A stretch of 62,306 bases of DNA, the filler included, from Sphacelaria rigidula (lineage: Eukaryota): NCBI GenBank assembly GCA_964200075.2. It is 3 parts of 3 records of this genome, joined end to end, with 100 filler letters (N's around TTAATTAATTAA, not from the genome) between each part and the next. Parts side by side here need not be neighbours in the genome. Positions count along the whole stretch, not along the records: positions 41,638 to 62,306 come from CAXNAA020000502.1; 2 more parts are not named here. One strand, written 5' to 3'. Shown here in pieces: positions 1 to 62,306 of this stretch. The position numbers were made by a program, and so were the translations under genes. The first letter of the stretch is position 1; each line of letters starts with the position of its first letter. The notes below the pieces were generated by a model. The model was not told the DNA's origin. It did no database searches and saw nothing but the letters and a program-made list of their open reading frames with translations.

Positions 1-416
1 TAATCCTCCGGGTTCTCATCCTCAATCAAAAGCACCATCCTCAACATAGATGATTGGCTGTTTATTTGTGCGATCCGGTCGGATCGCAGAAATACAAACG
101 ATGTCCTCCCATGGGCACTTTGAATTGACTACCTCCGAAACCTCGGGTGACTATCCGATAAGTGGAGAAACAACGTTTTCAAAGAATCGTTTTTGCACTT
201 TCCAGTCCAAATTTTGACCTTGTCCACCGCCCCCCGAGAAATCCATCCTCCATTAGTAAAATCCCGTGTTTGTTCATCTGAAATTTGCTCTTTCGTTGGT
301 CACAGTACCTGCTGGACGTGCGGTCATGTGCACGGTGATCAGCTACCGCCGCCGTTTTCATACAATCGGCACGCGGGGTTACGAACATACAAACACATTC
401 TGCACCGTTTTTGCAG

Positions 417-649
417 GACCTCCCTGGCTGCGATTTCACCTTCAAAAACATCGACTGGAAGTACCATCTAAACGAAACGGCACGTATCATCCTGGATGAT
501 CGAGCCGTCAAGTGGTTCCCTGATTATGGCTGCGCCGTTCTTGCCATGCCGAGCTCGCCGGCGTCCGGCTCACCGCCGGATTGCCGAAAACTGTCAATCG
601 TGGGCCTTGACAAGTGGACCATGGACGCACACTGGATAAGATCCTCCAG
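417..649 (+). CDS. DUF3638-family gene exon
   Basis: ttttgcag|GAC acceptor and AG|gtatga donor; phase 2 matches the exon at 1466. Confidence 0.6.
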
Positions 650-1920
650 GTATGATGATACTTGCGTGCGGCTTCCGTGAGGCTGATGCGTGTGGTCAGA
701 AGTGCGTTGGCGAATTGGCATGAAAGTGATGCCGCGATAGCACCCTCCCCCAGAAAAATAGCTGGTTGAGGGCACAAGATCTGCATGTAAACCACAATGT
801 GGAAAGCTGAACAGACCTCCCATACCTGGGATCATCTTTGCCAGTGTCGGCCATATGAGGGGTGTCGTGAAGTCTGGAACCAGCTATTATTATGCGCTGT
901 ATGGCCACTTTCTTCGTCGCACAATTTTGGGGGCTGGTTTGGGGGGGTCTATTGCGGCATAACGCATGACAAGTTCTATCGTTTATGCACTCATTCATAG
1001 TGTTTCGCGTAGTTGCAGTATGTCAACTACCTCCCGAGTAATACTGTGATGGTGGGTTTTCAAGATCGCTTATTGATAACATCAAACTTTTGCACGCGCG
1101 AGTGCCAAGAGCATCGTGACTACTTCACTCAACCAGCCATAGGCAGCACAGCCACTGTCGGCGCCACTCCAAAAATGATAGGATATCGTGAAAAGCGCTC
1201 TGTACCCACTCTACGAGCTGCAGAACTTGCTTTGTCCATGGAAGAACGCGAGTCAAGACGTTCTACTCCATCACGATTCCCATGGTGTGTATAGATGCAA
1301 AAATAGGACATATCCAGAATTATTATCCAAATTGTGCTGTGCCTACGTCTTGGGAGAAACGTGGTTGGTTACAATTTATTCACTCGTGTATAATTTCCTG
1401 CGAGTTACGTTTCTCATCCCATCACTTGTTTGTTCCTTCCCCACTACGCATTCAATACACTGCAGTGGTGCGGGCCGTCTGCAATGCGGCTCTATTCCTG
1501 GCGACTCATCAATCGACTACTGTGGTATCGTCAAGGAGGAGCAATGGGATGAGCTGTACGGCAACCTTGTCGAAGCTTTGTACGGAGCATGCAAGAGGCG
1601 CGGTGACGAGCGCTCGGCGGCTTCCGGCAGGCAAGGTCTCCAGCACACTCCCGCGATGATCACTGCACTTATGTTTGATGCCATAGATAGACTCGGCGTC
1701 ACTGGACCGCAGGGGTCGCTATCAACTTCTCATATTTCACGGGGTGGATTCACCGACGTTGGCCTACACACCGGTGGGCGCCCCCGAGAAACGGCATGGT
1801 TCCTGGCTTGCGAGATGTTCAAGGTAGGATCGTTACCAGAAAGAATGACGTCATCGACTTCCCGGTTTCGATGCGATTCTCGAAGACATATGCGTGTGAA
1901 TTAGCGTGTTTGATTTTGTG

Positions 1921-2017
<97 letters not shown>

Positions 2018-5000
2018 TATTTGTGCGCAGTCGAGGGAGTGGGCTGGTAGTATAGTTCATATAGAGAGTTCCACCCACCACTCTAACGTGGCAGTATCTT
2101 GATGACCCGTGTGGTGGTGCCATTGTAGCACTGAAGAACACTTCAGGGAACCGTTGTTCCAGGATACACGAGGGCCCCGTGCATTATGGATCTGATTTGA
2201 CGCGAAACCGTAACCGTCCCGTGCGTACGCGCCTGCGCGCGTGTGCTGTGATTACGTGCTCGCGGGGAGCACCCGGCCAACTGCGAGCTCCACGATCCCC
2301 TTTAACCGAGCGTGGACCTTTACCGTTGACCAAGGCCTGGACCCTAAATCCCCACCCATGGGCCTCTGGTGTGCGTTGGCACAGTGTACATCTGGGTTGA
2401 GTGTGTTGACAGGGGTTACACGTTGCTGCCTGCGCTGTTGGGGTGTACACCTCGGCTGTGTGCCTCAGCAGTTTGCAGCGAGTACATGCAGGTTATATAC
2501 CAACATTATGGATGATAAAATGATTGAGTCGTAAACTCTCACTGCCACTGAGCTCCAGCACAAGCTTGACGGAAAGCTGCGTTCACAGGAGACGAGAGAC
2601 GGAAGAACTAGAGGCCAACGTTGAAACCGAACGCAGCAAGTAAACATGCTTTGAAATACTTCGAACGCTACGTTCAAGTGCGTCTCCAGATGTACGCCAT
2701 CTACAGGTTGTGTTGGGACCAGGAACTCTTATCTAACGAGTTCACGATTCGTGGTGATTCGGGGTCACACTCTTTGAACACGTGTTGGCATGTGAGAACT
2801 AAAATCCTTGAGTTTTTCCCGGGCCAAATGGACGAAATACTAACAGTCTTCTCATGGAAATTGTCATTGAAAACACGGCTAAAATCGACATATTTTTTGC
2901 TCTAGTGAAACCAAATCGCGTGAAATTTGACTCCGGCGGGGCACCTCCCGAAGACCCCTCTCACCAGCTGGGGGAGAGCGGTGATCATTTTTGCGCCGTG
3001 ACCAGAGGCAGCTTCGCCGCGGACCTAAAGACACTGGCAGGACTCAGTATACTGGCACTGCGAGCCAGTATCCAGCCCTAGGCATTCCCCTCTGAGACAT
3101 CCTACGATGGGGGGGATTTTGGAAATTTCTCCAAGAAAACAACAGTGGTTGGTCGAACGCGCTTGTTAACGATAAATAACACTCATACTGCTTGACACCG
3201 TTTTCACCCAAATACAAGCGTACCGTGAGCGTGGTAGGTCTGCTGATACACCCATGAGCCTTAATTTCGTGGAATCAAACACCACTCCTCTATCGAAGGA
3301 TCACTCCTATCGTCGCTTTGTACTATGGCGGTATCATGGATGCGTCACGGCAGTGCCACAGGGCTACCGTGAGACGGATACCCTACGGAAGTTATACTCG
3401 AGCACCATGACAGCACATGATGAAGCTAGATGCGAACAACCATGACACTACGCAATTATGTACTGCCATCACAGTGCCGTGATATTTTCGCTGTGCATCA
3501 TGATTATACCACGGCGGTGCCACGAACAGACGATCGTACCATGGGCGAAGTCGGCTAACATGCACTCATGGTAGGACTCGTCACTGCCAGCATGACAAGC
3601 CAAAATATGAGACAGGTGTTGTGCATACTAGAAGAAGGTCACGGGAAGTTTGCTCCCTACACACGATCCTGCAATAACTCAGCATCGTCCCTGACAGAAG
3701 GTTTAATCGAAGGACAGTGTGCCGTATATGTTGAGAGGGCGCCTCTAGCGATTGCGTCATGACGCATGAGTAGCATCCAGCTATTTGTCTTTCGTAGTGC
3801 CGGTTTGATAACAAGTGTCCAATATTCCCTGCGCTTCTCTACCGCAATCCGAGCCAGACGATTCTGAAATACCGCGGCGACGGTGATGACGGCCACGGCC
3901 ACGAAGCCTTGCGCACAGATGACCTGCAACTTCTGTTTCAGGTCGTCTTGTCGGATTTTCATCTTTGCCTGCTCGAGCGACGTCTTCTCGGCCAGACCAC
4001 GAGTACACCGGGTGACATCAATAAGGCAGTGCAGATGCTTCAGGCTACTGCGAAGTTCGGTGGGGAACTCGCTGATTGCGGCCACGATATGGAGAGGTTG
4101 GTCGAGCGGGCCAAGAAGGCCCGCCAATGCCTTGATGATTCCGCCTCGGAACTATCGGAGGCAGCTTCAGTCCAGTACGTGCTCCCCGATTCGGCCTCAT
4201 GTTTCGCGGCCTGCGGCGTTGGCAAGCTCAGGCTTCCGAACGTGATGTCTCCCGGATACGTGTCTCCCCGGATGAGAGACATGCGCTTCACGACGAATTT
4301 GTCGAGCTTCCCGAGTCCCACATGGGAGACCGGTTTGCTTACTCCTGACGGCGTTCGTGACATGATGACTTGGATTTCTCATGCTTCCGCGAGTCACGAC
4401 CATCTACGCATGGAGCTTACGCTAAGTGAGGTGGAACGACTATTCTTCATCACTGCAGAGTCGGGGTGCATCGAACGGACTGCCGCCAGTTGGAAGCAAC
4501 GCGACTTGACTATGATAGCCGGCCTTGTGGACCAGTACAAATGCGTACTTGACACGCTTCGGGGTACAGATGTTGGCAGTGTCACTTGCATGACCGTCGA
4601 ATTTCGTAGTCGGGAAGTTCTGGTTCGCTGGATTGCCTATGCCATTGTGTACGCAAGTGCTCGAGTTCATGGGCCCCGCACGATGGCTAGCTACGGGGTT
4701 AGTCTAGAGCCTAACGACCTCCGCCATCTCGTGCTGTCTGACAAGTTGGCTGTGAATGCCGCGCTAAACGTGGCAGACTTTTTACGCAAAAACACCCGTG
4801 AGGACAAGGCTATCTTCACACTTGCCGACGGCGGGAGAGCTACTTTCAGCTTCGCTGAAGAAGTGGCGCGGGGGAGCACTGTTCTTCAAAAGATTCACGC
4901 AGATGAAATGAAGGCCGCGGAACACCGCAAACATAGCCATTGGACTGAAGTACAGCGCAAACAGGCAGAGTGTTCAAAGCTAAGGATCGAAATAAGGCAT

Positions 5001-8000
5001 TTGAAAGAAACACTAGCATACCAGGAGAATGAATTGCTTCTTGCGACAGGCGCGAGAAGTAACGCGAGGAGGAAGAACGGCGGATGTTCGCGGTATTGTA
5101 CCTGCGTACGGTGCTCCGACGTCACGGGTGCCGAGAATGCGTGCTTGTCGACGAAGAGAATCATCTCAAGCAAGCAGGCTAAGCTAAAAGAGGCAGAACA
5201 TATAAACGCTGTGGTACAGCCCGTGCCCGAAGACGAGTCGAAGGCGCTTCAAGTGCTATTTTTCCTCCACATGCCGGAAACGTTTCGTATCTTGTCGAAG
5301 TTGAGTTTTCAGGCGCAGCAGGCACTCCTTCCATGCAAGTGGGATGACGTCTTGAGGAAGGCCATCGGCGAGCCGAAAACGCAGGGGTCTTGGGCATCAT
5401 ACTACAATGACCACCAACTTTCAGGCTTCAACGGGCAGGCACCCGTTCAGCGGGGGCAGAGCGGAGATGTGGAGCTAAGATACGTTGGTTCCGTAGTAAG
5501 GCCGGAGACACGGGTAGACGCGTGCGGGACTCCCGCGCATGGTGTTTGGTATCCTGATGGACTAGCACCGGGCTGCATGCGATGGAAGGGTGGTAGTGTT
5601 GCGACCGACAACCGGGGTCACTACTTCAACCCATTCTCATCGCGGGTGCAGACGAAGTGGATCGTCGAGGAATTTACTGAACAGCTTCCGACGGAGGACC
5701 GGGGATCTCTTCAAAAGTACATGCCGCAGCATGGTTTCCACCAGACCAGCCGCGACCGGGGGAATCTGGCTATTGCGGACCAGGGTGCGGCACCGGGCTG
5801 GTTGGGCAAGCGAGAATATTTGGTATTCGGGGCACTGCGAGCATACCCCTTACAGCAGTGGCGCAAACTGACATTGGCGCTACGAGATCGCACGCTACCC
5901 CTCGATCAACCGGCCGTACGGACACTGGTGCGCCAAGCCCTCTTCCATGTCGGAGACATGTCTAGCAGCGTGCCGCCACGGTTGCTATGGCGTGGAAAAG
6001 AGACTGAGATATTTTCAGCGTTGTTCGCCGAGCTAAAGGTGAGAACACGAAACTTACTCAACGTAATAGATGTGGGAACATAAGGAATCATGTTTATGCC
6101 CAGCAGGCGCAATGCGCATTGTTGCATGTTGTGATGTCGGGCACACCGAGTGCACGTGAAAACCATCGCCAGGTGGCGTGTGGTGCAAATATTGAGCCAA
6201 GGGTGTCCGTAAACTGTCAACCAAACTATATCACAGAGATACGTGGCCTATGATATTAGCTCAGGGGGGGGGGGGGGGGCGTACTAATTCGTTGCTTGCC
6301 TTCGTCGCTTGACCTTTGACCATTCACCCCTTTCGAGACGGAGCACCGTTTTGACTCCTAATAGATGAACCTCCAAAATTAGGGTGCGCATTACGTTTCT
6401 TCCATACACTACACAAAACTATTACATATCTTATCCCCGACCTGTTTCGCCGTCTGTGGCCACCATCTATCTCCTAGTATAGCCATTGCCTTCTGGCTGC
6501 TGTCTAGTGCATCAAGCGGTTTAATACCACCCTCGTTCACGTCCCGCATTTCCCCCTCTAGCACGTCCCGTTCCTTCTTGTATAGTTCACATTCTGCAAT
6601 TATATGACGTTTGCTCTCTTTTGCTTTGCAGCAGGGACAATTGTGTGCATCTGTTTCCTCCTCCTCTCGACTACTGGTATATCTCTTTCTTCTCTCTGGG
6701 AGGTCCAGATCCCCCACTCGAAATTGCAGTTTCAATTGTTTCGCCGCATCCATCGGGCCATGCAGATACGTTTTCATCCCGATCCCCTCTCTCAACTCCC
6801 TGTATATCTTTAGGTGCTCTTCGTCGTCTACTTTGCGTCTCAGCGCTTCTTTCTCCTTCCTTTCTACCATGTCTCTTACTGTTGTCTTGTGCCCCGTGCC
6901 TTCACCTATGGACAGTATTTCGTCTTGGTTTCCCCCCATAATTTCTGGATTTATCTATCCCACCGTATTCCAGCCTGCCCTTTTGTAATTTTCTCTCATA
7001 CGGCCTATTCAACTATGACTATCAACCATGACTGGCAATCTCTTCCTCTGCATGTTGTTCAAGCTCCATCGCCATCTCAATTCTCTCATGTCTTTGTTTG
7101 AAGTGGATACATTTCCAACTCTGTTCTCAAAGCTGTATTACTCGTCGTTTTCGAGCGCCCAAGTATATTTTTCAGCCGCTGCCATTTGCACTGTTTCCAA
7201 CTTCTTCGCCAACTTCGCGCTCCCCTCCCATACGTCTCCTGCATATTCCAGCGTTTTGGTACAATGTAGGATACATATCTTAATCCTAGTATCTAGGTGC
7301 GAGTCCCTGAGGATTGCGTCTATCCCTCTTCTCCCCACTTCTATTTTTGAGCTCTGCCACATTGTTTTTATCCTCGTTACATACAAGTACAGCGTATTTG
7401 TTGACGTTCGCTGGCACTCTCCATTCCGTAGTGTATTCCACCGCCTTTTCATCTTCTTCTGTAATCCTTGCGGTATTTCTGATATTCTCACGAGATCATC
7501 CGTGAACATCAACCCCGAGGCCATATCTTCCCCCACCTTGACTCCTTACTCCGCATTTGCATAGCTCGGGGGAGAGGGGAGGGGAGGCTACTTTGAGGTT
7601 ATGTTGTCGGTAGAATTCACTTTCACATGACCAGTGTTACACGTCGGAAGGGCACGCATCCATGTCACAAATTGTAAGAAGATACTTGCGCAATATTTCA
7701 TTTTTGTCGTCCGGTTCAGAGATGGTTATATAAGAGTCTCTCCCGATTCATACGGGAGCCTTGCATCATCGTGCAAGCTTCATCTGGAATTTATACAAAT
7801 CAGCTCGGGACATCCACCGAGAACTCCATGTCCGTCTGGTGGGACGTTCAAACCTCCCACGTGCGAACGCCCATATGGAACATGGATACCCTCTAGGATA
7901 TAATTTTGGCATCTAATTTCATTTCGAACATCCATGAAAAGGATAGACCTCCATGTGGGATATATTTGGAACCTTCATCAAGGATTTTGATGCCAATCTG

Positions 8001-11000
8001 GCATGACCATTTGGGATGTCTACCTGGGATTCCCAGGATTTGCTCATAATACTCACCCGGGATGTCCATCAAGAAAATTGATATATTTCCGGCAACTCCA
8101 TCCATGACCTCCATCGGGACGTTGACGTCCGTTCCAGATGCCGACCTGGACCTTGGATGTCCAGAACGGCATCTGATTGGGAGGTGGATGTCCACCTTGA
8201 GTTTTCCAACTTGCTTCGACCAGTTTCCCTTGTCAGCGATGTTTTCTGAAGTCAGGTTCCCGCTAGTTCAAAATCAAACCTCCTTGCCAAACCCAACCTT
8301 AACCCCAACAGTAGCCGTTCAACCCTGAACTTGGAAACCCGCGGAAATATTCTGCGCTGTTGACCATATTGATATATTTTTTATATATACAAGGTTCCCT
8401 CTCGGGAGGATGGTACGGGCCTCCCGGGGGTGACGCAAGTCGAAAATATATGGTTAAGAAAGGCTGTTGTATCTCGATGTACAGTAGCGATTGTGGCTGT
8501 ACAAAACATCGCGCGCGTTATCGGATGTCATTCGGAAATATAAAATATGAGAATTTGGACGGAGGCCGACGGTGGAACCGCCGGCGTAGGACATGTGTAG
8601 TATTTCAGAGGTGCCAGAGTGCGACATAGCTCTCGTGCCACAAAGACATGACAGCGGGAGACACTTCCCGAAACTTTGGAATGCGTGGAACATTCTGGGC
8701 ATGTTCTTCGTATATCACTGTGGCTTCCACATCACCGGGCCTTTTTTCAAAACAGGGTGATTGTTTTTCGCGGCAAAACGTTCCTGTGCTGCCGTGGTGC
8801 TGTACCTTGTTCAACCCGCCAATGGTCCATTGCACGACCTAGTCTTTGCTGCAGACCAAGGCCACCGCAATGTTCGATTGTTTTACTCTGCTTTGCTCTC
8901 ATGTTCTCGTGACATTGACGGCATAACCGGTGTGTTCGTGCTCCCAAATGAACAAGAACGCGACGAAGAGAAACACGGAGAAGCAATACCCCGCCAAAAG
9001 CATTCCTGTTTGAATTCTTCCATGATCTTTAACAGGCTTTTGTGTCTTGTTTCAAGTTTTCCATTATCTTGAAAAGGCTTTTGTGGTTCGGGATCGACAC
9101 CCGGCGGAAAAAGGCCGGTTTTAGCGACTTTTGGTGGCCAGAACACGCTGCACAGGTATCAGATGACGCTCAAACCTAAACGGTAATGTCCCGCTAAGCC
9201 TTTTCAGTGAGCTACAAAAGAAAACGCGGGGAAAAATGCCTTGTCGCCAGAGAAAACTCAGCAAAAGTGGTGAAAAATGTGGAATGATACATGTACATAT
9301 ACAGGGGATGGTGTGCGCTGGTGGCGCGCCGTGCTTTGTGTGTGCTGACAGAGCATACATGTGAACTACTACTGTGCGCTGCGGTTGTGCAGTAGAGCGT
9401 ATGCTGCTACGATAAATATCCTGGCTAGCTTCTGGCACATACGTGATAGTTTACGCAATCTGATAATACATCGTGCTGACACAAGGTAGACGTCGCAGGT
9501 GGACATTTCAGGTTCATGTGAGGTCTCAGATGGATACACCATATATACGTGTGTATATCGAATGAAATTCGCACGATAATGCACGATTATGCCCGATGTC
9601 GCACCGGTCGGGGTAGGCGTCCCGAACGGAGTCGCCATGCGAAACGCGTCATCTCAATGCAGTACTTCTCGCCGTTCCGGAACAGTGTGTACTATTCCAG
9701 TAAAGACAAGTGAGCGTTCATCAACTCTTTCTCGAGCTTTGCTTTCACACGGTTCGGGAAAATTATGTTTGTACTTGGGATATTTTGCTCAGGTGTAGCA
9801 GTTTTCATTTCACCAGCGGAACCATTCGTACCTTACTCGATCCAAAGATGGACAAGTAAGTTTTTCAAATATACCGTCCGGCTGAAAATTGGTCGTGTGA
9901 GAGTTGTGCCCAGTTCAAAGGCAGTTGTGGGAGAGCTCCACTTTTCTCGTGTGGTTCGATTATGTCCATATGAGAGTTGTTGTGCTCAGGTCAAAGATGA
10001 TACTGTAAGAGTCCGCCTTGCGCTTGAAAGTCCTTTGTGAAATTTCTGACAAGCGCGACGTACCACCTCTGCATGCAGGTTCGCATCGAGGAAATGGAGC
10101 ATACTCCCCGGGACTACCGAGCCCTCCAACTTCTCGTGGATATCGCGACTTACGTGGGGGAGTGGCACGGCGAGTGCCGGTCGCTCGTTCGGTCGTACTT
10201 GGCTCAGATTCCCCGGAAATGGGCCGCGGACGTTGCGCACCAACTTGACGACGCAGCGGCAGGTCGAGCTGAGGGCAAGGTGGTGTCTTCGCTGAAGGCT
10301 AAACAGTGCGTGTATTACATGTATGGTGTTCTGTGTTTCGGTGGGAGCAGTGCTCTCGATGCGGCAGACATTGCCAGCCTGTGCGAGCTGCAGATTCTGG
10401 CGCACAACCGACGTATTTTTTCTGACGACGAGATTCTCGACAGCGAGAGCGCTGCGCTGCGCAGTCGATGTCTGCGGGTGATGGCTGGGCGAGGTGCTGA
10501 AATCGCAGAGCACTCGACGGTAGACCCTAGTTTCATCACCACTGCCGTAGGGCTTGTGCTGGATGAGGCTAAGGAAGCTGACTTGTCGTGGAGGGTGGTG
10601 GCCGATACAACGGCCTGTTTCGTCGCGGAGTCAGGCGGTCATGTTTTCAGTACTAACTTGTTGACCGGTGAGGTGCTGTATGACGGTGCGCCACCAACTC
10701 TGTTACCGGAGTACATCATGCAGCACCCGCTGTACCAGCGAACGTTCGGGAAAAACACCTTTGAGGTGACTAGTGCGTCTGATGGCGTATTTTCGACAGC
10801 CAGGGCTGTTGATGACGTGTGCTACACATTTTCCATGGAGAAAGTGGGTGCCAAGCTGGTGGTGATCGAGACTGAGGACAACGTGCGCTTGGAGCTGCTG
10901 TCACACGACGGTGAATGGGGAAAAGAACTTCCGGTAAGGATGAGGACGATGCATAGTCACTGGCTCTGTCGCGAGCGAAATGTAATTGCCATGCGGTCTC

Positions 11001-13659
11001 GAGACTTCAGGCAGCGCGAGGTGTACTTCATGGTGAGATGTGGTGGGTCTACGCGTCTGGCTAGCTGTTTTCGCGTGCCCCACCACCTTCGGGCGCGGAG
11101 GTGGGTAGACGTGCTCGGTGAGGCTCAGAGTGGTGGTGGTGACCCGAGCCTGAAGGAGGAACTGGTCCTGATGGACCGGGAACACAGGGTCATGTCGGTG
11201 CTCGCGAAATTCGAGCCTCGCGCTACTGGCCCATCTGCCCTGATACATGCATTTCGGCAGCCGGATGGAGCGCTGAAGATCGAGCTTCCTCGGTTTGGAC
11301 TTGAGTTCTCCATCGATTCCATCTCATCTAGCAAGCAGGAAAACGACACCGAGACTGGAATAAAGTGCCTCAACTACCGCGGGTGTCACTTGGCTTGCGC
11401 TCAGCAACTGTCGCATACGTTGGCGGGTTTGACGCGCTACCTCGTTCTTACGCCAGAAACTGACGGCGAAGCGACGAGGGTAATCGTACCGCGGGGAGAT
11501 GTGGTCGTGAGGGACAATGTGGTGCGGGTTGAATGTATAGACGAGACGAGGGAAGATGCACAACTATCCACGCACTGTTACGAGCTGCATCTGCGCTGGA
11601 ATGAACTCGATGCCGGCAATATTTCGGCTCGTCTTCAGCTGGCTGCAATGTATGCCGCAACTGGAACCCTACTGCCCGACGTTCGAGTTGGCATGGCCGG
11701 TTCAGAGAAAGCAATAGAGCTCGTTCGCCGGTGCTTCGTGAATCGTCCTCTGTCCGACGGGGACCAAAGCCAACTTCTGAGGATAGCTGAGCTGTCAGGC
11801 TGGAATCCGGCACTCGCCCTCGTCTGCGGCGATTTGATGAGGAGTAGCGAAGATCTGCATTTCCTTCATTCTCCGGAGTTGAAACCGAAGGTGTGTGATG
11901 GGGTGCAGTGGACCAGCATTCTGAGAGATGCGTCCACTGCCTATGAGAGTGAGTGTGCGAGTCTCGATTGGAATCAAAGGCGACGACTAACACCCGCCGA
12001 GGAAATGCGGGTGTTTGGTCGCCGACCCCGAGGAGCGCGAGCGACTTCGGGTGTAACTCGTGCCCTTCCCCCTTTCGGCTCCGTCAACTTGCCGAATCCT
12101 CCAGTACACGTACAGCAGGTAAAAGCATCAGAAGACAAGTTGTGGACAATAAGGGACGACATGATGTCGACGGTGGCATCGAAATGCGAGTATGGTAATC
12201 AAACGCCTGCCGACGATCAGGCCTTGCATCCGTACCCGCTTTCTATCCCGAGTGATGCGGATGCTTTGACCAGAGAAATGCACGCCGAACTCGGGCAAAG
12301 CTGGAGTGCACACCATTCATCGAAACTTGCCCAGGGCATCGTTGATCCCATCGAGCTGAAGAAGCTCCAGTATAAGTTCGCGACTAAACGTAAGGATGTG
12401 ATGCGGATGCGGACGGACTTGGAGACGTTCTTGCTCACGAGTCTCGCAACCTTTGGGGGCGATTGGCATGCGGTCTCATGCCAACTGCAGCGCGAATCCA
12501 CAATGCTACCGATTGCATCGCTTGCAGACATCCCTCCTATGCTATGGGAGAAGGGGCTCGTCACAAATTTCAACCCGTTCTTATCAAAGGCTGCAACGGC
12601 AGTTCTGGAGGAAGCAATCATGTCTTGGTTGAGATTGTGTGTACTCGAGGATAAGCTGAAGAGGCTCGGAAGATGGACCAAGTCTACAGCATCGCATGCG
12701 CTACTGTGGCAAGAGATGCAGGTAGAACCGATATCATCATGTGTACTCGAGGCATCGAAGTGCTATCGGCGTTGGCATAATACAACTTTAGATATGTCAT
12801 CATCAGTTTTCAAGTGTCGGCCGTTGCTGACGTATAGTTAACTCAGCGATGAAGTAGCGAGAAGAGAAATCTAATTCACGACAAATCCAGCTTGCCGGGA
12901 GTATACCGTTGTGTCCCGTCGTAGGTTGGCATATTGCTTTGTTCAAACCGTCAACTAAACTACTCCGAATGGTTACATCCTATTCCCTGCACGTCAGGTG
13001 AAGAGGATATGGGATCCAAAGGATTATCCACGGTGGCTGGCATTTGAGGTCGACGGAGGACTGCAGGTCCGACCCGCCCAAGTCGAGGTGGCACTGCACA
13101 TGATCAATAATCCGGGCGATATCGTGCAGCTCAATATGGGCGAGGGCAAGACGCGGGTGATTGTGCCGCTGCTACTGCTACATTGGGTAGAGACTTCTCG
13201 CCAGGATGCTGTTGTTGTGCGCCTACATTTTCTATCTGCGCTCATTGACGAGGCGTTCTGCTTCCTGCACAAGACCTTGACCGGCAGTCCGCTCGGGCGC
13301 CCGCTGTTCGTCATGCCGTTTCACCGGGACGTGCAGCTCACGCTAGAGAATGCCCGATCCATGCGCGGATGCCTTGAGCGCTGCCGTGAAGAGGGTGGCG
13401 CCCTATTGGTGGCCCCCGAGCACAGGCACTCCTTGTATCTGAAGGCCCTCGAGCTGCGAAGTACCGATTTGGCGACTAGCGAGGAAATCAAGCGGATTGC
13501 GGCGATGTCCTATGCAGACGTGCTGGACGAGAGCGACGAGCTGCTACACCATCGCAACCAGCTGATATATGCCGTGGGTGGTCTGCAGAAACTACCGGCG
13601 CAGGCGGAACGTGTGCACGCTGCGCAGGCATTGCTACGAGTGGTGAAGAACCGCGAAAG
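417..13659 (+). CDS. Multi-exon giant DUF3638-family protein (P-loop/SF2 helicase-like module), 5' and 3' partial; about 2025 codons in five exons
   Basis: Exons 417-649, 1466-1823, 3858-6038, 10079-12721 and 12998-13659 have AG/GT borders and join in phase (2,0,0,0). Motifs: LRAYPLQQWRKL, HWLCRE, LPRFGLEF, RLQLAAMYAATG, WLAFEVDGGLQVRPAQ, QLNMGEGKT, LFVMPFHRD, DESDELL. Confidence 0.85.
724..963. mobile_element. MITE, about 240 bp, 6-bp TSD family (intronic)
   Basis: Imperfect TIRs ATGCCGCGATAGC / TCTATTGCGGCAT; exact GCATGA direct repeat at 718-723 and 964-969. Confidence 0.65.
1466..1823 (+). CDS. DUF3638-family gene exon
   Basis: ctgcag| acceptor and AAG|gtagga donor; encodes DVGLHTGGRPRETAW. 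Confidence 0.75.
1921..2016. repeat. (AGT)n microsatellite
   Basis: About 32 units with one GGT interruption. Confidence 0.97.
3858..6038 (+). CDS. DUF3638-family gene exon (2.18 kb)
   Basis: The frame of ORF 3909-6083 is open upstream to gagccag|ACG at 3858 (alternative acceptor at 3942); donor AAG|gtgaga. Confidence 0.85.
6300..7560 (-). mobile_element. 5'-truncated, decayed non-LTR retrotransposon (RT C-terminal part plus CCHC knuckle), intronic
   Basis: GLMFTDDL (F/YADD-like), LEYAGDVWEG, GMKTYLHG, CPCCKAKESKRHIIAEC; frameshifts between ORFs. Confidence 0.8.
7745..8330. repeat. Degenerate CCCAT/ATGGGA-rich dispersed repeat ending in a telomere-like tract
   Basis: Recurrent catctgga/gggatgtcc motifs, similar to 14735-14900; CCAAACCCAACCTTAACCCCAAC near 8290. 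Confidence 0.45.
8390..9298 (-). mobile_element. Non-autonomous dispersed element with terminal hairpin (Helitron-like)
   Basis: Both ends recur, joined, at 21024-21200; hairpin CGGGAGG...CCTCCCG lies just before a CTTG end on the minus strand. Confidence 0.5.
10079..12721 (+). CDS. DUF3638-family gene exon (2.64 kb)
   Basis: Within ORF 10037-12841; catgcag|GTT acceptor, CAG|gtagaa donor, phase 0 at both ends. Confidence 0.88.
12998..13659 (+). CDS. DUF3638 domain exon (Walker A MGEGKT, Walker B DESD)
   Basis: cgtcag|GTG acceptor, AG|gtcagt donor; hallmark DUF3638 motifs. Confidence 0.9.
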
Positions 13660-14101
13660 GTCAGTGTTGTTTTTTGCAAGGTCTAATGAGTCCTTAGAGC
13701 GGGGGGTTTAGATGGGGGGTGAAGGAAAGAACTCGCTAGCCTATTTATGCTTGGCATTCGTTGGTATAATTTCAATGTTGCAGCAATTGCTTCGAAGCCA
13801 TGTCCTCGTACGCAATATGGGCACTTCCAACTGGTACCATACACACTCGACCGTACGCAACCCACAATGTTTTCCTCGGTACCGACTTACGCTGCCAAAA
13901 CAACTGATTATTTACCCAAATAGGTTCACCGTACACGATGCTCTCGCAAAGCTGTTTGGAAGAAGGTCCATTTTTCTACCTGGATCCCGCCGAGCGTTTT
14001 TGTCTTGAACTTCGAGAGGGAAATATACTTATCAAGGAATGCCGTGTAATTTCGTGCCTGGGTATCCGGCGAACAGGATGAGTGCCTGCCAGGAGCATGT
14101 T

Positions 14102-14481
14102 TGCGAGATTAGGGACATATTTGTTTTCGAAACGGGAGGGTTTTCGTGATTTACATGGAGACGGTCGCATCGTCCGAAACGGCCGTCACACCCCTGAAAA
14201 CCAGTGATCTGACGGGAATCTTGGCACAATCAGATTTGATGTCGGTAATGCCTCCCATGAGATACGGCCGAAAATGTGTAACTCTATTTTCTAATTTTTG
14301 GACACATTTTCCCTCAAAACTCTGCGCTGACCAGGGTCGATTTCAATCGTTTTACACCAAAGTTCCCGTTAGATCACGGGCTTTCAGGGGGGTGACGACC
14401 GTTTCGGACGATTCGACCGTTTTGGTGTAAATCACGAAAAATCTCCCCTTCCGAGAAAAAAAATCCGTTCCTAGCCTCACG
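14102..14481. mobile_element. MITE with long (about 125 bp) imperfect TIRs
   Basis: 14102-14230 is the reverse complement of about 14350-14481; flanks AGCATGTT / GGCATGTT (8 bp, 1 mismatch). Confidence 0.75.
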
Positions 14482-14734
14482 GGCATGTTGTTCAATGTCT
14501 GTTTTGTGCATCCTTGGTAGCATTTCACCTCATTCTCCACTTCTACACTACGCATTACTCCTCAACTACCACCCGTTCTTTACTGAGGTCGGAGAGGGCT
14601 ACACCCCCTCCCACCTAGTCAACGTCAACATGTGTACAAATTTCGTTAGCTCGCCACAAAAAGAAATCGACAACTGCCGAGTAATGCCACCCCACTGTTG
14701 CGTTAAAAGCCTTGCATATCGTGCAAACTACGCT

Positions 14735-14900
14735 CGGGATATCATACCCATCTAGAATACCCATCTGGGATATGAATGCCCATCTGGGATTTCTATCTGG
14801 AATATCGGACTCATCTGGGATGTTTCATTGAGGACATGAAGATCCATCTAGGGTATGAATGCCCATCTGGGATGTCCGTCTGGGAAATACCCGATATAAA
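14735..14900. repeat. Tandem degenerate CCCATCTGGGAT repeats
   Basis: At least six copies of cccatctggga-like units. Confidence 0.7.
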
Positions 14901-15259
14901 GTCATGCTACGATAGGGGGGGTGTTCCATTTCATGAAAAAATGGACTCTTAGGTGCGTCAGACGACTCAACACAGTGGCGGTACGCTTGTATTTGGGTAG
15001 AAGATGTCAAACAGTTCGAATGAGCGTCACAAGTCGGAAGCAAGCGCGTTTGAGTTACGGTTGCTGGTATCAACGACGATTGCAAGTAGAATTTCGTGGA
15101 GGTGCGATTAAGGTTGGACTTGCGTTTGATTTTGGCCGGGAAGCTGCAGAATAGAGTTATTTCCGGGGCCAACCGATCTCGGCATGTACGTTGTACCGGG
15201 TAAACATCCACGTCCTACATGGGCGTCCCAGATGGAGGTCCTGGACGGATATCCACTCT

Positions 15260-18200
15260 CACGGTGACTCGTCTTCCCCCGGCCGTGGCCCTCGAGCTCC
15301 CAAGGCCGGGCCGGGCCGGCTGAAGGCCGCGACCCCTGGAAGGGTACAACACTCGTCAAATGGTACAGCACTCGTCTCGTGCAAAGAACACTCAGTGACT
15401 CCTACTGTCACACGTTCCGTGTCACCGTTGTACGGAGACTCAGCGACACCTACGGTCAAATCACTCCGCGCGCGCCATACGGTGGATACCACCCGTGACA
15501 CAGTCGATTTCCTCACCCCGCGGTGGGCTGGGAGCCACCAAGGCCGGAATGGGGCAGCTAAAGGCAGCGACCCCCGAAATGTACATCACTCGGTTCGTGC
15601 GGAGGCTGAGTTACTGCTACTGTTGAACTGCCCCGCGCCACAGTAGTGCGGGGACTGAATGACACCTGTTGTCGAACTGCCCCGCACCATTCACTGGATA
15701 ACGCCCGTAACATTGATGTCACACGGTGATGATATCGAAACACACCCTTCCCCTGCCGGCTGGGACCACGAATCCGAACCATCACTAACGCCGAAAGCGT
15801 GGTTACCGTACGTAGCTCTAGTAGCAGGCGGCAATGTGAGGGTAAGCATTATGGTCTACTTGGTAGAGATCGACTTGTGCGGGGTCCGCTGGCCCCCGTG
15901 CACGAGAAACAAGGCAGGAGTCAGGATACACTTGGGAGAGCGTGGAGACAGAGAGTGAATCACAAGTGGTGGGTCAGGGACCAATAGAGAAGAGCTGCAG
16001 GGATAAAGAAAAGAGGAGAGGAAGGCCAGTTTGGTGAGGAGCGAAGCATGTACCCGAATTGATCGCTCTGCTGCAAGGCGGTGTCACGTTCCAAAAAGCG
16101 GGTGGTTGCCACATGGAACGCACGCACTTTGGCTGAGAGAGGAACCAACGGTGCAGCCCATGTGGAGGATCTTTTGACCTTCGCCTTTAAGTATGGCTGT
16201 GATTTCATCGCAAACCTCCGAAGTGCAGACCGCTTGATATGTCATTCACTGCTTCAGCCACAACAATGGAGAGGGGGGTAAACCGGGAATGCTCGAAGCC
16301 GGCCTTGCCATTAAGGAGTCTATCACCAGCGAGCTAAGGCCTTAAGACATCATACCCGAGCACATCAGTGGAGAGTGCCGATGGTGCAAATACTACTTAG
16401 ACAGGCTGGCATGATCTTCAAGGTGTGGTGCGCCTCCATTGAAACAGTATTTATCTCTGACTAGACCGGGCTCTGGACAACACATAGTAGTTCAATCACT
16501 GACGTGCCTACCACCGAGTACTTGATACTCGTGATGGATGCCAACGCTCGCTCTAGAGAGAGAGAACGAGGAAGCCCCATAAACAATTGCGCTTGGGGGA
16601 ACATAGCAGACGCCCTCAATGACAAAGCCATGCGACTGCTGACATGCGCTGCAGAACATTCAAAGAGGATTATCAACACACATCTTGCACACTAAGCAGC
16701 GGGTAAAGCTCAGCCGCGTAAACATATGGCGGGCCGCAGCGCAGACACCGCTGGCGCCTGAACTACATCCTGGTACGTAAGCCCGACCGAAGACTCGTTT
16801 GAAACGTCACTGTGCACCCCGAGATGAAATCGGACCACCGACTGGTTTCAGCCTCCATCCGTCTCCTTGGACGGAGTGCACCCAACCGCCGACCAAAAGC
16901 GGGAGGTGGGGGCAGTGGAGTGCGTGTCGACCAAAGCCTCATCTCATCCGACCGGCGTTGGAGAACGATCGTATCGTGGGCCATTGTCGCCAAGCTTCCG
17001 ATGCCGCCAACTTTACCGCTGTCGTGAACGTCAACAACATGGCCTCTGCTTTCGCCAATGCCCTGCTACAGATGGCTGCGGATACACTTCTCACTGTCCG
17101 AACAATCCCCTCTGGAGGTTTCAATGAGTCGCCACAGGTTCCAGCATGCCTCCAAAAGGCATGGGACGTCAGGGAGAGCGTATGGGAGGTACTGGGCGCC
17201 AGCTTCCACTGTCCTGGCCTGAGAGAGGCATTGGAGGTGGCAGAGAAGACGCGGGTGAAGAACTCTGAACTTCACACTACCTGCACGGAATGACGGCCAG
17301 GATAATGCAGTTGAACCGCAAGGAGGACCAGGCATGGCTTTACCAACACATCAAGTCCTTTGAAATGAAAGGAAAGGTGGATGTGACTCAACTTACACCA
17401 CGGGCGCGTCTGGTGAGCTGCTGCGAGATAAGCTAGGTATCCTACAGCGGTGGGAAGAGCGGTTTGAGACGCTTTTTGAACGCAATATTGCCTTCGCTCG
17501 ACCCTTCTGTGATAGATTGCATCGAATAGATGCGGGAGCATGCACAGCTCGCCGCCGAGCCGTCGATGGCAGAGGTGAAGGATGCAGTGGGCCACAGGTA
17601 GACATTTTACTCTTACCACAGGGCGCATGAAAACGCCACATTGCAGAGGGTGTAGCAAGGTCGCCACAGGGGGTGTTGGACCTTTCGAGGGTCGCCAGAG
17701 CGTCTCACTTTCGGAATATGGTCCGGGGGTGCATAAAACTGTCCACCTCTGTTGAATCGGCATCAATTTCACTTGACAAATATGCGTGATCCACATGGAC
17801 TATCCTCACGGTCCATGGGTTATCCGTCTCAGGACAAAGTGGAGGCGGCACTCTGTAGAGGGTGTGTGGAGGGAGGTTTGAAACTTTTAAAGGGTCGCGA
17901 ATGGGTCTCACCTTCGCAAGGTGTGCCGAGGGTATAGCAAAGTGTCCACCTGTGGCAAGCTGGCAAACGGCGAGACCGTTGAGACTGACAACCTATGTGG
18001 GAAGCTAGTGACTCTCGGCCTCATGGAGGCCTCTGCCAAACTGGAGTGCTTCCAACATCGTGCTCAAAGTGTGGCGTCAGAAAGTAGCGCATTAGGAATG
18101 GAAAGACGCTGTCATCGAGGTACTGTTCACGATTGAGGACCTACACGAATACGGCAACTACGGCGGCACCTCGCTCGAGGCCCACGCTGGCAGGATGTTT

Positions 18201-19810
18201 ATCAAGACAGCTGCGACCCGCCTTGGCGCCTACTGTGGGGGGAAGGGTGTGTAACTAGTGCGGTTTCCGACCCGGCCAGTCGATAGTCGACGTGATGCAC
18301 GTTGGGCTCACATTCCAGGAACTGACCAAGAGAGAAGAATCTCTCGTTGTACATACGCTTCATTGACCCCCAGAAGGCGTACAGCTCAGTCAACCGCTCT
18401 CTTTTCTAGAGAAGGTGCTAGAACGATACGACGTCCCCGCCAAGATGATACCCCCCGTCCGCAAAATCCATGACGGCACGCGGGTGTGGGTGCGCCTCGG
18501 AAGCAGCGAGAAATCTGAGTGGTTTTGCGTCACAAGGTCCTTCGCCAAGACTATGTGATTGCTCCTGATTCGTTCGACATCTTCTTGGCGGTGAAGACGG
18601 TGACGTGCGACGGGTTCTCGATCGATAAAGGCGTGGTGGATGACTTCATCCGCATTGCTACCACGGGCGGGAGGACCAAGGACGAGCTTGTCAAGGTGCT
18701 GCGGGCCGTGCTGAACGCCGACGACGCTAGCATCGCTCCGCGATCTCATCTAAGCTTGGTGAAGGCGACGATTGCCACAATCGAAGTCTGTTCAGCGTTC
18801 GGTCTCGACGTAGCTGAAAAAAAGGCAGTAACCATATACACATAAAGGCGGATGTGATCGAGGCGGAGGCGGCAGGCCGAAGGTAGGAGCAGGTCGAAGC
18901 TTTGGTCTGTCTCGGAGGCACCATCAACAGCATCGGCGGTGTCAATCCTGAGTTCAACCGCCACACTGGCCAGGCCTGCGAGTGCCTCGTGAAGCACAAC
19001 AGAGTAGTATACGACAACCCGTGTATTGCCCTGGCCACCGAGGTTCGTCTCCTGAAGGTACAATCAATCGAGACCACTCTATACGGCTGCGTGAAGTGGA
19101 TGCTCTCTCCGAATAATGTCGGCACGTTGTGGCAAGCCCACCGCGGTTTCCTGCTGAGGTGTTTCCACGAGCACAGTTTCACTCGCAGCGCTCCCAACTG
19201 CCACATACTATCATACCGCGCCTCCAAGCAAATGGCTTCGAGTGCTTCGAGGCTATCGTGATGAGGTTAATCTTTCTCTACGCCTGTCACGTAGCGCGCA
19301 TGCACGGCTAACGCCTTCCCGACACCATCACGCGTGCAGTAATGGCCGAAGGGGGGAGGAAGGTAGGTCAGTCCGCGAAACGCCTTCAAAATCGTGTCAC
19401 TGAGGACTACTCCGCCTTCGGAGTAGACGCGACATCATGGACACAGATCGCCCGAGATTCCCAAGTGGTACCAGATCGTAGAGGAAAGGGCTGATATAGA
19501 CATCGCATCAACTTGGGCCATCACGCAAGGGAAAGTGACCAATACGCACATCACGAAGGGACTCTCTGCCGTGTTATTCCTGTGGAGCCCTTTGTGTCGC
19601 TTGAAGGTCACCGACACGTAACGAATAGTCCCGTCACGTAGTGTGCTTACTGGTACATTTCCGTCTTCCTAAAAACGTTGCTGTTCCTTTCTGTGTGTAC
19701 CAGGGGAAGGTTGTTTGCCTCTTGCTTGGTATCCACATGTTCGCCTGGGGTGTTCTTCTTGTTGTCCTACTTAACGCTACGTCTCTCGATTTATTTCCTC
19801 TGCAGGCAAA
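15260..19810 (+). mobile_element. Near full-length, heavily decayed RTE-like LINE (APE endonuclease plus RT)
   Basis: VATWNARTL (16105), MDANAR, SDHRLV, QDYVIAPDSFDIF (QG..AP.LFN), LNADDA (LYADD), FVCLGG, TLYGCVKW; many stops and frameshifts; ends approximate. Confidence 0.85.
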
Positions 19811-19823
19811 TCTGACTTTCTTG

Positions 19824-20030
19824 TGTCCCGCTCCCGGTACTTCCGGTAGTTGAAGCTTGTAACAACCTCGAAGCCTTTTGAAGGGAGGGGTGTGGGTTCG
19901 AATCTCGGTGAGGTCACACGATCTGGGGTGTTTCCTTACACCCCTCCCAACGGTGGAGAGTGATGATTCCTTGCAGACGCCGACTTCGTGCAATTTTCTC
20001 AGCTTTTCCCCATAATCTGCAAACGTTGTG
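19824..20030 (+). mobile_element. tRNA-derived SINE-like element
   Basis: A-box-like GGTAGTTGAAGCTTG and B-box GGTTCGAATCTC; no full cloverleaf. Confidence 0.5.
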
Positions 20031-20720
20031 TGGTGTGATCTTTATACGTCCCGGCATTGCAAGATTCGTACATACACTGTCGTCACCGCAAGAGTAAGTT
20101 TCGTCCCCACTCGCGCGTCTGTCAGTGGTACTCTATGCGGAAGAGAGAGCTATCGAGCCTCTCTTCAGAATGAAACTCGGATCCCCTCGCACGCACTCCA
20201 TTCCATCCCCGTCCTGTCCCAACTTCTCAGCGCACGAGAATTCAAACACCGTCAAGTTAATAAAGTATTCGTCGATTCGACACCGAAACCAAGTGGTTTT
20301 TGAGACCGCGCTTAACTGGAGCAAGTTCCAACATCAAAGACTCGCAATAAACAATACAATATCGGTAGTGTAAAAGAGAAACCGAGTGGATCTGAACACA
20401 CCGCTTGAAATCTCAGCTGTCGATGCTACACTAACACCAACTGTGGCGAATCCAAGTAGGGTGGGTACCGTGCTTGAGGTCATCTCTCTGCAAAACCGTG
20501 TTAACGCCTGTATCGTCTCGTCGCTTGAGCGAGGAAACAAAGACCCATCTACGAGATCCAGTTCCCTATTACTTGGCACGGAAAGCTGCATCCGCACATG
20601 AGTACTGAGGCGGTTCCCCACTTTTCTTTGTCTTACAGCGAGGTGTCGCTTATAGGGTCTCTCGCGTTTTTTTTTGTCACACAAGAGGTGTGTGCTTATC
20701 ACACGTAACTTAAGCTACCA

Positions 20721-20820
20721 NNNNNNNNNNNNNNNNNNNNNNNNNNNNNNNNNNNNNNNNNNNNTTAATTAATTAANNNNNNNNNNNNNNNNNNNNNNNN
20801 NNNNNNNNNNNNNNNNNNNN
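20721..20820. other. Scaffolding linker N44-TTAATTAATTAA-N44
   Basis: Six-frame stop spacer inside an N-run; assembly artefact. Confidence 0.97.
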
Positions 20821-21023
20821 ATAATCTAACTTAGTGTGTACACATGGTATACGCAACTACGGTTTGGTCTGAATCCTGCTTGTGCCTCGTTGATTTTGTC
20901 TTCCTTTTATTGCGGAGTCAGGGGGCAACGACAAGAAGAGAAATTCAGGACACGTAGGCCCCAATATCGAAAATTCGAGTTTTTGACGGGGGTGAGGGAG
21001 GCAATAATATATTATGCATGATT

Positions 21024-21200
21024 CAAGGTTCCCCTCCGGGAGTTTGGTACGGGCCTCCCGGGGGTGACGCAAGTCGATAATATATAATATACTTCGTATG
21101 CCTTCTCAGTGCGCTGCAAAAGAAGGCGTGGGAAAAAATGCCTTGCTGGCAGAGAAAATTCGGCAAAAGTGGTGAAAATGTGAAATGATACATGTACATA
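21024..21200 (-). mobile_element. Internally deleted copy of the 8390-9298 element
   Basis: CAAGGTTCCC...GGTACGGGCCTCCCGGGG(G)TGACGCAAGTCGA is joined to the CAGTG.GCT.CAAAAGAA...GATACATGTACATA end. Confidence 0.65.
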
Positions 21201-21347
21201 GTATACATGGGTTGAATGAAGGGAGAAAAAGCGCGCGAGTCATAGCTTTGTCCGCTTCGATCGAGGAGGTATATTTTGCCCTACGCAAAACATAAGCAGA
21301 CGTGGACGAACAAACACAACTGATGAGGGAGCCTCCAATCACATAGA

Positions 21348-21648
21348 ACGATGTTTTCGTGAGATTGAGAGCAGAGGATACGATTGAGACGGAAAAGCGT
21401 CAAGTAGGTCAATTGGTGAATTATTCGTTTCAGTTCCGAAATACCCCTCTGCGAGGCCCGATATGCTTCATGTAGTGGCATGCCACCGAGGCCCTTGATA
21501 TCCCTGAGTGGGATATCGACGTGTAACTGTAAGCACACGCCAGTGATGGAGGCAAAGAAAAGCACACGCGGAATAAAAAAATGGGCAAGTTAGATCGAAT
21601 GACCAAAGCCATTGTCAATCAGTGCTCTACTATCAATTTCACGTTGTT
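21348..21648. mobile_element. About 300-bp MITE, AACAACG-TIR family (inverted copy)
   Basis: Reverse complement matches 31950-32248 and 55428-55693; flanks ATAG/ACAG. Confidence 0.75.
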
Positions 21649-23215
21649 ACAGATCACGACTCCGAATGCACACCGTTGGCCGCATTTCACTTATTTACTC
21701 ACATATCTGCATTTTCAATTGTAATAAACTAATGAAATAAGTAATTCAGTGAATAGTTCAATGAATAGTTCAATGAATAGTACAATAAAAAATGATGAAA
21801 TGAATATGTGGGTCACAGCTATGCGAACCCAACATGACTCACGCTTCTATGTAGAACCAGACCATAGGAAACTTCTAGCCACGAGGAAGGTTCCTCGGGT
21901 GTCGGCTACATCGCCTTAGAAGACTTGTCCAATTGTCCATGTGTACCTTGGGAGCCACGGAGCAATGTGTACGCTCCAAGCTCTAAGCCAACGCACACGA
22001 TGTCATCAAGCTCACATTCTGTGAGCTTGACTATACACCACACGACAAGCATGTTCTGTGAACGCGACTAGCTTGTGGCTTGTCCTTTGTCCGAGACACG
22101 GTGCGAGCCTGCACAGCTCGCCCCCTGTCTCTCACTTCACTTCACATCCCAGTCTAAATCTGGGATCTCCACTGTCAGCTCTCCTGAGCATTGTCCTGTC
22201 CTCAACGCACCGTCATAGCTTAATCGACAGAGCGCTCTGCTGTCTCAGAGAGGCGAGGGCTGATAACCCTCTGGCGGCATTCTACTGTTGTGTACTAGAC
22301 CATAAATAATTCAAGAAATATTTCAAGAATGTTTTGAATAAATAAACGTGAAATAATAGTTCAATAAATAACGCAATTAATCGGTTAATCGGTTGGATGG
22401 TTAGTATGATGGTGGGGGTGGATTTTTCTTTTGGGGGGAATGGGAACACGATATATAGACTGCTGCAATATAAACCCGCTGCATGGGAACGCAATCTAGT
22501 GTCTGTAGCATGATGTATACATATAGGACCACACCCTATATTGTGTACAAATTAGACTCCACAGATGTATTGATCCCAGCTCCTGTATTGTTAATGTGTA
22601 CGACTATGCTTGTTGAAAGCCCCCAGAAACATCCCTGCACAGTAACTTCATAGTTGCACTGCTGTGAATATGCTTACCGAAGCAGCGGGCTAACTCACAG
22701 GTATTAACCTGCGAAGTACTGGCGTAGAGATGTTTCTGTGAAGTCAGTGTTGCGCCACAAAGAACAAAACAAATCGGACGAAAAGCTGACCGTTTCGCCC
22801 TCCGGTGCGCACTGCTGCAGCGCACAGCACCAGATAAAGCGACTTGGAACTGTTGACTGTGGTTTGCACAGCCTATGACCGATGTTTCAGCGCCTCGCAG
22901 CGGCTACAGCGCGCTTAGGGCCGTGCGCCATGAACTGCGCAGCTCTACAGACTGAAATCGGTACACTACAGATGGTCATGATCCAGAAAGGGCCGCAGTA
23001 CAGGCCGTTGCCAATTTCCGACCGCATCGGCCGTCCAGCCGCTCAACATGTCCAAGTTTATGCATCTGCGCGTGCATATATGCATTCGCCTGTAGTGCGC
23101 AAAGTCTGGGCTGCTGTATAGCCGATTTGAGGGCGCCTGGACGGCATTCCCTGAAATCGCTTGTGGCCATGTTGTAGGGAAGTCGTGGGCCCGATTGCGC
23201 GACGATATGCTGTCT

Positions 23216-23802
23216 CACACGTGCACAAATAGCACCCAGTAGGACGCGCTGCACAGGGTTCTCCACAGTCTTTGTGGCAACTCCTGTGTAGCATTTGCAA
23301 ACCCTAATACCTGTAATAGCATTTTGCATGGTATTTTGGTCGAAACCCTGCAAGCAACCCTGTGGAGAGGCCTTCCCAATTTGGGAAATTCCAAATTATT
23401 TTGCTACAAAATCTGTAAATTTATTTTTTTGGAATAGCTTCTCCTGCTGTCCGAGATAAGTTCCTTTTTGCCCGATTTGAATTGGATATGCCCGTTTTTT
23501 TCTGCCAGCACCATGCCCATCCTGTATCGAGAATATTGTATGCGTGCTATAAAGGCTGCATAGCATATTAACAGCGATGAATTCTACATGGAGTGACGAA
23601 ACCCTGTGAAGCGCCCTGTGTGGCACAAAATAATACCCTACAGTCAAGTCCCCGCGAGAAACCCTGCACAGTTTCCCTGAACCCTGTGAAGCGTCCTGTG
23701 GGGCGCAAAAAGAAAACTACAGCCAGATCCCCGCGAGAAACACTGCACAGTTTCCCTGAACCCTGTAGACGTGCCCCACAGGGTGCTATTTGTCCACGTG
23801 TG
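23216..23802. mobile_element. CACTA/EnSpm-like non-autonomous element
   Basis: TIR CACACGTG(C/G)ACAAATAGCACCC, about 45 bp; 2-bp TSD CT; subterminal ACCCTG repeats. Confidence 0.75.
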
Positions 23803-24388
23803 CTGTGTTGTGTCCGACGAGTGTGCAAAGCTTCATGATGGAACGAGTAGTTGCAGGCGAGAAATCCACGAGCAAAGTTACACTGGAAAGTGGGAGTTTA
23901 TCGTTGGAGAGCATCCAAATAAACATGAGATGCGGTGACGTACGCCCTGGTTACGCCGCAGATGCGGCCACGCAGTATCACGGTACGGGTACTGTCTGTT
24001 GTAGACCTTACATTGCATCAGTATTACAGCTTATATGCACTTTATATATTATTGGTAATAATGATGGAGTTTTCACATTTCAAATCCATCACCTGCTCCG
24101 CCAGACATAGATGCAAGCGATCGTGCAATTCTCGGTTTCTTCGAAAGCACATGAGATGCTTACTTTTCAGGCGGGTTGCACACTCCATATACAACACCCT
24201 AGGCGTGGTGATGCGCTGAAACGGGAAGCGTGGTCGCCGCCTATCGTCGGACCACGAGGCCCGCGAGGAACTCCTACCGAGCAACACCATACACACCACC
24301 GACCGCGCGACACAATAACGTTCTCCATCTGCAACGCGTGCCGACAATCCAGCCTTGAACATAGCTTTTCAGATATGCTGCATGTTGG

Positions 24389-24465
24389 GCCGTAGGTCCT
24401 TCCTCTGGGGCACCTCGCTCGTGTGCCGTGAGCCGTAGGTCCTTCCCCTGGGGCACCTCGCTCGT
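24389..24465. repeat. Tandem duplication, 43-bp period
   Basis: GCCGTAGGTCCTTCC(T/C)CTGGGGCACCTCGCTCGT occurs twice. Confidence 0.85.
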
Positions 24466-24789
24466 ATGGACTATACCTACTCTGCGGATGATTCCAGCTG
24501 ATGATTCATGCGATCAATCTTGTATGCGAAAATCCGCGCACCCTATTTGACTTTTTTTCTTTTGGCGCAACACTAGTAGATCTAAAGAAATGTACATGAA
24601 CAACGTTTGGTACTCGATTTTACTTCGTTTCAGACTGAAGAAAATTATGAGAAGCTTCATGATTTGGGGCAGGTGAGCAGTGGTGAGCAGTAGAACCAGG
24701 TCGTCCAGAACGTGTTTTTGGTCCAAAATCGTCTCGAAAGCGTCGATTTGAGCTCTCGAAAGGCGTCGATTTGAGTTCTCGCAACGCAC

Positions 24790-24876
24790 GGTTTACGTGA
24801 AAATCTGCACACCCCTTGCCCGGGAGTTCTTAGTATGCCTTGGTCGATGTTAGGGTTAGGGTTAGGGTTAGCCTTA
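24790..24876 (-). repeat. Dispersed element with interstitial (TTAGGG)n, family 1
   Basis: TTAGGG x3+; the adjacent flank matches 51070-51105. Confidence 0.7.
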
Positions 24877-24978
24877 CCGTTGTTATTAGCATCTCCATCG
24901 TACCAACCATTGTTTACGTACAGCATTTCTTCAGGTCCCCTCTGTGGAGTACTTATGCAGGGATGTATCCTTGTCACA

Positions 24979-26240
24979 TAGGCTTTAGTTCCGTATGCGC
25001 GCATAAAGTTTAGCTTATTGTCGGGTTTTTGAGCTTAAATAGGCCTGTTTAGCGCAAAGATTATAATCGGCTTAATACGCTTAAAACGAGCTTAACTTGC
25101 TTAGAACGCGCATAAACGCGCATAAAACGCGCATAATGTTGCGATATTTTGTGCTCGCAAGTGCTCCATGTGGCGTAACTCGTCACCAGACATGCCGACA
25201 GGCGTCAGGCTTCGGACTCAAGCACTCAATACTTCAAATTTGTATGATCATGTTTTATGTTCCTATTTTGTTGCGGGTCTGATGAGCAGACTGCTCCAGT
25301 TTATATTCAATACACACGGTACTATGTTGCTTTCGAAAATATGACTAGATACTAAATAAATAATACACGTGTACTTTGTACAGCAGGCAGCAGACAGGAG
25401 TAGTAACGGCAGCACCAGCAGAGAGTAGTGATATCGAGTGAAGGGAGCGTTTGTAACTCACGAGGTCATGGCGGGCCTACTGTCCGAAAAGAACGACGTT
25501 TTGGTCGCGGCCTCAGGAGCTCACTCAGAGTACGGTTTGCTGTCGTTTTGAGCTAACAAGAACAGGTTCCCAGTTGGTATCTCGTGGCGATGGATATTGT
25601 ACTTATCTAGCCATCGTCCGCGTCTATGGAGCCAGTATTTTCGATTATGAGGGGATGTTTGAAATCCGGGCAGGAGAAGGCGTTAGGTGACCGGATCGTA
25701 TCCGCAGTTTTGATGAAGTACAATCGATACCGGTAGTTCGACAAGATTTTCAACTTCGACTGACGGCAGATGATGCGGGGGGGGGGGGGGGGGGGGGTGG
25801 TAGCTTGAAGCTTGTAGCTTGCCGGGCGAGAGGCCAAAGGCTGCAATGCCCTGTGTCAAGAGGCTACAATGTCGTACTGCTGTATCAAGTATCGTAAGTG
25901 CAGTGGCGTTTGTTGTTTTCCCACGTGGGTTAGGGTGTAGGTGTGCAGGTTGTGGTCTCCAAACTCCATACCTGAAGAAGAGCTTCATTTTTAATTATAC
26001 ATCATCAACAAAACCTCTCAATGCCAAACTTGTGGTCTTGTCCTCATGCTGGGAGGCAAGCCTCGTGAGGGGATACTGCCACAACGCCACAACAACGACG
26101 GGAATAAGGCGCACAAAGCGCGCCTAATTTGCGCTGAAAAGGCTTAAAACGGTGCTTAAAAACAAAAACAAATGTTATCATATAAAAAAAAGAACGGAGC
26201 TTGATTTCAAGCAAAAACGAGCATACAGAACTAAAGCCTA
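24979..26240. mobile_element. Non-autonomous hAT-type DNA transposon
   Basis: TIR TAGGCTTTAGTTC(C/T)GTATGC(G/T)CG; perfect 8-bp TSD TTGTCACA at 24971-24978 and 26241-26248. Confidence 0.9.
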
Positions 26241-26618
26241 TTGTCACAGGGACATCTCTGTCATTCCTGTCACGAGGACATTCCTGCGCCAGTACTTCAC
26301 AGGTGCATCCTTTGAAGGAACTCTCTGTTACGGGTTGCATGATCACAGGGATTTCGTCACCCCCCTGTGCTTGTCCAGCAGAGCTGACCCACAGTGAGGA
26401 CATTTGCCCACGTGTGTGCCTTGTTCAACTCGCCAACGGCTTTCACGGTCTTGTTTTGCTGCTGACTAAGGCGAAGGCAATGTTCAATTGCTTTCCACTG
26501 CTTTGCTTTCATATTCTCGTGATATTCGCTGCATAAGCGCTGTCTTCGTGCTCCCGAATCAACGAGAACGCAAAGAAATACCCCGCCATGGACGCAGCCG
26601 CAACTTGGGGGATATTAT

Positions 26619-26950
26619 TGTTGGAGGATTCACTCGGAACCCCTTTGTCGTGGTCGCTAGAGTTAGTGCAATGGAGGTTAAGCCAAGCAAGCACACAGGC
26701 TGCTTCGGAGTGTAGACAGAAGATAGTGTTCAAGGTGCCGCTTGAGGGCAGGACAATACAAACAACCCACCGGGGTACACGGTCAAAGAGAAGGGTACTT
26801 CATGTATAACAGCTGTTATCCCACATTATACGCCCCCACATCAGACCAAACCTTCGTAACCGGTACCTGCGATCCCAACACTGCATATACATAAAGTCAA
26901 TACCATACGAAGCGTTGAAGAGCATGGCTCCGCAGCCTCATTTTCTAACA
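26619..26950 (-). repeat. Copia 3' LTR
   Basis: TG...CA termini; about 22 mismatches to the 5' LTR by eye. Confidence 0.93.
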
Positions 26951-27093
26951 CCCCCCCTCAACGCCAGTATAGCTTTTAACCCTTCACACTCCCCCTGAAC
27001 GCAAATACGTACTAGTTTCAAACACCCGCATCAGTACAACCGTCCCGGCACTCAAGGACGAAATAAGAACTCAACGCTACAACCAGGCTGTAG

Positions 27094-30000
27094 TCATATT
27101 TTGAATGTGCTGATCAACTTGACGAGGTGGCGGTGCCTGTGTTTGCTGAGGTACTTGATCCCTATGTCTACGAGTTGGTCTTCGGTCTTGACGTAACGGA
27201 TGTCGATCTTTCCCTCCTTAACTAATTCCTGAATGAAAAAGTACCGTAGAGCTACGTGCTTGACTCTCGAGCTATAAGTTCGGTTGCCTGCGACGTGGAG
27301 AGTTGAAGTGTTGTCAATGTAAACAGGAACGGAGTCGAAGCGTGTGCCAAATCCCATCTCCCGCATCATATTCGAGCAAAATATGCCTTCCTTCATGGTG
27401 AGTGCAGCGGCCACGAGTTCTGCTTCCGTCGTCGATTGCGCGGTGAGTCCTTGTAGTCCTACCTTAAAACTGATGGGGCCATTCGAGAGAAAGATAAGAT
27501 ATGATGATGTGGATTTCCCGTTGTCTGGGTTGATACCCCAGTTCGCATCTGAGAACGCCGTCAATTGGAAACCGCGCTGGTTGTAGGTTATGACCTGGTC
27601 TGTAGGGCCGGCCAAATATCGAAGTAAGTGTTTTGCAGCTGCCATATGCGCCTTCGACGGATTGGACATCGCCCGCGCTAGTTGATTCACAGCGTATTCA
27701 ATGTCGTAACGTGTCACGTGAGCGAGATACATCACACTGCCCGTAGTAGCCTGGAAACGCTTTTTGTCCTCCTCGTTCAAAGCTTTCTCCCTCGGCTGGC
27801 CCAGTGACAGTTCTTGTCCCACACCAGGAGTGTATGCTGGGTTGCAATTCGCCATCCCGTATCGTTCCAGGAGAGACTTGGTGTAACTTTTCTGGCTGAT
27901 GGTGACTGTCTTCCTAACGCGATCACGAACAACGTCCATTCCCAGCACTAGCGATACATCTCCCATGTCCGTCACCGAGAAACGTCCCATCAGTTTATGC
28001 TTGATCCTTCCCAGCACTTTGACATCTTTCTCAAGCAGTAGGACGTCATAGACGTATAAAGTCAAAATGTAGACGTCGCCGCTCTCTTGGTATATGTACA
28101 CGCAAGGGTCCGACTTGAGGCTCTTGAATCCAATCTCCGCCACGTGTGTGTCAACCGTGCCCCACCAGCAGTTTGGACTTTGACGGAGGCCACAGAGACT
28201 TTTGTGGAGCCGCATTACCATCGGAGTTCCATTGGCGTCAAACTCCTCGTATCCTGGCGCCATTTTGACTTAAACTTCTTCCTTGAGTTCGGCGTTCAGA
28301 AAGGCGGTGTTATAGTCCAATTGCCAACACTCCAAGTCATACTCCGCCGCTACAGCTAATACCATGCGGATGGTGTGGATCCTGCAGACCGGTGCGAAAG
28401 TGCTGCCACAGTAAACGCCAGGGGCTTGTCCCCAACCCTGCACGACGGCTCGGGCCTTGTGCGAGAAATCTGCTTTCTTCTTGTACACCCATCGGGACCC
28501 GATTAACCTGTGTCCAGTTGGGACGGAGCTTGATGGCACTAGAGTATACACGTTGTCCCTTCTTAGGCCATCCATCTCCACATCTGATGCCGCCTTCCTC
28601 TGTTCCTTTTCGGGGAGACTCGTGGCATCATTGAACGTGTTTGGGATTCTTTCGGTTTTCTCTCCCACTGGACAGCCGGAGAGGTTGGTAGCTGTGTAAG
28701 CATACTCCACGACTGATTCCGCCCCAAACGTCTGGTGCACGACATCTGGCAGGAGCGCATTGGTGTGTATTTGCAGTCGCCGTAGCGCGGAGAGCATTTT
28801 GTCGTCCACAGTGGCTGAAAGGTGCGCAGAAGCTGCGCCGTCGTTGTTGGTGTTGCGTTCCCTGAAGGAGCGCGCTGCAATGCCTGCGCGCGTCACGGCG
28901 AGAGTTACTTGATGGCGAGAGTGTCGAGAGCGGTTGAGCAGTGGTGATTCGGCTGGTGATGTGGACTGGCTAACGTCATCCCGAGAGGGGGGTGCAGTTT
29001 GTTCCAGCGGCGCACGGCTCTCCGGTGATACTGTTGGCGACGTCTCTTCACGAGGTGTGCCATCGTCGTGCAACATGTCCCGCTTGGTGATGGCGCTGAT
29101 TCTCTCCAGAAGCTCGGCCACCTGTGGATCGTTAGAGATCCCGCTGGCAGTGATATGATCAACGGAGGCGTGGGCTCGTTGAGCTAGTACGGAGGTGTGA
29201 TCGCGAAGATCACGGAAGAAGTCGTCGTCGGTGACGTAATTGTGGCCCTCTCTGTCGCTGGAGTCCCGGTCACCGAGTGAAAATGGGTGTATCCGAAGTT
29301 GTGGCTCTCCCGTCGGGGTATGGTGTGTCGGAGGCTCGATGAAGACGACGTTCCTGCTCTCAATGATACGTCGCGTGGCCAGGTTGTAAACTAGGTAGCC
29401 CTTACTGTCATTACTGTACCCAACTAGTCGTCCTTCAACTGCTTTGAGAGCAAGTTTCGGAGTATGGCGATCGATATGTACGAAAGCCCTGGCTCCGACG
29501 ACTCGAAAGTGTTTGAGATCCGGTTCTGTCTCCTTCAGCATCTTACGAGGCGACTACATGTCAAGCGCCGAATGCGGTGATCTGTTTGCAAGGTTGGCCG
29601 CTGTGAACATCAATTCCCCCCAGTGAAAAGTCGGCAAACCACTGCCAGCAAGCATGCACCGGACCATGGCTGCAAGCGTCCTTCCTACGCGTTCTGACAT
29701 GCCGATTTGTTGTGGTGTATTGGTGCTTGCAAACTCTAGCAATATGCCTGTCTGTCGGCAGTACGGCTTGCACTCGTTGCCAATTAACTCACCGCCTTTG
29801 TCTGCCCTTAGTTGTTCGACCCGAACACCGTCAGGAATGACCATTGACTGTACGTAGGACTGAAATGCATGAAGAGTGGCGTCCTTGGTAAATCTCTGTC
29901 CATCTAGAATACTCATCGGAGATCTTGCAGACGTACTTGAAGCCTCCCAGCGCCACCGGCATGATCGATCTCATCAAATCTGTCGTGACTAGTTGAAAAG

Positions 30001-32305
30001 CGCATTGCACTTTGTTGTTGGCTGTCTTCGGGTGGGCCAGTTGATGACTGTTCCCAACAGCACAAATATCATAGTCTGGAACGGCTCCACCGAAATCCAC
30101 CTCGTTGCTTCCGACGTTTTTGAGAAGATTCAAACCGTGGCTGTTCAAGTGTCCCATCCTCCGATTCCACAGCGTGGCGGCGTCTGCAGCTTGCATAGCC
30201 AGTCCAGATGCATCGTTGCCGCTGCTTAGTTCCAGAGAGAAGAAAGACAGGTCGCTCTCCAGTTCCTGGAGCGGAACGGTGAAGTTGTTTGTCTCGAGTC
30301 TTGGGTTGTTCATTTCGAAAATAGGTACAACGCCATTTCGTGTCGCTTGTTTGACGGAGAACAAGTTCCGCCCCAAGCTAGGCACGACCAAAGACGAAAT
30401 CTTAACCAGGTGTTTGACCCCTTCGCCGTCTTGGATGTGTCCGCGGAGCAGTCCTTTACCAATCCCTGCCAGTTTGTGCCCCCCTGCGGTGGTGATCGTA
30501 CGCGGGGTCGCCAGTTTCTGGTAGTTGTGGAGTTTATACCGTAGCCCCGGGATGAGGGTATCGTCGAAGTAATGTCCCGACGCACCACTGTCTACCATGA
30601 CACTGACATGGCTATTGCTACCCTCAGTCCACTTGTCAAGAGCGGGTCCTGCCGCGAGAGCCGTCCCATCATCAGCATCGGTGATTCCGCCAAACGTTTC
30701 AGCAGTGTCGTCGATGTTCGACATAGCCCGGGGGTATAATGAGTTCCCGAACATCAACCAGACGTAGTGGACTACGGCTATTATGGCTAGCGCGCGCACT
30801 AGTGGGGAAATTGTCTCCCTGATTCCCCGCAGTAGGTTGCGAGCTCTGCGAAGGAACCTCGGACCCGCGGCCTCCTCTCCGTCGGCCCCTTCGAAGGCGC
30901 CGAAGAGGCCGCTGCCGTCAAAAGAAGCAACGGATTTGTTCGTTGGAGCGAAAGGCCAAAGTTTGTCCGCTTGGAGATGGTTCGCCTTGGGCGTTTCTAG
31001 GGCATTAAAGGAGATGGCGGGAGGGTGTTCCCTTGTACCGGTGGCTGGTGGATACCCTAACCACTGTGCGAAATTGGCTGTCTGCTGGCTGCGCTGTTGC
31101 AAGGAATGGCCCCCTTCTTCGCTGTGGGTTGTTGTGACCTGTGGAAAGAGTACCACTTATCTACATTCCCATTGTTTCCCCCGTCCTGACCGTCTCCCCC
31201 TGTCAGTGCTCGGGTCGCACTTCGGGCGGGGCAATTTCTCCTAACTTGACCTTGCTTTCCGCAGTAGTAGCATATTACTTGATTTCTTTTACTGCCATCA
31301 TTCCGGCCACTACCCTGCATAGCAACCCCGCGGCCTGCGACCGAGTTGGTGGCGTCCTGTCGTGAAAGGTAGTCGGCATACGTGGTGCTGACTATGTATC
31401 TGAGGTCCGACAAAGTAAAATCGTGCCTCTCGCAGCTAGCAATGCGGACCCTATCGTACTCGGCAGGTAAGGCTCGAAGGATAATGTCCTCATATCGTTT
31501 GTCAGGTACGGGCTGCCCCATTTCCTCCAGGCGATCACGGTAGCCATCCATGACAAACAAAAATCTTCCGGATCATCCCCTGACTGCATCGTCGTTTTGT
31601 GGAGTTCATCATGGAATTCCCTGCGTGCCTCTTTTGTGTTGCCGTCAAATTTTCTCGCAGCGCTGCCCACGCTGTTTGGCCATCACCAAACTCGTCCTCC
31701 TGGGTTTTCCCCATGAAACGTCGCACGGTATTGTTCGCTGATTTTTCGGTGGTGAAAAATAAGATGCTAAACAGGTCATTGTTTTCGCGATTCCAAGCCA
31801 GTGAAGGTGCCGTATCACGGGTTGACGGTTCATCACCAATTACGGTGCGTGCGGGTCTCTGCCGCCCTTGCAGAACTTCTGCGGTCGCATTATGGTGGAG
31901 ACAGAGGATCACCCATACTTTGTCTTGAAACTCTCGGAAACTAGCCCTAACAACGTCTTCGTGAGATTGAGAGTAGAGCGCGGATTGAGAGTGGCTTCGA
32001 CCATTCGCTTTAACTTAGCCAATCTTTCATTCCGCGTGTGCTCTTCTTCGTCTTCATCACTACCGTGTGCTTACAGCTACACGTCGGTACCCTTCTCAGG
32101 AATATCAAGCGCCTCAGTGGCAAGCTACTACAGGAAGAATATCAGGCCTTGTGGAGGGGCATTTCGGAACTGAGACCATCCATTCACTGACCGACCGCTT
32201 TTCACTCTCAATCGTATCCTCTACTCTCAAGCTCACAAAATCATTGTTCCTTGTCTTCGCTATCAAATTCTGTACACAACTTAGGTACCGCACGAATACT
32301 CTCAT
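27094..32305 (-). pseudogene. Copia gag-pol polyprotein, frameshifted
   Basis: CYYCGKQGQVRRNC, VDSGASGHY, LWNRRMGHLN, LRADKGGE, WVYKKK, GLRQSP, YVYD (mutated YVDD), FSDANW, STTEAEL, KHVALRYFF. Confidence 0.9.
31950..32248. mobile_element. About 300-bp MITE, AACAACG-TIR family, inserted in copia gag
   Basis: About 45-bp imperfect TIRs; flanks CCCT/CCTT; removal restores EDKASFREFQDK. Confidence 0.8.
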
Positions 32306-33068
32306 TGTCCGCCATGATCATCCTCCTCGTCGCTTTGCTCCAACGTAACGAGTATAGTATAACGTGTTCCGATACCACCACACAATCGGCCTTGATCACC
32401 GCCGCTTGACTTGTCGAGGGAGGTCGCGAAAGAAATAATGCAGATGGGTCGAACCCAGACATGTCCCCCACCACATAAGCGCCCCCCCCGCAACGGCTTA
32501 ACTTGAGCGGCTCGAGAGGTGAAGATAGAAAGTCAGGGTACAAGATGTTACAAACACTGCGCACGGTTGTGCACTTCTAGAGTAGGCGCGGAGAAAAATT
32601 CATTCCGAGAAAGGATCCGACTACTACTGACTGTTACTGTTTCCGCAGGTCAGCCGTGGTGCTGCGCACGCTGTTGTCGTCTCCTCAAAGAATAGATCAC
32701 ACGCCCTACTCGGTTCAGGTTGTGGTACCCTGCTGTAGCGCCAGTCGAGAGTAGATGCGTGTCGTCACAGTTGCAGAGCTACTCCTGTTCACCTGCTGTT
32801 GTCCCGCTTTTTAAAAAATGATCACTTCGTACCGCAGCGATGCCTCCGTATTGCGATGATGCCAGGTGCGCACAAAGTAAGTGCCGTCTCCAATCGTAAC
32901 GCAGCGCACTGTTGTAGTGCCAGACACACACAGTGCCGTCTTACTTTGACTCAACTCACGTTGTTTTCCAGCAAAGATTTGTCCTTTTGCTGCTGCCCTT
33001 CCTTCCTTCCTTCCAAGGTCCAACGTCCGCTCCTTCAGCACAAACACGACGAATCGAGGCTCATAACC

Positions 33069-33400
33069 TGTTGGAGGATTCACTCGGAACCCCTTTGTCG
33101 TGGTCGCTAGAGTTGGCGCATTGGCGGTTAAGCCAAGCAAGCAGACAGGTTGCTTCGGAGTGTAGACAGAAGATAGTGTTCAAGGTGCCGCTTGAGGGCA
33201 AGACAATGAAAACAACCCACCGGGGTACATGGTCAAAGCGAAGAGTACTTCATGTATAACAGCTGCTATACCACATTATACGCCCCCACATCAGACCAAC
33301 CCTTCGTGAACGATACCTGCGATCCCAACACTACATATACATAAAGTCAATACGATACGAAGCGTTGAAGAGCATGGCTCCGCAGCCTCATTCTCTAACG
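33069..33400 (-). repeat. Copia 5' LTR
   Basis: Direct repeat of 26619-26950, with the PBS adjacent. Confidence 0.93.
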
Positions 33401-35173
33401 CAGGTTACTTCATACTTGTCTGGAATGCGGACTCCTCATTGTCGGCGCTCGCTGCACATTATTTTGTTTGTTGGCGGATGCATGACCTACACACTCTTTA
33501 TGACTAGAGCTAATGACTCACTGGTTTTTCGAGGGACGTGGTCCCTTGCCCGATAATTTGTTGCACAGGTTTCTGTCAGGGTACTTTTGCGCGCGACTAC
33601 TTTCAGAGGACTATGGCTGACGACGACGTAGTTGTTTAAGCGCAACTAACAGCTCTCAGTCCGAGTGGTTCTTTGAAAGCAACCAGTTGCACTGATATCC
33701 ATCCGACATTCATTCGCACGCAACTACAGTAGACACCTAAATATTTGTTTTCGAATAAAGGCGATCTTTTCAGATTTTCAGATTCTCCGGATACCAAGTA
33801 CCGCTTCATCACAAAATTTGAGTAGCGCGACTTGAGTACCCGACGTCATCGATAGTCAGGGCCGAGTGTTCTCAACAGATAATACAAGCCTTCCTGAAAC
33901 ATATTGAAAGTAGATACATCTACCCAACACGCCTTTCCTGTCCTTTGATTTCAGCGAAGACACCCAGGGATGACGGGGTGGCAGGGAGGAAGGGGGCAGT
34001 TCTCAATTGTGTCGGATCTATTGTACAGATGTCGAGACGCGCCAATCATGCACATTTTACGTACGTTGCCACAACGTTTGCTGTGACAGCCAAGCCACAC
34101 GTCTTGAGTCATGAATGTTCATCATGCGTTGCTAGCAGAAACATCGGAATAGTCAAAAAGCTGCTCCAATATTGACGTTGAGGCATCTCAGAAGGGAGCA
34201 TTGTACTGACCCTCTTGGAACTCGCGAAAAAAAGCACAAACTCCCATGTACGAGCTTTCGTCACCGGAAAACGTCACTTTACGTTTGGTGCACGAATCTG
34301 CCACGTTAGTATACTTGGAGTTGGAATGGCGCACCGTTTTGGTGGGCTGCATCATCAACAATTGCAGAAAAACCACCATACCTTGCCCTAGAAAACGTCG
34401 ACTGCAAATCGTCATCGTTCCATCAGCGGTTCCAAAAGGGTTGACGTATTCGCATGTTTTTTCTCGACGGCTGAGTACATTTGCGAGTAGTCTAAAGGGT
34501 AGCGTAATCTCCATTCCTTTCCTCAAAAATATACGTATTGGTTGTCACGTACTCATGACGGTAGAGGCCAAAAAGCTGCGCCTTCTTCTTCCTATTCGCC
34601 TAGTAGAAGATAATCAACGCGATTACAATTTTGTTAGCCGTCGCAACGATTGGGTTCAGGCAAGAAGCAACTGTGGGAACTCCAAAACTTCCAAACAGAA
34701 CCTCGATCCCAAACTACAAATGAAGAAGGCAATTCGCTTCTCGTTCCCGCACGTAACATCTCTACTCACGTGGTCGATATACATACAAGGCATATTTCGA
34801 GGTATAGTGTTAGAGAAACAGAAAATTAATCGCTTCAAGGGCGAAGCAACAGCTGACAATCACGCACGACCACAGGGTTCATCGTCTACCTTCCAGCCGC
34901 GCCCGAAGGCTTAGTTTTTGAATATGTCTGTCATGGTGGACACAAATCTCCATGTTACTGGCAAAGCTGAAGTGTTTCGGTGTACATATCGTGCGAAGTG
35001 TACCGAATACCGACTGCAACCCTGCTGGATACTCCTTGATCTCCGAATGAGCCTAACTCAAACGTTGAGGGGGGGGGGAGATGATATATGGACATCCGTG
35101 CTAACTCTCCGACCTATTGTTTTCTCCGCTACCGATCCACATTTTTTACGTTGTGCACACGAAGCAACAGACA

Positions 35174-35401
35174 ATGGCTACTCGAGGATTGCTAGCAGCG
35201 TCCCTAGCAGTCGGTCTGCTTTCTCTAGCTGCCGCATCAGACATCGGTGTGGAGGACCAACGAAGCCCGTTCTATATGGGGGGGGCGAAGCATGAAGGAA
35301 GAAAGCTCCAGCATGGTGGTCGTAATGATGGTGGTGCTTCTGATGATTCCGGCGATGATTCTTGCAAAGAAGACGATGGCGTATTGGACCCTATCGGCAG
35401 C
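35174..35401 (+). CDS. vHPO exon 1 (signal peptide plus propeptide)
   Basis: MATRGLLAASLAVGLLSLAAA; donor |gtaagt. Confidence 0.8.
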
Positions 35402-38400
35402 GTAAGTGCCACAGCACCCCCAGCATCATACAAGCATGTTGTCGAAAATTAAACAATATGTCACTCTTTAACGCTCCACTGACCCTCTGTCGTCCAAAAA
35501 AAGGCACAGAGGTGCTTTCGATGACCCCAAGAACACACCACACTTGCCATTTCGATATTCCCCGTGCATGAGCCGAGGAAGGAAAATGTGCGACAGATTA
35601 GAATCGCCGACAAAAACAACCCGGTCCCCGGTGCAGTGCACGGACTGCGATTTTTGGTGCCCAAGAAACTGTCGATGCGCGATTCATGCACCTACCCCCT
35701 CCACCGCGGCCACCTAATAATAATGTACAGATGTCGAGTGGGCGCGCGGATCACGCTGAAATGATGAAAATTCAGAGGGCGGAGAGGGAAGAAGAAGGAT
35801 CGGAGATGATTTGTCAGCAGCCGAGCAGTGACACGGCCCTGTACGCCAAGTTCCACAAGACCTTGTCTCACAACGACTTGGGAGAGGTAACTGCGGTGAA
35901 GCGTGGGTGTTCACAAGCCCCCGCTGGGGTCGAGGGTGATCGCTTACAGTGCAGCCTTGACTAGTTTCTTGTGGGAGAAGCCACCACGACCGATAACGCC
36001 AGACTCCCCGAGGAGGAAAGAGCGGGTGGCAAGTAGGGTTCAAGGCGTGATCATTTGTTGCGAGCATGACTAAACAACTACACTGCGAGGTAGTATCAAC
36101 AGTGGTGGGCCATCATGAAGCACTCAAAATCACGTGCCCGGCTTGCAGGTCGTTGGATCTGCTTCGATCCCACTGCGAGTTCACACGAGTACACGGGTAG
36201 CGAGTCAAACGTGAGAAGCATCGTGAGCATGCCCCCCGCAAATGGAAGGATCTCACACTATTTGTGTTGTACAGTATATGGTGATTTACGCCAGCCCATA
36301 CGAAATCCCAGAGTGATCGCGATGTGACAGATTGGTTATGTGAAGCGTTTCGACGTGTGGCGATTTGTGCGTTTTTGGCATTTCATGCATACAGGTGGAT
36401 GCAGCTAACTACGCTATGCTCGAGGACTGCATAAGCTCGGCAGTCTTTGAGACATGCGAGAACATCACAAGCGATGGCGTCGGCACACTCGTTAACCCCC
36501 TCGGCGGTATAGCTGTGGACCTCGGCAGTCCTTTTGGGTAAGTCTTGTACACGTCGTCAAGGACTAGCATTGAAAATACATGCCATGCGTGGTGCGTTAG
36601 AAATGGTGATGCCTGTGGTGCTTTTGTTGTAATAGCTTTGTATTTGCCGTGGCATTATTCATGATCGCGGCATGTTCAGGCTGTTGGCGTCGGCGTCTTT
36701 GCGGAGTGAGCTTGACGTCTCTGCTAAACGGCGGTAACCCAAGGTTGGTTAGAGAAGGTGTCACTACTATCATCGGTGTTGGAGGCGACGATGGCGGTGC
36801 GGGTGGCGGTGGTGAGAAGAAAATGTGAAATAACATGAAGGTGCGAATGCTCACCAGTATGTCGTCGTATTGCTTTTCTTCAACCCATCATGCGTGTGTA
36901 TGCTGTGCAGCTCCGCGACATCGATACCACCGGCGCCCACGATTTCGTCTCCCGAGATGGTGAGCAAAACATCCACACGGTAACGATCAAGTAGTTGACC
37001 ACAGCTAAACGTTAATTCAAGCTCCCTCGGACAGGGGGAGGGAGGGGGGGGGGGTACTCATGATGTTGCACCCCAGAGTCATAAGACCAGTGACCTCGCA
37101 TCCCTACAAAGCCGGGACGGAGCACGCGGGGTTCTCGCTGGACTATTCTCGAAATCAATAACCAAGCGCGAAACGCCGTGATATTTTCGGCGAGCTCAAT
37201 GAAGGGTGAGCTGCATCCTGCAGAGATTTTTCGGCCCGGAGCGTACTGGTTATCTTAAAATTTCAATGACAGCCTCTCCAATTGGTTGCTTCATTTTCTG
37301 GCAACGCCACTTCCAGAGATAGCATGGCTTACACAATACCTCATGAGTGTCCCACAATGTGAACACTACCAGGGGGGAGGGGGGGGGAGGAGTGCGAGAG
37401 CTGGGACATGGTCCTTACAACGGGAGATACAAAACCCTTGGTTGTACCTCCTCCCTTATATGCTGCTGAGGTATTGGTCAAGCAGCCGCCGAACCTTGAT
37501 CGTGCTGCGCTGCTCGCATGTACTGCACGGCGCAGTTGACAAGATTCTTGACATCCACACTGTATCTTACATTTCGGTGCGATTTTTATGTCCACCGTCT
37601 GCGATGGTCGCTGTTGACCGCATGGTGCTGCTCTTCGTTGGGACTGACTGCAAAACCAGGCCGCTCATATGGCAGAGTGCTACTGGATGTCGCTCACCCG
37701 AGACGTGCCTTTCGCCGAGTACGGCTCCAACCTCATCACCATCCTGGCGGCAGGTGCGGTGCAACAAGACATAAAACCATGCACTCGCCCCACACTCCTG
37801 CCTGTCTAGCGTGGTCTCATGAGCGTATGAAGCTTTGCTGTTTGCGTCATGATGATGCTTGCTGGACTTTCACTCGGGAACGCTGAGTACGACTTACGCG
37901 AAGAAGCTGTGCATGGTTTTGACAGGAGTGGACTGGATGCACGGCTGATCCCCCCCCCCAGAGTATAAACACGCTTGTGTAGTTTCACCTGTCGAGCCTT
38001 TCTGGGGTCAGAGCCCAGCGGGACATGATAGCTCCGTCGGGCCCTTAGCCGCTTGTACAAATTGTATCGCATGATAAATAATATAGACGGTGGAGCTCTC
38101 CTGTGGTGGCGAGCTGCTGGATTTTTCCCGTGCAAACGGAACTACATGAAGCGTCCCGCCTCGAGAGCAAGAAGTAGAAATGTGACACGCTGGCCGAGGA
38201 TGACATACTAGTAACGACTGGTCCTCGCAGAGGCAGGGACTCGAATGTTCCCATGGCTTCCGAACGTTTCCCTTCAACATCTAAGTAGGTACTTGACACC
38301 TCTGGTTGTTGTCGGTCGTCGCCAAAACCGCTATCTTCGTTTGGGAATACAGAAAATCTGGCCGCAATGGAGGGCTTCCCCCTGGACACCAACTACGTGG

Positions 38401-40595
38401 CCATGGGCACGGATGGATCGATTGACCCCGAAAAACAATTGTTCCGCACCAACTTCATCGGCGTGGACAAGGGGCCGTACATGTCTCAGGTGCAGAGTTT
38501 CGGCGTTGGTGGGAGGGGCAGGGGTGACAGTACTGGGCTGATGGTTTCCCAGGCGTGGTGTGTACATCCCGCCCTAGTTTCGGGTGGCTAATACGACATG
38601 CTGTTGGTGTTGATAAATACCTGCGCGATGTCCGGCGCACGAAAGGGAAGGCCAGGCGTTTAGATTCGTTATCCTCGAATGCTGCGGTAGCAGTTACCCT
38701 ACAGAAACGTGTCGACTGTGCGCTTGCACCTCGCAGGATCGAGCTGGTGCTGGTGGAACAGCGAAATATCCTACCACTTGAATCCTCATGCACATCTTCC
38801 GTTTGTCATATACGTTTCCGTCATACTACGGCTACTCTAACTCACGGTGATCGTGTGATTCCTTCCGTTTTCCCGCCATAATGTCTTATGTGTGGGAAAT
38901 ATTGCTGGTACGCTTGCGGCACAACGTTGCATGTGTTTTGTTTGATACCCGACTACCATAGCAGTTTGTCAGTGCACACTTCAGATAGCCTTCCCCACTA
39001 GTTTCTTCATGTACGAAGCAAACGGTGTTCGTACCCTTCGTGTGTTGCTCATGATTTTACTGTTTTTCTGGACAAAACTTGATTCCATTTCTTTCCCCAT
39101 CCGCTTTTGTTCATTGCGTTTTTTTTTGCAGCTTCTGGTGACCGACTTTACGTTCGACTCCATCGACGTGAACGTGAAGCAGACCACCAACATAGCAGGG
39201 GAGGACTTCATGACGGACTGGGACAACTGGCTTAATATACAGGTACATGATATATCTGATTCCCGGGATAAGTTGGCTTCATGGAAAGATATCATGAAGT
39301 AATCCCGTACATGACATTTTTTCTTCAAGTCCAACACATTTTCCTCCATGTGCACACCAACTTTCTCGGCAGAGTCGGTGTATCACATCATTAACATGAT
39401 CAGTGTTCCATTTATGCTCGTTTGCTCTCACATTCGATTGGGCTGGGGGTGGGGTAATGGTGACAGAACGGCGGTCAACCGTTGCAAGAGGTGACTGAAG
39501 ACCCCGTTAAGCGTTACATCCGCAACGGCCGCGATCTGTCCAGGCTGGTCTACACCGATACTATCTACTCGTGAGTTTTACTCCTTGTCGTTTTTTCTCG
39601 CACGCCGACTTCACATTTTTGTCGTCCTCCAGCTAGTATCACCTCCTACAAGTCCGCCCGGCTGACGTCTAGCAAACCTAAACACACACAAACAAGCAGC
39701 AATTTGCGACTTCCAACCCTTCTACTGCGCAGTTGTTGGAGTCTTCAATGCGAAAGTGTCGTCTATTGAACAGGCATGTGAAACTCGCATTGACATACTG
39801 ATGGACTCCAACGGACCGACGCCTTGTCTTCGATTATTGTTGTTGTTGCTGTCATGTACTTCAATCCCTTACCTCAACACAGCACGAGGCGGCAATCTAG
39901 GGAGGGCAACGCATCACTCCCCTAGTACGCCCCTGAGCGACCGGTTTTGCGTGCGTATGAACGACTGCATACGTGCGTTCATGTATGGTTAGATGGCCGT
40001 GGTCCAATGCGCTTCTGAAGATACGTCGATTCCGCGGTTATTTTCTTTCCCGCATACGCACAATTTCAACGGTATATAATAACTTGTTCGCTTTTTTCGT
40101 CAATAATGTGATAAAAACACACATGGACGCGAGCCCTTCAATATAGAAGAATGTAGTATAAAAGAAAGAGTTGATGGGCTGTGCGAGCGCTGATCCGCTG
40201 TTTGATACGTTGCCGGGCAAGTAGTCTACTGGGAGGGAAATTGGGTCCATCTCTTTTGGCGAGGGTTCACAGTTGTCCTGAAGACGAGGTGGGGTGAAAG
40301 CACGATGGGAGAGAAAGATACAAAGCAAGCAAACGAATTAATACACTGTATACTTATGATCGTAATGTCGTTTGCTCGATTTCCAAGCCTTCACGGTATG
40401 CCATTATTTTGCTGCTTTCATTATTGACATCCACAGGGAGGCATTCCGTAGCGCGTTCGTGCTCATGGCCAAAGGTGGAGTTGCCCGGTCTGGAGCTAAC
40501 GGTCCGTACTCGATGAGCACCCGCCAGGGGGGCTTCCCGGACTGGGGCGTCTCGTATCTCATGAAAACGCTGGGCAGGGGGGAGGCGGCCCAGAG
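35174..40595 (+). CDS. vBPO: Vanadium-dependent haloperoxidase (bromo-/iodoperoxidase), secreted; nine exons, catalytic C-terminal half not found
   Basis: The spliced product (about 393 aa) follows the brown algal vBPO/vIPO pattern: AKFHKTLSHNDLGEVD, LVNPLGG, IPPAPT, AECYWMSLTRDVPF, QLFRTNFIGV.KGPYMSQ, WLNIQNGG, RYIRNGRDL, RQGGF, AAQR. All junctions are GT-AG and in phase. Confidence 0.92.
35731..35886 (+). CDS. vHPO exon 2
   Basis: AKFHKTLSHNDLGE; tacag| and |gtaact. Confidence 0.9.
36395..36537 (+). CDS. vHPO exon 3
   Basis: VDAANYAMLEDCI...LVNPLGGIAVD; |gtaagt. Confidence 0.9.
36911..36959 (+). CDS. vHPO exon 4
   Basis: SATSIPPAPTISSPEM; |gtgagc. Confidence 0.88.
37660..37753 (+). CDS. 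vHPO exon 5
   Basis: AAHMAECYWMSLTRDVPFAEYG. Confidence 0.9.
38353..38489 (+). CDS. vHPO exon 6
   Basis: NLAAMEGFP...QLFRTNFIGVDKGPYMSQ. Confidence 0.9.
39132..39242 (+). CDS. vHPO exon 7
   Basis: LLVTDFTFDSI...WLNIQ. Confidence 0.9.
39467..39570 (+). CDS. vHPO exon 8
   Basis: NGGQP...RYIRNGRDLSRLVYTDTIY; |gtgagt. Confidence 0.9.
40437..40595 (+). CDS. vHPO exon 9
   Basis: EAFRSAFVL...NGPY...RQGGF...AAQR; donor |gtacac is tentative. Confidence 0.85.
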
Positions 40596-41537
40596 GTACA
40601 CATCGTATTATAAGTACTGCACCTCCATGTGAAGAACACATGTAAGGTGGACGAAAGTGTTACATTTGTTGTCTCAATGCAAGCACATGGAAGTTATGGG
40701 GGATCTGGCCTCATTCCTCGCGATAAATGGTAGTTCCTTCCACATCATTATTATCTCGGTGCTGTCGTGGCAGCTCGTGATGCTGCCATAAGCTCAAGAT
40801 ATTTTAGTTGCAATTTCCGTGGAGATGCCGTCGCATCCGATATGTTGGACGATTCACGACGAGTTCACCGTCAATCAGGGTGGCGGGAAGACCCCATGTA
40901 TCCCCTGTCAGGCAGTGTCGCCGTCGTCATTGTCTGGCGACTTTACGCAAACCCGCAGCCGCCGTATGTGTTGCATGTGTACGGCGGCAGTATAATGCAG
41001 CTTGAAACCCAAGGCACAAGCTTTGCAGGCAAGTGTACAACCGTCAGGCTGCTACAACTTGTAGATGCCGTGTGACCTGCTCAGTATCCAAATATTAGAC
41101 GAGGTTCACGTGACTAGGTTCTTCACTTCTCTCTTGATTATCTTGATTCTAACTCCAGGACCCACTCAATCAGTCAAATTCAAACCAATGCGTCTCACCG
41201 ACAGTTAGACTTCTTTTGCTGGAGGGCAATAGAGGAGCAGTTGATAGTGCTATAGGGTGGGCGAGCTATATCGGTCCCAGCCGATCTGTTTCGCCATCTT
41301 TTACCAATATACACATCCGAACCCGACCAACTCTGACCAGACCTGCAATCTTGTCTACTGGGATTCCCAATATTACCGAAAGCCAGACTTCGACAACGGA
41401 TCTGAAGCGGCATGACAACAGGCTAGTATGCATCTTCATGACAATAACCCCCCCCCCCAATGGTCAAACGACTAAGGCAAGCAACAAACGAGTACGCCCC
41501 CCCCCCCCCTCCACCTGGCTCCTTTGTTTAGTGTATA

Positions 41538-41637
41538 NNNNNNNNNNNNNNNNNNNNNNNNNNNNNNNNNNNNNNNNNNNNTTAATTAATTAANNNNNNN
41601 NNNNNNNNNNNNNNNNNNNNNNNNNNNNNNNNNNNNN
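41538..41637. other. Scaffolding linker N44-TTAATTAATTAA-N44
   Basis: Same artificial spacer as at 20721. Confidence 0.97.
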
Positions 41638-43415
41638 GGGGCCGCAGCTGGAAGCAGTTTGGCCCGCAGACGGAAGGAGACAACTCGAAGCGCACAGCAG
41701 TAGAGGACGCTACGTGGGCTGGAGGATGCACGAGTCAGGCAAGAGTCTCTCCGTGAAGTGTTTCTATCCTAGACGACATGGCTCGAGCGGCGGCAGCGCC
41801 GCTGGTGTTACGTGGGCCGCTAGACCCGCCAAAGTATGGCGAGGTCTGGACCGAGGAAGCATCAAGAGATATTTTGCGCCGCATATCTCGACTACATAAA
41901 GAGGTTGTACCTTGCAAATGCTCAAGGAGTTGTACGGCGTACTGGGGTGAGCATAGGTCAACTCACCCCTACATACGTTCATCGGTGCATTTAAGGCATG
42001 TACAAGGACCGCCGGGCTATGACCCCCGACGAATTGCTAGATGCTGTGAAGCAGCATGCCGGGTACACACCACAACCTGCGGCAAGCATGACACTGCGCG
42101 GGCTGCAGCAGACCCGCGTAGAGTTCTTACAATGCAGCAAAGCGGTGGAACATCCGGCAAGGGTAGAGCTATGATGGGTAATCCATCGATGGAGACGTTT
42201 TTTGCTGGAAACCTCACGGTGCAAGCCATGTACCGTGCGGAGGACAGGAGCTGGTTGCCAGGCCCGACCGAGTCGGTTTCCACAGCTTTGGTAGACGGGG
42301 TTTCGCCTCCGGAACTCAAGGCGAATGTTAGAAGCGCACTCACGTATGTTGACGGCTGGAAGAAGAATCCAACGGTAGGGTTCAACAAAATATTTGATGC
42401 CGCCGACCGCTGGAAGTTCATCGAGGCGCATGGCCGGCGCGACTCTGCGGCAAATGCAGGTGGCGCGCGCCGCAAACAACAACACAAAGCACAGTAACAC
42501 CAACAGCAACAGCAAAAGCGACAGAAACAGAAACAGCAGCCGTCTTCACGAGCGTCTTCCACTCGCGCGAGTTACGACAGCGACGACAACGGACCCCTGC
42601 TTAAGGATTGCCCCAAGCCTCCCGCTCAAGGCGCTGTTCAAGGAAATGCGCGAGGTTCATCAGGATCTCGCGGCGGTCGTAACGGTGGACGGGGCGGCGC
42701 CAACCGTGGACGCGGGCGCGGCGGCCGCGGCGATCGGCAGCGAGCGGTGGTTCCTCCGCTGCTGTTTCTTCCACTACGTCATCAGGTGGTGACTCTGGAT
42801 CTTCTGGTTCGTACGTGTCGGGGCGGACAGGGTACGGGGGAAATGCAAATACTCCGGTGGGGAGTGCTGGAGCGAATAGTTCGCAACCCCTCGGCCAGGC
42901 AGGATCCGTGTCTGGTGCATCTCCTACTTCTGCGACGGCTGTAACAGCGCCGTCTGCATATTCGGCGACGTGGTCTGGGTGAACCGCCGATTCTCAATTA
43001 TCGATGCCCAGTACTGGACCGCAGCCCTGGCATCAGGTGACTCTCGGTACCGACCAGGGCTCACCGGCAGGTGTGGTGCCTATCGACCACAATGTAGAGT
43101 GTTTACGCGCAGATCTCTCCTCACCTGGTTCCGTAGGTTCGTTCATGGCCCGCGTTATTGTGGATTCTGGGTCCGCGCTCACGCCGATGGGTGCGGTGCT
43201 GCTAGAACAAAAGTCTCCGCAGTTTGGCGGCGCTCAGCTGCAGATTCCGTTCGGAAATGGACCGCAAACGGCACAGACCGCCACGGGTGCTCCCGTGACG
43301 GTTACACACAAAACGGTGCCGATTGCTGTCAGCGTGCGTACACCGTGGGGGGCTGTGGAGTTGCAGCCCATCACGTTCGCTGTCATGCCCGGCAGGGACA
43401 ACGTGGTACACCTTT
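41638..43415 (+). mobile_element. Ty3/gypsy fragment A: gag, decayed knuckle, aspartic protease
   Basis: GPLDPPKYG, PPELKANV...GWKKNP, LLKDCPK, IVDSGS, RTPWGAVELQP; homologous to elements B-D. Confidence 0.75.
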
Positions 43416-46400
43416 GCCTATTGAAAATCGAAATTTCCTTGCTTAAACACTTTACACCTGTTACAATGAACGACTGCTTTCCAAGCAAACAATCCGTCAT
43501 TTCCGGACTTCCTCTGGGGTCTAATCCTAGCGCTGGGATTGTCTCAAATCCCATCTGACGGGGAGGATTCCAGCGCTTTCCGTCGCTGCATCAGATCCCG
43601 TTTGGGACCGTCAGAAGGGATATTCAAACTACAGCTGCCGCGGGTTCTAAATTCAAAAGAAACGGCTCGGAGTTTTCAAGCGCGTTGCACTACAGTAGAC
43701 TAAGTTTTGTTCAACAGCCCACCGCGAAACCGATTCTCAACACAGCCACGGCGGGGGTGGCCATACAAGGCGTGATAGCTGGTTCAGACTGGATGAAGCG
43801 CCTCGCATGGGCACTCCTGGCGAAACAACCCCAGGCGTGGGACTAACCCTTACCCACGTTGTGTGTGTCTGCAGCTTTATTGCGGGGCACCCATTTGATC
43901 CAACTGACCACTGCACTGTAGTGATACTGTACTCTGGTGATGGTGTATCTCAACAGACTGCTCAATGATGCTGCGTTTCGAAGGTCGTTGGCGTCTGCCG
44001 CCGCATTGGATCGTGTCGCTGACGGCGGTCCTCGCCGGCTCAACAGTATGAAGTCTTTCTCAAATACTCAACAAGAGGCGCTCGAAAACTCGAAGGCTAG
44101 TCCAAAGAAGTATGTTTTCAGCATGCTTTGTTACGTGTTCCGTAGCGCTCAGACGCAGGGGTTGCTCAAAAGATGCGGCAGAATGAATGACGGCGTCTTT
44201 TCTGTTGAACTGCTCACCATCATGCTTTCGCTGCCGTGCAGAACCTTCTGCATTAGGGGCACATGGTCGAAAGCGGTTGCGAATCCCGAGCCTTTTGAAC
44301 AATGTAAATGAAATTTCGATGGTCCGTTGAACCTGAAACATATGTTGAACATCAAATACGAATCCAGGCTGTCACCTCCTCTGCATACATAATATGTCAA
44401 GCATCCATGTTCATGCTCCAGGGTATCCAATGGCCCAACGTCATGTAACTCGTTCCCAAACCACTGTATCAAGATACAGCGTATCATGCACCTGCTCGTG
44501 TATTGGAGGTGGTGTACTCTTCAGCACCCCCGAAGCTCCACACCACTCAGAGTAGGAAGCGAGCTTGGCAAACAGGAGCTACCGACGATCACGTTTACGC
44601 TACCTTCCCGTCTGTTAGTGACACACGACCATGCAACGCCATGCTCCACAAAAGACACGGATAATTGGCACAGCCCTGAACATCGACAATGTGAAGTACA
44701 AAATCTAATCCAACTCGGTGAATTCAGTAGTTCATGCAATCGCCAGTCATGGCATAGTCACACACACAAAGCAAACGCGCCAAGCACAATACCATCTGAA
44801 TCAGAAGCGGTCGACAATATCATGGAATCTACATTCGGAGCTTGATACCGTATTTTGCCGTATCCTTCTACTTCGTCCCGACTCACGCCGCTCAGATGTT
44901 ACGAACTGCGGAGCTCCTTCAGAAAACGTTTCTAGCGGCTTCCACGACTTTTCATCCTGGCCAAAACGTAATTCACCCTACTCGTACATAGAATCCGTCT
45001 CCTGCCTCGTCTTCAGATACACCGAGGATAGTCGCTATCTCAACCCTCCTTGAGCAAAGGCATGCTGGAGCACCTTTTCCAGTCGCCCCCAGTTGACGGT
45101 GCCAGGGTAGAGAAGCTCGTGCGCGGTGCCCGCCAAAAACGTTACATACACGGTATGGCGTGCTGGCATGGTGCTCTCGGAAAGCGGTGTTCAATGCCTC
45201 CTGCACGGCAGGCATCAACCCCCTCCCAGTCATGACCATCGCGTCTTTCCTCCCGCAGCATGGCCTTCAAGGTACGAACAACCTCACGCACCATTCGCTC
45301 ACAAATACCACTAGACCATGGCGAGTTGGCCACCGCGAATCTTCGATCCAGCTTTAGCGTCTTCTCGAGCGCTCTCATCACGAGATTATTGAAATGCGAT
45401 GCAACATCGCTGACCCATCCTCCCGGCGGCCCCAGAATGTTTGCACCACGTTATTGGATACTTCACCGTCGTCGCTGCCGTACATGACCCCGCCGGCTCA
45501 AACCACACGAAGTTGCTCAGGTCGACCACCATCGCCGACACACACTTGGAACCATCCCTTTAATCTAATCCATGCTCTCCCAGGGGGCCACTCTCTCCAA
45601 CTCAGAGCAAATCAAAATGCGTCGCCTCCCTTGAGCGATCGATTACCCTGCACCGTCTTCCCAAGGTGGCGGGGAGCTTGCTTTCCCACCTTGTAGTCAC
45701 TCACGCGTCGGAAACCGCCCCTCTCGGACGTTACGACCGCCGCTCTCCCCCGCACTGCCTGCAAACTGCAGTACACGAGCCCGAGCGCCAGCGATGTGGC
45801 CATGCATCGCGCCAACCGCGCCATCCTGACCGGAGAGTATGGCCGCGGGCTAGCCTCAACCACCGCAGCACCAGGTTCGAACTTCACCTTTGAGGGCTCG
45901 ACACGAGCAGAGGCATCACCACGCAGCGCTCGACGAAGAACGTTCGCAGTGCTTCCTTCAAGATCGCAAAGCTAGCTCACGCCGCTCCCCGACATGCCGT
46001 TTCTCGCGGCGGCCTGCACCGTCTGCTCCAGCGCGACACCACGCTCAGCAAACTCCTGTTTCGGGGATATCCTCATCTCCGGACCTCTCGACACCAGCCG
46101 CTCGACCGAGGAACAGGCGGGCTCCTGCCGATCACCTGCCTGCTGTAACGCCTCGACCGGGGTATTGATACGCCGAAAATCTTTGGAATCAGGCGTGTCC
46201 ACGCCACGCTCCGAAGTGTTCACTGGCGTCTAAGCTGCTGTAAACGACGATGCCCGGCGCCTCCCAGCAAAGGACTCCCCATAGTTATTACATCATCTGT
46301 ACCCGGCGTGAGCGCATGTGAAGATGTGTCCAACACAACCAGTTTTCAGCTGGTGTGCAAAGCGGTTCGGACAACACAATTTTTCTGCTTCGCGTGCGCA

Positions 46401-46834
46401 CCGTTTCACCAGCCATCGATGTGACCACTCGAACATCCAGAGCCATAGCTTACAACGTCGCCGCTACACCCTCTGACATGGTTGAAATGCCGGATCCCGA
46501 GTCCAGAATGGCCGTGACCGGACAAACACTCTTTTCCCCTTCACTCGGTACAGAGAAGTCAGCGAGACGCCGCCTGCCCTTGTTATCCACAACCAGACCT
46601 ACAAGAAAACTCTGGCACCTCACCAGGTTCTAGCGTTCTCCACGCCTGTACTGTCAGATTTCCAGGCCGGGACTGTTTCCGCCGGCGTGTTCCGCTGCAC
46701 GCCACCAGTGGAAACGACAGGTTCGGGCGGCATCATCTCTTCAACGCTGGGAGTACCCTCTCCATCGCCTGAAATCACAACCCTTGCAGGGGCGGGATCC
46801 TTGCCCCCTACGCAAGGCACCTGTCCTGGATACT

Positions 46835-46880
46835 GCGACTGCTGCTGCGACTGCTGCTGCTGCTGCTGCTGCTGCTGCAG
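46835..46880. repeat. (CTG)n tract, poly-Q in gag of element B
   Basis: Seen directly; an equivalent shorter tract is in element C near 59440. Confidence 0.85.
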
Positions 46881-47587
46881 CGTCTCGCTGGCCTTCGTCT
46901 GCCCACCTGCAGGGTGTTCTAGAGTAGCAGCTTGGCCTAGCTTCTTACGATCCCTCCGGGATGGCCCGTATCTCCACATTCGAAACAAGCCACATAGCTC
47001 GGATCCGGTTCCCGAGATTTTCCGGAGCCGGCAGCCCCACTGCCCGTGGTCGTCGTCTCTCCACTCGACAGTTGTCGCTCGGATCCAGAGGGCCCGCTGC
47101 CGCTCTTCTGTTCCAGCTGCGGCGGGTGACGGCGCTACTTTTCAACCGCTTCGACCGTCTTCCACCCGTCCGCTGATTCCCAAGCCGTGTCATGCAGCAG
47201 CCCGGGGTTTGCTTTCCATCCCCCCGCGCCTTTCATGCGAAGCATGTTTTCAACGTTGGTCCCAAGTTCTGGGGGAGTCATCCCGGCGAGCAATTCCCGC
47301 GTAATAATTTGAGCGGGTCCTGCTTTGAAGGTGCGAACGTCGCGGAACGCGCGTGCAACGCTCGCGATCTCGGCAGAATACTCTTCGAGGGCACACCACT
47401 GCCCTTCGATTCTACCAACGGTGGTCGATCCGTTGCATGCGGCCAACGTCCTTTGCACGCCGGCTGCAGCGACCGAACGATCGATCGCTGTATCATCCCA
47501 ACACTTTGCTTGTCGAGAGCCGATCCGTCAAAAATGGTCTGGGACAGACATGTGCGAATATGCTTTGAAGCTCCATGACAGTGAAGG

Positions 47588-47821
47588 ATACTTTATACGA
47601 TAGCCCCCCCCCAAAAACGTGCACGATTCCGGTGGGCAAAATCTTGACGTGAATCGAAATGGGAAAGGCCGAGCTCATCGAGAAGCTGGGAATTCCCACG
47701 CTTGGGTTNNNNNNNNNNTCTAGGCGCTTCATGCAGCCTGAACGCGAACATCAGGCGCTGTATGGCCATTTTTTCGTGACACTTTTAGCTGGTTTTGGTG
47801 GGGGGCTATCGTAGAAAGGGT
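47588..47821. mobile_element. MITE with GATAGCCCCCC TIR (6-bp TSD family), inserted in gag of element B
   Basis: TIR CTTT.TACGATAGCCCCCC; flanks TGAAGG/CGAAGA; contains a 10-N gap. Confidence 0.65.
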
Positions 47822-49509
47822 CGAAGAGGGCGTCCTGCACACTGACCGTCCCTTGCTGCGGTTTTCTAGAGCTTCCTTGTCCTTTTATGTGTTGGAAAAA
47901 TGTAGACGATGTAGTCTATATTCATTATGTTTGAATGAAGTTGTTGAAACAAAAGATAGCGGTACAATCTGTTGCGTTTCAACGAAACAACGAACCACGT
48001 AAGACCGTTTCATTCGTATCCTTTTCACGGGGAATATCTCTTTTGTGTTGATTTATAGCATACCTGTGTGAATGACGTTTCAGGCAGGATACTGCTACAG
48101 TAGGCGTGTTGCCATGATTTGTCAATGAAAGGTACTCTAGCAGAGTATTTAGGCCACGTAAGCTACAGGATATCTTGTGTGCAACTTTGCAGTTAATCTA
48201 AGCTAGCAAGGCTACCGCGTCAGCAATAGCGAGGTTGAATCGAATGATACGATTAGACCTTACGTACGTGTAGAGTGTTGGATTCTTCTTCCAGGATTGA
48301 GCATGGTTGTAAGCGATGGTCTATCACCCTTGCAATTACTCTCCCAAGCTTACCAAGCTTACCCAGCTCTTCTTCATTTCCTCAGCACTCTGCTTTCAAA
48401 AGAGGCTGCTTTCATTTTGTTCGGCCGAAGTGAAGAGCCCCGAACACCATTTTTGTCTTTGGACTTTCTGTCTGCTGCAGAAGCAAGTGGTTTTGACTAC
48501 CACTGTGCAACCTCTGCTAACGTACTGTTTCTGCGACGGTAGTCGGTCTGTTTCGAGAACAGTGCCAAATGCCACCAGCCACAAATATTTCCAACATTAT
48601 GTACTTGTGGAAGAAACTTCTGGACGCATTCTCACTACAAAATCGCCCGCACTCTGGTGCTTTGGGTGATTCTCCGACCGTCAACTCAGGTAGACGAAAG
48701 CATCACCTCATCGCCTGCATCGCTTCCGCCACCTCTCCTGCGCGCCGCCGTCCTCTCAGAATGCCTCTCACGTGGCGCTTGCAGCCAACGTAGTCGTCCC
48801 TCTGTTGTTCAGCGCGCATCCTCGCTGTGTGCGGATCGTATACCTTGTATACGACGGGCCAGAGATTCTCCGCAGCTGAAGAGAACTTCATCCAGAAGAC
48901 AGCATGTTTCCTGCCGGAATCAGAACAAACCTGCAGAACTTCTCGAAGGACTTCCCTCACTACGGTTCGAAGATTTCAAGACAGACGCGCTTCACAAACA
49001 CACAGTCTTCGTTATCGGAAGTGACCAGGAGCAGCACCTCCTATATGCATACATCCTACATCAAGCATCCTGTGTCAAAATCCATAGTCATGCTCCAGAG
49101 TATCTAGTGACCCAATCTCATGCAACTCGTACTCAAACTGCTTTTATCGACAGACAGCGTATCGCGCACAGCACGGCGGTCGCATGATCGGGCGAAGCTG
49201 GCCAGAATTCAACGGACCGCCTCTTGACGAAGATATAAGCGCTGCAGGCGGGCGGGCGATTGATCTCTTGCCACCCAGGGGGTAGGTAAAAACCATATTC
49301 CAAGACCCATTGCCCCCCTCGACCGTTTTCTCCCCTTGCGGGCCATTTTGTATTCATCATGTTTCCCTGCTGAAACAAGGGTGCCCAGGAACAAATCCCA
49401 GACCCTGTGCCCCCTTTTCGAATCCTGGATTTTTTTCGGGGCGGGGGGTGAAAATAAAATGGTATAAAAAAAAACAGTATCAAACTTTGTTCCAACTCGC
49501 TGTTGGCTC

Positions 49510-51010
49510 CTCAGTAGTTCAGGTGCCGAGCTACAAAACATGACGTCGATCGCGATGAGTCAATGTGCCTTCGTCGTTCAATACATATCTGGAGGTATGT
49601 TTCACACGTCGGACGAGCACGAGTGTGACTCGTGGCACTCGCACTCGCTGGGCTGCTCGTCGGCCGTATAATCAATAGGGCGAGCACTCGAGTCATCGCT
49701 CGTTGTATATGAGTTCATGGGGTGACCACTCGAGTCATTGCTCGTTACGAAAGAAATTCACTTCTCCGGGACCGGGCCTCCAGGACGACCAATGAGGCTG
49801 GTTAGGAATGACGTGTCTGACGTCTGCACGAAACAGTGGCTTCATGTTGCTGAAAATCCGCGTATGTAACCGCAGGGTTATGAGGAAGACCGAAAGTTTC
49901 ATCCGATCTATTTTCAGGTGTGGGGTGCGCATTAGGTAATGTAAACCTGATGTAGCAACCAGTACGTATCGCCGTAGAGAGCTTTCAACAGGATGCGGCG
50001 ACCGGCGGGCCGCCCGCCACTTGTGGCGTTTGATGATATTGTTGTCCCCATCACCCTGCCACACAGCACTTTGTGGTCGGGGTGGGCCGCCATTTCCCTC
50101 TTTATTGCATGCGACGAATTCTCTTCGGAGGGTATGGGCGTTGCGGCGCACATGCATACAGTACAAGTATAGTACAGTGCAGTACGCCTCTCCGACTGCA
50201 GCAGCAGGTGCCGCTGCATACTCCCTTGCACGCCCTGGGCAGTTCTCAGCGACGGAGATCAGCTGCCTATACACAGCTTGTTCACCCCCCTCCACTACAT
50301 ACATGTTCACGGTGTTCTGCAAGTCATCGGCGGAGGGATGATAAGCAAAGTTTATGACGGTAGCTTCTTTTGTCTTTCCACGGCCCACCTGGGTTTCGTG
50401 CCTCGTGAAAATGACCACATTGTGGCATGTACACTCCTTCCCGGTTTTTCCCGCTCCACCCTGTGTTAGTGTACTTACTACGTTTTAGTATAGGCTGGCG
50501 ACCCCAAAAAGCTCTCTGGAAATCCCGGGAACGCTATGCTGAATGCAAGTGGCACGATAAACCGTGCTCCGAGCATGCTGGCTTTGGAAGCCTGGAAAGA
50601 CTTACCTGGGCCAGAAATAGGGCCTCCACATAATCTTTGCAGTGACACTACACTCGGCAATAGTCCCCGCGCTGGTCTTTCGGGTCTGGTCGATGAATTT
50701 CGCCTCGCAGTGTTCGGGCCGGTCGCTCCCTGACGTATTTGGTTAGTATTGCACTAACACATGGCCAACCCCGTGTGTTCGTAGGGGGGGTAGGTCCCAA
50801 AAGGGTTCATAGGACGAGCACTCGAGTCGTTGCTCGTTGTGGAAAACAATTTATGGTGCAAGCACTCGAGTCGTTGCTCGTTGCGGAAAAAACGAATGAC
50901 TCGTGCACACGAGTCATGCCCGTTGTGTTTTCAAAAAGCATCCACGAGTGCACTCGTTTCGACGAGTAATGCCTCGTCCGACGTGTGGTGTGCTTACCAC
51001 TTGGGCTACG
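49510..51010. mobile_element. Putative TIR element with CACTCGAGTC subterminal repeats
   Basis: CACACGTCGGACGAG near 49603 is inverted near 50972-50986; GCACTCGAGTC(G/A)TTGCTCGTT units occur at both ends. Confidence 0.5.
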
Positions 51011-51039
51011 CAGAAGTTTATCCGAAACATCTATTTTGA

Positions 51040-51110
51040 AATAACGCTAACCCTAACCCTAACCCCAACCCCAGGCATACCGAGAACTCTCGGGCGAGGG
51101 GGGGTTAAGC
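51040..51110 (+). repeat. Dispersed element with interstitial (CCCTAA)n, family 1
   Basis: CCCTAA tract followed by GGCATAC..AGAACT..CGGGC.AGGGG, as at 24810-24842 (reverse complement). Confidence 0.7.
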
Positions 51111-53113
51111 GTTCCCTGGGCAAAGTATGGCGCTGGCAGACCCCGAAACGGCGCCGCAGGCGCCAATTTTGATGAAAACGCGTTCTGCGCACGCGTAGGG
51201 CAGTCGGGGCTGTCAGCCCCGCTAAAGATCCGTCCGAATATCGACGTTTACACTCAAATCAAGTTATAAAGCCCGGGGAGGTTCTCATCGACCGAGTGTT
51301 GAACACTACAGTACTGCATATAACAACGTTTTCGTGAGATTGAGAATTGTGACGGATTGACGCCGTTACGTTGAGTTGGCAGTGATGATCTGGATAATGA
51401 GCGTTGGTAGTGATGATCTGGACAATGACCGGGGACACTCGGCTGATAGCCTGGCGTGTCTAGGAGGCTGTGCCCACGATGGCACTCCTGAATAATGGAA
51501 TGTTGTAAAGGCCGACAACTGAAACTGAGGCCAGTGAGACTGGGGAGCCCCTCAACAGCAGTGATCCAGCAGTTCTTCCACTGGCTGGCCTCACAATATC
51601 GATATTAGTGCTAGGATTAGTGCTAGAATCCCGCTGGAAAGGATTTTGGTAGGAGTCTGGGAGCTGTGGAAACCTGATACACCACGGACGCGTGGAGAGG
51701 GTTCCAGCTGAGGCAGCTGCAGAAAGGCGGCTGGCCTGTGATTGATGCAGACTGGAGACTTGCTGAAGCTGCGTGCAGCGGGAGTTTGGAGGCTCCTACG
51801 ACTGTGTGGTGCGGCGACGAGGCAAGGAAGTGTGCAATTGGCGAAAGTCCGCTGGCCTGTGAAAGTTCGCAGGTAGCCGGTTGCACCTACGCGTGTGGCG
51901 ACCGGTTCGTGTACCACGCCCAGCGTGACGCCCGTGGTTATGCGGGAAGAGTTGCGACCCTCCCAATACGGGGATAGGTACTCAGAGAGTGCATCTCACA
52001 CTTTTTACACAAAGTACTTTACGTACAAGAAGCGTGTGAAGCACGCTAACGCAGGGGGTGCTGGCGCCTGCTGACTCGCTGGTCGGAGATGCGCCAAATT
52101 GTTGGTCTGCTCGCTGGGGGTCATACCCGCCGGCGGTGCCGTTTGAACCTGCCGGGGCGTCCTCGCCTGCTGCGCAGCCGTGGCGTCAAATGGGATGAGC
52201 GGCGCATCGGTCGGCAAACAAAGGGCTAGTGGAGTCTGCGCACAACTACGTTCCTGCGGAGTTGTGTCTCCCAAATCAACGGGAGCGTGGGGCTATTGCG
52301 GTTCGGGCTGAGTGAGATTCTGGCGCCCACTTGACGGGTCATGTGGGTCTGTTGGTACAGATTGTAGAGTTGTTGGAGCGTCTTCTTCCGGGTGTGCCGC
52401 TGCGCATTCCGTTTTGGCTCGGGGCGCAGCAGGCCGTCACCGCGTCCGGTCAGCATGTTTACGACACAGAGCGTACTGTTCCGCTGCAGCTGACTTTCAC
52501 GACTTTCTGGGGGCCGGCGCAGTTGCCTCCGATCTCGTTTGGGATCATGCCGGGGTGGGATGGCGTCATTCTTCTGGGGTTGCCGATGCTTCAGGACATT
52601 GGAGTCAACGACCAGCGGTTGTGGGACTCCATGAAGACGCGGATGTCTCCGCCTGGTCCACGCTTGGAGACGCCCGCCGTTTTGGGCAGTCGTCGCGTGA
52701 GCTTGTCGGTGGATGCTTTTCAGGGGGATGGAGGGCAGGTGACCGAGGAGCGGGATGCGGCGGTGGAACGCTCGGTAGAGCGCGGCCCGGAGATATGTAT
52801 TGACCCGGCGGAAGAGGAGTCCGCTCTGAAGGTCGCGCTGGAGGAGAGGGTGACGGATGCTGTGGCGAAAAGCCTCGGCGTCTCAAAAGCGGAGCGCCTG
52901 CGCGGCATATTGCATTGCCGCGTCAACGCGTTTCGTCGTGCGCTGCGGGGTGATCCCCGTGCGCGCGTGGAGCCCATGCGTGTTCACCTAAAACCTGGGG
53001 CGTCCGCGGCGAAGACGGAGCGGCGGTGGTTCGATCCAGTGAAGTCGACTTGGTTGGCGTTGTGCATGGCGGCTCTTTTGGCGCTCGGGTTGGTGTTACG
53101 GAATTTGCAGGCG

Positions 53114-53361
53114 ACCAATGCCGAGATAGCCCCCCCACAAAAAGTGCACCGGAGACCGTCCGGCAAACCGGCTGCGATTCCACTTTTGGGCTCGTTTGCA
53201 GCAGTGTTGCCCACATGAAAAGCGTGTAGCAGTCCGGAATCAGCTATAACGCCCAAATGAGTCGCGTCGTGCGGCACGAAACCAGTTCTAACGGCATTTA
53301 TTATCATCGCCTCCGTGCACTTTTTTTGGCCGGTTCGGGGGGGGGCTATCTCGGTAGCAGT
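53114..53361. mobile_element. MITE, 248 bp, 6-bp TSD family
   Basis: TIR CCGAGATAGCCCCCCC; exact TSD CAGGCG at 53108-53113 and 53362-53367. Confidence 0.85.
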
Positions 53362-53444
53362 CAGGCGGGGTGATCCAGTCCAGATATGGCGTTTCCGAGG
53401 AAGGCTGCATCGCGGACGGAGGGCAGGCAGTTCAAAATACCTCA

Positions 53445-53597
53445 GGATCGACGTTTTCCAAAACCAATCGGGTCATTCCCTGCAGGTACCACGCCCCTGA
53501 CCCCAACCCCAACACTAACCCTAACCCCAACCCTAACCATAGGGGTGTTCAAATGCCGATGCGGTCCTCTAAGCACGCGGTCCTCTCACGCATTACA
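53445..53597 (+). repeat. Dispersed element with internal telomeric hexamers, family 2
   Basis: Both flanks of the CCCTAA/CCCCAA tract align with 61623-61800. Confidence 0.75.
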
Positions 53598-56418
53598 ATG
53601 CGGGCGTGCAATATTTCGAGTCGGACGTTGGTACTGCTATCTTGGACAGTGAAGGTCTGTTCCGTGTGCACGTGCGTGGCCGAAACGTTTTGTGGATTGA
53701 GAGTTCTGACAAGCAGTTGCAGGTACGTGTGATGAGTTTCGCGCACATGCGCGACGCCGGCCACCGTGGTGTGGCTGCGACGCTCGTGCAATTGCAAGAG
53801 TTTTGTGTCTGGCAGGAGATAGAAACTCATGTGCGCGAATTCGTCCGCCAGGGCCTTCACTGTGCTGACTCGAGGTGGACCGTTGTTGTTCCCCGCCCGC
53901 TCGGCGAAACGGTCCATGGGACAACGCAGAATGAAGTCGTTCATCTTGACTTCTTGCACGTGGGCGAGAGTGTCCCGCTAGCTTCCCAAGGTTTGTCGGA
54001 GGATACTGGGTTTTGATACATTTTGGTAATCATGGATTTGAGCAACTTTGTGGCTCTGGAACTAGTAGCAGTGCATACTGCTGAATCGACGGCTGCATCT
54101 TTGCTGAATTGGTGCAAACCTTTGGGGGTGCCGCGTGTGGTGGTGAGTGACACCGCCACGCATTGCAAGGATGCGATCTTGGCCCCATTGCGAGAGGCTT
54201 TGCGCGTTGATCACCAGCTTGCGGAAGCGTATTTTCCGTGGCCTAACGGCACGTGCGAACGCATGGTCAAGGGAGTAGTTCGTGCCCTTCGCTCCATTCT
54301 TTTCGAGCAGCGCAGAGCGGTTTCGGAATGGGTGGACGTGTTGCCTGCGGTGCAATGGATGCTTAATACAGCGTATCGTCGTCGTTACGATAGTACGGCG
54401 TACCATGTGATGTTTGGTCGTGCCCCTCGAACTTCTTTCTCGGTGCTGGCGTCTTCGTCGGCGGGGGAATGGAAATGTGGTGTTCTGGACGATGTTTAAA
54501 TGAAGAGTGCATTGCAAGGAGTCTTGGACTTGCAAGAACGTTTCCACGTCCAAGTGCAGGAACCTGTTGCCGTTGAACGTGCGCGTAGATGTGAAGGGGC
54601 CCTCGTCGAGGCTGGAAGTGTCGAAGCTTGAGGTAGGCGACTATGTCTTGTATGCACACGTGCGTCGTCCGGGTGTTACGCCCAAGTTGATGGCGACGTG
54701 GACTGGTCCATGGAGAGTGGTTGGTGCTCACCGTCCGCACGTGCTTGAGATTCAAAACAGTGTTTCGGGTCGTGTTCAGATCGCCCATGTGGCTCGTTTG
54801 CGTGTTTACGCAGACTCGCAGCTTAATGTTACGGGTGGCGTTAACGACGTGTTCCCGCATGCTTTCAATCGGGGGCTTAATGTTACGGGTGGCTGGTATT
54901 GTCCGAGTGGCAGAAGCAGGTGATCGTTCGTTGATCGTGTTGGTCGACTGGGTTGGTTTCGAAGTTGAGGAGCGGACGTGGGGGCCTTTCAAGGATATGT
55001 TTGGGGCCGCTCGGGAATTTCTTACGAAGGAGTTGCGCAAATTGCGCGTGACTCGTGCCGTTGCTGCTCGCGTTTTGAATGAGTTTGGTATTCAGTTGTG
55101 ACGTACTCATCGTTTTGGCGTCTTTTATGTGTCAAGCTTGTTGATCGACTTTCGTTTAACGTGCTTCGGGGGTGCTGTGACGAATTAACGCCGTTACGTT
55201 GAGTTGGTAGTGATGATCTGGATAATGACCGTTTGTAGTGATGATCTGGACAATGACCGGGGACACTCGGCTGATAGCCTGGCGTGTCTAGGAGGCTGTG
55301 CCCACGAGGGCACTCCTGAATAATGGAATGGTGTGAAGGCTGACAACTTAAACTGAGGCCAGTGAGACTGGGGAGTCCCTCCACAGCGGTGGTCCAGCAG
55401 TTCTTCCACTGGCTGGCGTCACAGAGTTGAGTGGTGACTGAGAGTGGCTTTGATAATTCGCTGTAACTTAGCCAATTTTCTATTCCGTGTGTGCTTTTCT
55501 TTGCCTCCATCACTGCTGTGTGCTTACAGCTCCACGCCGATGTCCTACTCAGGGATATCTCAGTGGCAAGCTACTACGGAAGGCGTACTGGCCCTCGTGG
55601 AGGGGCATTCCGGAACTGAAACGATCTATTCACTAGTTGACCACCTTTCACTCTCTATCGTATCCTCTACTGTTAACCTCACGAAAACACTGGTACATCT
55701 GGGAGCGACGCATGATGTTCGTTGATGAAACATTCGTGTTGATAGTGAAGCTTGAATTCTTCGGACAACTTCGGAGCCAAGTAAGGTCAAGTTATACTCA
55801 TGGGCTTCGGCAATACGCTACACATCACACTTCCACGACAAGAACAAGACCAGGCAAATACCACAATGCTCTGAAATGCTTGCTAAATCAAGCTAAACGC
55901 ATCTGTCTGCACCGCCGCCAATTTGCGTCCACTGTACGCTGCATCTTGTGGCGGCAGATAGCGCCAACAATCAAGGGCGCTACGTCACCCAAGTCGCCCC
56001 TGAAGAGCTATTCATCAAGTGTTTCTTCATGAGAAAAAAACCCAATAAATCCCACGACCGCCGGAGGGGAGGGGGCGGGGGGGACGGGGGTACATCGGGT
56101 CTTGGATCGTGTTTTGGGCATCCTTGGCTGAAAAACACTGTTATTGGTTGTGGATGATTTGGACGAGTTTACACAGCTTATTTCAGTGGCTCTTATCCAT
56201 TGCATGCAACAAGATCCAACGCACTGCGGTCGTCCGGTCTAGTGATGCATTGCAAAGCATGACTAGATCTGTTATTATAGTACGACTCATAAAGCCTTTC
56301 TGGACTCAAAACAAGATCACAATATTGCTCCAAGGGCTTCTTCCCTCACTAGGGCCTGGAGACTTCAAGACAGTTGTTATTCATAACCACACAGCCTTCG
56401 TTACCGGAAGCAACCACA

Positions 56419-59400
56419 TGCGTGAAGCATGTGATGTTCAAATCCATATAGTCTGCCAATCAGACCCGCAAGTCCGTCAACCAATAGAAAACGCCTACAG
56501 CAGATTGTTCCACTTGTGTATTATCATGGACCTGCTCGTACGTGTACTGGAGGTGGACTACTCTACAGCACCCCCAAAACTCCACACCACTCGAAGTAAA
56601 AAGCGAGTTTGACATTCAGTAGCCGAAAAACACATTCATGCTACCGTTGTCCGCCTGTTGGTGACACATGACCATGCTATGTCATGTGCACAAAGAAAAT
56701 GATCATTCGCAAAACGCTGAACAAGGACACTTGAACACAGCGTCTCAATCGAATGTAGTGAAGTCAATCATTCATTCACCGGCAATTTCGAGTCGTGGAA
56801 CGCTCACACAAAGCAAACGCGCCGAGGATAATACCATTTCAAACCGTAGCATTCGATCATACCATGCACTCAAAGCTTGATACCGTATTTTGCCTACAAC
56901 CGTGCCCGCACCTTTTGACCCAGTTTCAACTGACGCAGCTCAGAACAAATATGCGGTGCTCCTTCCAGAAAAATGGGCACATCATCCACATTCTCCGGTA
57001 TTCAGATGCGAAACACCATCTATGCGCTTATCCAAACACATGACAAGCCATCAAAGATGTACCACAGTAAAAGATTACTGTACTCGCGCACGATTTCTTG
57101 TATCGTCAACCTTTGGAAATACTCACGTTATACTTGTTCACATACAAGCCTACGCATTTCGCAGTTTTCGCTCATTTTCACGCCAGCAGCAGCAATCACC
57201 ATCTCCTACAGTCAGTTTTTGCCAACCACACAAAGATGATTCCACTTTTTGCGCGAACAATAATATACCAGCTTTATTTCATTCAGCACACAGCAGTGTA
57301 TTGGAAACTGCTGTACTCTGACTCTTCATCAGACACCAAGCACATCAGTCACACCTGCATGCTCATATTTCACTCAGTAGCTTCTTTGCAGAAACCACCA
57401 TTTACCATGCGTGCCAACCAGCGCAACACAACAGACAAGTCCAGGAACCACATCACCACCACCTACGATCGTCCACAAAACGATTCAGGTATACAAGTCA
57501 CAATGTGTTTCCTCATTCTCAACAAGCAATTCCACTAGTACTTTCTCCTTAACATCACCCAACCCGGCGCTCACCGCAACATCGAGCACCTCAGGCAATG
57601 CCTGCCTTGTAATTCTCCTGCGCTCCTCCTGAGAAACAGCAGCTCTCCGGCTACAATTTTGTCCACACCGTAGAGTAGCATTTCCATTCCAACAGTCGCT
57701 CCTCGCATCATAGATGCAGCTACAGCCCTCACAGCTGTCCCGAAAACCAGTGTGCAATGCCCACTGCACGGCAAGTACCAAACCCACCCAGGCGTTGGCA
57801 TCGCGCCTTCCTCTCTGCATTATGACCTTGAAGGTACAAACAATGTCACGCACCATTCGCTCACATTCATAATGTGACAGCCGCGAGTTGGCCACCATGA
57901 ATCTGTGATCCATCAGCACCTTCTTGAGCACTCTCACCACACGATTCTCATATTGCGATACCGTATCGCTGACCCATACCTCCTGCGGCCCCAGCGCTTT
58001 GCACCATGTCAACAGATGCTTCACCGTCGTTGCCACTGGACAAGACTCCGCGGGCTCCAACCGCACGAAGTCGCCCGGGTCATCCATCCTTACCAATATG
58101 TACTTGAACCGATCTCCTTTGTCCAAGCCATTTTCTCTCAGCGGACCACCCTTGCCAACACTGAGAAAATTGAAATGAAAAACCTTCCCTGGGCGACCAC
58201 CATGCACCACCTCCTTGTGGTGACGAGAAACTTTCTCCCCCGCCTTGTATGCACTCATCCAGCGAAAACAGGACTTCTTGGGCATTGCAATCGCCGCTCT
58301 CGCCCACACTACCTGCAACCTGCAGCACACGAGCCCGAGCGCCACCAATGTTGCGATGCAGCGTGCCAACCACGCCATCCTGACCGGAAAGTACGCCCTC
58401 GGCCGAGCCTTTGCTTCCACAGCAGCAGGTTTGAATTTTACCTTCAAGGGCTCGACGTGATCAGGCGGATAACCATGCATCACTCGCCTGAAAATGCTCG
58501 CTCTGTTCCGTGCAGGCTCACGAATCTGGCTCACGTCGCTATCCGATATGCCGTTCCCCGCGGCGGCTTGTACCGCCTGCTCCGGCGCAACATCAAGCTC
58601 AGCAAGCTCTTGTTCCGGGAATATGCTCATCGCCGGACTTCTCGACAACAACCGCTCGACTGAGGAATAAACGGGCTACGCCCGACCTCCTTGTATCTGT
58701 GAAGCGTTCACCGCGGTACTGACACGCCGACAGTCCGTAAAATCAGGCGTGTTTACACCTCGTACCGAAGTGTTTCTTGCATGTGCACAGGCACCTAAGC
58801 TACTGTACACGACAATGCGCAGCGCCTCCAGTGTTGGGCTCCCCATGATGAACACATCATCTGTACCCCGCATGACCGCATATGAACATGGGTCCAGCAC
58901 AACCGGTCCCCAGCTGGTGTGTAAAGCGGTTCGGACAGGGCAAGTGTTCTGCTTCACGCGCTCAACATTGACGTTAGCCAGTTTCACCAGCTGTTCATTA
59001 ACCATCGGTGTGACCACTCGAACATCTGGAACCATAGCTTGCAACTTCGCCGCTACACCCACTGTCATGGTCGTAATTACAGATCCCGAGTCTAAAAGGC
59101 CTTGACCGGACAAACATCCTTTGCCCCTGCACTCGGGACAGACAAGTCGGCAAGACACCACCTTTCCTTGCTATATACTTGCAGACCCTCAGATTGAAAA
59201 CCTGACAGCTCATCCGCTTTGAGCGATTTCCATGCTGGCACCGCCTCAGATTTCGAACCCGGGAAAGAGTGCGATGAGATGGTCTGCTGCACGCCACCAG
59301 TAGAAACGACCGGTTCTGGTGGAAACGTCGTCCCCCCGCTGGGAGGACTTTGTCCATCGGCTGAAAAGACAGCCCTCGTAGGGGCGGGACTCGTGCCCCC

Positions 59401-60846
59401 TCCGCGAGGCACCTGTCCAGGGCCCTGCAACAGCTGCTATTGTTGCTGCTGCGTGTCGCCGGCCTTCGACTGCCCCCCTGTAGTATGTTGTGGAGCAGCA
59501 GCTTGGCTTTGCTGCTTACAATCCTTCACAAAGTGGCCCTTGTCTCCACATGTGAAACAACCTGCATAGCTTGGGCCCGGTTTCCGACATCTCCCGGAAC
59601 TGGCAGTCTCACTGCCAGCGGTCGCCGTTTTCCCACCATTCGGTTCGTGCTTGGATCCGGAGGTCCCCCTGCCGCCCTTTTGTTTCAGCTGCGGCTGCTG
59701 ACGGCGCTGCTTATCCGCCGCTTCCACCGTCTTCCATGCCTCCGCTGCTTCCCGAGCCGTGTTAAACACAAGCCTAGGGTCCTCCTTCCACCCCCTCTTC
59801 ACGTTCAACATGTTGAGGACTATAGTTTCGAATTCTGGGGGATCAGTTCATTCAACATATCCCGAGTTATGATTTGAGCGGGTCCTGGTTTGAAATCTGC
59901 ATCATCGCGGAACGCACGCTCAGCGCTAGTATTCTCCGCAAAGCGTTCCTCCAGGGCACCCCACTGTCCTTCTACTCTTCCCATTGCAGTTTGCTCGTTG
60001 CGGGCCACCAACGCTTTTCGCACTCCAGCAGCAGCAACTGAAGGATGAAACTCTTCATCTTCCCAAAATTTCGCGTGTCGGCCTAGTGCCTCCTTGACAT
60101 CATCTTTGTCAAGCACGGATCCGTCAAATATCGCGCGTGACAAACACGCACGGATGTGCTTCGGCACCAGTTCAGTAACAGTCAGTAAGACGGCCTGCAT
60201 ACTACGTCCGTTGTTGTTCATTTCGACCGCCTCTTCATACTCGACGTATTTCTGATCAAACGTCGGGACGCATGTTCGCTAAAATGCCGTCCGTACTCTG
60301 GGGCTTTCAGCGGTCCTGCAGGCATAAGCTGAGTAAACTTGAACCTCACCTCTTCGCCTGTGTCGCCATCACCCACTTTCTTGCGCGTTGCCATAGCTGC
60401 ACGCAACACTTCCAGCCAATCTAGCCGTCTCTCCGTTGTCTGTAAGCTCCCTCACTTTACAGAGTTCACACTCGTGTGTCCAAAGTCTGATATACTTTCT
60501 CCGCAGCTGCCCACAGCTGAAAAACCTCTTCCAGAAACGAGCGGGTTCCTTTTAATAAACGTTCATCACAGAGCCCTCCTGGACTCAGAACAAGATCACA
60601 AGATAGCTCCAAGCGCCTCCTCTCTCACTAGGGCCTGGAGACTTCAAGACAGTTGTTATTCATGAACACACAGCCTTCGTTATCGGAAGTAACCACATGC
60701 GTGAAGCATGTGATGTTCGAATCCACATAGTTTGCCAATCAGACCCGCAAGTCCGTCAACCAAAACAAAAACCCTACAGCAGATTGTTCCACTTGTGTAT
60801 TATCATGGACCTGCTCGTACGTGTACTGGAGGTGGACTACTCTACA
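56419..60846 (-). mobile_element. Ty3/gypsy element C (gag-CCHC-PR-IN, RT/RH deleted in frame)
   Basis: 149-bp LTRs at 56419-56567 and 60698-60846 (about 7 mismatches); PPT GGGGGTGC; PBS-like TGGTTACTTCCG; CFTCGDKGHFVKDC; LLDSGS; ORF 57485-58651. Confidence 0.9.
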
Positions 60847-61202
60847 GGCTGTCCGGTAGAAGTCATGGTCCGGTTGTGCGTACTCGTGCCGTGGGCGCGA
60901 GTCCTCGGGGGGAGACAGTCTCGCCGCATTCTCGACGGTTTCAAAATCAGTCTCGCTGCGTTCTCGAAATCCTATTTTTCAAATAGTCTCTAATGCGTGA
61001 GGGGACCGCGTGCTTTTCGGGCCGCATCGGAGGGGTTATGTTCACAGCCGATGCAGCTTGCTTTCGCTCGCGGTCGTATTCTTCGCAGTCATCAAGAGCG
61101 CCGGCGCCGCCGGCGCTCAGGGCGTCAGCCTGTTCATCCATGAGTACGCAGAATGCTCACATTACCGAGGACAGTGTTCCGGTTGTACCTCCTTCAACAC
61201 TC

Positions 61203-61312
61203 CACGGGTGGCCACTGGGGTGCCTGTAAACTCAAATTTGGACGTTGCAGGCCTTGTGCAACGTCCGTGACGTCCAAATTTGAGGTTGCAGGCACGCCAG
61301 TGGCCACCCGTG
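61203..61312. mobile_element. 110-bp foldback mini-element (CACTA-like ends)
   Basis: 43-bp arms with 3 mismatches; CACGG...CCGTG termini; 2-bp TSD TC. Confidence 0.8.
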
Positions 61313-61622
61313 TCGTACTGCCTGCAATCGAGCAGTAAGCTGGCTGGATGTTCAGGCCGCCGTTCTGCACGCCTGCTACTACGTCTTCTGCCTCCCACTC
61401 TCCCAGCGTGTGAAATGACAATCGCTTGGATATTCGGTACCATCGATAGAGACCCTTCCGAGCCCTGAGCCTTTCCGGTTCTGTCCGATGTTCGTCATCT
61501 CACGTGTGTCGTAATTGATGCGTGGTTCAATTTCATTCAATAATGCAATTGGATTTGTTTTCGCTCCCACAAAACACATGTTGTTATCCCCTTGATGGGG
61601 AATATTCCGCCTACACACATCG

Positions 61623-61800
61623 GGATCGACGTTTTTCAAGACCGCTCGACGTTTTTCAAGACCGCTCGGGCCAGTCCCTGCAGGGACTGCGCCCCTGACC
61701 CTAACGCTAACCCTAACCCTAACCCTAACCCTGACCCTGACCGTGGGGGTGTTTAAAGTCTGACGCGGTCCAAAAAGCACGCGGTCCGCTCACGCAATAC
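61623..61800 (+). repeat. Dispersed element with internal (CCCTAA)n, family 2
   Basis: About 8 telomeric or variant hexamers at 61693-61742; flanks match 53445-53597; internal 21-bp duplication. Confidence 0.78.
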
Positions 61801-62306
61801 GAGTCTCGCCTGCCGCAACAGCTTCACTGAGTTCGAGTAACTCTACCCTGACTGGGGGCAGGTATATTGCCCCTGTTGGTAAACTCGTGACTTCTGGCGA
61901 GAAAAATGTATTGTTGTATTATCGAGACCTTGGTCCGCAGAGACGGGCCGGGAAAGGGGAGTGAGCACGGTGGGCGAGCCCGTATCATCTACAACCAATA
62001 AACTCTAAAAACCAAAGAACCAAAGACAAGATCCGTAAACGGTCCGTAACCTCAGCAACGTTCTACATGGTTCTAGCAACGGAACCCGGACCATGCACTT
62101 CCTTGCGTACCACAAAAAACTTCGGGTTGTTTCCGATACCACAAATACCATGCTCGGACTATAGCAGTACCCACAAAGAGTATTGCTACATAGGCAACAG
62201 AAAGGACCGCGACCGTTCTTCGCAATTCTCAAATATGTGGTAGCTCAGCAACCTATAGATCGACAGTTCCGTTATTCAGACCGTCCAATCAGATGTCGTA
62301 TACAAC

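Follow-up and report, generated by a model that had tools for sequence, protein, structure and literature searches.

Element C of the brown alga Sphacelaria rigidula most probably belongs to a non-autonomous Gag-protease gypsy lineage that was founded by one deletion, is copied by an RT-bearing partner and renews its ends by template switching. The copy studied lies on the minus strand of the window (the whole stretch of DNA analysed, 62,306 nucleotides) at 60846-56288 and is 4,559 bp long, with a 280-bp LTR pair. The 5' LTR (60567..60846; 280 bp, TG...TA-type ends, partner-type sequence) is followed by the primer-binding-site slot (60554..60567), by gag with a linker (59170..60394; ATG at 60394, CCHC knuckle) and by an aspartic protease (58800..59160, bounds approximate; DSG at ~59092-59084). 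A PR-RT linker and RT N-terminal stub (58247..58675) run up to S-A-Y, where the partner has S-D-Y. The deletion junction (58241..58256; TAC joined to AAG at 58247/58246) leads into an integrase core remnant (57738..58246) that has Asn at the first catalytic Asp position (58171-58169). A foreign insert (56970..57737) takes the place of the integrase C-terminus and contains the stop of the frame (57487-57485). The polypurine tract (PPT; 56568..56585), identical in the partner family P, precedes the 3' LTR (56288..56567), which differs from the 5' LTR by a K2P distance of 0.080. The flanks AGCC and AGTC form a 4-bp target duplication with one mismatch. The surviving parts keep the gypsy domain order gag-PR-RT-RH-IN, which Pfam recognizes on the frames of P and of Q, an RT-bearing relative more distant than P. 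LTR retrotransposons usually, though not always, end in TG...CA and have a tRNA primer site; in C the ends are of the TG...TA type, and the slot holds the palindrome AATAAACGTTTATT with two changes and no TGG tRNA site.

The fusion frame (58675-57485, minus strand) comprises 396 open codons, or 388 counted from a TTG at 58651. It was aligned to the RT-bearing long frame of locus L105, in which Pfam RVT_1, RT_RNaseH, Integrase_H2C2 and rve are all present. Residues 1-145 match positions 86-230 of the reference at 58%, covering the PR-RT linker and the beginning of RT, and the KAGE..QWAL block falls on the integrase core at ~756-925. What separates these blocks in L105, namely RT palm, RNase H and H2C2, is missing. 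The two-block alignment confirms the first-pass annotation, which had read here a 388-aa ORF fusing the N-terminal part of RT in frame to the integrase core, without YxDD, RNase H or H2C2. Its account of the ends of the ORF does not hold, since the PR-RT linker comes before RT, and from 57737 on foreign DNA takes the place of integrase for the last ~84 codons. Pfam found no real match in the fusion frame or in the database protein P0002. The named relatives carry the labels Sphacelaria rigidula and Scytosiphon; gypsy proteins of oomycetes are more distant. Three runs guessed to be RNA cover 30 of 30 bins and yield contigs across the junction; they are not counted as expression evidence.

Several features of the ORF are private to the window copy. 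The stop that bounds it (58678-58676) is a sense codon in 17/17 other family copies read there, and the frameshifts near 60256 (gag) and 59096 (protease) are likewise private. At the level of the family there is a single frame, from gag to a stop common to all 15 copies read there. The foreign insert, down to ~56970, is family-wide, matches neither P nor element B, and resembles other dispersed repeats at 70-77%. A search for its donor was negative, the best 40 matches all being family-like; contig C15760, which carries a related piece at 82%, was rejected as the source. The two ends of this contig (L111, G000:C15760), 1,919 bases each, repeat one another in inverted orientation at 99.8%, which is probably a fold-back of the assembly.

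The junction is widely dispersed. With a 251-nt junction probe, 40/40 scored places, drawn from 159 candidates, were covered at 91-100%. A 24-nt junction pattern (≤2 mismatches) matched 59 places on 59 different contigs, its undeleted counterpart 20 and the reversed controls 0. Twenty of the 39 other probe places were fetched, and all 20 are colinear with C with an identical junction position. In seven two-LTR copies the target duplication is exact in four, has one mismatch in one (the window copy), is absent in one and is unreadable in one; their LTR pairs differ by K2P 0.048-0.108. Three pairs with a truncated LTR were left out of the K2P values for C and P. An essential gene is therefore absent from many dispersed copies with a common lesion, as in a non-autonomous family, and the 59 junction places, paired LTRs and target duplications bear out the earlier proposal that the family amplified without RT. 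The RT-integrase fusion also occurs in a 617-aa database protein. Among 122 database proteins the junction occurs only in P0001 and P0002; the gaps of four others differ and may be artefacts of the gene models.

Element B (44250..49200, bounds approximate; minus strand) is an old, decayed member of the deletion lineage. It is a singleton, its best other genome match being 73-81%, and is 72% alike to C. Its junction, earlier placed at about 45690, is at 45693/45692, and its breakpoint, set against the RT-bearing relative, is the same as that of the 20/20 fetched C copies. The in-frame deletion of ~1,575 nt takes out RT palm, RNase H and H2C2; measured against P it is 1,572-1,578 nt in the three of eight copies without a net frameshift and 1,546-1,578 nt overall. 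At the breakpoint, GAT TAC of RT is joined to the AAG that follows GAT TCC behind H2C2, with five of six letters alike, so that the similarity suspected earlier at the breakpoint was right in kind. A tree of the remnant on either side of the deletion groups B with C (100/99), apart from the RT-bearing P and Q, and an AU test rejects a forced P+C grouping (p=0.006); the grouping of B with C is weaker in an integrase-only tree (93/89, AU p=0.10). With a protein probe, some 70 of 150 scored places, diverged ones included, proved to span the junction, and the twelve that were fetched all carry it. In a larger tree, for which six young C and six P copies were selected to limit its size, B, 13 older copies (the 12 fetched and L022) and the six young copies form one clade (100/98). 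Because B, C and the older copies share one breakpoint and form one clade, the deletion arose once, as the first-pass annotation had supposed.

The RT-bearing family P (~5.97 kb; 20 loci fetched) has LTRs 91% like those of C, a value equal to the identity within the family, and shares with C the primer-slot palindrome, the polypurine tract and the 4-bp type of target duplication. P was absent from the 20 top-ranking RT_RNaseH loci and surfaced in a search with a short motif of RT. The target duplication is exact in two of three P copies, and their LTR K2P distances of 0.018-0.086 overlap the range of C. In LTR, primer site, PPT and age, P is the matching autonomous partner that had been suggested as worth seeking. 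Unbroken pol was found in none of four P copies scanned, so that P is no more than a candidate for present-day activity. By probe count the deleted lineage exceeds its partner ~3 to 1.

C and P are joined as a mosaic. Near-fixed differences between them number 0 over reference positions 0-1829 and from 5700 on, and ~270 in between; the tracts without differences are the LTR, leader, gag and protease start, and the 3' LTR. In a gag tree C and P interleave, with at least three changes forced by well-supported branches. For a per-copy painting of 24 young copies we used 220 sites at which P and the older stratum differ. Switch points lie at reference positions ~1190-1270, 1440, 1680, 1745, 1785, 1870-1910 and 5460-5680, in the knuckle-linker, the protease and the PPT edge, and several are common to multiple copies. 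In 16 of 18 readable copies the 3' switch coincides with the border between PPT and LTR, and in L017 the 3' part is entirely P-type. Leader-gag identity to P is 70-77% in older copies and 88-92% in young ones; the older copies and B have no P-type tracts, and every young copy has them. In the window copy gag is P-type save for an old-lineage tract at ~59650-59410, and a switch from P-type to old-lineage sequence lies near the protease start. C thus carries an LTR acquired by recombination with the partner on an interior that remains distinct, which is LTR swapping. The earlier picture of an RT-less family missed this recombination, by which LTR, leader, gag and part of the protease became a P-type patchwork.

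The same junction occurs in a second chassis. Family E (L163-L170, for example L169:2322-6383; 4.06 kb, 248-bp LTRs) has it in 8/8 fetched loci, and 26 rows among 150 scored have the E shape. In E the RT-integrase junction of C is more decayed and is accompanied by pieces of the foreign insert of C, and in the integrase tree E nests with C (99/97). The LTR-gag-PR part of E is 69-80% like that of the RT-bearing clade S, the switch lying in the conserved RT start, and no closer RT-bearing family was found among 20 S loci fetched. The capsid part of E gag is deleted in frame, with the knuckle and protease motifs retained. The remnant carries a stop at one codon in 7/8 copies, and there or one codon before in 8/8. 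Protease omega between E and S is 0.21, unpolarised, the chosen outgroup having lain inside S. The single-family picture drawn earlier had missed this distant LTR-gag-PR chassis with the same scar. A Gag-PR stretch at 41639-43407 (plus strand) of the window resembles family E and elements of the S clade at 66-71%.

Element D (51348..55423, plus strand), which had been taken to show the undeleted form, belongs to a second RT-less family, separate from C and not its partner. Two other deletions, both in frame, have cost it the core of RT and the greater part of RNase H and leave the integrase whole; the corresponding short spacing is present in 16 of 19 other fetched loci. The integrase N-terminus and core of D are indistinguishable from those of the RT-bearing family R, with LTR-gag-PR only ~70% alike, and a search for a closer RT-bearing partner for the 5' half found none. 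D is a mosaic in the reverse sense and, as a true Gag-PR-IN family, a better candidate than C. It contains insertions at 53113-53362, which recurs in other loci at 86-89%, and at 53428-53598, which has telomere-like CCCTAA repeats and matches 61646-61813. Elsewhere in the window, a copia-type LTR element at 26619-33399 (minus strand; 331-bp LTRs at 93.7%, gag-pol decayed) holds an inserted repeat (31960-32249) that is also found at 21346-21643 and 55423-55692. Long open frames of 761 and 937 aa at 3798-6083 and 10028-12841 (plus strand) have no Pfam match.

Lineage changes were polarised on Q, with L022 and L109 left out. On the C branch the analysis covers protease, linker, RT stub and integrase; the gag of young copies is that of P. 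The integrase of the C lineage has 13 synonymous and 45 nonsynonymous changes (omega 0.83), for which neutrality is not rejected; omega is 0.80 for the linker and 0.49 for the RT stub, neither different from neutral. The C-half of the protease has four synonymous changes and none nonsynonymous (p=0.002). In the P lineage omega is 0.04-0.15 throughout, with 0.14 for integrase. Net pairwise dN for integrase is 0.158 on C versus 0.009 on P, and the pairwise branch omega for C integrase is 1.14, with a wide CI of 0.24-7.0. Net C-P omega for the protease is 0.05 (CI 0.01-0.15), a result that few C-branch changes (4 to 0) underlie; the DSG motif is present in 15/17 C copies. The position that we take to be the first catalytic Asp of integrase was placed by the rve match and the usual motif. 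This Asp is missing in 20/20 readable C copies and 8/8 E copies and present in 8/8 P copies, 4/5 Q copies and B. Of the DDE triad, C mostly keeps the second Asp and the Glu; B retains all three. Hence the protease of C stays under purifying selection. Judged by its sequence, the integrase remnant is a neutral, catalytically broken passenger, so that integrase, like RT, would be needed in trans. We infer that the C family supplies Gag and protease at most, with RT and integrase coming from elsewhere in trans. The dN/dS comparison among deleted copies proposed earlier thus splits the Gag-PR-IN label: it fits the constrained protease and does not fit the integrase, which behaves as neutral together with the linker and RT stub.

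Other readings of these data have to be weighed. Elements B and C share an orientation and are separated by 12.5 kb, as a local duplication or an assembly artefact might leave them. Their low mutual identity (72%), the dispersal of the junction over 59 contigs and its presence in the 617-aa database protein run against both origins and leave them a negligible probability. A Gag-PR-IN family that uses its own integrase and borrows only RT would account for the in-frame fusion, for a family frame open across the integrase core and for the persistence of the second Asp and Glu (and of all three residues in B). We consider it highly improbable, given that H2C2 is deleted, the first Asp is missing in every readable copy and the C-terminal third is foreign DNA, that integrase omega is 0.83 on C against 0.14 in P, and that family E has a common stop within the remnant. 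The mosaic itself could reflect ectopic gene conversion among genomic copies of the same family, with no co-packaged RNAs, as certain tracts have copy-specific edges and long C-P homology exists. Most switch points are common to several dispersed copies and were therefore inherited by transposition; the 3' switch mostly falls on the border between PPT and LTR, a place of template change in reverse transcription, and E joins sequences that are only ~70% alike. Gene conversion is on these grounds an unlikely rival, and template switching of co-packaged RNAs would be the simplest mechanism.

A further reading concerns the open frame. Selection may keep the dead pol remnant open as a frame, in favour of stable RNA or of packaging coupled to translation, and leave its amino acids free. 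No stop or frameshift is fixed across ~400 codons; 4.3 fixed stops would be expected under neutrality from the counted changes and 0 are observed (Poisson p ~0.014), which hints at some constraint on the remnant frame. Private changes per 396 codons at 0.039 divergence amount to 1.4 stops and 1.0 frameshift. The two deletions of D and the gag deletion of E are likewise in frame, although D and E require the frame for downstream domains; E has a fixed stop in its remnant, and ascertainment enters, the finding having been chosen for its open frame. We regard frame selection as possible, at somewhat less than even chances, and as an addition to the explanation by a partner-copied Gag-protease lineage, not a replacement for it.

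The primer slot of three gypsy clades holds a palindrome that begins on the last LTR base and is clade-specific: AATAAACGTTTATT in C, P and Q (exact in 15/28 copies), AATATCGATATT in D and R (51595-51606, plus strand, in the window) and AATATCTAGATATT in E and S, whose slot sequence is other than that of C. Beyond the window the palindromes were read at L105-L107, L132-L141 and L169-L190. By the criterion of TGG alone, no tRNA primer site is present in the slots of the three clades. Folds of five U5-primer regions have only a short palindrome hairpin in common, in four of them. Self-priming of the Tf1 type was considered and rejected, no stretch of the C LTR complementary to the primer slot being visible by eye. 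Fungal GalEa copia elements have a comparable palindrome of 10 nt at this place, according to PMC5445492. The slot palindromes suggest tRNA-free or dimer-linked priming.

Partnered non-autonomous LTR families, LTR swapping and Gag-only elements are known kinds, and C is a non-autonomous gypsy element with a swapping partner. In soybean, work by Du et al. in 2010 reportedly found that the non-autonomous SNRE family amplifies beside its autonomous partner SARE and swaps LTR sequence with it. The swap of C differs in spanning LTR, leader, gag and part of the protease with many recurrent switch points, in one branch of the lineage having moved to the chassis of another clade, and in its brown algal host. 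C is neither a LARD nor a TRIM, having one long family frame, unlike a LARD with its non-coding interior of >4 kb or the very short TRIM element. TR-GAG elements, in the passages of PMC4350172 that deal with them, are non-autonomous LTR elements under 4 kb with Gag only, without similarity to protease, RT or integrase and with no partner found. The useful coding content of C is likewise structural, but at 4,559 bp, with a selected protease, an RT stub, an integrase core and a known partner P, C departs from that description. BARE-2 of barley is described in the same source as part of a two-component system with complementation in trans, with Gag absent and pol kept; its lesion is the opposite of that of C. 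The Ectocarpus gypsy catalogue (PMC12477816, supplementary file 1) records TG...TA ends and integrase-only gypsy, and none of its 22 gypsy rows is labelled nonautonomous; those rows and the passages on gypsy elements consulted mention no partner recombination or selection test. Mosaic progeny of co-packaged defective and intact RNAs are described for the Ty1 and ONSEN clans in passages of PMC6894440, and template-switch hybrids for non-autonomous elements of sugar beet in PMC13570524. As these sources describe them, such exchanges involve close family members or non-coding modules, whereas the captures in the C lineage form a dated series, span 25-30% divergence and have a single inherited scar as their marker. 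In a literature search, mostly open-access and without Repbase, no account was found of a Gag-protease parasite whose history a single scar follows through serial captures and across clades.

We propose that the founding in-frame deletion was a jump of reverse transcriptase at GATTAC/GATTCC. The lineage likely still produces Gag and protease; C and P RNAs would be packaged together, and RT and integrase from P likely copy and insert C. LTRs and gag of C are likely renewed by template switching with P. Capture of the P LTR-leader-gag would maintain the compatibility of the parasite, because every young copy has P-type tracts and no old copy does. The same switching route may have carried the scar into the S-clade chassis of family E, and the fusion peptide would be a passenger, probably cleaved off or inert. 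The scar and foreign insert might instead be the real replicator, a cis-acting cassette, made up of an open frame and an RNA signal, with a packaging or stability advantage, which hops between autonomous gypsy clades by double template switches and borrows an active LTR, a palindromic tRNA-free primer site and gag. We think this rather unlikely; if true, family E would be a completed host jump into an S-clade chassis with a different primer-slot palindrome.

The parasite lineage, probably maintained by its partner, bears on how RT-less LTR elements survive beyond their partners, which has been argued mostly from single pairs. Here one scar tracks a lineage through time, from old copies without partner tracts to young independent captures, with one branch in another clade. 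It also gives a domain-by-domain readout of what the parasite itself supplies, the protease being kept and the RT stub and integrase free. Such copies are named 'unnamed proteins' in databases, and the in-frame fusion is a warning for annotation that it need not be a new enzyme. The lineage is also a system open to testing in a group, the brown algae, in which retroelements have had little study.
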